A stretch of 64,000 nt of DNA from Lepidodermella squamata. Lineage: Eukaryota > Animalia > Gastrotricha. The notes under the pieces are model-generated. The model was not told where the DNA came from, ran no database searches, and saw only the letters and a program-made list of their open reading frames with translations. Shown here piece by piece: positions 1 to 64,000 of the stretch. Numbering within the stretch: the first letter of the stretch is position 1; each line of letters starts with the position of its first letter. The stretch is taken from assembly GCA_047495785.1 (NCBI GenBank), contig JBLDXI010000066.1, positions 1-64,000 on the forward strand, in the 5' to 3' direction. Position numbers and translations under genes: made by a program.

Positions 1-17
1 ACACATCTCGTGAGAGT
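1..17 (+). other. Untrimmed PacBio barcode adapter (bc1003 + T overhang), technical sequence
   Basis: ACACATCTCGTGAGAGT matches, from memory, bc1003 (ACACATCTCGTGAGAG) plus T. The palindrome arm identity begins exactly at base 18. Confidence 0.85.
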
Positions 18-1913
18 TGACTGAGGAACACCACTTGTCAAAAACCACCTGTATTCGTTTTCGTTTCCGCAGATCGCCGCTCTCCAGAAAAACGGCTAAT
101 TTCAAAGCGCTGCATTTCAAATTTGCCAAGTGGTAAAATCGGAAAACTGAAATCAAACAGTTGCAAAAATCATCAATTTAGTGGGTTAAAATTACGGCAC
201 GAAAGAGAAGCTTAGGTACATTAACTTGCATATGAAAAACGTCTGGAATTATTATTAATTTTTTTCTTGACAGTCTTATCAATGGCGAGAAGGTTTTCGA
301 CCAGCCTTTCGTTCCTTTCCACTGATTTTTAAACAGATTGAATTTTCTTTTATTGAATAACCGTTTTTTCGACGAAAAGCTGTTTTGCCGCCGTAGTCGA
401 GTTTGATAGAGATGTGCAGTTTGCGTTGAAGAAGCGTGTCTCGAAGTTCGAAGAGGTGGCTTCGTAACAGATGATTCGAAAAACTCGCAATCAACGCACC
501 TGTAGTCGGTGTTGGGGTGACCGCAGGCGAAGAGCTTCGTCATAAGCGCGTAGTCACATATTGCGATGAGGCGGAATGAATACATAGCATTTTCAACAAT
601 TATTCCGTTATTAATGGTTGCCGCCATGTATGTTTCCAGATTTTCGCTGGTTTCTTTCCCGCGAAAAGCCGCCATTATATGCTCGCCGCTCAAACCGATA
701 GTTTTTTAGTTGCAACACTACAAAGGTTCGCGATAACGTTGCCAGGTATTTGATTAGTACGGTTGGCAGAGCCATCTATCTGAAGACGAATGTCATTGAC
801 GGAGGAAGATGACATAATCTTGTCTCGAATCCATGCATTAGCTAGATCCGATAGCGACCTCCAGGCGCCGTCATCTAGAATTCAAATATTTCAAATATAT
901 ATAAATAAAATAATAAAATAATAAAATATCATTTAAGTATTTAAATCTAAAATATATTTAAATATTTAAATTTTAAATTAATGAAATTTCAAAAATAATT
1001 AAATATTTTTATAAATACTATTTTAAAATTTCGTTTTTAATATTTTTCAAAATATTATTTTTCTGGCGTTTTTACAAGCGCTAAAAACATCACCTTCAAC
1101 CGAGTGAATTGGTAGAATGTTTCCAATCCTTTTTCGAATTTCGTAAAAAACCTCTCGCTTGACATCAGGTAAACCTAAGTCTACCCGCATGCTATAGGTT
1201 TGCCGAGCACCCAGATTATGCCGCAGGCCTTTTCTGTCAATCTTTGATGATAAAGCACATGCAGTATTTTTTATCGCATTGGAAATTTAAGCTAAATAAT
1301 TTTACTCGAGAGCTTTAGACTCCGGCGAAGGTTCTGCTTTGCGCGGCCAGGAAACTTCAACACTTCCGATCCCTTGATAATCCATTTTCAAAGTAGCCTT
1401 AGTGACAACAGCGCCATTCATCACAGCACCCAGGGTATGACTCTGGCATCTGCTGGAGATGAATGAGTTGCCCTTTTTCGGCTCTCGCTATTACACTTCG
1501 CGGTTTCAGCTCGGCGACCGAATCTGATTTAGGGCGAGATCGACTGATCGTTTTGGCCAACTCTTCTTTGTCTACTGGTTCAGTATAAGTAAATGGCATT
1601 TGTAAAGAGCATAATCTGATTATTGTAAAATGATGAAATATATCATATGCTATTATATGATTATGGAGTAATTTGGTGACTTTTTGCAACCGCAGTGCAT
1701 CGATGGTGTTTCGATGGCTTGATTATTTTATTATTTCTTACTATTTCTGAATGGTATTAAATCCTCTCAGGATAAATATCACGGAACGACGAAATGACGA
1801 AATGACGGAGCGAAGAAATCACGGTCTGGCAAAAAAATCAAAAGCATGGCCGCGTCGCAGCTGCTATTTTTTTCTGAGGCTGACCTTTGATCCTGCAATC
1901 CGGAAGCATAATG
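18..1913 (-). mobile_element. Mirror (probably artefactual) partial copy of the RAG1/Transib-like element left end and transposase
   Basis: Reverse complement of 8490-10389, with 1-bp indels. Confidence 0.85.
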
Positions 1914-4506
1914 CTATCACGGCAATTATCGCAACAGCTGAAGCCAGTTCTGTACTAGCGCTCCCGTCATTTCCGAACAAAGTGCCAATCAACAAGGCGG
2001 CAATGAAAAGTGTAACAGTGAAGTAAATTAAGATGGAATATTTTGTCAGGGCTTTGAGGCGACTCAACTCCCCGCGACTTATCGTAGTGACTGATGCTGC
2101 TTAGCAGTCAACATCTTGTAACGCGTTTGGTTGAGAAAGCAAGCAACAACGCCCGGCCGAGCAAAATTATGAAAGAATTATGGCAGCAATCATTAGGCCC
2201 AATGAAGTCCTTGAAGCGCCTATCGATTGAGCGATTTGGCAATCGAATCGAACCCTCTGATAGGCCAAGCTGATGTCAGTAGTCGACTGTTCGATAGCAT
2301 AGTAGAATGGCGCTGATTTGACGGGACTAGAAGCCAAACTTGCGATAAATAAGGGAATTGAAGTTAGCAGTGCTCCTTCCCAATGTTTGAAAGGTCTGAA
2401 GTGCTCATCATGTCTCAATCTGAGCACAAAACCATAGAAAAGGATGACAGAACCGGACAACATGAAAAATATCGATGTAGTACAGCTGATTATGAGATCG
2501 CTCGAGAGACTAGGGGAAACCGCGAAGACGTAGCACAATATAGAATTATTTCCGAACATGCTAATCAATATCGCTCGGCTTGAGGGGTCTAAGACGGCCA
2601 AACTTGGACGCCAATGCCAATAGCAGCATGTAGATTGTTACGATGCTTGCCAAAGCTGAAAAAAGTGAGATATTGATTGAAATCATTACTGGACATCCCA
2701 AAAAAAACCTTTCATAGCGACATTAGCCCCTTCCGAGATCTGAGGAACGACAACCCTCTCTACAACCAAGGCATCTTTTGGAGGTTGCTTATTGAAAGTC
2801 TTCCACGTGAATCGATCCCTTAAAATAATCATGGGCCCATTTGGTTTTTCGTTGGATTTGTAGTATCCAACAATTTGAGTTCGCGTTTTCGGTGATCCAT
2901 TCACGATATCGACAACGCCTTGCCGGAAAATAATCGGCATACAACCCGAGGACCATTTGGTTGCCACGTCGTAAGAATATTCGCCCTTGAAACCAGTAAA
3001 TGAGAAAGCACCTGCCGCTTTTTCAATTACCTCCGAGATGTCAGAGCTATTTCTCATGCTTAGTTTGGACGTTGTCCAATTTGAAAGGCTCGAATTTCCT
3101 TATCAAATTAAGAACATTGAATTGATTAAGTACTGAGTATTAAGCTTACTGCCTCGCAGAATATGTTCTGTCTCGTTCAATATTAGTCCTATTGCCATGT
3201 GGCGGTCGTAGTATGTCGAACTCCAGTATTCCCAGCCGACAGCTTTCTCCGGGCTATCAATCGTCGAGGTCAAATGGTTGAAAAAGTCTGCTAATGTAAC
3301 CCCGCTTGAATCTGTCTTGTTTTCGCCGTAGATTTCGCTAAGCGGCGCATCGGCAGCAAATATGAAACTGCTGAAGACATCGGCGAACATGCTTTGTTTG
3401 CACCAATGCGAAAGAAAAGCAGGGACTGGGGAATTTTCATCGAATGACAGAAGGAATGATAAGGTGAGAATTACGTAACTCGGACCGTGCAGACCGTAGC
3501 GATGAAGGAAGCAGGGCATTGTCACCTGACTGCCATAAATGTTAAATACAATGATTCTGGGCTGAGATCTAGACAGCTCTTTGAATGTTGTATCCAATTC
3601 TTCTTCATTTTCAGATCCAAGAGGAACTTTGCCGTAGTATACTAGTGACATGTTGCGACGATCTAGCGCATCGAGAAAACTAGCGTCCAACTGCAAAACA
3701 AGATCGAATGAAACAATTGTCTTCGAAATGAAATATATTACCATGTTATCGTACAGGTGAGTATCCGAAATCAAAGCAACACGCTTCCAACCCATTTTAG
3801 CAATGAAATCTGCCATAGCTAAGCAGTAGTAGTCACCCCGCTCTCCCAAAGGAATGTAATTTGAGAATTTTCCTCGCTCGAAAAACAGCTTGGTATCGCT
3901 TGGATAGGCAGATATCTTCCCAATGTTATTAGTCAAATTATATCAAAGAGAAGCTAAGCAACTTACAGCAATCATATTGTTGGGTTTAGCCATCAAAGCG
4001 GATATGGATTGCGGCTGTGCTGAACATTCTGTTATGGCCATAAGGGGTAATCTGTCTTCGACGTCATCATTTTCTCTCAGTTTGTCAGTTATGACTTTGA
4101 CTGTAACATCATCTGTGCACTTCAGCGGGATTTTAATTTGAAATAAAAAAAGAGACCGCTTTACCTGATCATCAATGATTTCGAATACAAGTTCATAGTT
4201 CGGCAACCAATTTCGTAAAGTGCGGAGTCGGTCTAGGGCGAAACTAACTGCCGCTGTAGCTACTGGCCCGATTGCGTAGTCGGGTGAATTGTAAATTAAG
4301 CTTGTCACCACTTTGACAATACGCTTTTGGCCTTCGCCTGGTATTTCGACATATTTCGGCAGTTCGATGTCGAGAGATGAGTTGGAAAAATTCAAATAGT
4401 TTGACAACACGGTTGACATTGCGTAACGTGGCACTGGTGTATTCATCGGTATCAGGCTGAAGGCTGATGGCAAAACGCTAGCAAATGCGATTATGAGTAG
4501 CGCCAT
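1864..4506 (-). pseudogene. Mirror (probably artefactual) copy of the class C GPCR gene, with frameshifting indels
   Basis: Reverse complement of 5895-8539; errors near 2085-2145 and 2570-2580. Confidence 0.8.
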
Positions 4507-4789
4507 AAATTCTTGATATGTATTATCCAAACTCTCAGAAAAATGAGAAATGCATAATTCACGGACTAACCTGTTTGGGACCTAGGCGTAATAAACACGA
4601 GAGCGTTGTTTCAGATTTCAAAGTGATTTCATAGAAATAGGCTACTAATGGGGCATGTGACTGAACGCTCATTCTTGCTCTCATTCGGACATTTCTATTC
4701 TTGCTTCAAGTATAATAGACAGTTGACCTGCACGGCGACATACTCAACCAAGACCTGGTTTTTTTTGTTTTACTTGTCGAGCATTGCTA

Positions 4790-5610
4790 TAGTACAGTGG
4801 TACAGTACGCAGACGACACAACAATATATTTTTCCGCAAAAAATGACTCCGAAGTCCAGGCCACACTGCAGAAGGACATAGACGAAGTTGTAAAATGGTT
4901 GGGCAGCAACTCACTGAAAGTAAACGGGAAAAATCCCAATTGATGATTATCTCTTACAGTTCATCAGAACCAAAAATTGAAATCAAAATCGATGGGAAGA
5001 AAATCGATCAGACAAACTCGATGACATTGCTGGGCGTCATTTTAGATAACAAACTAATTTCAATGACCATGTCGAAAAGGCATGTGCTAAGGCGAGAAAA
5101 GGGCTTTTCGCACTGAAATTAGCAGCGCAAAATGGCTTAAACCGAAATTGTCTCAAAGCCATGGCAAATGGGCTCATCTTTTCGCATCTGCATTACTGCG
5201 ACACAGTTGTCGGTGAGGCATGTGATACATCTTTGCAAAGAATGCAAAGCTTCAAGATAGAGCTGTCCGTATAATCATGAACGCCCCAGATCATGCCGAC
5301 GCTAAGGCCTTACGAAAAGAATTGGGATGGCTAGACCTAAAGGGCAAACGAGGCGTTCATTTAGCCACCTTAATGTATCGCTGTTTGTCTGATCGATTTT
5401 CTTCCCATCGATTTTGATTTCAATTTTTGGTTCTGATGAACTGTAAGAGATAATCATCAATTGGGATTTTTTCCCGTTTACTTTCAGTGAGTTGCTGCCC
5501 AACCATTTTACAACTTCGTCTATGTCCTTCTGCAGTGTGGCCTGGACTTCGGAGTCATTTTTTGCGGAAAAATATATTGTTGTGTCGTCTGCGTACTGTA
5601 CCACTGTACT
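4790..5610. mobile_element. CR1/L2-type LINE reverse-transcriptase 3' fragment at the palindrome centre (+ on 4790-5382, mirrored on - at 5383-5610)
   Basis: QYADDTTIY motif followed by LKVNGKKSQLM, LGVILDNKL, ANGLIFSHLHYCD and LGWLD. Same family as the LINEs at 20372 and 37936. Confidence 0.85.
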
Positions 5611-5894
5611 ATAGCAATGCTCGACAAGTAAAACAAAAAAAACCAGGTCTTGGTTGAGTATGTCGCCGTGCAGGTCAACTGTCTATTATACTTGAAGCAA
5701 GAATAGAAATGTCCGAATGAGAGCAAGAATGAGCGTTCAGTCACATGCCCCATTAGTAGCCTATTTCTATGAAATCACTTTGAAATCTGAAACAACGCTC
5801 TCGTGTTTATTACGCCTAGGTCCCAAACAGGTTAGTCCGTGAATTATGCATTTCTCATTTTTCTGAGAGTTTGGATAATACATATCAAGAATTT

Positions 5895-8539
5895 ATGGCG
5901 CTACTCATAATCGCATTTGCTAGCGTTTTGCCATCAGCCTTCAGCCTGATACCGATGAATACACCAGTGCCACGTTACGCAATGTCAACCGTGTTGTCAA
6001 ACTATTTGAATTTTTCCAACTCATCTCTCGACATCGAACTGCCGAAATATGTCGAAATACCAGGCGAAGGCCAAAAGCGTATTGTCAAAGTGGTGACAAG
6101 CTTAATTTACAATTCACCCGACTACGCAATCGGGCCAGTAGCTACAGCGGCAGTTAGTTTCGCCCTAGACCGACTCCGCACTTTACGAAATTGGTTGCCG
6201 AACTATGAACTTGTATTCGAAATCATTGATGATCAGGTAAAGCGGTCTCTTTTTTTATTTCAAAATTAAAATCCCGCTGAAGTGCACAGATGATGTTACA
6301 GTCAAAGTCATAACTGACAAACTGAGAGAAAATGATGACGTCGAAGACAGATTACCCCTTATGGCCATAACAGAATGTTCAGCACAGCCGCAATCCATAT
6401 CCGCTTTGATGGCTAAACCCAACAATATGATTGCTGTAAGTTGCTTAGCTTCTCTTTGATATAATTTGACTAATAACATTGGGAAGATATCTGCCTATCC
6501 AAGCGATACCAAGCTGTTTTTCGAGCGAGGAAAATTCTCAAATTACATTCCTTTGGGAGAGCGGGGTGACTACTACTGCTTAGCTATGGCAGATTTCATT
6601 GCTAAAATGGGTTGGAAGCGTGTTGCTTTGATTTCGGATACTCACCTGTACGATAACATGGTAATATATTTCATTTCGAAGACAATTGTTTCATTCGATC
6701 TTGTTTTGCAGTTGGACGCTAGTTTTCTCGATGCGCTAGATCGTCGCAACATGTCACTAGTATACTACGGCAAAGTTCCTCTTGGATCTGAAAATGAAGA
6801 AGAATTGGATACAACATTCAAAGAGCTGTCTAGATCTCAGCCCAGAATCATTGTATTTAACATTTATGGCAGTCAGGTGACAATGCCCTGCTTCCTTCAT
6901 CGCTACGGTCTGCACGGTCCGAGTTACGTAATTCTCACCTTATCATTCCTTCTGTCATTCGATGAAAATTCCCCAGTCCCTGCTTTTCTTTCGCATTGGT
7001 GCAAACAAAGCATGTTCGCCGATGTCTTCAGCAGTTTCATATTTGCTGCCGATGCGCCGCTTAGCGAAATCTACGGCGAAAACAAGACAGATTCAAGCGG
7101 GGTTACATTAGCAGACTTTTTCAACCATTTGACCTCGACGATTGATAGCCCGGAGAAAGCTGTCGGCTGGGAATACTGGAGTTCGACATACTACGACCGC
7201 CACATGGCAATAGGACTAATATTGAACGAGACAGAACATATTCTGCGAGGCAGTAAGCTTAATACTCAGTACTTAATCAATTCAATGTTCTTAATTTGAT
7301 AAGGAAATTCGAGCCTTTCAAATTGGACAACGTCCAAACTAAGCATGAGAAATAGCTCTGACATCTCGGAGGTAATTGAAAAAGCGGCAGGTGCTTTCTC
7401 ATTTACTGGTTTCAAGGGCGAATATTCTTACGACGTGGCAACCAAATGGTCCTCGGGTTGTATGCCGATTATTTTCCGGCAAGGCGTTGTCGATATCGTG
7501 AATGGATCACCGAAAACGCGAACTCAAATTGTTGGATACTACAAATCCAACGAAAAACCAAATGGGCCCATGATTATTTTAAGGGATCGATTCACGTGGA
7601 AGACTTTCAATAAGCAACCTCCAAAAGATGCCTTGGTTGTAGAGAGGGTTGTCGTTCCTCAGATCTCGGAAGGGGCTAATGTCGCTATGAAAGGTTTTTT
7701 TGGGATGTCCAGTAATGATTTCAATCAATATCTCACTTTTTTCAGCTTTGGCAAGCATCGTAACAATCTACATGCTGCTATTGGCATTGGCGTCCAAGTT
7801 TGGCCGTCTTAGACCCCTCAAGCCGAGCGATTTGATTAGCATGTTCGGAAATAATTCTATATTGTGCTACGTCTTCGCGGTTTCCCCTAGTCTCTCGAGC
7901 GATCTCATAATCAGCTGTACTACATCGATATTTTTCATGTTGTCCGGTTCTGTCATCCTTTTCTATGGTTTTGTGCTCAGATTGAGACATGATGAGCACT
8001 TCAGACCTTTCAAACATTGGGAAGGAGCACTGCTAACTTCAATTCCCTTATTTATCGCAAGTTTGGCTTCTAGTCCCGTCAAATCAGCGCCATTCTACTA
8101 TGCTATCGAACAGTCGACTACTGACATCAGCTTGGCCTATCAGAGGGTTCGATTCGATTGCCAAATCGCTCAATCGATAGGCGCTTCAAGGACTTCATTG
8201 GGCCTAATGATTGCTGCCATAATTCTTTTCATAATTTTGCTCGGCCGGGCGTTGTTGCTTGCTTTTCTCAACCAAACGCGTTACAAGATGTTGACTGCTA
8301 AGCAGCATCAGTCACTACCGATAAGTCGCGGGGAGTTGAGTCGCCTCAAAGCCCTGACAAAATATTCCATCTTAATTTACTTCACTGTTACACTTTTCAT
8401 TGCCGCCTTGTTGATTGGCACTTTGTTCGGAAATGACGGGAGCGCTAGTACAGAACTGGCTTCAGCTGTTGCGATAATTGCCGTGATAGCATTATGCTTC
8501 CGGATTGCAGGATCAAAGGTCAGCCTCAGAAAAAAATAG
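5895..8539 (+). CDS. GABA-B-receptor-like class C GPCR (signal peptide, Venus flytrap domain, multi-TM region), 6 exons; C-terminus interrupted by a transposon
   Basis: Motifs LPNYELVFEIIDDQCTD, MGWKRVALIS, PRIIVFN, YGLHGPSYV, FTGFKGEYSYD and WKTFNKQPPKD, then hydrophobic helices; no Cys-rich domain. Short GT-AG introns near 6237, 6436, 6661, 7253 and 7694. Confidence 0.8.
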
Positions 8540-8804
8540 CAGCTGCGACGCGGCCATGCTTTTGATTTTTTTGCCAGACCGTGATTTCTTCGCTCCGTCA
8601 TTTCGTCATTTCGTCGTTCCGTGATATTTATCCTGAGAGGATTTAATACCATTCAGAAATAGTAAGAAATAATAAAATAATCAAGCCATCGAAACACCAT
8701 CGATGCACTGCGGTTGCAAAAAGTCACCAAATTACTCCATAATCATATAATAGCATATGATATATTTCATCATTTTACAAATAATCAGATTATGCTCTTT
8801 ACAA

Positions 8805-10940
8805 ATGCCATTTACTTATACTGAACCAGTAGACAAAGAAGAGTTGGCCAAAACGATCAGTCGATCTCGCCCTAAATCAGATTCGGTCGCCGAGCTGAAA
8901 CCGCGAAGTGTAATAGCGAGAGCCGAAAAAGGGCAACTCATTCATCTCCAGCAGATGCCAGAGTCATACCTGGGTGCTGTGATGAATGGCGCTGTTGTCA
9001 CTAAGGCTACTTTGAAAATGGATTATCAAGGGATCGGAAGTGTTGAAGTTTCCTGGCCGCGCAAAGCAGAACCTTCGCCGGAGTCTAAAGCTCTCGAGTA
9101 AAATTATTTAGCTTAAATTTCCAATGCGATAAAAAATACTGCATGTGCTTTATCATCAAAGATTGATCAGAAAAGGCCTGCGGCATAATCTGGGTGCTCG
9201 GCAAACCTATAGCATGCGGGTAGACTTAGGTTTACCTGATGTCAAGCGAGAGGTTTTTTACGAAATTCGAAAAAGGATTGGAAACATTCTACCAATTCAC
9301 TCGGTTGAAGGTGATGTTTTTAGCGCTTGTAAAAACGCCAGAAAAATAATATTTTGAAAAAATATTAAAAACGAAATTTTAAAATAGTATTTATAAAAAT
9401 ATTTAATTATTTTTGAAATTTCATTAATTTAAAATTTAAATATTTAAATATATTTTAGATTTAAATACTTAAATGATATTTTATTATTTTATTATTTTAT
9501 TTATATATATTTGAAATATTTGAATTCTAGATGACGGCGCCTGGAGGTCGCTATCGGATCTAGCTAATGCATGGATTCGAGACAAGATTATGTCATCTTC
9601 CTCCGTCAATGACATTCGTCTTCAGATAGATGGCTCTGCCAACCGTACTAATCAAATACCTGGCAACGTTATCGCGAACCTTTGTAGTGTTGCAACTAAA
9701 AAAACTATCGGTTTGAGCGGCGAGCATATAATGGCGGCTTTTCGCGGGAAAGAAACCAGCGAAAATCTGGAAACATACATGGCGGCAACCATTAATAACG
9801 GAATAATTGTTGAAAATGCTATGTATTCATTCCGCCTCATCGCAATATGTGACTACGCGCTTATGACGAAGCTCTTCGCCTGCGGTCACCCCAACACCGA
9901 CTACAGGTGCGTTGATTGCGAGTTTTTCGAATCATCTGTTACGAAGCCACCTCTTCGAACTTCGAGACACGCTTCTTCAACGCAAACTGCACATCTCTAT
10001 CAAACTCGACTACGGCGGCAAAACAGCTTTTCGTCGAAAAAACGGTTATTCAATAAAAGAAAATTCAATCTGTTTAAAAATCAGTGGAAAGGAACGAAAG
10101 GCTGGTCGAAAACCTTCTCGCCATTGATAAGACTGTCAAGAAAAAAATTAATAATAATTCCAGACGTTTTTCATATGCAAGTTAATGTACCTAAGCTTCT
10201 CTTTCGTGCCGTAATTTTAACCCACTAAATTGATGATTTTTGCAACTGTTTGATTTCAGGTTTTCCGATTTTACCACTTGGCAAATTTGAAATGCAGCGC
10301 TTTGAAATTAGCCGTTTTTCTGGAGAGCGGCGATCTGCGGAAACGAAAACGAATACAGGTGGTTTTTGACAAGTGGTGTTCCTCAGTCACTCCTGCCATA
10401 AAAAATTCGAATCACTACGGCTTGGCTAAGGCAATTTATTGAAAAATTTACTTCTCGGCAATAGTTACCACATTGCTTTAGGTCTTCAAACAGTTTGCTG
10501 GGAATCTCGCGAAAACATCTTTGAAAACTGGCTTTTTCATTCCGGAAGAAATAGCTTTAACCCCTGCTTCCGAGCACCGCCTCACCTTGCTGAAAAAACT
10601 GATCCTAATGTCGCAGGTCGTATTCGATGACGTCAGAGCACGGTCAAAGGATAAAACAGTCAAAATCGAAACCAACGCCCGGAAAATAATGATCAACAAA
10701 TACCCTGAGATGTGGAAAGAAGCTGTAGGAAAGGTGACTTCATACGCACATATGCTCAGCGATCATGTTTACGAGCACCTGGACGAATTCGACCTACATG
10801 CTTTATCTGCTGAGAACGCTGAGCTGGAATTGAAGAAAGTATTGAAATTCGCTTTGAAATCGTCAACGAATGCAAGACCTTTCGCCCCGCAAGTTTTGGA
10901 GAATGAAAACCGCCTTTTTTATGCGAAAATGGCTGATTAA
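8805..10940 (+). CDS. RAG1-core/Transib-like (CMC-group) DDE transposase, ~583 aa; exons 8805-9097, 9162-9310, 9531-10210, 10260-10430, 10482-10940
   Basis: Spliced CDS is 1752 nt with no stops. Motifs RLQIDGS (D), ICDYALMTKLF..YRCVDC (D + CxxC), PDVFH and SYAHMLSDHVYE..LSAENAE (Hx4H + ExxE). An upstream exon is possible. Confidence 0.8.
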
Positions 10941-11062
10941 TTTGATTATACGGTTGAATGTTTTACAAAATTTGAGCAAGACATTACACCTTTATTTGGC
11001 TTCGACATCGGAGTGCTTCAATTACTTCTATTTGATCACAAATTTGAAAATAAAAATTGAGT

Positions 11063-11626
11063 TCAAGCATCTTTCTCGATCACTCGCCATTTGCTCGGAT
11101 TAAGGCTGGTGTCCCAGACCATTTCGTAGTCATCCTTAGAAAAGTCGAATTTGAAGAAGCCTTTCTTTATGTCAGCGTCCAGCTCAGCTATCTTTCGCAA
11201 AATCGGGGTTTGTTTTTTGCCCACCATTCGCTCGAACGCCCCGTTTGCGTCTTCGGGGTTTTCCACCATCCACGCGTCCCACGCAGACTTGGGAGCGGTG
11301 GATGATTTGCCGATTAGTGCGAACGCTGCATGCATATGTCGCAATCGATTTTCCATTTCAAAGGACCATTTCGAGTAACCCCCTGAATAAAAAAATCATT
11401 ATCGTTGACTGCTTTAAAAATTAAAAAAATGAGTACCTCGATAGCTATTGACTGCGAGTAAAACGTTTCGCAGTTTCACTCGGCGTTCGGCTGGGAGTTG
11501 CGGAGAAATGACCGTTTGCGACAACTCAGTCATGAGTTGCTCGTCGGTCATCGCGGCAGCCGCCCCGGCATCAACTTTACGCTTCTTACCGGGGTGACTG
11601 GGACCGGGTGCGCTATTCGAAGCCAT
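11063..11626 (-). CDS. Transposon-borne orphan protein, ~170 aa; exons 11626-11437 and 11382-11063
   Basis: A GT-AG phase-1 intron joins MASNSAPG..KKRK..VNSYR in frame to GGYSKWSFEMENRLRH..IEKDA*. Lies inside the TIRs, convergent with the transposase. Confidence 0.7.
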
Positions 11627-11795
11627 GGATAGGAACAGAAAAATCGGAAAAATCAAAATAATATTTTTGCCGGAAACGAAGAAACCACGAAGTGACGAAG
11701 CGACGAAAAATATGCACGCAGAGATATACAAAAAACGCAATAACAATTTTTTTCGGGAGTTGACCTTTGATCCTGCAATACGGAAGCATAATGAG

Positions 11796-11974
11796 CGCAC
11801 CTGGCTGTCGTGTCTTTGGATCGCGTTTCGAAAAGTGCTGTTCCGGCTGTACGTCGGACGGATACATCTGCAGCGAATATCCGAGTTGACAGTGGCGGTT
11901 TGCGGCTACATGGCTTCGACGTCTCTAATAATGCTAAATTGTCGTCTTCTCGGAGTCGCTCACGTCTACACTGA
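11796..11974 (+). pseudogene. Displaced native 3' end of the GPCR CDS (end of last TM helix plus cytoplasmic tail)
   Basis: Joining 8489 to 11796 gives VAIIAVIAHLAVVSLDRVSKS...RSRSRLH* in frame. Confidence 0.75.
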
Positions 11975-12317
11975 ACGCCACTGCATCTGAGGCGACGTAA
12001 TGGGTTCTAATCATCAAAATGCCAATTCAACAAATCTCTAGAAGTTGATTCATTGTCTAAAAGATTGATGCATAAATGACGCACCTGTGAAACCCAGACC
12101 GGCGTTTGCACTCTGCAGAACAACGCTGAGCACAGGGGTTGAAAATTGTGATATTTTGCCAATTTGTTTGTCCTTTTTCGGAAATCATAAATTCAAGGAA
12201 AATAATTTCAGCCAGAAAATGAAAACTTTTGATGGCTGTGGGAGTTGAACCATCGTTCTCACACTCCTTACCCATGCTCTCCCACCACTGAGCCATCTAC
12301 TCGCGAAAAAAACTCGA

Positions 12318-12858
12318 AAATTTCGGTGGGAAAGTAAACAAAGAAGTTTATATTTCTTCAATCCATTTCGTTGAATCAATGCTGGTTCTCTCAAGTTTAT
12401 CGATGGAACCGGGAAGAGAATTTCAAGAGGAACAAGATGGTTATTTTTCGTGATTTAATGATTTTTGGGTTGTCACCACTTTTATTATTATTATTATTTT
12501 ATTTCGAAAAATATATTCATGAAAAAAATATGATGGTACAAAATTCGAGGAAACAGAAGGGCGCGCGGGCCACTAACGCTGAACCGTCACTAACTCACTT
12601 GCGCATTTATTTTGCTATTTTCAGCAGCCCAGCCGCGTTCAATTTCACTTTCATTCTTCTCGATTTGCCATCTTATTTGCAAGTTCAAAAACTATCAAGG
12701 GCATTTTGAGCAATTTCAACAAACATCCCAAAATCCCGAAAAAACATCCATCTTGTTCCCCGTAATATTTTCTTTCAGGTTCCATCAACAAACTTGAGAG
12801 AACCAGCTCTGATTTAACCAATTCGATCGAAGAAAAATAAACTATCCCACCGAAATTG
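12318..12858. mobile_element. Degenerate MITE-like element with ~130-bp imperfect inverted arms
   Basis: For example gctggttctctcaagttt (~12380) vs aaacttgagagaaccagc (~12790), and aatttcggtggga vs tcccaccgaaatt. Confidence 0.55.
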
Positions 12859-13155
12859 TGAGGATTTTTTCATGATTCAGCTGAACGTCTGCGACCAATG
12901 TTGTTCCGCTCTTTTCTCGTGAATAGTCAGTCTATCTTAAATTATGTCCATGGGCGTAGCCGAGTTAGTCGAGGTCTTGGCAACACTGAAACGAGACTCG
13001 CGAGAGAAGTTTATGTGACTATGTGACAGCTGGCTTTCGAATTGTTTGCTCACGTCCTGATTGTCTAGGTAATTGGTCTTTTTGCTATAATTTTGGTTTG
13101 ATGAATCCAACCTGAATTGATGAAAAAATTGAAGAAAGTGAGAAACAATCATAAA

Positions 13156-13450
13156 TAAAAAATCATCGTACCGGAACTGTGGAATTTATATGTAGAACAA
13201 ATTGCTTTATCCGGACTTTGTAATCCGGACGTTTATATCAGCCGGACCTTTTTTGACCGGTTTTAAGGTTTGAAAGTCCAAATTAAAGTGAAAATTAAGG
13301 CTAGAGCGCGCAAACTTGAAACGATCGTCATTTTTAAAATAGACCTTTAAAATAGAGGTCTGAATATTTGTAATTAATTTTTATTAATTGATATATATTT
13401 CTAACTTCCGGCTCCTTCCGGTTCGTTTTGGAAATCCAGCATTGCTAATG
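13156..13450 (+). repeat. Diverged direct copy of 18242-18580 (upstream region of the Cys-rich/EGF gene)
   Basis: Shared aaaaaatcatcgt..gtggaatttatat..ggctagagcgcg..aaacttgaa blocks. Confidence 0.75.
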
Positions 13451-13835
13451 GATCTTGCGCAATCCATGACTAAGAACATTGCAGCGTTTCCAAAAACGGC
13501 AAATTTGACAATTTTCTTAGTTTCAAGAATTCGAGACGTTGCGTAAGTAAAGAGCCCTTATTTGAGCCAAATATCAATGTGACAATGGGAAGAAAACGGA
13601 GCGAACTAAAATAAAAGTAACGACTGTAATAGTAAATTTTAGGAGGGTTTGGAACCCTTTTTAACCGGAAAAATCGAAAAATTTCTCGCTTCGCTCGATT
13701 CATGGGTGAAAATAATAGCTAATTTTCTTCCATTTCGAGTAAATGTTATTCGCGAGCGAGCATAGCGAGCGAGCGCAATTTTTGTGTTGCTCAATATTAG
13801 GAACACACCAGCTCGAAATCCTACTTCGCAAACTG

Positions 13836-16800
13836 GCCAAAATAGTAGAGTAGGTGAAGGTTTTGCCGGATCCACCGGGGCCGTCGAGGAAAAAGACAGT
13901 GCCAAGTCGATTGAGGAGGGCGCTAACAACCGCATCGAAAGCAGATCGCTGATTGATATTGAGCATTGAGAGTGTTGCGCTGCGCAATAGTCAACTGATG
14001 CCCAACAGAATAAGAAGTCTCTTCAACAATTAACCGGTTAGCGGTATTCGCAACAGCCAATTCCGGTAGATTGTAACTCGCCAGCGACTTATTGCTTTGG
14101 GATAACAGCCGATCGATTTCAGCTAAAGCTTGTTGGTAGATCCTCTCAGAAAAATCGGTATCAGGTTGAAGCAACCTAGCGGCATGGAGAAAATCTTCGG
14201 ACATGTGGTTTCGAAATTGAATCCATAACGCGAGGGCGTCTGATGGGGCTGAGAATAGCAAAATACTAACAAAGAATTCCCTGACATCCTTGGGGCGAGC
14301 GTGACTGCAGACTTCTTCCATGGACAGCTTGATATGACTGTCGTCGGATGTAAGGCCGAGTAATCGACAGGCTTCCTGGAAGGTAGACGCCGGGGGACCG
14401 TCAGGCTGAACTCGTCGCAAGTCCTCGAAACTTTTTGCCCCGCTGCGGTGAAGTAGAAGGAGCCGCAGGTAATATAGTTCTCCAGCCGTTGGCGATACCT
14501 GGTACATTCGGCCACATGGTATTAAACCAAAATTAGGGGCCCGCTTTCGCTTAGTCCAAACGCGCTTTTCATCGTCGTAAGTGTGGCTGCCAGGGAAATG
14601 CATGTATTTAACGTGATGGGAGTCGTTATGGCTGGCGTTGTAGCGAAACCAAGCAGTGAGCGTTGACTCGGCAAGCCGATCGTTAAGCTGCAACTGCTGC
14701 ATTGGATTGAAATAAACGTTTTGCTCTTTGGGAAGATGAACATCCAAGCGGACGTCATTAGGATACTGTTCCTCCATCGGGTATGACAGTATTCGCCAAC
14801 ACGCTTCAGACGAAGAGACATATCGTGCATCGATGTAACGTTTTATTTCGTCGATTGGTTCGTTCGGATCTACGTTAGCCGTAATTACTCGATCTGGGCC
14901 CTGAAGAAGGAAGGTGAACGTCAATGAACAGCCAATAAATATTAAATTTTTATTACCTTGTGAATGTACTTATAGATGTACTTGATACTCTTTACGGTAC
15001 TGCACACCTCGAGGTTGATGTGCGCATCGAAGCGTGACGTCAGAAATTTGTTGTAAGGTACCACCCAGCGATTGCCGTAGATGAAACCTCTCGCACCGGT
15101 GCCTTTCGTCATTGTGACCCCGTTGTCACGTCGGCGATACTGAGGATAACCATGGTCATCTAAAACCGTTTCATCGACGAAGGACTTCGGAAATGATTTG
15201 GAGCAGACACGTTTTTCCAGGTCCCAACACGGAGAATTCGTGTGACCAACGCCACACGGTCCATGCAGTAAACACTTAGTGACTATGGCATGAAGCCTCG
15301 GTTCCATAGACAATGATGGTTACATCATTGTCTATGCTCGGTTCCGTAACTGGGTCGGGAATTTCTGCACATATCAGATTGTCGACTTGCTCAGCAGTGC
15401 GCGGCTTGTATGGATCAGTCAGTGTGATCAATGCGTGTATGTGAGGCAGACCACGCTTTTAAAACTCCACAGTGTAGATTAAATTCTTGATTTCACCGAA
15501 AACCTTATTCTTGATAATATGTTTCAACAACTCGCGAACTTTAGTACGAAAAACCCGAACGCAGAGATCAATTCTGTTTAGGGCGGTTTGGCCAGGTAAG
15601 AGGTTACGCGTTATCTCCGGCCAAGCAGAATTGCAGGTAAACTGTAGGAAAGACACAAAACATGAGACGATCAACAACAAATCATAGGAAAATGCCACTA
15701 ACCGTCAAGAAAAGGTCTGGTTTTTTATCTCGGCGAACTATAGCCATGGCATCTTGATAGTTTTGCGCTATTTGACGTGGCGACCCTTGCTTACTGGAAG
15801 GCAAAACAATGCGAACACGCGAACCAACATCGCTTGCTCCAGCACCTTCAGCAACTGTATCACAGAAACCGCGATAGTTCTCAACTCGTAGCGGGGTTTG
15901 GTTGCGACGAATGAAAGCGAGATGTTAGACTCAACCTTGAGCCAGGATCGACGATGTACTGCTGGAATAATTTGCCGTACAAATGTATGACAGGCATCCC
16001 ACGAATGAAAATTCGATGTTGTCACGTGCTGAAATCTTGGTTTGCTTTTGGTTAGGTTTCATATTGACTCGCTGCATGGTGATGTCCCAGCCAAGATCAC
16101 TCTAGGGAACATGATCGGATAGCTTAGGGGATCGTAACAGGCGTGTGTCTCGTCGATGCGTTGAAGAGGACCACCCTTCAAACGAAGACTGATGTCTCGA
16201 TGTGAGCTCTCAGCAGACTCGTCATCACAAACAATTGCTGCAACCTCATCGTTGGCAGATTGTGGCGCATTATAACGCCGGCGATCGAGTCCGTTAACAC
16301 TTGCTTTGATTCGCATAGTTCTTTCAGAAGCTTGCCGAAGAGTATTCAAGCTGTAATCTGTAATCGTAAATGCGGACAAATGGATTGACGTCATACATCA
16401 TTTCTTGCAAATTCGTCAAGACGACCGTGTTAATGTGAGTTTCGGATCCGTATTGGAAGTTCTTGCGTATGGCGACTTGCTCAGAGGAGGATTGAACGAA
16501 ATAAACTTGCATATAACGGGGTTCAGTTCCTTCATCTGGTAAGAGAGCTCCGTGTCGATGGTAGAGAGAACCCTGCACCTTGAAAGCACCGAAATTTGGC
16601 GTGACGTCTTTGCACCCCATCGAAGTAAATGAAAGGCAATTATTGTATTTTCTGTCATCCAGTAGAAACTGAGTCGATTGTTGACCTAATTCTCCATTGA
16701 GTAAGCGTCGCAAATAAAGAGGAGGCTCCTTTATAGGGTCAAGTATAACCTGACCATGCTGACAGCATTGAGCAAATTCGGGGTGATCTGGCGAGGAATT

Positions 16801-17420
16801 AGTTAGGCGTTCGTCAGAGAAGTGTTGCGCACCGCAGTGTTCACATGCTTCTAAATCGTAAAGCGGCACGTCAGCCTCAAGATAGGGAGCCATGGCAGAT
16901 GCAACTTTGGGAATCCAGTTGTTTACTGCTACCGGTGCCAGAGGCGCAACAGGTGGTGGCACATTAAAATCTGGGTTGTCGTGCATTCCTGGGTCGAACA
17001 AATCCAAATCTAAGGCGTTCGGATAGTCTTGTTCTAGTAGGGCTTCATAATCACCGTCATAATCACTGCACACACTGCATAATCAACTATTGCAGCAAAC
17101 TCTCGGATTGCTTGATTGAGAGCTTCTCCTTCTTCCTCAATAGGAGGCGGATCAGTAATTAGCAGAGCATGATTAGTAACAACCTGGCACGGAAAATTCA
17201 TTGATTGAATGACAGAAGAAAGCAGATATATGCTAACCTGTGATGCATAACTGTGATCACGTAAGGTCGGAGCAGGAACATTCACGGCTTCAGGGGAGCC
17301 ACGGTGAAGCGTTGGCAAGGGAACTTCTGATTGTCTGCGGCGATTCAGTCGATCACCTGCTGGTGTTAAACACTGCCCACGGCCACGGCCGCGAGGACGT
17401 CCTCTAGGCATATTATACAT
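13836..17420 (-). mobile_element. Helitron Rep/Hel pseudogene (intron-containing), truncated just after Pif1 helicase motif I
   Basis: CEHC..CCQHG, YNNCLSFTS, YDPLSYP, FTCNSAWPEI, VEF*KRGLPHIH (stop), KYIYKYIHK, RYVSSSEACWRI, ELYYLRLLL and LDGPGGSGKT; frameshifts present. Confidence 0.92.
15305..15336. mobile_element. 32-bp hairpin insert with 8-bp TSD (ctcggttc), probable P-element-type excision footprint
   Basis: catagacaatgatg-gtta-catcattgtctatg, flanked by ctcggttc at 15297-15304 and 15337-15344. Confidence 0.7.
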
Positions 17421-17450
17421 TGTGTGACCACTTAAAAGTCCAATCTAATG

Positions 17451-17721
17451 CGCACGCTGATTGGTCAATCGATCGTTGCTATGACTCCCGGATGAAACGT
17501 TCTGTCGTGCGATCCATAAGATTTTTTGCAACAAGTGTTTTTTGCCGCAGCAATTTACCACAATTAATATGGAGTTTACGCTCGTGGTAAATGGAAACCG
17601 GGCAGAGGGTGTGGCAAGGTCATTTTTTTCATAAATATAAAATAATTTATTAGTGGATCGCACGACTGAAATGTTTCATTCCGGAGTCACTAGCAACGAC
17701 AAATTGACCAATCAGCGTGCG
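17451..17721. repeat. Inverted repeat (~66-bp arms, each with a CCAAT motif) directly upstream of the Helitron ORF
   Basis: cgcacgctgattggtcaat..gtcgtgcgatcca vs tggatcgcacgac..attgaccaatcagcgtgcg. Confidence 0.7.
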
Positions 17722-18840
17722 CGTCAAGGTTCAACTTACCAGTGGTTCCACAATGTAATAACAATTCTGAAACAATATAACAATCCTATAGCAATTTAAG
17801 GAAATCTAGAATCCAGGTGGAGAAAGAAACCGAGTTACCTGATGGAACCGATAAACCGGTAAACCTGCGAACCGGTAAAGCGGACGGGAACGGACGGTAA
17901 CCGGAAAAATCTGTGGGTTTTATGTTTTCACCGTTAAAATAAAAATAAATGATAACTTGAAATATTTCATTGTTAAAAGCCATTGACAACAATTAATAAT
18001 TTTAAAATTTCAAATCTTCCCTCGTTTTTTTGGGGGACGTTCGGGGCAGCGTCCTAAAAAATGAGTTTTTTGCCCTCAAGTCATCGTTAGCTGTCGCGGT
18101 CTTTGGGGCTGTTATTTTTCTGATATCTTCAATTTCAATACCTATCTGATGGTGTTTTTATTTTTATTTTATACCTCAGCGTTTTCAAGAAAATCCGTAC
18201 AAACCTACTTTTGAGAAAACCTTCTCTCTTTAGTGTTTTAGATAAAAAATCATCGTGCCGGAATTTATATATGTGGAATTTATATATAGAACACATTGCT
18301 TTGTCCGGACTTCGTAATTCGGATGTTTACATAAGTCGGACCCTTTTTGACCGGTTTCAAGTTTTGAAAGTCCGAATTAAAGAGAAAATTAAGGCTAGAG
18401 CGCGGCGCAAACTTGAAGCGATCATCATTTTTAATAAATACTATGCAATACATATATGGGAGCTCCGTAACCGATAGCAGATAGGTCGTAATAGAGGCCT
18501 GAATGTTTGTAATTAATTTGTATTAAGTCATGTATATTATTTGTATCTTCCGGCTCGTTCCAGCGGCGGTTTTTTGCATCAGCCAACGTCGCAATTTGAG
18601 CAAAGCCTCTTGTCACTATAAACTTGAAAACCATTGCATTGCTTCGAAATTGTATTGCTTCTCTTTCGCAGGGTCTCACTTTTTTCAATGTTGTTTTCGA
18701 AATGTATTTTTCTCGCTTCTGTGTCTTTGGACACGGAATAAAAGTGCGCCAAAAAATCACGCATCTACTCAAACCTCCACTAAAATCAGTTAAATTTTTA
18801 TTTCATTCATTTATTTTCTATTCTCAAATTTAATAAAATA

Positions 18841-21800
18841 ATGAGTGTAGTTATCTGCATCTTTCTCATCTTGAGCCTAGCAGCATCAGCCAATACACAA
18901 GAGTTCAAGCGATGTTTCTCGCGTTTGAATGACTCTTTCACAGGATGTAAAGAGAACTGCTCATTCTCCGACGATGTTCAGGCAAGCCATGTTTTTTAAC
19001 GTCAGGCTTTTTAAGTTGTAATTTTCGCTGAATTCCATGAAGCTCGGGCTCAAGCTGAATTCGCTGGCGAGTTGCAAATCCGGCGTGAGTTGGTCAATTT
19101 TCAGCTTATTTTTTTACCTTAAATTTTATTTCAGGACGCTCGAAGCTGCTTCAATTATAAAACGATCAACATGCGATGTATCCCCCGCAATCTTGGCTGC
19201 AATAAGGACGATGAAGTTTTGGTACCTATGTGCCTTTTTGAAATGAAATTCCTACGCTTCATTACTCCTATTCATCTCAACAGACGGCTGAATTTCCCGG
19301 AGGCGTCGGCGACTTCGAAAAGCAGTACGATCTGTGCCGATGGACGATTAAAAAATTCTTGGTTTGATTTATATTTTTTTTCGCAGCCGATTAAATTATA
19401 TTGTCTTGTTTTTTATTTATCAGAATAATCCGGCGACAGTCTGTAACCAAAATGGCCAACGAACGTGTATTCCGGTCAACGGCCCGTGCCCAAATAACGG
19501 AGTGAGCTTCGATAAAAAGAAATAATGGAATCATTCACTTTGTTGGTTTTTCTTTTCAATGCAGGCGAAGATCGGCAGTCATACAACAATGCAACTGTGC
19601 ATGGCGCAGGAGAACAGTTGGTTTCATTTTATCAATATTAACAATTTGCAAATCAAATGGAGAATCGTGCCTCAATTTTTTGAATTTATGTGGTTTTGCC
19701 TTAATATCAAGAGCCAGATTTATTCTTTAAAATCAACTATAATTCTTACAGTTGTCCGGAATAATTCCGATTTCTTGGCCTTCAATCGATGCTTTCTGCA
19801 AAGCGACCGGTCGTTCGTCGGCTGCCAATCGACGGCTTGTGATGCAGCCTCAATGACTAAGGTAAGTCTCTTGCAAAGATTGGAATCATTTTATTCATTC
19901 CTGATTTTCATTTTCAGTCTTACAGTGACGGAACTTACATCGACAGATTCCACTGCGTCGCAGGCGTTCGTTTTTCCAAGGACTTTCTTTGCTAGAAAAA
20001 TAATTTTGAATTTTACGCAGCCTGCGGCCCTATGCTCAACATCTGGTTCAACGGTTTGCCGAAATACGTGCCCGTCTCCTATGACAGTGGTAGGCTAAGC
20101 TTTTAACAAAATTAATCAAAGCTAATATTGGATGGTCAGCTTTGGTAGATTAATTTTTAGGCCACCAAATTTCACTTGTTTATTGAGGTTCAAGAGCTAG
20201 TGATTTGTTTTATTTATTTATTTATTTAAAAGCTATTACACCCAAGAGAGGGAAGCTTGACAAAGTGTAAGGAAAACAACATATAATTGCAGGACAGGAT
20301 CACATTTAGGACAGGAAAAGTGTTGTAGAAGAAGCACAACAAACAGTGAAAATACAAAATATTATTTTTAACTATGCGTTTACGACATTGCCGATGTTGA
20401 AATGTGCGTAGGCAGCTTCGCGACACGCCTTTGCAGACTGCGCGTCGTGAACGATCGAAGGCATTTCATTCCATAGATGCGGGCCCCTGTACGACAGGCT
20501 CAGCTGGCCACGCTCGGTCGTGAAGGTCGGCTTGAACATCGGCTCGAAATTGCGACAGTTATAGCCGTGGCTGCGGTCGTTTAGCTTGAACATCGACATG
20601 AAGTCGTCCGGCGCCATCTCGTGCAGGCTTTTCCAGATGAATGTGCATAGGTGTACCGCATGTTTCGGGTGGACAGTAAGCCATCCAAGTCGATGCCGAA
20701 GCGGGGCCGGATCCGCCAAAGGATGAGCGCCGTAGATGATTTTGATGGCTCGATCTTGTGACGATTGCAGCTTGTCGCGAGTCGATTTTGAGGCTTGCCC
20801 AAGGGTAATGTCGCCATAATTCAGATGACTGACAACGAGACCGTTGGTCATCATGACAGCAGTTTTGCTATCAATTCCAGCATCGACAGCTTGTTTGAGA
20901 GCGAACAAGCCCTTTCGAGCCTTGCCCTTCGCCATCTCGATGTGTTCGTCGAATAAGAGCTTATTGTCAATATGGAAGCCGAGTGTGTTCATGGATTCAG
21001 ACGGCTTAATCGCAACGCCACCAATGGTGACCGTGAAGTCAGGCGCTGTCGAAAGGTGCGGCTTGAGCAGCATAAACTGCGATTTTTTGCCATTTACCGC
21101 CAGGCTGTTCTGCTTCAGCCATGCGCACAACCTGTTGAGTTCTAGTTGTAGAACAGCCTGTAGTTCGTTGATGTTTTTCGAACCAAAGAAAATGGCAACG
21201 TCGTCAGCGTATTGAGCAATGCCGCATCGGTTCAAAATCAAAGACGGGTCGTTTACATAAATTGTGAACAGGAGCGGGCCAAGGACCGATCATTGTGGCA
21301 CACCGCAATCAATCGACTCGAACGGGGATGTTTCGCCGTTGATTTTCGTGGTTTGGCGGCGATTGCTCAAGTAGTTTATCAAAAGGTGAACTGACCTTTC
21401 CGTTACCCCAGCGGATCGGAGCGACTCGATGATCCCATCGTGGTGAAGCGTGTCGAATGCTTTTGACAAGTCGATCGACACGGCTCCAACCACGTTTCCT
21501 GTGTCAAGTAGACGTCGCCAGCGTTCGGTAAACGATGCCACGCATGTGTCTGTCGAATGGTATTGGCGAAATCCGTGTTGCGCCGGTGTTAAGAACTTGA
21601 TCGCTCGCAAGTGATCTTTCAGCTGTGTTGCCAGGCAACGCTCGAACGTACGAGCTAGCGGTGAAGTGATCGAAATCGGCCTGAAATTTCCGACCTCAGC
21701 CTTTGATCCGGATTTATGCAGCGGTGTAACAATAGCTGTTTTCCAATCGTTGATGAAGACGCCATCTCGAATGGCCAAGTTGAAGAGCGTTGTGAGATGT

Positions 21801-24218
21801 CGAGCAATTGATGGCTTTGCCATTTTGACGAGGCACTCGGGAATGCCGTCGAACCCGGTCGTAGCCTTGTAACTCAGTTTGTCGATCGCCTTTTCGACAT
21901 CGGCGACCGAGACAGCTCGAAACGTAAACGGTGTTGAGCTTCGTTTACGCCTTGCGAAGTTCAGACAGCCTCCGAGACTTTCGGCCACGATTTTCCCTGC
22001 TTTCGCGAAAAAAACATTAAAATTTGTGGCCTTCTGCAATGACTCATCTTTCGAAAGCTACGCCCAGACGTTGCGGTTCTTTGGCTTTGGACGGAAATCT
22101 TTGACGATTCGCCACAATTTTCGCGTGTCGTTGCCAGCCTTCTTAACAGGACGACGATATCGAGCACGGCGCGCCTTGCGTCGTTGTCGTTGACGTTGTC
22201 GCCGAGTGAGCGTTGGATCAAAATGATTCTTGGCTTGGCGATTTCGCTTTTTAGCTTGTTCTTTGTCGATCAACGGGGCAACTTCGTCCATCACAGCTAG
22301 AAGTCGAAATTTGATTTGAGACCAGAAAGCTTCGCAATCGTCCGTTTTGTCGACCGTTGCAAGTTTCTCCTGTAGTAGTTGATTGAGTCGTTCAGTATCA
22401 ATACTGTTGTAGTCACGAAATTTTGTGTTTGTCGAGGGTTTTGCTATTTTCTCGCCGTCGTTATCAAGAACCAACGATGTCGCGTAGTGGTCGCTGAGAC
22501 CTACGATTGTGCAAGTTTGCGCTATTTCGGCCTGAGGAATGTTGGTCCAGAAGTGATCTAGGCATTTCTCAGACGCTGGTCGGGTTACTAGTTGAGTGTA
22601 GGCTGGTCGTAAATCGAAGTCACCAAACACTTTAGTCATCGCGTTAGCAACATTTACGTCACGCAGGTTCCAGTTGAAGTCTCCGCCGATGATGTGGTAG
22701 TCAGCCGTGATGTCTTTGCAGAGGAGAAGAAATTCCTCTAAATCGTCGGCGTCGTTGTTATTGAACTCGTCGCTAGAACCCTTGGGTCGCCTGTAGATCG
22801 TGGTCATAGCAATACTTTTCCCGGACGGTAGTGTTATAACGCATTGATAATTTTCAAAGACTTCCGATGTCAGCGATCGTTCGACAACCACAGCGTGTGT
22901 TTTGTAGACCAGTAAGCCGACGCCTCCACCTCCCGATTGCGCTCGACCTTTCCAATAGCAATCGTAGCCGAAATAGGGGTCCTCAGGAACGCTGAAGTTC
23001 TCTGCAAATGCGTCGTCAACATATTTTGGCATGCAGCCATCCAGCACTTTGACCTCGCCAAGAAAGATTGCTGTTGGACGGACTACTTCTGCAAACTCGG
23101 CTAGGTTCGGAAGCTTGTCTTTTGTTAATAAGCCATTGAGATTTGCTTGCACGAAGCAGTGCAGGTTCGGAGCAAAGCGCGATCCAACTAGTTCCTGGTG
23201 ATCCATTGTTGGCGGTACCGATTGCGCTGGTTCAGCCGGTCCCGGGTTCGGTGATAGTCCCGAGATTAGCAGCATCAACAAAATGAAACCTCGCTGGCGA
23301 GTAATTTGGCGGAAGGGGTCACGCGCAGCGAAGCAGAAGAATATTGAGAGCCATTCTTGAGTTAGCGTTTCAGTTGTTCTACCGTCATGGATAGATTCTT
23401 GTTATTTTCTTAAGGCTTGTGATATGATAATTAATCAGTAGGTCATATTTTCAGTTCACAATTTTCCGGGCGAAATCAGACTTCGCTGGCAACTATGCTG
23501 ACTGCTTGCAATCTCAGGTCCCTCAGGTAAGAATTTTTTCTTGTTATTTTCGCATCGCCCCAAATTCTGACCCGGACTTGTAGATCGCGACTTACGCGCC
23601 ACAACAATAAAAAAGTAGGATCATCGAACTAGGAAGTATTATCGGGCCCAAATTTTATGACCAAAGGCCCCCGTCCCCCATCTGTGGTTGCTTTGGGATT
23701 TTTCCACTTTCCACTTTGGCCTCGTGAACCGGGCGGTACGACACACTTCCCGTAATTTGTGCTCTTTGTGCTAGGAAACGGGTTATTTGGCATTAAACAG
23801 GCGAGTCGGCTGTGGGTGGAGACGGGATTGGTTAAGCGGGACCCACCGCGGGCCATGATGAACCCGCGGATCCGTCTGTGATCCTCCAAGACGGGTCGAC
23901 CCTTACCCCACAAAAATAAAGCCGTGCCCCGGATTTGTGGATGCCCCTGAATTCAAACTGAAAATATGCTGTCTAGCACATCATCGGCTAAATGAAAAGA
24001 CCTATCGATAGACTGGTGGGAACCTCGACTTTCATCAAAGTCTCATTAAAATTATTCATATTCTTAATGAGTTAACTTACAAGTTTAAACCCAGTTTTAT
24101 ATTTCCCAATTATTTTCCGATTATAGTGCGAAAACTGCACAGGCATCCATCAACAATGCCTGACTCCCAATTCGTGTACCTGCAAGACGGGATGGACTGG
24201 CAAAGACTGCAATACATC
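18841..24218 (+). CDS. Secreted Cys-rich multi-exon protein, copy 1 (five 4-Cys modules + one EGF-like exon); LINE in an intron; last exon uncertain
   Basis: Signal peptide MSVVICIFLILSLAASA. About 11 small exons conserved with the copy at 43078. EGF exon CENCTGIHQQCLTPNSCTCKTGWTGKDC near 24127-24218. Confidence 0.75.
20207..23400 (-). mobile_element. CR1/L2-clade LINE (APE endonuclease + RT) with in-frame stops and (AATA)n tail
   Basis: NLNGL, GGGVGL, IYRRP, GDFN, LSDH; NFRPIS, QHGFR, DLSKAFD, GVPQ*SVLGP, YADD. Confidence 0.93.
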
Positions 24219-24974
24219 TGTAAGATTAAATGTTTAGAATGACCATTTTATCATTACCGTTACAACCTGTTTCGACCTCTTTTTAAGAATTACTTCGGTT
24301 GTGTCGTAGGTCGTAGGGGAGCTTCATACTTTGATTTGTTCATACCTAACAACATGGCCTGAGTATTGACTCAATATTGCAGTCAATATTTGACCAGGGA
24401 TTCAACTTTCATTTAAAAATTAGTGACGCTTATTTCATTATTGCGCTAATTTTATGAATCGAATAGGAGTAGCATAGGAGATAAGTATGTAGCATCTACG
24501 ATCTACGAGGAGTAGTAAAAATAAAGGTTAGCGGCGATCTAGCGACCGAAGCGAGCAAATTCTAGCAGAGTTAAAAACAAATTGCTTGAAAGTGAGCTAA
24601 TCTGACTCATTGGAAATGTTGACGCGTTCAATGCTGAATGATCGATGAAGGCCCAACAATAATGTCAGAATAATGTAGTAAAAGCGAACTTTTTGACATT
24701 TTCTGGCGGCCCTTTGGCATGTGCCCGCAGTGCCCGAGCGTTAATCTGCCACTCAATGGCTCGCGTCGCGGAGTCATTTTTCAAACGGTAAACGTCATAA
24801 AATTCAACGTTTCGATTTAGTAATTTTGTATCAAACAAAAAAATGTATTGGCCCGCTAATATTTCGAAAGTTATACAACTGAATTTGATCATTGATTTAT
24901 GGTGGCAATAGAACCACCAGGGTAGCAGCCATGGCGCCGCATCACTGTCGTTTTCAGTCGCATGGTAGTAATAC

Positions 24975-25200
24975 ACAGGTTTCCTAAGGGGGTTTGCAAA
25001 GACAAATGAAGCGGTTTTGCCGATTTTTTTGAACATTTTAACTTTACCGGAAGCATAAACTGATTTTGCAATATCTTCGTTAATATGATAGATAGAGGCT
25101 TGAAACTTTGTTTGCTAGGGTAACTTTTGCCGCTGAACAAGCTAGTGACATCAGCTTTACAGCATTCAACGCGGCTTATCGATTATCGATTATCGGTTAT
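24975..25200. repeat. Interspersed non-coding repeat, also present inverted at ~39950-40200
   Basis: Shared gaagcggttttgccg, ccggaag, gctgaacaagct and (cgattat)n blocks. Confidence 0.55.
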
Positions 25201-25714
25201 TGTAGATCGATCAACTGACTGATCGACATTAACTCAGCCATTTTCGATTGTTTCTTCAGAGCTCAGAGCTTATGTCTACTATCGGCTACATCATAAGCAA
25301 ATTTTAGTGAACCATGATCTTCATTGTTTATACTCCGGTACGCCATTTATGTTAGAGCGTAGTAAAAACACTGTTCAACCTGTATAAACCCTGTTTTTCA
25401 AATTTTTCGGACCTGTGTAAACATTAAACTGTGTAAACCTGTGTAAACTGTTTAAACAGCCCCATCCCTGGTTCTTTCAACGTGAGTGTACTTTCAACGT
25501 AACGCTCATGTTTAAAGTGTACTCTAAACGGCGGGCAACTTTCAATGCAACATATGCACTTTACTCAGCTCATCCCAAGTTGCCCACCTATGAAATCAGA
25601 CAGGAACAGCGGGGCTTCAAAATTGTTATGATAAATCATTTTTTATTTTAAATGTTGATGAAGTTGAATCGCGTAAAATTAACTTGAATGATATTATTTT
25701 ATTTTTTACTACAG

Positions 25715-26848
25715 GCAGTAAAATCCTATTTTCTATCTTCGCTACAAAGTGGTTACTTTCATCAACAAGTGAAGGCGTGTGAGACGGACGGCGGTCGTCT
25801 GGCGACGATTTTCACAGCAGCAGACTTGGCTGCGGCGGCGCAGTCTATAATGGCAGCAACGTTCGTCGGGTTAATGGCTGACTTCAGGTGGGACGACGAT
25901 AACAGCCTCATCCCAATCGTCTCCCCATTTTGGGAAATCAATAGCCTAGCCGGCCGCGGCAATTGTGAGTTTGATGGGCTGCTATATTTCGAGCTAGCTT
26001 TGTAACGAAATTCCACTTTTCCTGTACTATCTATAAAAACTAGGATCTGGAACTAGAAACTAGAACCTGAATCGAGGATTTTAGAGCGTTGCCTAAATAA
26101 TTGAGCCTTTGAGAGAAATAATTGAGAGATTAATACAAATCAATTCCCAATATGCATTTCAAACATTCTGGTATTTTCGACTCTTCAAAGAGATTTCGTA
26201 GTAGATCTGTTTGAAACAAAGCAGACATGTTCATCCGTATGCCTATTTGCCTGATAACTCATCTTTTTTCGCTTTTTTTAGTTTACAGAAGCTTTGATTT
26301 AATGGTATCTTTTTTAATTCCAGGTATTGTTATCGATATGCAAGGCTTCCATGATAGGGATTGCGATTATCAGAGTTATGGACTTTGCGCTGGCACCGTG
26401 AGTTTTAGCTTTCGACTCATCTTATTGAATAATTTCATGAACCAATATTTACCTTTCAGGTATTAGCTGAGATGGAAATTTCGGGTTCAAAAGGCACTAG
26501 GGATCAAATGGCCCAATATTGCCAAAATCGTAGCAAATCGCTTGTTGTAATCAAGGATCAAGCAACTTACGACGCCGCTAAAGCCAAAGTGAATTCAGTC
26601 GGCCTTGAAGCGTTCATCGGGGCTAAAAGACCCAATTTGGCTGATTATTCTTGGATAACCGGCCAGCCATTCGACAATTCGATCTTCGATTTCTCGGGAC
26701 AGCAAGACTTCAGCAGGCAATGTGAGGCGATCGATTTGTTAGTTGATGTAATTGTTTAATTTATTATCTAGGCGCGGCGATCTCCGCTGGTTCACTCATA
26801 CCATATTTTTGCTCTGCCGCCTTGCGTGGCTTATGCGAGAGAATTTGA
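25715..26848 (+). CDS. Double C-type-lectin-like domain gene, copy 1 (5' exon not resolved)
   Basis: ACETDGGRLATIF..FVGL..FRWDD..C..HDRDC..GLC and YCQNRSKSLVVIKD..AFIGA..YSWITG..C..C..GLCE; canonical introns. Confidence 0.75.
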
Positions 26849-27587
26849 GTTCTCTCGCATAAGCCATATGGTTGATGGTTGAAAATACCCCCAACTCGAG
26901 CATCCTACTTCGCACACTGCACGATTCTATAAACAATGAATGAAACCTGATCAACTATTACCTTATTACCTTATGAATGAACCTGGTTAACTTATCTATT
27001 TATCTGATTTCCTGAAGCAAAAACACAATTTCGATGTCATTTTTTTCTGAGAACCACATCTTGCTGAATTCAGTAATAAATCATTATTTGCCTTACTTAT
27101 TTACGCGTACCGATCTCCACCGATCTGTGGGAGAGAACGTGAGAGAACAAATCACAACTTTTGCAATGAGACAGTGTGAACTATAAACCCGATGCTCGCC
27201 AATCAGTAGCCATCAGTATCAATCAGTCAACAAAAAATCAGTAGAAAAAGCACGAAATAGATTGTTAGATTGTTGTTCCTTGTTAGATTCTCCGTGAAAG
27301 ATTCAGATTCTTTAGCATTTTAGTGAAATCTAAGGTCACCTTAGGGTCAAACTCCCTTTTTTGAGGTTTCAGCGATGTGAACCATACAGTGAAAACGTTG
27401 TTTTAATTGAGATCCTGAGACTGGCTATTCGAGATCCTCATAGAGATCCTCATAGAATCGCAGTTAGCTAGCGGCCCTGTCACAGCACCAAATGCAAGAG
27501 ATCAAAAGCGCAGCAAATGTCACCGAGTTTCTCTGGGCGACAACTCCACTGTCAACTCGAATGTCAATAAAATCGACACCAAAGTGT

Positions 27588-29231
27588 ACTGCGACCGACG
27601 ACGACAGTGCTGCGGCGCCATGGCTGTTACCTAGGTGGATCTACTACCACCACTACGACCGTAACAACAACAACAACTACACCTACCACGACTACTACTA
27701 CTACTCCTACTACTACGACAAAAGTAAGTTTTCAATTTTTATTAACACTTTAACTGCCAAAAATAGACTGCGAGGTCCGATATTTGGGTCTAATTCCTGG
27801 GTCTGTCAAAAAGTCATGTTTTTCGGGTCAACGATGCGTCGAGAGTCAAAATGCCTGACGGCAAAGAGCTCCGTAGATCAAAAAGGCAAAAAATTCGTCT
27901 AAAAGTGGTGTTTTATGCCCTATTGTCGACCCAATAGACAGGATCTATGGGCAGCGATCGTGAGTAGGTCCTAATTTTCCCATACGATCTACGCGTGGGG
28001 TCTAACCAATTATGTCTATCCCAGTGTCAAATTTAGATCTAGCCAGGGTCTACTTTTTACGACTGGGTATAAGGCTCTAACGTTTTCAATTTATTAAATT
28101 GTCTCTACTCATTTGAAGTTGCTCACCTATTTGGTCTTTGAAATCAGAGGGGCTTACGGCATACATTTCTAAAATTAGGATTTCAAATGCTGACGAAAGC
28201 ACATCTTTGAATCGCGTAACGTCAAACGCCATGCTTTGAATGATATTTTTCAACGTGTAACTATTATCGATAGTAAAATCCTTCTTATTGTTTCTTATTG
28301 TTTCTTATTGTCGCTTGAAAGCGGCGTCTTCCGTGAGCAAGTGGAGGCGTGCAAGACGTTTTTGGCGACGTTTTTCACGGCAGCTGAATTTGCTGCGGCG
28401 ACACAGGCTGTACCTTTAGAAGCGTTCGTTGGGTTAATGACACCACTTTCAGGTGGGACGACGATAACAGCCTTGTTCCAATCGACTCGCCCTTTCGGGG
28501 CAGCGTCGACCCAAGCGGCACGGGTAATTGTGAGTTCGATGGGTTGTTATATTATTTCGAGCTTCAGAAATAGATGTTCAAAAGTAGACTTGTTTAGTCT
28601 TTTGCCTTATGCTCATTTGTCTGATAGGTCTACCACATGTTAGGATTAAATTTTTTCTGTTTGTTGTAGTTATTGAAGTTTTGATTTATTGCTTACTTTT
28701 GTATTTCCAGGTATAGTTATGACAATAGATGATTTCCGTGATGAGGATTGTACTGTATGGGCTTTGCGCTGACGCTGTAATTTTTTGCCCACGGCATTGA
28801 CTATAATCTATAATCTATAATCCCATGAACGAATAATAGTATCTGTGGTGGAGATTTCAGATTCAACAGGCACTAGGGATGACATGGTCCAATATTGCCA
28901 AACTCGTGGAAAATTGCTCGTTGTAATCAAGGATCAGGCAACATTCGACGTAGCTAAGTCACTAGTGAATTCGCCCACCCTTCAAGCCTTCATCGGGGCT
29001 CAACGACCCAATGTGGATGAATTTTCCTGGATAACCGGCCAGCCATTCGATAATTCATTCTTCTCCGAATCGCCAGACATCAACCAGCAATGTGAGGCAA
29101 TCGATTTATACATATTATGCGTTAGTGCAATTGTTAAATGTTATTATCTAGGCGCAGTGATATTCGCCGGTTCACTCATACCCCAGTTATGCTCTGCCAA
29201 CCAGCCTGGCTTATGCGAGAGCATAATTTGA
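27588..29231 (+). pseudogene. C-type-lectin-like gene, copy 2, with Thr-rich (mucin-like) exon 27588-27723; frameshifts and damaged acceptor
   Basis: Homologous to 25715-26848. Frame breaks near 28290 and 28440; poly-Thr run ends at a gtaagt donor. Confidence 0.7.
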
Positions 29232-29710
29232 GTTTTCAAGTACACCGCGCGATTCTATGAACAATTCATGAAACTTGAGTTGACTATCATCTGATTTCCC
29301 GAAATAGCAGAGACATTGTGATGTCAATTTATGCTGAGAACCTCATCTTGTATGGCAGTCTTTAATAAATCATTATTTGGCATATCGTTCAGGCGTATGT
29401 TAGTTACGTTATTGGGCTGTATCTGACAGTTAACAAGTGAAAAGTGAGGTTAGGCGAAATTTGTGAAATCGTGTTATTTATGATGCCACTTTTAAGTTGG
29501 GCGAAGCAGGAGCCGAACGATATCAAAAAAAGGTTAATAGTCATCACGGTTGTTAAGAAAATTCAAGAATCGCCCCTCTTCAAGTCAACGCACCTTTTAC
29601 TATTTGCTGGAAAATACGCCAAACCCCACTTTTCACATGTCAATGGTCATCTTTTATTGTCAGCAAGAAAAGTATGTAACAAAAGGCCATCCGGCAGTTT
29701 TTCAGCGGTC

Positions 29711-30324
29711 TTATTCTTCGCCGTCGCCTTCAACCTCGTCATCGTCATCGCCATTGCCGCCGCCACAGTTCGAAATGCAACCCTCGCCGCAATGCTCCTG
29801 GCTCCAGCCACAATAGCCTAAACAGAATAACAAATTAATTTACTAAATTTAATTTATTCTAAATTTTTCTCCTCACCGTATTTGCTGCAGCAACTGCCAC
29901 CAGGGCATGGCCGGTCCTCGCCACACTGAGTGTCTGTCTGCTGGGCATTGCAATTACTCAAACAGCCTTCGCCACAGTGATCCGTAGAATAGCCGCAATA
30001 GCCTGTGAGGATAAACAACTTTTTTATCATATTTCTGCGGAAAAAATTGAAATTTTAAAATGAATTTTGGAAATTTTGGATGTTGCTGAAAATTCAACAA
30101 ATTTGTTGAAAATTCTAAAATCTGTTAAAATTAAGTAGCGAATTTCTCAGAACTTTAATAAAATTTCGAATTTGTTTTGATAACTTACCAAACTTGCTAC
30201 AGCAAGCTCCGTTGGTACAGGGTCTTGTCGGAGTGCAAGAGCCGCCAGACGCATCGCCTCTAGCGGCCATCAGAGCGATGATGGTAATGATCACAGCAGC
30301 GAAAACGAGCAAAAACTTGGCCAT
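29711..30324 (-). CDS. Secreted protein with two hevein-like (CBM18/chitin-binding type 1) domains and an acidic tail; exons 30324-30189, 30002-29877, 29817-29711
   Basis: [34 protein letters not shown] and [34 protein letters not shown] fit CCSx[FYW]G[YW]CG; signal peptide; in-frame phase-1 introns. Confidence 0.9.
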
Positions 30325-30825
30325 GCTTCTCAGCGAAAGAATAATATATGACCGAGTTGTATACTTCAGAAACTGCTACCTGCAATACTGACCAAGCTTT
30401 CATATTTGAGGGCTATAGTTGTTTCGCAATCTGGCGTCAAGGTGACGCAAAATGACCGGCGCCAGATGTTGAAGAATTACGAACTCCGAGTGTTAGATTG
30501 TAGTGATATTAAAATCGAAGTGGCGCAACTCGTCCTCTCAAAGAATTAGATTTATTTTGGGACATGAGAAGATTACAGAGCCAAGGCAAATCGAATTAAA
30601 AAAGGAGGAGTCGAACTTGAAGCGATCATCATTTTAAAGGAATTCTAAAAAATGTATATCAAAAAATTAAAATACCTTCTAAAATAGTATGCAGGAATTA
30701 AGTATTATATTAAGTAATTAGTAGAAGTAATTAGTAGAATAGTATGCAGGAATTAAGTTTCGATTTTTATCCATATTGCTTAATCTAGAGCAATATGCCA
30801 GAGCTAGAGGAAAAGGATCATCACC

Positions 30826-32400
30826 ATTTTATTCGTAAATAAATATTTACAGGATTAGAAGGGCAGGCCACTAACACTAACCCGATTAGTTGTCATATAG
30901 CGTACTATTTTTTGATATTAAGTTTCCTTTACAGTATTGCAATAAATTCACACGATCAAGATTATTTTTAAATAAAGCATTCTTCGTAGTAAGAGGCAGG
31001 CTATCATCGAAGTCAAAAATATGAGGCGGTAAACGGTTCCATATATTTACAATACGATTTAAGAAGTAATTTTTATATATAGGCTTCGTAGGATTTTTAA
31101 AGTTATTATTAGGGTTAAGTACATTAAATCTGAAACGATGACCACGATTATTATTTTGCACAACAATTATATTGTTTTTGATGGTTTTTTGCACGGACCC
31201 GTTAATAATTTTAAATAAGAAACAAAGGTCGTAGATAAGGCGTCGTTCTTCGAGGGATTTAATATTCAGAATATTGAGGCGCTGTATATAATTCGGCCTA
31301 GGCCTATATAGAGTAGTTAATAGTTGAGAATCCAAGAGCACGGCGAGTGAAATTTGCTTGTACTTTCTCGATAAGATCAATTATTGTTTTCAGACAGGGT
31401 GACCATACAGTTGTGCAATATTCCAATAATGGCCTAACATATACACAGTAGGCCCATTTGAGGATATGAGGAGGTTGGCCTTTCAGGGCCCTGAGGATAA
31501 GATTAGCCCGATTGTAGGCTTTAGAAATTATATCACTGATGTGAGATTTAAAATTCAACCTATCATCAACGATCAGACCCAAATCTTTATAGCTTGAGCC
31601 ACCGAGGACGTAAGTAGAATGAGGATTTTTTGATCCCAGGTGCAGTACGGCACACTTTTCCAGTGATAACTCAAGTTGCCAAGTTGTGATCCACTTGAAT
31701 AAATTATTGAGCGATAAAGATAGGCGTTTAGAGACGGAGTCATCGTCACGATAGAAAAGAACGTAAAGCTTGCAATCGTCAGCGAAGAGTTTGATCGAGA
31801 CACCTTTCGGTAGGGAAGAGGTGAGATCATTTATGTAGATAAGGAATAAAAGAGGACCAAGTACCGAGCCTTGAGGTACCCCACTAGAAGCAGAACTTTC
31901 ACTACTTAACGTGCCATTAACGTTTACTTGCTGAGAACGTTCGTTAAGATAAGAAGACAGCCAATTTATAAGGTTACCGATGAGTCAGAGGTTTAGCTAT
32001 AGAAGAGCCTAATTTTTTGAAGAAGACAGTAGGAAGGCCATCTGGGCATATCGAATGAGAATCAGACAGGTTTAGAATAATTTCAAGAGTAGAGTCATCG
32101 TTAAAATTCAAAGATGCGAGACAGTCATTAATACTACTCGTAAATTGAGGGGTCAAATTATCATCAAGAGTGAAGACAGAGGAGAATTGGTCATTTAGAG
32201 CCTCGGCTTTTTCGCGGTTTTCAACATATAGAACACCAGAGCTATTAAGAACAGGAGGAATTTTTGAGTGATCGCCCAATTTAGAATTTACAAAGCTGTA
32301 CATTGTTGATACATTTTTCGACGAAATCATATTTCTAACATTATCATTTTCAAATTTTGCAACAGCCGTTTTATACTGAGAAGCAAGTAGATTGAAGTAG
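30826..32400 (-). mobile_element. Second CR1-like LINE family, 5'-truncated and internally deleted RT
   Basis: KAEALNDQFSSVFT, GVPQGSVLGPLLFLIYINDL, LFADDCKL, YVRPLLEYC, LEERRL, RGH. Confidence 0.88.
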
Positions 32401-32927
32401 ATTATCGCAAAAAATTTGTATGCGATTGATCTAGTTTGTTATCTTTGGTTTCATTCCCTAATTCGATTATTCTGACTACTCTGTGAATCTAATAGTTCGG
32501 TTACCAGACAGCGGTGAAGTGAGGGCGCAACATTGTAATGAGCGGTACCGAAAATGTCAAAATTTCTGCTATCAAAACCCCTACTACCACGAAATAATTA
32601 AGCATTTAGACGACGCTGTCGAAGTGCTGACGCAGAAATGTCAATGAAATCACAGCGTTAGAAACACTGAGCAGAAAATCCAGAAAATCGGACAGCACTT
32701 TGACCCAAATTCGCAAAAATCACCACCTGGGATTGAACCTTGCAGCACTCTGCCAGCGACAGATCCCATTCGAACCATTTTCTGAACCATTTTCAACAAC
32801 CAGAGATGAAATTCCGACGGACTGCTGTCGAGCTTCTTTCATCGCATCCAAACGTGTCGTTCAGATCGAACCAGTTTCTTCGGATCGAAAGGCGCAAAGT
32901 TTTCGCGAACATTGATAGCAGGTTTCT

Positions 32928-33060
32928 AAGTGCCGAATGGATGCGGAACAGGTGCGGAACGAGTGCGGAACAGGTGCGGAATGAGTGCGGAACAAGTGCC
33001 AAGGTGCGGAATAGTGCCGGATGAAGTGCCGAATTTGGTGCTGAATGAAGTGCGGAAGAA
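32928..33060 (+). repeat. Degenerate ~10-bp tandem repeat (gtgcggaaca-like), probably TE subterminal
   Basis: Repeated gtgcggaa/gtgccga units. Confidence 0.7.
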
Positions 33061-33120
33061 TTGGAAAACAGGCGATAATTCCTTAGGCGACGGAGGACTT
33101 CTCTAACGTTCTCATCGTAT

Positions 33121-35560
33121 TCATAGATATTCAAATAGGCCATACCTTGTCCGGAACGCTGTTTTCCACTCATCACCAGCGCGAATTCGGAGCAAATTGT
33201 AGGCACCCCGGAGATCCAACTTGGTAAAAATCTTCGCTTGACGAAGCCGATTGAGGAGTTCAGGAATTAAAGGAAGTGGATATCGATTCTTCTTCGTAAT
33301 CTTGTTAAGGCCGCGATAGTCAACACATAGGCGTAGAGAACCATCTTTTTTCTTCACAAAAAGGATCGGTGATCCCGCGGAGGACTTCGATGGACGGATA
33401 AACCCTTTTTCGAGGTTCTCCCCAATGTATTTCTTCAATGCTTCGAGCTCGACTTCTGAAAAGCTGTAAATCGGACCAAAGGGCTGCGTTTCTCCGGGTT
33501 CAAGATCAATCGGGCAGTCGTAGGGTCGGTGGGGAGGTAACTTGTCGGCCTCCCTTTCGCTGAATACATCTGCAAAGTCGCGGTACTTTGAAGGTAGGGA
33601 GTGCAGAGGATCTTCAAGATCTGTTGTTTTGCTGATTGCGGCTATGAAGTGACTTTGAAATTCCGTGTTGTGATGCTTCTTACACAGTGGCGAGTTGAAC
33701 ATGATTGATTCACTGGACCACTGGATAGATGGGTCATGAAGCTTAAGCCACGGCATTCCGAGAATGCAGAGTTGCACTTGTATAAACAGTCTGTAAAAAC
33801 ACACGTGTTTAAACACATGATTGAACAGTATAAAGTTTTGGTGCCATGTGAAAATGTATAAATACAGTTGCAGAAACGTAGCAGGTTTTGACCACTATAA
33901 CAAGGAAACTAAGGTGAAAGTTGAGGGAATTTCGTCATTTTGTAAACTTATCACATATCGAGACGTATACTATATGATACTTGTATTTAGATAGTGTATT
34001 AGATGACGTTGGGTAATGGGATATACGCAGGATGCAGTGTGCGACTTTCAGGGAGGGATGGGGGGGATCATCCCCCCCAGCTCGGCCGGGTCAAACAACA
34101 AAATGAGAATTTATCCCACTGTTTGGTTAATTTTGAGAGGTTTTGTAGAATGTTTTAGTGGAAAATCTTCAAAATGTTCTCGCTTCGCTCGCTATTTAGT
34201 AAAATTGACCAGTCATTTTGGCAAAAACAGCAAAAAAATTTTTTCCATCCCCGGCAGCTCCGGGATCCAAGATCGCACCCTGGCAGGATGAACAAGGGTT
34301 CCCAACGTGCTTGAGCTTCATCAGCATCATTTTCTGAAACTAAGGTTACTGCTATCGTAAAACAGATATCGCCATTGAATTCCTGGTCAAAAGTTACCCT
34401 AGATAAGTCAAAGAAAACGACTAGCAAAAAGACTTTAGGGCAATTTTTTATTACTGCAATAAAGTAATCTGGACCGGAAGTGATCCTATCTCGGAAACGG
34501 CGATGGGTATGAAAATTCTGCAAAGGCCATTCGATCCGGCGGGGCCCTTTTCATTTTCTTTGTTAACTTTCTTTGTTGGCAAGAGCTCAGCTGTCCATCG
34601 TTAATTCTCGACGAACCGTAAAATTGTTTCTCAATCTCGCCTTTAGATTCCTTTTGCCTCGCAGGTTTGCATCATAGGTGCCTAACTGTGGCCGCTAAGC
34701 TACATGCTGCTAATCGCTTTCTTGACACGTAATAGGGTAACTTTTAACGAGGAATTCAATGGTGACATCTGTTTTACGATAGCAGTGAGTCCTGTGGTAA
34801 GAAAACAAAAATATGGTTTGGCTAGGCGTCGAAACCTGAGCCTTAGTCTTATTATTTATATGCAGTGTTTAAACATATATTTTTACATGTTTAAACAGTT
34901 TATACGTATAAACATGTATAAATTGACCGCGATCTGTGAATAGTGCAACCCTGCGAGAATGACGGGGTATTGAGGGCTGTCGATGAGCTCAAAAGCAATA
35001 GTCTCAGTGTGGCCGTAGACTTCGAAGCGGAATTGATGCGTGAGCGCGGAGTCATTCCACGTTACATCGTCATGCCAGACGCTGAAATTCGGCAGCATAT
35101 ACGGCAACCGAACGATTTCAGAGCATTTGGTTGGCTCGTCACTGGTGGAACTGGTGCAACTTGAGATACAGCATTCGACGCAGCAGAACTTCGAAGAGCA
35201 TTGACGGCTGTACAGAGATGAGCAAATTGATCGGTAAAGGGTAAAGGCGTCGAGTCGATGGTTGATCATAACATTTTGACCTTGCAGATTGGCCAACTGA
35301 GCTAGGAGTTCAGCAGCTTCCATTGCGGGCGTGAATCGGAATCGAAAGGCAATAGGTGGCTAGCCGAGAGCAAGAGTTTGTATTATCGTGTAAGGAGCGG
35401 GGAAAAAAAGAAGCTATTTGCCAAGTATTGCCTTTATTGATAACGAGAATATTTAATAATACAAACTGGATCAATACAGAAACAAAGATCTTTATATATG
35501 TCCATGGAATAATCTGGAACATAGAAGGTTCCAGAACATAGAATGTTCTAGATCCTGACA
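33121..35560 (-). mobile_element. Ty3/Gypsy (Tf1/sushi-like) remnant: 5' LTR 35389-35560, deleted gag/protease, RT N-terminal half
   Basis: TG..CA LTR with TATA; WNDSALTHQF; PVILGMPWL (after removing the hAT); [45 protein letters not shown]. Confidence 0.9.
33767..34953. mobile_element. Non-autonomous hAT element inserted in the Gypsy pol region
   Basis: TIR cagagttgcact/agtgcaaccctg; perfect 8-bp TSD cgagaatg at 33759-33766 and 34954-34961. Confidence 0.85.
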
Positions 35561-35809
35561 GATACGTAGTGACTGAACGAGCGCAGTGACTGAAAAATTG
35601 TGAAAACGCAAAACAGAAAGCACATTTCTGGCTCTGAAAATGCATAACTGCAAATTTTGTAGTAGCTACATCACGACTGATTCTGAGGCTAAAGTTTGTG
35701 GTTTGCTGAGTCCAGTGCACTTTCCTTTTACGAAAAAGGGGGATGGTTTACTTTCTTGGGGGCGCGACTTTTCGCGAAGAGGGGTAAACCCCCTCATCCC
35801 TCCCGCTAC

Positions 35810-36600
35810 TTCCAACACTGCAGTGGGGTGAAACTTGCGCCTCCAATCGCTAGTCCCGATCAGAATGAAAGGGAAGCCCATGTGCGTTGTGCCGAACGAG
35901 GCGTCGAAGTGTAATGGGCGGCCATGCTTGTGATGGTCAATCAAGCGTGGTCTGGAGAATGCGGAATTGTTGGGCGCAGTGGACCGTCTCGGGTATGACC
36001 TCGCACTGGTCGACAAAGCACGTGTCAAGATTTTCAGGCACTTGCAGCTTATTTTCGCAAAAACGCTCAAGGTCAACCAAGGTCACCGGCGAATCGTCGG
36101 GTAGCAGCGCCCGCTCCTCTGTTTCAGGTAGACGACGATAATTCGAGCGATGTCAAGATAAATAGACTTGGACCGCCCGTAAAGTTGTTTTCTATAAACA
36201 TTTTAAGGCGGATGACTAGTTGATAAATGATAAATGAGAAATTAACTCACATCAGTCACCCAAGTATCGTCGATTGCCTGCATGACCTCGGGTGTCAAAG
36301 GCGACGGTTCTTCAGGGTGCCGGTGATGGATGTCGTTGTCGTAATTTTGGTTGCTTCGCCGTGAACAGCCTTAACTTCGGCCCGGCAAATTCGCTGGCCA
36401 TTTCTACGCCGACGGCCTCCCTTCGCACAGCCGTAGTATTCAACATAGCAGCCTCTCTTCTCCGAGCCGCCTCGTTTCCGAAACAATGGGCCCCTATTAC
36501 CAAGGAAGGCCTGGGCTTCCTCGTACGACCCGGAAAAAATAGGTAGCCAGTTGTTTTTCAACTTGTCGTAGTCATCAAAAATTCCACCTGTTGGTAGCTG
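35810..36600 (-). mobile_element. MULE (Mutator-like) transposase remnant
   Basis: EYYGCAKG..CRAEVK DNA-binding-like motif and LHFDASFGTTHMGFPFILIGTSDWRRKFHP catalytic-D region. Confidence 0.65.
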
Positions 36601-37650
36601 CGATTCTAAATCATCGGCTTCAATGCTATCGCCATCGATGCTTTGAAGAGGTGGCGGCTGATCAGGTGGCTGGTGAAGCTCATTAATCAATTCTTCAACT
36701 TCGTCGAGAAATCTCATGTTTGAACGTTGAGAAATAACGAAATAAGGGTATGCTACGTGATTTATATTTTGCGCGACACGTGGTATTACAGTGCTCCCTC
36801 GATAAAAGCACTGGGTCGGGAGCCAGACCCGGTCTTTAAACAAGGGAAAGCTAAAACGAGGGCTGTAATTGAATGCAGAAGCTAAAAATAGACCGTTTCT
36901 ACGCCTTAGGACAGTTGCCATGCCAACGCGCAGAAAGAGACGGACACGGATTACGTGTCATTACAATTTTCGCTCGCTGAAGGCTGTGAAACAATAACAC
37001 TGAATCATAAGTTCGTCGCCAAGTTTTTATTCTTATTTGCCAGGGCGGTTTTGATTTGACTCGTTGGCCTTGTTTTTTACTCTGATTTTAAATCCTGCCT
37101 GGGGTTAACGAACTCAGAATAAAAAACCTGGAATCTCATTAGGTACTTCAATTTACTTCAAAAATGCCCAGCTCGTCCGATTTCGCAAACAAATTTCATT
37201 TGAAATAACAGCTTAAAACATCAATCACCTTGGTCAAGATTTACCAGAATACTTCTGAATTAATCACCAGCAAATTCACCCAAACATTCTCAAGATAAAT
37301 CAGTGTTCAATTCAGAACTCATGCTTCGCCTAAAATTCTTAGAATTATTTAAAAAGTAATATGAAATTTGAAACAATTAGGATGAAAAATGTATGACTTT
37401 TCCTTTTTAAATTCATCGAAATAATGGCATTGAGCAATCACGGGCCAATTTCAAGGCATAAGACGTGTGGTTCGGTCAAGAGGGAACGATTCGATTGGTG
37501 TTTTGATTGAATGGAATAAATTTGTATCTTCTCAGGCGTGATCTGATTTTTATTCGACTGACCTATTAAGATCAGAGCAAGGTACAAAATCGGGCAGAAG
37601 CTCCCGCCGCCCCTCCTCGGGATGTTGCGATTTTCAAAGTCAAAATCGAA

Positions 37651-38570
37651 TTTATTTTATTTATTTATTTGAAAGCTCACACGCCCAAGAGAGGGCAGCT
37701 TGACAATGTTAAGGAAAACAACATATAATTGCAGGACAAGTTCAGATTATAGGACAGGAAAGGTGTAGTAGGAGAAAACAAAGTTATAGATCAGACACTC
37801 GATCAATTATGTTCTGATGTAACTGAGAAACAAAATCGCAACAAGAAACGTTAAGTACAGCATAGCAGTATAAACTGTAATCATAAAAATAAAATCACAA
37901 ATTTCATCTCAAGCATAACCAGAACAAGGCCTCCGCTAATTTTTATTTAACTTTAATTTCCCAGCATTGGTAGAGTAACAATGATTGTACACAGCTTCGC
38001 GGCATTCCTTGGCCGATGCTGCTTGATGAGCTTCGGTCGGCAGTACGTTCCACCAGTCCGGCCCGCGATAGCTCAAGCTTAGCGTACCGCGTTCCTTTTT
38101 GAAAGTTGGTTTGAACATTGGTTCAGAGCGGCGAACATCGTAGGTACTGATTTCGTTTAGCCGGAACAATGTTTGCATCGCTACTGGTGCTTGATGGTGT
38201 AAGCAGCTCCAAATCAAAGTTGCAAGGTGAATAGCGTGTTTTTGATTGACGTCGACCCAACCAAGACGGCGTCTCAACGGTTCAGGGTCGGCCAAGGGAT
38301 GTGCCCCGCAAATGGCACGCACGGCTCGGTCTTGTGTTGACTGAAGTTTAGCCAGATTTGTCGGTGCTGCTTGGCCTAATGTGATGTCGCCGTAGTTCAA
38401 ATGGCTGAATACCAATCCATTCGCCATCATTATTGCCGTTCTGCGATCAACAAACTTCGTGGCTAATTTCAAAGCATAGAGACCCCTCCTCGCCTTGCTT
38501 TTGATGTTTTTTATTTGCTTTTTGAATGTCAGTTTGTCATCGATTATAAATCCAAGGGTGACCATTTCAC
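37651..38570 (-). mobile_element. LINE 3' fragment of the 20207-23400 family
   Basis: LGFIIDDKL..MANGLVFSHLNYGDITLGQ..SLSYRGP; conserved 3' UTR and (AATA)n tail. Confidence 0.88.
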
Positions 38571-38571
38571 T

Positions 38572-41200
38572 CAGGGCAGGAAAAAGTGTCCGATCGTGCG
38601 ATCTATGATCGTGGGCAGTTTACAGGGCTGAAACCCCCTTTTCGTGGGCAGCTCGGCTTTTTGCTCATTATTTAAAAAGTCATTGCGTAACTATGAACTT
38701 CAATTTATTTGGAGGAAGAAAATCGAAATGTAAAAGATTAAAATTCGATGCGCCCTTTGGCGCTGGCGATGCGATCGACAACCTTCCCTGTTGCAAACTT
38801 GACCGCCCGATCGCTGCGCCGCTTGAAATTCCACTCCCTTCCCTTAAAGTAATTATTTAACGCGGTAATCAAAAATTTTGAAGAATTCGGGTTGGCAGGA
38901 TTTGGTCCATTCCAGTGGATGAAGGTCTCTTTTGACACGACCGCATCGTCCGCCGGGCGATCGTGGCTAGCATGACGGTCCAAGACGGACCCCATCGACT
39001 CCACCACGGACTCGCAGTGGCTCTTGAGGGCACATTTTAAATAAAAAGACATGAAGTCTTGGAGCCCTTCATGCAATGAAGCGGTATTCATAAATTGATA
39101 CAACACCTCGCAGTGTTTTTGCCCATTTAAGGGAAGCGATTTAACCCGCTTGCTCCAAATGCGGTATTGACTGATTATCGAATCTCGATTGAGCAGCTGC
39201 CCACCTTCCTCGGCCTCGTCGATGATTTCAGAGAGGACGGATATCTGCTCTGGAGCCCCAGCCTTTATCAGTTCCACATTAAACACCAATGCAGCCTTGC
39301 TGCTCAGATTTTGCTGAGGCGGAAAACGTTCCACAAGTCGCTGCGTTATAGTCGTGCATAGACGCTTTCCTTGCTCGAGACATGATTTGGCAGTAGACAA
39401 TAGGTCAGTAGGTCCGGTTGATTTAGCCGATCGAGTGACGACAATCTGCCCACCGCATTGGTCCAATTTGCGAGTTTTATACTTGCCCCCTAATAATAAG
39501 GAAGATTAGATCCTCCCAAAACTGCCCAATTTCACACTTACCATTTTCTTGCAACTCCTTGTACGCGGAGTGGAACGATGGAAATTGATCAGCGCAATCT
39601 TCAATATCTACTGCCGACATTTGGCGGAATTTCGATCTGGCGAGTTTTATTATCGTGTCAATTTCCCAATTCATCAAGTCGAAAGTTTGAACTTGTTTCG
39701 AGGTTTTACCAAGGAGATCGTAAACATCAATTGCCAAATTGAGCTGCAAAACGAGTTTCGCTTGGCCGATTTTCGCAGCTAGTGGGTCGCTCTTCTCGAC
39801 AAGTTTCGCATGCATCGTTGTGAAATTTTTGCGGAAATTGCGGAAAACCCCATCAGCGTAGGCTGCGAATCGGGTATCTAGTTATAATGACACAGGTAAA
39901 ATACGTTTTTTGCGATTATCTCGATCAATTATCGATGATCAGCAGAAATCGATAATCGATAATCGATAAGTGGTGATAGATAGAGGAAATTGAGTGACAC
40001 CAGCTTGTTCAGCGTGAAATTTCACCCTAGATGACAAATTTTCATGTTTCTATCATTCATAATAAGGCAGATATCGCACAATCAGTTTTACTTCCGGTGG
40101 GGTATGTTTAGGCGGCTTTAGGCAATTGATGTAGAATTTTTCAAAAAACCGGCAAAACCGCTTCCTTTGAACTCGAAATCCCCCTTAGAAACCCCGGAGG
40201 GGTAAAGTTCGTACGGCGGATTTGATTCCGTTTTCAGAATTTCAATAGCCCCCGTACTTCCGGAGATAGTTGATTTTTTTAAATTGTTTTATTACTTTAT
40301 TGCACCGTAATTATTTTTTCCTTCCAAAGCGTTATATACCCGTGTAATACATCAAACTAAGCAGTTTTTTGCGTAGAATCGCGTGGTGCAATTCATATTT
40401 GCATGGGATAAATGGCTTGCAAGTTATTGATGATTCAATTATTGACTAACCTGAAAATAGACCGACGCTCCCAAGCGAGGTTTCGGCAACAGAAGCCGCT
40501 TGTTCCAGCTCGTGAAACTTCTTTCCCCTGCCGAAATGCTTGAAAACTTCGGTGATCAAGTCAATCAGAGTTTTCAACCACTCGTTTTCAGAGCGGGCAT
40601 CTTTCATCGCAAGCTCGATCAAGTGGGCAGGATCCCAGATAGCAGTGAGCCAGAGATCGCCTAGTAATTCTCGAAATCGGTCTGCTACACCAAGGTTAAT
40701 GTACTGACCATCGCAGGCTAATCCAACCAATCTTTGTCGCAGCATAGTTGTTGAATAATTCAAATTTGTTTGTAATACCGAAATCATGCTCTTGGTTAGC
40801 CCCAGACCTGCAAATATAAGTTGTTAGTTTTTAGATCCACGTGACTAATTTCCTTACCAGAGTGGTCCTGAACTACGGTGTTTTCGACGAAGATGGGCTG
40901 GATTCGACCTTGGAGAAATGCGGCGAGCCCAAGGATCTGCCCAGTCCGGCGTTTGGCAGTCATTTTATCCGTTAGCACAGCAATAGGTGTGGGCTCTCCA
41001 GTAGCAGGAAGGGCGTCGTGTAAAAGGAAAACCAGCTTATCCAATAATGTAGTAAAGAGGCATTTTGTAAATGAAGCTGCGAATTTCCGGCCGTGATTGA
41101 CCTCGCCAACCTCAATATCGGAAACTGCAAGTGCTGCTACTTGCCGCTCGAATTTAGAATAGGAAATCGCTTCACGAGCATTGTTGAACACAATACGCGC
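38572..41200 (-). mobile_element. hAT transposase (intron-containing, 5'-truncated) with a CAGGG end at 38572
   Basis: AVLTDKMT, LACDGQY, WDPAHLIELA, SDTRF across intron 39879-40450, CESVVESMGS dimerisation-type region. Confidence 0.8.
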
Positions 41201-42663
41201 TAGTAGTAGCGCTAGAATATTGTTATTAGATTGATTACGCTTACAGCTTACATTAGCTATTAGAACTCACCAATTCTCACCAATTTCACTTGAAGCTTTC
41301 ACAACAGTATCTCCGATAGCGATGGCAGAGTTTGGTGTTGAAGGAATCGCGCATTTCGCGAATGATTAACAGTTGTGAAAAAACCCGGAAAATTGCCAGG
41401 GCGTTGAGCAATGAAATCGTAAAGTAGTGGCAGCCAGTTTCATGGTAGATCAGGCCTATAGACTATCGAAAATCGGCTAACAATTCCAATGACTCAGGAC
41501 AACTCGAACGATGAAATCGGTTTATTATGAGAATAAATCGATGTATATGTATCTAAATTCAATTAAATCTGAAAACAAGGACTTGGTTCTTCGCTTGATT
41601 ACGCAACACTGCTGGGAAATAGTTTTGAAAAAACTGGAAAAAATTCATCACTTTAGTGTGGAAAATTCATTAATTTTCGACCAGAAAAACCTGAATTTTA
41701 CTAGTCATTTCCCACGGCTCACGGTTTATTCCAGCGGGGTTCTCCCAAAAATGGAGAAATAACTACCGAATCGTTAACAAATACCACGAAGTTTCAATTT
41801 TTCCTGACAAAAGTCACGATTTCTAATCCTAATTCGATCATGTTGATAATTTAAAAAGCTTTACTGGCCGGGAAAGCTGCTAAAACATGATAAATCAGGG
41901 CAATTCACTGGGTGTTTAATTGATCAGCTATTGATCTCAGAAAAATCTGCAAATCAAGAAGATTGAAGATAGACGGGCATTGTTGAATTAAATGTTGAAA
42001 CGAGTTACTAATTGTTTTCTTATGAATTATGAACTGGCTGATGAATTTCTGATGGAGTTTCAACTAAAAAAGCAGGACGACCATGAGTGGCAGCTAATCC
42101 ACACACTCTGTTGCATAATCAGTCATTTCAAAGCCACAAGAACAGCTTAATGCACTGATGATATTTCAACTCGTTTGAACTAAACTTGAAATAACTGGAT
42201 CTCATAAAACCACGACAACGCGCCGCTCGGTTTCTAGGAACGCCTATTTTTTTAATTTTTCACGCTTAATGTTTTTAATTTATCAAATAATTATTTTTTG
42301 TTTAATTAAAAATTTACAACTAATTTATTTAGCAGGGTCCAAAATTACGGTCTACAAACGAGGGAGTTCTTTTAAGGAGGGTGCCACTAACGAGGGAGCA
42401 CTGTATTCTGCGTAACACATTCTGCTAGTGCGTGACGCTTTTGTTTACTTAGCGCACATCTGTTTGTTTTGCGCGTTTACTGAATTTATTTGCGCGACGC
42501 CTGTCGAAGACCCAAATGTAAATTACCTGAGCTAGGTACTCTTTTTCAATCAATTCATAGTTCTATTTAACGTAGTTTTAAGCAACCGATGTATCTTTGC
42601 GTGTAAACGGCGAAAGTTAGCAACGGCTATTACGCAACAAGCCAAGGCGTTAATTAGGTTTAA

Positions 42664-42891
42664 ACCGTCAACGCGTTGAAGTTGTTTGGCAAAAAAGCCA
42701 GTGTAAAAGCCACTATTGTACACTCGAGCCTGGTCAGATTTTTCTCCTATTGATAATTATTTTGTTAGAAAGGAAGGAATTGGTTGGACTTTGTACTGTA
42801 CCAGGACACAAATAAAGATTTTTATATTTTTATATTTACCGTCAACGCGTTGAAGTTGTTTGGCTAAAAAGCCAGTGTAAAAGCCACTATT
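42664..42891 (+). repeat. ~54-bp direct duplication at the start of the second cluster copy
   Basis: accgtcaacgcgttgaagttgtttggc.aaaaagccagtgtaaaagccactatt at ~42664 and ~42838. Confidence 0.8.
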
Positions 42892-43077
42892 CTTTCGAAG
42901 GGTCCCATTTTTGCAATGTTGTTTTCGATGTATTTTTCTCGTTTGTGTCCTTGGACACGAAATATAAGTGTGCCAGCTGATTATCACTGAAAAAAAATCA
43001 CGCACTCACATCTCCAACAAAATCCGTGTCATTTTTGTTTCATTCACTTATTTCCTATTCTAAAATTATTTGTAATA

Positions 43078-46000
43078 ATGAGTGAAGTTATTCGCATTTT
43101 TCTCATCTTGAGCCTAGCAGTCTCAGCCCATACACAAGAGTTCAAGCGATGTTTCTCCCGTTTGAATGACTCTTTCGCAGGTTGTAAAGAGAGTTGTTCA
43201 TTCCTCGAGGAAGTTCAGGCAAGTCATTTATTCATTGTTAGATTTCCTTTTCTAATTTTCACCGAATTCCATAAAGCTCGGGCTCAAGTTGAATTCGTTG
43301 GCGAGTTGCAAATCCGGCGTGAGTTCTTACATTTTCGGCTCATATTTCTTGACTTAAATTTTATTTCAGGACGCTCGAAGCTGCTTCAACTACAAAACCG
43401 TCAACATGCGATGTATCCCGCGTAATCTTGGCTGCGATAAGGACGATGAAGTTTTGGTGAGTGACCTAGATTGCACTTGAAATTCCCACGCCTCGTCTTC
43501 TCCCTGTTGTTACAGACGGCTGAATTCCTCGGAGGCGTCGGAGACTTCGAAAAGCAGTACGATCTGTGCCGATGGACGATTAAAAAATTCTTGGTTTGAA
43601 TTTATATTTTTTTCGTAGCAACGTAGATAATTAGATTTTATCACTAGTTGTAATTCAAATACGCCCTTACTCAAGATGTTAAATTACTTTTGCACGAATA
43701 ATTTTACTAGAAACCGTGACATAATCATGGGAAGATCGGGGGACGGTATAAGGTCGAGTTTGGGGGTAGAGAGGGTAAGGAATGAGACCGATAAGCGTCA
43801 TTTCGGAAAGCGGAAGGATTTTATGGAAAGCCACGGATGGCGGTGGATGGCCGTAGAAAGCCGTGGAAAACAATGGAACTCGCGCGATTTCAATGGAAAG
43901 TCGTGCAATTGTGTGGGCGAGCGGTTGCGCAACCAACTCGCGAGCGAAAGCGCGAATGAGTGCGTGGAATTGTGTGGGCTATAACCACGGGCAGGAGATA
44001 AGTCGATTTCGACGTTTTCCGCGTCGTTTTTAGAACAATGGCGCACATTAAACAATAGCGGGTTATTGTCATATGACACGCATTCAAATGCTGTTTTTTC
44101 CTTCACAATTCGGCGGTTTATAATTTTGCAGTTTTCTCGATTGAAAATTCCATTAAATGCGCCTCTTTTTACTCAACAAAACGATATAAATTTCGTTCAA
44201 ATATTCTAATTTTTGGCCTAATTTTAAGAGCAGTCCTCCAAGCCGCACTGTCATATGTTTTCTTTTACGATATTTCCAATACATATAATATTTAATAGCG
44301 GAATCAAAGGCGCGTGCTATAACTTAGACCTTCCTTTTTTAATTATGACAAATTTTTAGTACTAAAACCGCCGCGAGGCTCGCAAATTGTCCTTTAATTG
44401 GCAAGTTGGCGCGATTGATTTTTAGTGAAAATAAACATTTTGATTTTTCCGACTTTCGTCACATTTTTGGACACCTTACCTTGATAGCACTTCTGTATTA
44501 ATACGCGTAAATGTAGTAATTTTTCCGCTGAATTTTTAGAGACCAAGCCCGTCGTCGCAGCCCTCATGGTTGTTGAAATATGAGGGGCGCGGTAAATCGC
44601 GATTTTCAGCTTATTTTTAGCGTGCCCGCGGCGCTCAACGTTCGCTCACAACTGTCAAATTTAAAACGCATTTCACTGCTTTGTGTTCCACGAAGATATC
44701 ACACTGCCCGGCGTAGAATTTCAAGACGAAGCGAACGAGACTAAGCTCATTGTCGTAGCCCTCGCAGTTTTTTGGCTATAATAGGCGCGGTATAACTTGT
44801 TTCGATCCACCTTAAAATATGCCGCGCGGGAAAAACTGAGATAAAAAACAAACCAAATCATTTGCTGACATTTCGATTAATTAATTCCGCATAATATTTA
44901 ACTGCGCTAATATTTTGCTGTCTTTATTTGCCGAAGTAAACCAGGAATCGAATGAGACTAAGCAAGACCTGCAAGACCTGTAAATTGCGCTGAACTCAGC
45001 GTATTCGAATTGCCTAGAAACCGTTGAAGAAACAATAGGTCAGAAAAATCGACTTTTTGCCCCTCCGGCGCCTTGATCTCTCAAAAAGACCTTTTCATTA
45101 CTAAATCGAGTACGAGTACGAGTACGAGTACGGAATCAATATTAGAAGCTTCCAGCTACAGTGCTCCCGCGGTGTCCACGCGATTGCTCTTATCGAGAGT
45201 TGCTCTTATAGAGGGCTGTTAAAGAGCTAGGGATGAATCATAAGTACGTTGCTAGGTTTTTTTCTCAGTTGCTAGGGCGACGTAGAATTTACTGGTTAGC
45301 CATATCCAAGATTGTAATATTTTCTAGAGGTGGTCTGCAAATGAGCCAAACAATTTCTACAAACAATTAACACACGCGAACAAGTTGCTACGTGTGCGCG
45401 CGTATCTTCCTCTACATTTTACGAGCGAGAACCCCATGTTCAATCGATTCTTCATTGAATGAATTTGCTTTGATTTTATGTATGAATGTTTATGAATCGC
45501 CGGAAAATTCGAAATTCAACATGTATCATTTGCGCTTGCAATTCGGCCACAAATAACCCAAACACCTTTCTGCTAGCTAAGACTACAAATATCATCAAAA
45601 ATAATCAGTTTCCTTGACCAAGTGTGCACGGATAGCAACTCTTCACCGCTCTTTATAATTATTTACGGATTCTGATATTACCTAATTAATATCTAATAAA
45701 TTACGACACGTATCCACTCAATTTTTATATCATCAGATTCGTAAAAATGAGGCGCGTTCAACTAAAATGTCAGTTGATGAGTTGTAAAAATGAGAATCGC
45801 ACAGGATGCTACGGAAAAAATCCCGAATAGATACGTAGTGAGCAACAATAACCCGCTATTGTTTAATGTGCGCCATTGTTCTCAAAACGACGCGGAAAAC
45901 GTCGAACTCGACTTTTCTCCTGCTCGTGGTTATAGCCCACACAATTCCACGCACTCATTCGCGCTTTCGATCGCGCTTTCGTTGGTTGCGCAACCGCTCG

Positions 46001-49000
46001 CCCATACAATTGCACGACTTTCCATAGAAATCGCGCGGGTTCCATCGTTTTCCACGGCTTTCTACGACCTACGACTACCCACGGCCATCCATGGCTTTTC
46101 ATAAAATCCTTCCGCTTTCCGAAATGACGCTTAATTCGATCTCATTCCTAACGGAGAAATTGTTAAATATGTAATTTAGTAATTTCCTCCAGGCAGCTGA
46201 TTATTCTGTTGTTTTTTATTGATCAGAATAGTCCGGCGACAGTTTGTAACCAAAACGGCCAACGAACTTGTATTCCGATCAACGGCCCGTGCCCGAATAA
46301 CGGAGTGAGCTCCTATTGAAGTAAATCATGGAATCATTCGCTTGGTTTGTTTCTTTTTTCGATGCAGGCCAAGATAGGCAGCCATACAACGATGCAACTC
46401 TGCATGGCGCAGGAGAACAGTTGGTTTCATTTAATCAATATTAATAATTTGTAAATCAAATGGAGAATCTTACCTCTATTTTTCATTCTTTGCGGTTTGG
46501 CCTTAATATCTCGAGCCAAGTTTATTCTTCTAACTTGGTGTGATCTTTTTGTACAAATTATGAATCATCACTTTGAAAAAATTCAGCGATGATTCATAAT
46601 TATTAGCTCTTGTTCACACAAAGAAATTCTAAACCAAAATGGGCTTGTTTGTGATTTGTAGCGCTTTTATTCTTTTACCCGACGTTTCGACTGTTATCTC
46701 ATTTTCAAGGGTTCTTTGCATTTATTTATGGATTGTGAATTATGAATTATGTCAAGCTAAAAAACCGAAAAAAACGGAAGTAACTACCCAATTAAAGTAG
46801 ATGTATAACTAGCAAATAATCGTTAACTAGCTAATCGAATCTTTTTGAGTATTGATAGAGGGCTCCTTCTCTTTGAATATACCCAGAATGATTCGATTCG
46901 CACAATTAAAGTATGCGTAATATTTTTTTGCATCGCATTTTTTCAATAACTTCATAACCATCCCGTCTGATCCCGTCTGCCGTAAACTTTCCTCAAATTT
47001 ATGTTAGAATTGGGTACGAGTGAAAAAATTGATGACGTGAAAAAATTCTCATGGTTATGAAGTTATTGAAAAAATGCGATGCAAAAAAAAATATTACGCA
47101 TACGTTATTTACTAGTTAAAAAATCTACCTAGATTCGGTAGTATGATTTTAGCTTGAAATAATTCAAAATGCAATCCCAAATGCGAAGGAACCTTGAAAA
47201 TGGCAGTCGAAACGTCGGGGAAAACAATAATAGCGCTACAACTTACAAACAAGCTTATTAAGAAACGTCTTCTTATTTGTATGTTACAGTTGTCCAGAAC
47301 AATTCCGATTTTGTGCCCTTCAATCGATGCTTCCTGAAAAGCGACCGGTCGTTCGTCGGCTGCCAGTCGACGCCTTGCGATGCAGCCTCAATGACTAAGG
47401 TTAAGTCTCTTGTAGATATTGGAAATACGTTTTTAACGATTCCTGCCTTTATTTTCAGTCTTACAGTGACGGAACGTACATTGACAGATTCCACTGCGTC
47501 GCAGGCGTTCGTTTTTTGAAGTGCTTTCTTTTTAGAAAAGTAATTTTGAAATACACACAGCCTGCGGCACTATGCTCGGCGTCTGGTGCAATGGTTTGCC
47601 GAAATACGTGCCCGTCCCCTATGACACTGGTAAGCTGAACCTTTATCAGAGTTTTTTCAAAGCAATATTTGATGGCCAGCTTGGAGAGATCATTTTGTCG
47701 GCTACATGATGTTGCATCTGTTTAATTAATTAGGCTCGGCATAAAATTTACTGGGTCATTCGTAGTTCGTGGCAATTGTTCGGCTAATTTGTTCGCATCA
47801 GTCTAACTTTGTTTTATCAGACAAATCATCCGACATTAATGCTTGCGATATGATAATCATTGAGTTATATTTTTCAGGTAACGACTTTCCGGGCGAAATC
47901 AGACTTTGCCGGCAACTATGCTGACTGCTTGCAATCTCAGGTCCCTCGGGTAATAACTTTCTCTCCTTCTTTTCGCATCGCCCCAAACTCTCCACTTCCA
48001 ACATGTGAGAACCTTGACTTTCAGCACTTAAAACGATGTCTCATTTCAAATCGAAAACCATACATATTAATTATTAATTAGATAACATACAAGAACCAAG
48101 ATGTATTTTCCAACTACATATTTTCAATTTATAGTGCGAAAACTGCTCAGGCGTCCATCAACAATGCCTGACTCCCAATTCGTGCACCTGCAAGCCGGGA
48201 TGGACTGGCACCGGCTGCAATAATTGTGAGCCTTTTTCTGTTTTTCTCCCTGAAAGCTTTCACCCACACGTTTGTGTTCAAATTTCAGCCTTGTGCAGCA
48301 GCGAGTGCTCAGGCGCCAATCAAGATTGCGTGGGTTTCAACGTTTGCAGTTGCAAAACGGGATGGACTGGCACCGACTGCAATACAGGTGAGCCTATCGG
48401 TGTTACGGCTTGGAAAATTCCCTCATGAGGTGTGTGTTCAAATGTCAGCCATGTGCGACAACTGCACGGGCATCCATCAACAATGCCTGACTCCCAATTC
48501 GTGTACATGCAAGCCGGGATGGAGTGGCACGGGCTGCTATATTTGTGAGCTTTTTCTGTTTTTTAGCGTGGAAGCTTCCACTTTACATTTTTCGCTAAAA
48601 TTTCAGCCTTGTGCAACAACTGCACAGGCGCCAAGCAAGATTGCGTGGGTTTCAACGTTTGCGGTTGCAAAACGGGATGGACTGGCACCGACTGCAATAC
48701 AGGTGAGCCTATCGGTGTTATGGCCTGGTAGCTTCCACCTTAAGCCTGTTCAAATTACAGCCATGTGCGACAACTGCTCAGGCGTCCATCAACAATGCCT
48801 GACTCCCAATTCGTGCACCTGCAAGCCGGGATGGACTGGCACCGGCTGCAATAATTGTGAGCCTTTTTCTGTTTTTCTCCCTGAAAGCTTTCACCCACAC
48901 GTTTGTGTTCAAATTTCAGCCTTGTGCAGCAGCGAGTGCTCAGGCGCCAATCAAGATTGCGTGGGTTTCAACGTTTGCAGTTGCAAAACGGGATGGACTG

Positions 49001-50121
49001 GCACCGACTGCAATACAGGTGAGCCTATCGGTGTTACGGCTTGGAAAATTCCCTCATTAGGTGTGTGTTCAAATGTCAGCCATGTGCGACAACTGCACGG
49101 GCATCCATCAACAATGCCTGACTCCCAATTCGTGTACATGCAAGCCGGGATGGAGTGGCACGGGCTGCTATATTTGTGAGCTTTTTCTGTTATTTAGCGT
49201 GGAAGCTTCCACTTTACATTTTTCGCTAAAATTTCAGCCTTGTGCAACAACTGCACAGGCGCCAAGCAAGATTGCGTGGGTTTCAACGTTTGCGGTTGCA
49301 AAACGGGATGGACTGGCACCGACTGCAATACAGGTGAGCCTATCGGTGTTATGGCCTGGTAGCTTCCACCTTAAGCCTGTTCAAATTACAGCCATGTGCG
49401 ACAACTGCTCAGGCGTCCATCAACAATGCCTGACTCCCAATTCGTGCACCTGCAAGCCGGGATGGACTGGCACCGGCTGCAATAATTGTGAGCCTTTTTC
49501 TGTTTTTCTCCCTGAAAGCTTTCACCCACACGTTTGTGTTCAAATTTCAGCCTTGTGCAGCAGCGAGTGCTCAGGCGCCAATCAAGATTGCGTGGGTTTC
49601 AACGTTTGCAGTTGCAAAACGGGATGGACTGGCACCGACTGCAATACAGGTGAGCCTATCGGTGTTACGGCTTGGAAAATTCCCTCATGAGGTGTGTGTT
49701 CAAATGTCAGCCATGTGCGACAACTGCACGGGCATCCATCAACAATGCCTGACTCCCAATTCGTGTACATGCAAGCCGGGATGGAGTGGCACGGGCTGCT
49801 ATATTTGTGAGCTTTTTCTGTTTTTTAGCGTGGAAGCTTCCACTTTACATTTTTCGCTAAAAATTTCAGCCTTGTGCAACAACTGCACAGGCGCCAATCA
49901 AGATTGCGTGGGTTTCAACGTTTGCAGTTGCAAAACGGGATGGACTGGCACCGACTGCAATACAGGTGAGCCTATCGGTGTTATGGCCTGGTAGCTTCCA
50001 CCTTAAGCCTGTTCAAATTACAGCCATGTGCGACAACTGCTCAGGCGTCCATCAACAATGCCTGACTCCCAATTCGTGTACATGCAAGCCGGGATGGACC
50101 GGGAATGACTGCAATACACCC
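43078..50121 (+). CDS. Secreted Cys-rich protein, copy 2, with 13 tandem EGF-like exons; last exon uncertain
   Basis: Exon-by-exon paralogue of 18841-24218; EGF exons 48134-50121 joined by phase-1 GT-AG introns. Confidence 0.8.
43779..46148. mobile_element. Non-autonomous PIF/Harbinger-like element with ~300-bp TIRs, intronic
   Basis: taa|ggaatgaga...tctcattcc|taa (3-bp TAA TSD); arms ~43779-44070 and ~45845-46148. Confidence 0.75.
46643..47254. mobile_element. Inverted-repeat element with Penelope-type hammerhead-like motifs and a nested MITE (~46907-47108)
   Basis: Arms carry ccttgaaaatg..cagtcgaaacgtcggg; inner TIR aagtatgcgtaatatttt.. is related to 50949-51696. Confidence 0.55.
48134..50121 (+). 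repeat. Higher-order tandem repeat: 631-bp unit of four exon+intron monomers, ~3.1 copies
   Basis: Identical landmarks at 48226, 48857 and 49488. Confidence 0.95.
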
Positions 50122-50145
50122 GTAAGAGTAAATATTTAGAATGAC

Positions 50146-50593
50146 CCAGACCGGCATCAACAAATCCAAACAAAGGGGTGAAATCGATTTGTACGGAGTT
50201 CTTCAGCTTTCACGTTTTTAAAAGCCGAACAACACCGAAAACTGCGGTTGGAATTTGTGTTCGGTGTTGCTCGGGTATGCTTGCGGTTTGCAATGTAAAA
50301 TCCAGCATATAAATTAAATAAACCTGGCAGGCTGTAGGATTTGAACCATCTATCCCGCAATCCACACGCAGCCTCTGTCAACATTCAACATTGTGCAACC
50401 TTCTTTCTTGGAATGAGTTTCCGATTTCCTTTTAGGGATTTTACATTGCAAACCGCAAGCATACCCGAGCAACACCGAACACAAATTCAAACCGAAGTTT
50501 TCGGTGTTGTTCGGCTTTTAAAAACGTGAAAGCTGAAGAACTCCGTACAAATCGATTTCACCCCTTTGTTTGGATTTGAAGATGCCGGTCTGG
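50146..50593. mobile_element. MITE with ~155-bp near-perfect TIRs
   Basis: ccagaccggcatc..gcaatgtaaaatcc vs ggattttacattgc..gatgccggtctgg; absent at the paralogous site ~24243. TSD unclear. Confidence 0.85.
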
Positions 50594-50710
50594 AGACCTA
50601 TTTTAAAAGAACCTTTTGAGTCTTTATGAACCCCTTCTTGAAGACTTACATCGGCTTGTGTCATAGCGGTGATGGATTTTTTCCATTCCCAACAAAATGG
50701 CCTCAGTGTG

Positions 50711-51927
50711 CAGTGACTTTGATTTGATTTGATTTGATTTCTTCAGTAAATCACAGGTCTTGTTAAATCGATCATTTCAATTCAAATCACCCAAAAATCC
50801 ATGGTAAATCAATCAAATCAAATCATCAGACCAGTCTAAATCAAATCAAATCAAATCTTTCGTCCAGCGAAATTTGAAGTATAAGGGCACATTTCTAGAT
50901 ATTCTTTCACATTTTAAGGTTGGTTATGGCAGAATGAGTCTAAAAGTAAAGTATGCGCAAACATTTTTTGCCTCGCTTTTTTTAATAACTTTTCAACCGT
51001 AAGTGATGCGAAGACGCGGTTTTGAGCAAATTAAAGACCAGGTGTGGTCTGATTATTCCCTAAGAGCTTGTTTCGAAAAGATGTACCTCAAAAAATTTGT
51101 GCGAGAATTGCTTTTCGCCATTTTTCATACTTTTTTCATTTTTGAAAAATGAAATTTTTCCATCCGATGTGGCCTGAGTTGATTGTATCTCTTGCCAGAG
51201 GCTTCAGGTTTTGTTGACAGATGGTCTGTGATGGATCCAAGTCACGGATTCCCGAAGCAAACATTGCGCGACTCTCCGAAGCTCGAGGTTTCATTAAATT
51301 GGCACGGATCAATCAAAAATTCCGCAAAATCATTTCCGATCGCGGTTGGTGGATAAGACCTTTTCTGAGGGCGTTAATTCAAATTTCCCTGTTGACGGCG
51401 CGTTATTGACCTAATTCCCAGCTAAGAAAAAATTCCAAAATAAAGCCTTTTCAAAGGGGGATACCATTCAACCTCAAATCCTGTAAATTCTCATTTTTCA
51501 AAAATGAGAATTTTTCAAAAAATCGCTGTTTGCATTTTGGTCATCAATTTTCTCTCTCAAATCCCATTCTACTGAAAATTTGAGGGAAGATTACCCCACA
51601 CTGGATCTATCGACTGGCGAAAACCGCATTAAAAAATCCCTCATGGTTACGGAGTTATTCAAAAAAAGCGAGGCAAAAAAATGTTTGCGCATACTTTAGT
51701 CAAATTGCTCCAGAAATTGGAAAACAGGTGTTTTCGAGGCAAATGTGAGTTCTAATGTTTAGCAACAGGGGGAGTCCTGAGAGTGTTGAATACTCTAAAT
51801 CATTGTAAATCAAGGGGGCTAAATCATTTGCAAATCAAATCATCTTGAAATTGTTTAAATCAAATAATCAAAAAATGGCCTAAATCAAATCAAATCACAA
51901 TCAAATCAAATCAAATCAAAGTCTCTG
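50711..51927. mobile_element. Non-autonomous hAT element with (gattt)n subterminal repeats and a nested TA-flanked MITE (50949-51696)
   Basis: TIR cagtgactttgatttg/caaatcaaagtctctg; 8-bp TSD tcagtgtg at 50703-50710 and 51928-51935. Confidence 0.85.
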
Positions 51928-52063
51928 TCAGTGTGTTCTCAATGCTCAATCTCAATGTTATACTCCAATCGTTGATCAGGGATTCAATAAGTGACGCTTA
52001 TTTTATTATTGCGCTAATCGCTCATTATATGAATCGTTTAACGCGCTACATGAGTGCTCGAAA

Positions 52064-52130
52064 TGTGTCGTACCCGGGTATTGAACCCGGGCTGCCTTTC
52101 TGATAAGGCACGGCCCTAATTACAGCCAAA
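52064..52130 (-). other. tRNA-derived fragment or SINE head
   Basis: T-arm-like cccgggttcaatacccggg (B-box); no convincing full cloverleaf. Confidence 0.3.
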
Positions 52131-52944
52131 TGCTTCAGGGCACTCCTTAGGCTTTACTCCAAAGGACCCTGCCCTGACTCTATGGTCTAACCAGCTCCGG
52201 TAAATGCTAAAAGCCAAGTAACTAAAAAAAATATTTTTTAGAAAAATCTCAAACTTCATGCGATTTCAGAAAAGTACTGGTTCTGGAATAGGACTTTATG
52301 AATCCATGCAACTCATAGGCATATTCACACTTTCTTTTGCCTAATTAAGGAGATGACATTTTTTTGCAATAACACCATAACTAGTGAGTTTTCTGCTCAG
52401 AATTGCTGAGAGTTCGAAGAATTTTAAAAACGTGCGAACATATCGGGCGATTAATGAGCACCAGCAATAAACTTAGTGTTTTTCTGTGTTTTCTTGATGA
52501 ACAGCAGTCAGCACGACAAAAAACAAGGCAATCTTGTCTAAACACCAGCCAGCAGCAAAAAATTGAAAGCTCGGGCGTAAACACCTGAACGATTAAGCCT
52601 GGAAGCTCTAGAGGTTTCTCTCTCATCTTTAAGAAACAACAAAAAAAACGACGTTCGTCTCATATTTAATCTTACGAATCTAAACAATTACAAAATTACG
52701 TTGTTTGACAATGGGCCCAATATTCTCGCCACCTAAGAATAGGGCTGTTTTAATTTTATTCAATTTCCTCTACTCATCGAAAACTGCCCAACTCCGGTCT
52801 GGGAAATCATTATATCGAATCTAAAATTGTTCTAACAAATTCTTTTATGATTTTAAATTTTAAAGTTCATGAAGCTAATGGTTTGTAATCTTGTAACATG
52901 TAAACACCATGCTTTGAATTCTATTACCATTTTTATAACTACAG

Positions 52945-54009
52945 ACAGGAAAATCCTATTTCTTATCGTCGCTCAAAGTCGGGTACTTCCAGCAGCAAGT
53001 GAAGGCGTGTGAGACGGACGGCGGTCGCCTGGCGACAATTTTCACAGCGGCAGACTTAGATACAGCTGCGCAGGCTGTACCTGCCGCAGCGTTCGTCGGG
53101 TTAATGGCTGACTTCAGGTGGGACGACGATAACAGCCTCATCCCAATCGTCTCGCCGTTGTGGGGAATCAATAGCCTAGTCGGCAACGGCAATTGTGAGT
53201 TTGATGGGCTGCTATATTTCGAGCTTGAAATTCCTAGAAACTAGGATCTAGAATAGGAGAATTTAGAATGTATTGCATGTATATGAATCGATGGAGCACT
53301 ACATCCGCGCGTCGACTGAATAATTGGGCCTTTGGTTAAAAAAACCATTTCCCAATATGCATTTCAAATGTCAAACATTCCAGTGATTTTGAAAATTCGC
53401 AGGCTAGAATAATCTTTTTTCGCCTGTTTTAGTTATAGAAGCTTTGATTCATTGGTAACTTATGTAATTCCAGGTCTTATTATCGATATGCAAGGTCTGC
53501 ATGATCGGGATTGTGAGCAGTCTGATTATCAGACTTATGGGCTTTGCGGTGGCGCTGTGAGTTTTAGCCCACGACTCATCTTCTTGAATAACCCCATGAA
53601 TGAATATATTTTTGTTTCAGACATTAGCTGACATGGAACTTTCAGCTTCAATCGGCACTAGGGATGACATGATTCAATATTGCCAAGATCGTAGCAAATC
53701 GCTTGTTGTAATCAAGGATCAAGCAACATTTGCCGCCGCGAAAGCCAAAGTGAATACAAACGGCCTTGAAGCATTTATCGGGGCTCGAAGGCGCAATACG
53801 GCTGATCATACTTGGATAACCGGCCAGCCATTCAACCACTCGATCTTCGATTTCTCGGAAGCGACCGACATGAACAAGCAATGTGAGGCAATCGAGTTAT
53901 AAGTTTATGCAATTTTTCAAATTTGTTTGTAGGCGCGGCTATATCCGGCGGTTCATTCACTCCATTTTATTGCTCTGCCGGCGTGCCTGGCTTATGCGAG
54001 AGTATTTGA
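52945..54009 (+). CDS. Double C-type-lectin-like domain gene, copy 3 (5' exon not resolved)
   Basis: Same four-exon structure and high identity to 25715-26848. Confidence 0.75.
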
Positions 54010-54329
54010 GTTTTCGGATACACCGCACGATTCTATGAACAATTAATGACACTGAAGTGAACCTGGTTGACTGATATCTATTCATATGATTTCCTGAATC
54101 AAAGACAGGATTGCAAAATCAATTTATTCTGAGAACCACATACTTATTGCTCAAATTCTTGAATAAATCATAATGTGGCATGTATCGCAGAAAATAAATT
54201 AATTGAAAATATGTGTACACTGAGCATTTCAATGAAAGCAGCATAGAAAGTGTGAAGTATTTTGATAATTAAAAAATTCATTTGCAGATAGGAAGATTTA
54301 TTCAAAGAAAATATTTCACCGCTAATTTA

Positions 54330-54432
54330 AATTTAAATTTTGAATTTTCTAAGAATTATGATAAATTTTCGAATTTTTTTGAAAACTTACCAAATTTGCT
54401 GCAGCAAGCCTTGTCGGAGCACACGAGCCGCG
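54330..54432 (-). pseudogene. Relic of hevein gene exon 1/intron 1
   Basis: aacttaccaaatttgctgcagcaagc|cttgtcggag matches 30182-30231 with an internal deletion. Confidence 0.65.
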
Positions 54433-55538
54433 AATTAGCCTCTAACGGTTTGATTTTACATCAATTTTGGGACACGAGAGACGAGTCCTGTGTCAAGTGT
54501 GGCGCACATTTGGATCGAATTGAAATTAAAAAAAAGAATAAAGAAATGTGGAGTAATCAAACTTGAAACAATCATAATTCTGAAAATTCAAAAGAAAATT
54601 TATTAAATAAATCATTCACAGGAATAAATTATGCGAAAACGAATTTTTCCATCAGAATATTGCGCTCAATCTAGCTACAGCTGGAGTTAGAGGATGCAAT
54701 TTTTTTCAAGCGAAAATCAGGATTTTTCTCTAAAATTACCGTATGCCGCAGGCCTCGAGTCATTTCTGGTAATAAATTCGCGTTGTCACTTCTTGAATAC
54801 AATTAGTAACTCAACTCCATAGAACTCGATGGTGAAATGGCAGAAGCTTGACAGCCATTGTTTCAATACTATCTTTTGTACATTTTGTCGCCGCGTGACG
54901 TATCACTATGCCGGCGTAGCTATAACGCGTCAAGGTGGAATTGTCATGATATCAATTCTAATGCTGGTCGTGGGGTTATTATACGGCAGCACTATTAAAT
55001 GGGTACCTGCTTAACTTCGCATTAAACAAGAATTTTTTATTCTTTTTAATTTCCTAGAAAAATCTTAATACCCAGCCATCTTTCTTTCATGCCAGGGAAA
55101 AATTCAATTTTTTCGAAATTTGTCAATTCTAGAGTGTAAAAACACTTTTAAATGAGCAGTTACACTCCGGCAGCGAGACAATTGAGCAGTGTCAAATCAG
55201 CAGTTATTCGATTTAATCTTCCTTAAGATGTTTTCCATTTTATTTTAATATCATTGAAATTTCAACTGCGAAATTTCAGAAGAGACTTTTCAAAAAATTA
55301 AGCTGGGAATTTATGCATATCAAGCACTGATCAAAAATGTCCCCATCCATGATTACAAAGATTTTTAATCGAAATGGCTAAATTGCGAGATCGCCTCGCT
55401 GAAATTAAAATCAATTTTTATTTAATTATTTGACTTTAATATTAAATTAGCTGAAAATTCGAGAAGCCGTGACGAATTTTTTTTTATTTTTCTTTCCTTC
55501 CAGGCAGTTTATTTTTTTTGAAATTCGAAATTTAAAAA

Positions 55539-56984
55539 ATGCTTCGCATATTTGTTTCGACAATGGTTATCTCATCAGCAGCCCAAGTCTTGGGCCAAGA
55601 CTGGCCTAAACTCGACTCGCTCCTGTTTTACACGCCCATCAACGGCATCAACTGGATCGGCGATCTGCGATGCGACCTGATGCCGCTGCGCAAGGGCTCG
55701 CCTAGCTACGTCGAAGGGCCGTGGAACGACCCTCGAACGGCCGTGTCGCCGAACAGCGATCTCGACCCAACCGCCATCGCCATGGACTATCAGTACCTGC
55801 CGCTGAAGACTGGCTTCACAGTTTCGATGTGGTTCAAACTGTCAACCGGCCAGCCAACGAGTTGTTTATTCTCGTTTTCGCTCGGCCAGGAGTACGTTTA
55901 TTTTACGGTGGAAACCAATGGAACGGTATCGGGCCAAGCTGTGAACACAGTGACTAAGGTATTTACGATTTTTTCATTTCAAAAATAATTTTTTCCAATC
56001 CTTATTGGCCTTAATTCTGGGACAGTGTTCGAAAGTGACCTCAAATCATCAAAGAAAGAAATTGTGAGCTGTTTTTGACCCAGATTAGAACGTGACCTAG
56101 AAAGGATGACCCGCTAAATTTTATGATTGATTCAGTGCGCCATGCGTGCATGTGACCCAGTTTATAACCATTGCTACTATGGCCTAAATATTGATGTTTA
56201 TCAGTCCCGAAACCAGTACAAAAATTGATAAACATGACGCTAGAAATATCACGTAAATGGAATTTTAAACTTTGACCTAGGATAACCGAGAACTTTTTGT
56301 CTTGGCTACGGCTGAGAAATCATAGCGGAATCATAAAGAAATTCAGTTTTAAATTTAAAAAAATTAGATAAAAATTAGAAAAAATAAAAAATTCTGAAAA
56401 ATCAGAAGTTTTTTTAATTTTTAATGTAAATAACATTATAAATTTTAAAAATTAAAAATTAAAAATTATTTCCATTTAAAATTTCAAAGAAGAAACATCT
56501 AATTTTTTAAAATTTCAAATTATTTTTTGCTAAATTTTTCCAGGCGAATCGGGTATTGATCAGCAAGCAGAATGTTTTCCGCCTTAATACGTGGCAATTT
56601 ATTTCGGTGACCTACGATGCTAAAACGGACGCGATGACCTTCTACGACGACAGCGGTTCATCGTCATCAAACGGCGCTAAATTGCCGCTCGACGCAAGTG
56701 ACACGGACAAGAATAAAATCGTCTTCAACATCGGCCAGGCTGAGGTGCCAAACCAGCAGGGCTACCGCATGCGATCAACAGATTCAGTCGCCGCTGTTTC
56801 ACTGTACGACTCCGGCCTGAATGGCGCCGAAGTTGCGGCTGTTCATGCGGCGAGTCGAAAATCGCCGATTGCTTCGAAAAATTGCGATCGTAGTAAAGTC
56901 AAGAAAAACACGGCGACAAAAAGCGCATCCTCCTTAATTATTATCACTGCTTTCATGGCGATTCAGTTTATTATTTTTAAATGA
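55539..56984 (+). CDS. LamG/pentraxin (concanavalin-fold)-like protein with signal peptide and probable GPI signal; exons 55539-55958, 56544-56984
   Basis: GFTVSMWFK..CLFSF..NTWQFISVTYD..FNIGQ..SLYDSGLNGAEV; hydrophobic C-terminus; in-frame phase-0 intron. Confidence 0.75.
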
Positions 56985-57743
56985 TGTTTATTCTTGTGCC
57001 GTTCAGCGGTACAATGTTGTCCACACCTTTTCCTCAAAGGCAAAAATCGGGGGAATTAAGAAAAATTACCCACCTGTGTATCGATTTCGATTTTCGATTA
57101 TCGATCAGTGATTTTTTGAAACGATATTTTTTCCATCAGCCTTAATTTTCTGTGAATTTTCGCTTAACCTTTGTGTTATACAATTTGAAATTAGATAAGG
57201 TCGGACAACATTGTACTCGAGTATGGAAAAAATTGGAAAGTAATAAAATTCCCGATTTTAATATTGAATGTTTGAAGTGGAATCAAATTGAATTTTTCGC
57301 TGCCAGATTGTCATTGCCCATTTTCGGAAATGTCAAATTACCTGCAATCATCGTGTCACTTGGTCATTTTCGTAACAGCGAAATAATTACCTGACCTGAC
57401 CTATTCCGCCGCGTAGAAAACCAAGGAATCCAGTACAAATACCACGGCTAAATCACGTGTAATTGCAATTGCGCGGACAGATGAGTCGCGTGTATTAATT
57501 TCCCTAGACAGTTCTTGAAAGTAACTTTTCTAAAGTTATGCATAGAATTGCCGTCACGTGATGGCCAAGGCGGTTAAATCAGCGAATTAAAGACGTAATT
57601 TTTCGATAAATTGGCTTCACGTATTTTACGATGTTTCAGCCAGAATTGAATTAAATTTTTAACAAACCACGCTTTCGAAATTTCAAATAATGTTTATTTA
57701 TAACTTTTAAGACGACTGAAAGATGGGGACATGTAATTTATGT

Positions 57744-58039
57744 CGGGTCCTCCTTTCAGCGGAACTAAATTTACAGTGAGCGGAACCTAATTTTAGACTT
57801 TTCTAGTGGCCTGAAATCGCTTTTCGGATATTTATTGCAGGTCAAGATTGGCCACAATAATTCTAGAAAATAAACCAGTGAATTCCGCGCAACATTCTCT
57901 ATCAGACGGAGTGTTCAATTCAGAATTCATGCTTCGTAGAAATATTCAAAAAATGACTCTTGGCATATTTCGACTTTGGTTCCGCTACAGCAAATTAGGT
58001 TCCGCTCACCGTAAATTTAATTCCGCTAAAAGATATTCC
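57744..58039. mobile_element. Small palindromic MITE family; second copy inverted at ~62021-62267
   Basis: agcggaac/gttccgct inverted motifs and shared ends. Confidence 0.55.
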
Positions 58040-59584
58040 GATTTATGGGGTCTCTATGGGTGGATGTCTTCTTTTTTTCACATTCCTTATCCTTGTTTTG
58101 AACGGACGCGTGGCAGGCAGACTTTTCGCCAGTCTACGGCCGTGCGCTGTTGCAACGTGCCCCAGTTATTATCAAGATGTTCGGCACCCCAACTACGGTG
58201 CAGGGTTGATATTTAATTGTGCCTTATATTGGCCTAATTATTTTATTATATAACGCTCATTTTAGGCGGCTGCACCGTTATATTTATTTAGACAATTAGC
58301 CGTCGGGAAGGCGGTTCTGTTATACCTCAACTAACCTTACCTGTTTTTTGCGTTCGAAACGATTTTTTGCATATGGATTGAAGTGAGATTTTTTAATTTG
58401 TATCGATTCTTGCATGGCAAAGCGGAAGTATATAAGTAGCGACGAAATAAAAAATGATTGAAAAAAGGCTAATTTTTAATAACAAAATGTTAGCATTTAA
58501 TTTAAAAAATTTCAAATAATGTTTTACCAGATGATGAGCTTTTACGATGACACTGACAGTGGCGCCAATTTCCTAATCTTAGCTTTAAACTGACGCGTGA
58601 CCGAATTTTTTCCGGTCTCTTAATCGGCCGCGCGTGCTATCACACTTGGCCTAGTGATTATAAGGTGTTCCGCATCCATGCTATGGTGCATAAGGTCAAA
58701 TTTAATTATTCCTTTATGGTGCGATTTTTCTCATAGCACTCACTAGGCGACTGGACCCTTCGATTTCATTACAAAAATAATAGCTGCCGAGATGGCGGGT
58801 ATTATTTGATCGCCAATTGTCTACTTTTATTCCAAAGGTTGCGTATATTTTTGAGTAATTATGCGGAATATTTTACCAATTTTCTTTTATGAAATTAGCC
58901 ATAACACCGACTTCTCCTTGAACTATTCTGGATAATTCTTCATACTTGAATTCAAGCCATCAAAATTTAACTGAGCAAAAATCTGTATTTTTTTTTATTT
59001 TTACGTAATTTAAAAAAAAATTGAAATTAAAATTGAAAAAGTAGTATAACATCAGCGCGGAACTTGCAAAAACAATGATAATACTGTTAACAAAAATTCG
59101 GGAACTAAAAATAAATTTTAATAATTTTATTAGCTCCAATTGACGTGCGTGACTTCTGTGAATTTCAAAAGGCGTGGACAATGGGCAATGGTCCGGAATA
59201 ACTCGACACGCTTCGATAAACCGGCACGGCTATTTTTAGCTTTTTTTCTGACTCGTGACAGTGTTTTTATTCCTATTTTTAGCGCGAACGGTGTCTTGAA
59301 ATTGGTGCAATTGTTTTTCAAAATATTTGCTCTCTAAAATCTGCGATGATTTGCGCTGCGCATAGGTGAAGGTACGGTGATTTCGAAAACCAACAGCAGT
59401 CACTGTGTCACACATGGCATCAAAACAAGAACGTCAATGAAAATGCGTGTACTGGATTTACTGTCTCTAATGCTATTACCAACTCATTAAAAATCTCTTT
59501 AGCTCCCTTTTTACATGATATTGCAGTCGATATTACAAATTTTCTAACAACTTTAATCGACCTTTGTTGCTGTTTTATTCCTTC

Positions 59585-61800
59585 ATGGTTTCGACGCGGT
59601 TCAGCCTGCGGTCTCTTGATCGCTGTTCGCCAGATCCTGATATCGATTTATTCGCATCGCTGCCTCGCGAAGTTTTACTCAACATTTTTCTACTACTCGA
59701 CCCGCATGATCTCTTCATCGGCTGTGCACGAGTGTGTAAAAGGTAATAGTTATTTCACAAATAATAATAGATTTGGGTCAAATGGCAATCGAGTGACCTT
59801 TTTGTCATTTTATTGCAGCTTTTAAGCGCGAAAACAAGCTTGGTAATAAAAGTTCTGGCTTTGTGTCCTGTATATCTGGTGCACCATGTTATATTATTTT
59901 ATTTATTTCAATTCTCATCACTGCTGTTATTTATCGAAATTGCGAGAATAGATTTTTGTCTAATAATTATGAATCAAAATCTGAATTTTCAGAAATAAAA
60001 ATTTATTACAGGTTAAATCGCGGTTTTATCGGAATATTTATAGAATTTTATAGAATTTAACAAATTTGTTCTTTATTCCCTACCCAATTAAGATTTGTTG
60101 ATTTTTTACTTGGTTGTTTGTTTCTTGGTCATTATTTGGCTATTCATTGTCTGCGAAATGAGTACAAACAAGCTTGTTTTGATTCAATCTCAAAATAACT
60201 CAGACAAAATATGTGGTTCTTATTTGCGGTCTTTCATCGGACATTTATGTCCTCTCTTATCGTCGCGTTATTTCATCCGTCAACCTGTTACATATATGTA
60301 TGAGTAAGCAATAATATTTACTTGAAACCAAGTTTTACTGATTTTTTTAAATAAGTTTAAAAGAAATTCCCATGTCGATATTCAATCGATATTGTAGCTG
60401 CGGATGGAATCAGATCAAAGGAATTTTCTAGTTTCCAATCACAAAACTGACCAAAATAGGACAAATTTTGATATTTTGTTTTGATAGCGATGCTTCAATC
60501 CGACTCAGGAAGTTGGTAGCTGAGAGTGTCTAGAATTTCAATGAAGGACGATTAAACAATTTTGCGTATTTATCTTCAAAATTTTATGCCTATATAGACC
60601 TTTTTTTAGTTCAAGTTTAACCTTTTAAGGTGGGAAATTCCTGGAAGTTGAAAAATGGAATAACATGTTTTTCCCTTGATTTTATTGTGAAACCGAATAA
60701 CGGTATGGAATGTAGAATCGTGCCGTGTAATTTGATGACGTAGTTAACGGTTTAAGGTGCCCCACCTCAACATTTTTCTGATTTAATCAAGATTTTTGAA
60801 AATTTTTGAATAATAAGGAACTCTTTTGTTAGTTGTGGGGAAATTTCATCTAAAACCCCGACGATGTTGATAGAAATTTTGAAAAATCAATTTCCACAAT
60901 TTGGCAACATTTTTCAAGGTGGAATTTTTTCTTAATATTTTTAGGCATTTCTTTCATGACACCCAAACGAGTTCGGATTGTGCGCATGAGGGAATGTGAA
61001 GCCGAAATAATTTGAATGTATTGACGGAAAATCTCAGAAATTATTTCAGTCAGGTTTTGAAAATATACCGTAAATTCTCAAACCTTTGAACTGCTTTCGA
61101 ATTGCGAATTTCTTAATTAAATTTAAAATCTGAATTTTCTCTCAAATTTAGATGGCACAATTTCCTCTCATCCGGCTTTTTCTTCGAAGCATTTCTACGC
61201 CACGAATTCGACAACGATTGCATCAACGACCTGCTGCTAAACTCATCCGTGATAAACCCGATCTCAGCCTTAAAATCCGTCTTCCAAAGCTGCTCAATTT
61301 TCAAACCACGTGGCTTCTCACTCTCCACAAAAGAATCTCACCGCTGCGAAATCGACCTTAATTTATTCAACCGGCTGTCCGTCGATCAAGTCGTCGCATT
61401 GCTGCCGCGCGGTTTCGAGCTGAAATTAGCACGCTTTGGCTACGTCTTCGCCAGAGATGACGAAGCATCGCACTGGTGGCTAATTGATCTCAACAAAATG
61501 GCCGGAAATCTAGGTCACGAGGTTTTTCGCTGGCTGAAAATGCCAATTATCGCCGACGGCCTGCAAGAGTACGACTATGACCTAGTTTGGCCGCACGTCG
61601 CGTTTTATGACGCCGCCCTCAAGCTTATTCGGGTCGATTACCATGAAGAGTACGAATTTCCAACACGGTTTCTCGTCGATCGGAATGTGCCGGAGGAGGC
61701 GAGCTTCATGGCTATCGGGCCGTGCGATGAGTTCAGCCTCAAAGTCGTGTTGCCTAGTCGGTTGACTTTTTTCAAAGATGATTCGCCAATTGTGATCTGA
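59585..61800 (+). CDS. F-box protein; exons 59585-59742 and 61152-~61791 (a further 3' exon is possible)
   Basis: LPREVLLNIFLLLDPHDLFIGCARVCK spliced in frame to RWHNFLSS. Confidence 0.8.
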
Positions 61801-62670
61801 AAATTTTGCACAATAAAACTGTTGATTTTGCTAAAATATATCAGATTTTTTTTTCCAACAGAAATTGAGATTAAAAATGTCATGGCTCTATAATTTTTCC
61901 AGGAAAGAAAACAGAATAATCCTAAGCGGAAGAAGAGAACGTGGAAACAGTTAGACGATGAGCTCAATGTCGTAGTTCTTAGCTGTCAGTATTGGGGCAC
62001 CTTAATAAAAATTAATTTTCAGAATATCTTATAGCGGAACCAAATTTTGGATTTAAGCCAAAGGTCACTTTTCGAATTTCTCTACGAAACTAAAGCAATG
62101 TATGAATTTAATAGTGAAGAATGCGTCTCATACAGAATTCTACGCTGAATTTAAAGATGATTTATTTTAAATTATGAAGATCAATCATAACTTCCTTAAA
62201 AGTTACGAAAAATGGTTCTTACGCCCATTGAAAATTCCGAAATTTGGTTCCGCTGAAAGTAAGACCCATTAATTTTTTTGAAAAATTGCAAACAATATTC
62301 AAGAGTCGAATAAAGATAGAGAGATAGTGAGAAGATTTTCTTGCAAGTTTACGGATAGAAATAACGAGAACATAGGCTTCGGAGCTTTGGAGGTCTTCGT
62401 GCGAATTTAGAGCGGCCGAGGCGACATTCTATACGAGCTTATTAATTCTATAGCAGCCTATATAGCAGCCTATTACAGACAAAAAAATAAAAATAATGAG
62501 CGGATAAAATTGGCGGCTACATGTGTAACACTGTTAAAGCCAACATTTTTAAGCATCTACAAATAATTAAAAAATATATGAAAATTTGAAAGCGAAATAT
62601 GAATTACTGCGTTTTAGACGAGTGTTAGAATTAGGCCACGAAAATATAGGTCCAGACGTTAGGTCCAGAC

Positions 62671-62705
62671 CATAGATAAATAAATATGGCATCTATTTAT
62701 CTATA
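62671..62705. mobile_element. Second CATAG-ended 35-bp hairpin with near-perfect 8-bp TSD
   Basis: gtccagac|catagataaata..tatttatctata|gtcccgac. Confidence 0.5.
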
Positions 62706-63911
62706 GTCCCGACTCCAGACTGCAACCAATTTCGTTCTATTTTCTATTTTTAGAAGATTTTGGCCGTTGGACGCAATTTTCGTCGCACCCACGTGATCAG
62801 ATTAGCAACGCAGGCTTGAAAGCAGTCACGTGCAGTGGCTGCTAAGAACTCGAATATTTCATTTATGTGGAAATGCGCCATCTGATCGAGAGAACAAAAA
62901 GTCGGAGCTCGCAACTATTAGACCATCAATATGTTTTCAAAAGAAGATGCAACCAAGTTTTTCCGCTTGTCATCATGCTTTGAGATGCTTCGGTTGCAAT
63001 TTAAAGACTCGGCTCGAACCGGCGGGCCGGGCCGCCATAATCAAAACGAGGCCTGGGTTAGCCCGGTTTTGGCCGCGGTTAACCATTTAATCGCTATGTA
63101 TTGAAAAATTCGGAAAAATCGATCAAAATCGATAATCGATAATTTGGTTAACAGGAATAGAACAGAAAAAATAGATTAGAAATTCGGAATCGGCGCAACA
63201 TTTTACCTTAGCATCGACTTCCGTTATTCCAGGGTTCGAATTCCTTGAAAATCTAAGGAAATTCAACATTTTGTTAAATTGAACCGACCGAGAGAATATT
63301 CCATCTTTTATACGTGATTTAACCGAAGAAATACACAATTTAACCGAAGAAATACACAATTTAACGGAGAAAACCTGGAAAACCCCGATGGTAACTGATT
63401 CGGTAATTTTCGGTATTTTACCCGGTTTACCAAATTTCCGGTGATTTTTTTAATTTTTCTAAAAACTTTCTGGCCCTGAGATGTGACTTCGTCTCTCATT
63501 TTAGAGTTTCTGAACCCTTTTTCGTGTTTTTTTTTTGCTTGCGTTACTTTTCATGGGACACGCTGTTGTAATCACGTTTATTCAGGTAATACAATTTATC
63601 ATTTTTAAATATTTTTATTCAACAGTTTCTAGGGTAGTTTTTGGGCTGATTTCAAAGCCGAATCGATCTATAGTTTGTTCGGGCTAGTTCCAGGCGTTTC
63701 AGTTGCAGCCGTCGATTTCGGGCACGGCGTCGTCGATGGAGCTGTGTAGGCTGTGACTACGCCGCGGGTGAGAGAGCGAACCCGGAAAAATAGTGCATGG
63801 CTTCAAGTATCGACGAGAAATGATGAGTCTGATGAAGATAACATTGGCGGCTACATGTGTATGAAAAAAAATGAAAAAAGTTAGGTCGTGGCTAACAACA
63901 CCCCCCGTAGT

Positions 63912-64000
63912 GGGTGTCAATAAGTGACTATTTACACCCACTGGGTGTCAATAACTTGCTATTTACACCCAGTGGGTGTCTAATCCTTGCTATTTGCACC
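63912..64000. repeat. 31-bp tandem repeat with an internal palindrome (acacccaNtgggtgt), running off the window
   Basis: gggtgt landmarks at 63912, 63943 and 63974. Confidence 0.75.

Follow-up and report, generated by a model that had tools for sequence, protein, structure and literature searches.

The window, by which we mean the whole 64,000-nt stretch of DNA analysed, contains a real cut-and-paste transposon of autonomous type, 3,304 bp long, which carries two genes and lies within a coding exon belonging to a membrane-protein gene. It is bounded by terminal inverted repeats (TIRs) of 48 nt each at 8490-8537 (+ strand) and 11746-11793 (- strand, the complement of the former), which are 90% complementary with mismatches at 5 of the 48 positions. 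The ends are bipartite, consisting of a terminal CATTAT(G) (8490-8496 on the left), a spacer of 17-18 nt and a conserved CAAAGGTCA box (8514-8522). Three occurrences of a 33-nt terminal pattern were counted in the window, against an expectation of 0. The third, at 1881-1913, is no separate insertion but the mirrored arm of an inverted duplication 10.4 kb in length. Around 100 bp inward of both ends lie arrays with a period of 8 bp, composed of TTCGTCAT-type units at 8596-8625 (+) and, mirrored at the right end, of TTCGTCGC-type units at 11676-11710 (-).

Relatives of the element are few. A phmmer search against 1.8 billion representatives gave five matches, family members only, and after searches of 5.8 billion clusters the relatives number six in total, all of them on ENA metagenome contigs. 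The succession of CATTAT, about 18 nt and CAAAG(G)TC is common to the window element and to relatives L004 (at 264-297) and L001 (at 206-239), while the contig of L006 starts precisely at the C of CATTAT. Termini of the form CAT...ATG are found in the window element, in L004, in L001 and in a variant copy present in the species' reads. Both L001 and L004 also have 8-bp arrays at the equivalent place, but of different sequence.

Immediately outside the TIRs, the dinucleotide AG at 8488-8489 is identical to that at 11794-11795, providing a candidate 2-bp target-site duplication (TSD) whose accidental probability is 1/16. The complete relative L004 is flanked on each side by ATG, that is, by 3 bp. 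The TSD lengths given here rest on these two complete insertions and, since the window element shows 2 bp and L004 3 bp, the length is taken as 2 or 3 bp rather than as fixed. An empty insertion site was looked for and none was found. The original prediction of an element bounded by TIRs and a TSD therefore holds for the repeats, with the duplication remaining a candidate.

The transposase gene, on the + strand, is modelled as five exons separated by predicted introns, and encodes a stop-free protein of 583 aa, just as had been read from the bare sequence; each of its five exons has homologous coding sequence in relatives on metagenome contigs. Exon 1 (8805-9097; aa 1-98) covers the N-terminal region, made up of a basic helix and a conserved β-rich block, and shares 34% identity with L007, with 12 invariant columns across three lineages. 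A helical region preceding the RNase H fold is encoded by exon 2 (9162-9310), whose junction with exon 3 (9310/9531) is fixed because in P0001, P0004 and P0006 exon 2 continues without interruption into the counterpart of exon 3. Exon 3 (9531-10210) contains the RNase H-like core, with D181 (QIDG), D255 (CDY), CGH..RC274xxC277 and PDVFH362. Exon 4 (10260-10430) ends in ..NSNHYGLAK and is followed by a GC-AG intron (10431-10481), after which exon 5 (10482-10940) encodes the C-terminal part, which is helical and contains H521-x4-H526 and S-A-E542-N-A-E545, the latter including the candidate third catalytic residue. The Hx4H / SAExxE motif of this exon is kept in L004 and L008; RC274-x2-C277, PDVF-H362 (with F for L) and H521-x4-H526 are each conserved in relatives, and the D, D, CxxC, [F/L]H, Hx4H and ExxE motifs follow the order seen in RAG1. 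Of the four introns, three sit at positions found again in relatives, and intron positions are shared with L002, L004 and L007.

Lying tail-to-tail with the transposase gene, on the minus strand, is ORF2, with two exons and 169 aa. Its first exon (11626-11437) includes a nuclear-localisation-like motif, PGKKRKVD, and is separated by a GT..AG intron (11383-11436) from the second (11382-11063, including the stop codon), which encodes a conserved C-terminal domain. Compared with the convergent ORF of L007/L008, this second exon shows 34% identity (E 4e-10), and it can be aligned with 2663-2950 (-) of L004; in a search of 5.8 billion clusters with ORF2, the sole homologue was the ORF2 of L004. Neither a Pfam match nor a detectable domain was found for ORF2, and its PDB matches were at chance level only. 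The partner gene is a family-specific orphan, not a kelch gene. A convergent partner, placed and oriented alike, is present in three lineages (the window element, L004 and L007/L008) whose identity is only about 30%, bearing out both the tail-to-tail second gene and the two-gene, convergent layout of the original prediction.

It had also been supposed that the element is intact and possibly still active. Intactness is only partly borne out. The gene models are indeed stop-free, but exon 3 of the window copy, which also has a 25-aa insertion, lacks 7 aa of helix α1, and intron 4 has a non-canonical GC donor; the corresponding codon carries a GT intron in L002 and no intron in L004 and L008. One public run (n=1) and no RNA run holds the element. 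In contigs of this run, 21 extra nt after 9783 restore the 7 residues of helix α1 present in all relatives and, because read contigs and relatives alike keep this segment, the window copy is best described as an in-frame deletion variant. A harsher view would make it a dead relic, its intactness feigned by an optimistic splice model and its ORF2 not tied to transposition. The missing helix residues and the GC donor fit this view, as do intron 2 (220 nt, AT-rich and found in the window element alone, in no relative), the five unlike positions in the TIRs and the 1-bp indel noise in the assembly. On the other hand, 583 stop-free codons over five exons with conserved motifs are unexpected in an old relic; the window copy and the copy in the reads differ by two 21-nt segments, both of which preserve the frame; introns with GC-AG borders are known as a minor class; and the position, orientation and sequence of ORF2 are kept in three lineages, which argues for an element-linked function. 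We consider a dead relic possible but somewhat doubtful, and the window copy to be probably a slightly damaged derivative. Present activity is unproven in view of the in-frame deletion in helix α1 and the GC donor.

The fold was assessed on an AF2 model whose subject is the relative P0006 rather than the window protein, with a mean pLDDT of 61.7 and values of 70-92 in the core; a model of the C-terminal half, the part bearing Hx4H and E, was poor (pLDDT 46.5). The first D lies at the end of β1 and the second just after β4, the canonical RNase H positions. Foldseek comparison with the PDB gave RAG1, BbRAGL or HzTransib as 42 of the 43 first matches; these three were the only solved structures brought up by VIA-align and Foldseek together, and the best 8 Swiss-Prot matches were all RAG1. 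The model aligned to residues 468-820 of RAG1, matching the end of the DDBD, the pre-RNase H, the RNase H and the ZnC2 modules in order. On this model, the transposase core (pre-RNase H, RNase H and ZnC2-like) folds like RAG1/Transib, in agreement with the RAG1-core-like character first proposed. Two of the motif correspondences then drawn by eye did not survive: SRPKS ~ GRPR is not conserved in relatives, and HNLGARQTYSMR ~ TFLSCSQYHKMYR falls outside the structurally aligned range.

At the sequence level, PDB chains, among them RAG1, BbRAGL and HzTransib, gave 0 matches at E<=10 to either phmmer or profile searches, and Pfam searches with the window protein and its relatives produced no RAG1_* match, no DUF1258 match and no significant family, so that HMMER-type searches yielded no significant link to RAG1, Transib or Chapaev. 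Weak Pfam signals came from one relative only (DUF1280, E 0.037, with 14 bits where the cut-off is 25; Transposase_21, E 0.17). Since no sequence match is significant, placement in a group rests on the moderate-confidence fold model and on language-model features. The element is an unplaced branch within the known CMC-Transib group, a grouping in which RepeatMasker classes Transib as CMC-Transib (bioRxiv 10.64898/2026.08.26.747230). Our favoured explanation, which we think fairly probable, is that this 3,304-bp autonomous-type element in a membrane-protein-gene exon represents a rare, uncatalogued lineage of the CMC-Transib (RAG1-fold) DDE transposase supergroup; that it is a separate lineage is plausible.

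It might instead be a divergent CMC member of the Chapaev branch, perhaps present in Repbase/Dfam, whose likeness to RAG1 is the general CMC-Transib likeness. The C(2)C, LH and H(4)H motifs, here with [L/F]H, are a published hallmark of Chapaev (PMC4079192), and DUF1280, which is Chapaev, groups with RAG1 (PMC3985635). By language-model features DUF1280 clusters are the top named match (0.97, 206/256), and Atlas shape and feature searches return them together with RAG1 clusters at almost equal TM (0.58 for DUF1280, 0.57 for RAG1). The motif set, initially matched to RAG1, is thus shared with Chapaev and marks out neither RAG1 nor Transib. A Chapaev origin would also accord with the two weak Pfam signals, with the uncharacterised invertebrate and fungal proteins of AlphaFold DB (E 4e-9) that outscore RAG1 in the PDB (7e-5), with a transposase of about 550-600 aa with introns and with a short TSD, 2-3 bp being inside the CMC range of 2-4 bp; the Chapaev TSD itself is 3-4 bp, as against 2 bp in the window element and 3 bp in L004 (n=2 insertions). 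However, Chapaev termini are described as an invariable 5'-CAC ... GTG-3' (PMC4079192), where the element has CAT...ATG. The DUF1280 HMM is below significance for every family member, and a mere handful of relatives emerged from 5.8 billion protein clusters. Subterminal 8-bp arrays further set the element apart from Chapaev, as does its conserved second gene, which to our knowledge is no described Chapaev feature. We regard membership of the Chapaev branch as rather unlikely.

For the favoured CMC-Transib lineage, a working scheme can be outlined. D181, D255 and E542 would form the active site, and C274, C277, H521 and H526 a zinc site of RAG1 type. The transposase would bind and cut the bipartite ends, probably via a flanking-DNA hairpin as in RAG/Transib, and the stagger at integration would be 2 bp, perhaps 2-3 bp. 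The small, putatively nuclear partner protein may be an element-specific accessory factor, most likely one that binds the fast-evolving subterminal 8-bp repeats and helps pair the ends, much as TnpA does for En/Spm.

Comparison with Transib, RAG1 and ProtoRAG bears on another possibility, the one first read from the sequence, in which the element belongs to the Transib/RAG-like lineage or is sister to it, with modified ends, a shortened TSD and a partner recruited independently of RAG2. Among solved structures and in Swiss-Prot alike, the best matches all belong to RAG1, RAGL or Transib, and fold and module order are shared on the P0006 model. The CxxC lies 19 residues after the second D, giving a D-x18-C-x2-C spacing identical to that of RAG1, where we take the counterpart to be D708-C727-C730. 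As in Transib/RAG1, [L/F]H, Hx4H and ExxE lie towards the C-terminus of a protein of about 600 aa, and S-A-E-x-x-E resembles A-S-E962-G-N-E of RAG1. A string in L004, ..LSRRAKKHR.., presumably recalls the nonamer-binding helix of RAG1 and serves as no more than a lead. Both Transib and the element have bipartite ends, and the partner gene is convergent with the transposase inside the TIRs as in ProtoRAG.

Against this, a ranking of PDB matches is unable to tell Transib and CMC apart, because the PDB contains no CMC structure; HzTransib scores below RAG1 and aligns over 130-187 residues only; and no HMMER-level similarity to RAG1/Transib chains or RAG1 Pfam models was detected. In Transib TIRs a CACAATG-like heptamer and an A-rich nonamer stand on either side of a spacer of about 23 (or 12) bp, with CAC at end positions 1-3 conserved in 21/21 families examined (PMC1131882). 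The element, in contrast, has CAT, differing at position 3, a spacer of about 18 nt and an inner box, CAAAGGTCA, that is not A-rich. Its TSD of 2 (or 3) bp likewise departs from the 5 bp of Transib (PMC1131882), but this alone is not decisive, because lengths of 3 and 2 bp, besides 5 bp, are now reported for some Transib elements (bioRxiv 10.64898/2026.08.26.747230). ProtoRAG carries a kelch-type, β-propeller RAG2L in place of a 169-aa orphan. Measured against Transib and ProtoRAG, the element thus fails on the CAC ends, the 5-bp duplication and the kelch partner. We consider membership of the Transib/RAG-like lineage distinctly improbable.

The favoured reading of the element as an uncatalogued CMC-Transib lineage also invites comparison with CACTA and Mirage. 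Like CACTA / En-Spm (TnpD + TnpA), it encodes two proteins and has, internal to each end, short repeats that are candidate sites for an accessory protein. Its TSD of 2-3 bp is close to that of Mirage, which is 2 bp in the Repbase classification, and its last transposase exon is similar to DUF4218- and Plavaka-type (CMC) clusters. Of the Pfam models, Transposase_21 reaches the above E value in a single relative and DUF1258 gives no match. Unlike plant CACTA transposases, which have H-x3-H, the element encodes H-x4-H; it ends in CATTAT, not CACTA; and its genes are separate convergent units, whereas those of En-Spm are alternative splice forms.

The assignment of the transposase to the RAG1 core, made in the original prediction from motifs matched by eye, is supported by the fold. 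This was assessed on an AlphaFold2 model built from a nine-row alignment and representing not the window protein itself but the part of a relative, P0006, equivalent to exons 2-3. The model, with a mean pLDDT of 61.7 and values of 70-92 in the core, has RNase H topology, the first D (in QIDG) ending strand 1 and the second (in DY) directly following strand 4. When it was compared with solved structures using Foldseek, at least 42 of the first 43 matches were to RAG1, amphioxus RAGL or HzTransib (best E 7e-5), a ranking that cannot tell Transib from CMC transposases (CACTA, Mirage, Chapaev) since the latter are absent from the PDB and, to our knowledge, none has a solved structure. The top eight matches in a structure search of Swiss-Prot were all RAG1. 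The C-terminal half was modelled too poorly for structure searching.

The motifs agree with these fold matches. In the window protein a CxxC lies 19 residues downstream of the second D, a spacing equal to that between D708 of RAG1 and its C727 and C730. The transposase also contains a PD-x-F-H motif and an H-x4-H followed, 16 residues further on, by S-A-E-x-x-E. Two of the finer correspondences did not hold. SRPKS, previously equated with GRPR of RAG1, is not conserved in the relatives, where only the basic helix downstream is retained, and the segment paired with TFLSCSQYHKMYR falls just beyond the region of the structural alignment, which takes in the following helix instead. The basic helix of the relative on metagenome contig L004 (..LSRRAKKHR..) presumably resembles the nonamer-binding helix of RAG1 and is offered as a lead only.

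No named family is reached by any sequence method. Nothing significant emerged when every exon piece and the relatives were scanned against Pfam, the best signals being DUF1280 (E 0.037) and Transposase_21 (E 0.17), both in one relative, and comparison of single sequences and of the profile with PDB chains gave no matches even at E 10. Searching 1.8 billion representative proteins using phmmer with exon 3 produced five matches, while transposase profile searches of 5.8 billion clusters, run twice, added one further relative and returned family members only. All of the relatives sit on short ENA metagenome contigs, and neither the metagenome contigs of JGI nor the viral contigs of IMG/VR yielded any when scanned. 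The family is very rare in public data. Its known relatives make up at least three lineages, which share about 30% identity with the window protein and have kept its architecture.

The transposase gene lies on the plus strand in five exons (8805-9097, 9162-9310, 9531-10210, 10260-10430 and 10482-10940), separated by four introns of 64, 220, 49 and 51 nt, and encodes a predicted protein of 583 residues without stops. The five-exon model stands on more than splice motifs, since homologous coding sequence was found on unrelated contigs for every exon: L007 aligned to residues 9-550 of the window protein as three blocks, in an order that L004 and L002 share. The junction of exons 2 and 3 is fixed by the relatives, in which they form one uninterrupted ORF. 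Relatives also have introns at about residues 98, 375 and 432. At the third position the window has a GC donor (AAG/GCAATT) and L002 a GT donor in the same codon, the intron being missing from L004 and L008. The 220-nt intron 2 is AT-rich and present in no relative, and it and the GC donor are cautions on the splicing predicted here. The sole public run containing the element is a DNA run, stored as contigs; no RNA run contains it.

Compared with the window, contigs from this run of the species have an additional 21 nt after 9783 and are 21 nt shorter at 10662, both changes being in frame, and they show a single substitution over 1.27 kb. In the family alignment the window protein has a gap of seven residues precisely where the 21 nt after 9783 would restore the segment. 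The missing residues belong to a long helix of the RNase H fold (residues 152-172 in the P0006 model), and every relative retains them. The window copy is thus a variant, shortened by an in-frame deletion, of another copy closer to the family's usual form. The earlier description of the element as intact therefore stands as regards the absence of stops in the 583-residue model, but not as regards this helix. Contig depths suggest a low copy number, of only a few per genome, and diverged variants of the element are also present among the run's contigs.

The element occupies 8490-11793 (3,304 bp), and its terminal inverted repeats are 48 nt long and 90% complementary. Each end is bipartite (CATTAT/CAAAGGTCA), and the CATTAT start followed about 18 nt inward by CAAAG(G)TC is common to the window, L004 and L001. 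Arrays of tandem repeats with a period of 8 bp lie about 70-130 bp inside the end in the same three sequences, the unit itself varying from lineage to lineage. The boundary appears well placed: the first base of contig L006 is the C of CATTAT, a variant contig from the species' reads likewise begins there (a loose end at 8505), and assembly graphs break at the edges of repeated units. Directly outside the ends lies AG on both sides (8488-8489 and 11794-11795), a 2-bp match with an accidental chance of 1 in 16. The only complete relative retrieved, that on L004 (ends at 264 and 3511), is flanked on both sides by ATG. Taken together, the AG and ATG flanks indicate a short target-site duplication, of 2 or 3 bp. 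A joint representing the empty site was not found when contigs of the species' run were compared with the region, nor was a paralogous empty site found within the window. PIF/Harbinger elements, which have two genes and a TWA duplication, were considered and dropped because the starts of L006 and of the read contig assign CATTAT to the element; the transposase motifs, too, are not Harbinger-like.

The element breaks up a long ORF (7700-8539) whose product is of membrane-protein type. The host gene (7700-8489 and 11794-11990) has a long ORF for a multi-pass membrane protein, without a Pfam match; on removal of the element and one AG this ORF runs into a hydrophilic, S/R-rich tail, and on removal of the element alone into a hydrophobic frame.

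Three occurrences of a 33-nt terminal pattern were counted in the window, where none would be expected. The third (1881-1913) was not accepted as a separate copy, since it is the mirror arm of a 10.4-kb inverted duplication with arms at 14-5028 and 5372-10392 and a centre of 343 bp. One breakpoint of this foldback, at about 10392, falls inside the transposon. The arms are 99.66% identical (one mismatch and 16 one-base indels), differences that look like long-read consensus noise, and read depth is 54-58 inside against 45 outside; since the depth is not doubled, the inverted duplication may be an artefact of assembly or of foldback reads. Elsewhere in the window, 48116-50139 is a higher-order tandem repeat with a period of about 631 bp and sub-units of 130-160 nt (96-100% identity), a related copy of which lies at 24108. 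The many colinear direct repeats between 18767-29346 and 43004-54141 (78-92% identity, about 24-27 kb apart) suggest that a gene cluster was copied in an older segmental duplication.

The partner gene, ORF2, is predicted on the minus strand in two exons (11626-11437 and 11382-11063) encoding 169 residues, among them a nuclear-localisation-like motif, PGKKRKVD. This gene and that of the transposase face each other tail to tail, their stop codons 122 bp apart. The spacer (10941-11062) contains an AATAAA on each strand (11049-11054, plus; 10996-10991, minus); an overlap of the predicted 3' ends of the two genes would be expected, and double-stranded RNA could arise from it. In both L004 and L007/L008 a small convergent ORF is found downstream of the transposase, that of L007/L008 being 34% identical to ORF2 (E 4e-10) and that of L004 aligning with it at 12 invariant columns. 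By these alignments, the position and orientation of ORF2 are retained in three deeply diverged lineages, and its predicted product is fast-evolving, as are the lineage-specific subterminal 8-bp repeats. Pfam scans detected no domain in ORF2, a profile search of 5.8 billion protein clusters returned only the ORF2 of L004, and comparison with PDB chains gave only chance matches to haemagglutinin. ORF2 is not a kelch protein, and is therefore not RAG2-like.

As to the placement of the family, the set of C(2)C, LH and H(4)H motifs is a published hallmark of Chapaev (PMC4079192). Chapaev is represented in Pfam by DUF1280, which a survey of RNase H-like proteins placed in one group with RAG1 (PMC3985635), and Transib itself is classed as CMC-Transib in RepeatMasker (bioRxiv 10.64898/2026.08.26.747230). 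In the ESM Atlas, no named neighbour ranks above the clusters with DUF1280 by features (0.97, 206/256), and by shape these tie with RAG1 (TM 0.58 versus 0.57). Uncharacterised invertebrate, nematode and fungal proteins among the AlphaFold DB clusters were matched at E 4e-9, better than RAG1 in the PDB, and the C-terminal exon is similar to clusters of DUF4218 and Plavaka type (CMC). The ends are of neither kind. Those of Transib have C at position 3 in all 21 families examined, with a 5-bp duplication (PMC1131882), whereas position 3 of the element is T, its inner box is not A-rich and its duplication is 2-3 bp; the last of these is a weak criterion when used alone, since Transib duplications can also be 3 or 2 bp (bioRxiv 10.64898/2026.08.26.747230). 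Nor do the termini conform to the CAC...GTG of Chapaev. The structural and feature neighbours, together with the failure of both end tests, thus point to a rare family of the CMC-Transib supergroup that looks separate and probably lies near the junction of Chapaev and RAG1. A bolder reading, which we consider rather unlikely, would make it a third deep branch of the RAG1 fold, neither classical Transib/RAGL nor Chapaev, whose transposase would depend on a small, fast-evolving partner of its own that reads the subterminal repeats. Beside the relative on L007, an intronless ORF of 644 residues (1233-3167, minus strand) carries motifs of classical CMC type (DG, D-LPA...C-x2-C, LH and H-x3-H...E); it had no Pfam match, and hhalign found no match between it and the profile of the element's family.

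RAG1/RAG2 recombination has its origin in a two-gene transposon, and few natural relatives of RAG1 with a partner gene are known to us. The present element combines, in 3.3 kb, a RAG1-type core, distinct bipartite ends and an unrelated partner gene retained across deep divergence. So compact an element would offer a tractable comparison for how partner proteins come to be recruited, and needed, by RAG1-type transposases, as well as for the evolution of end recognition and target-duplication length and for where Chapaev, Transib and RAG1 join. Were it a third branch, it would represent an independent 'RAG1 plus partner' solution and would suggest a repeated origin of two-component architecture in this enzyme class; were it an ordinary divergent Chapaev, its value would be the smaller one of a new family and of a conserved accessory gene for Chapaev. 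The most economical hypothesis for ORF2 is that it would serve as an element-specific accessory factor for DNA binding or end pairing, a role that may be likened to that of TnpA in En/Spm or of the Myb-like protein of Harbinger.
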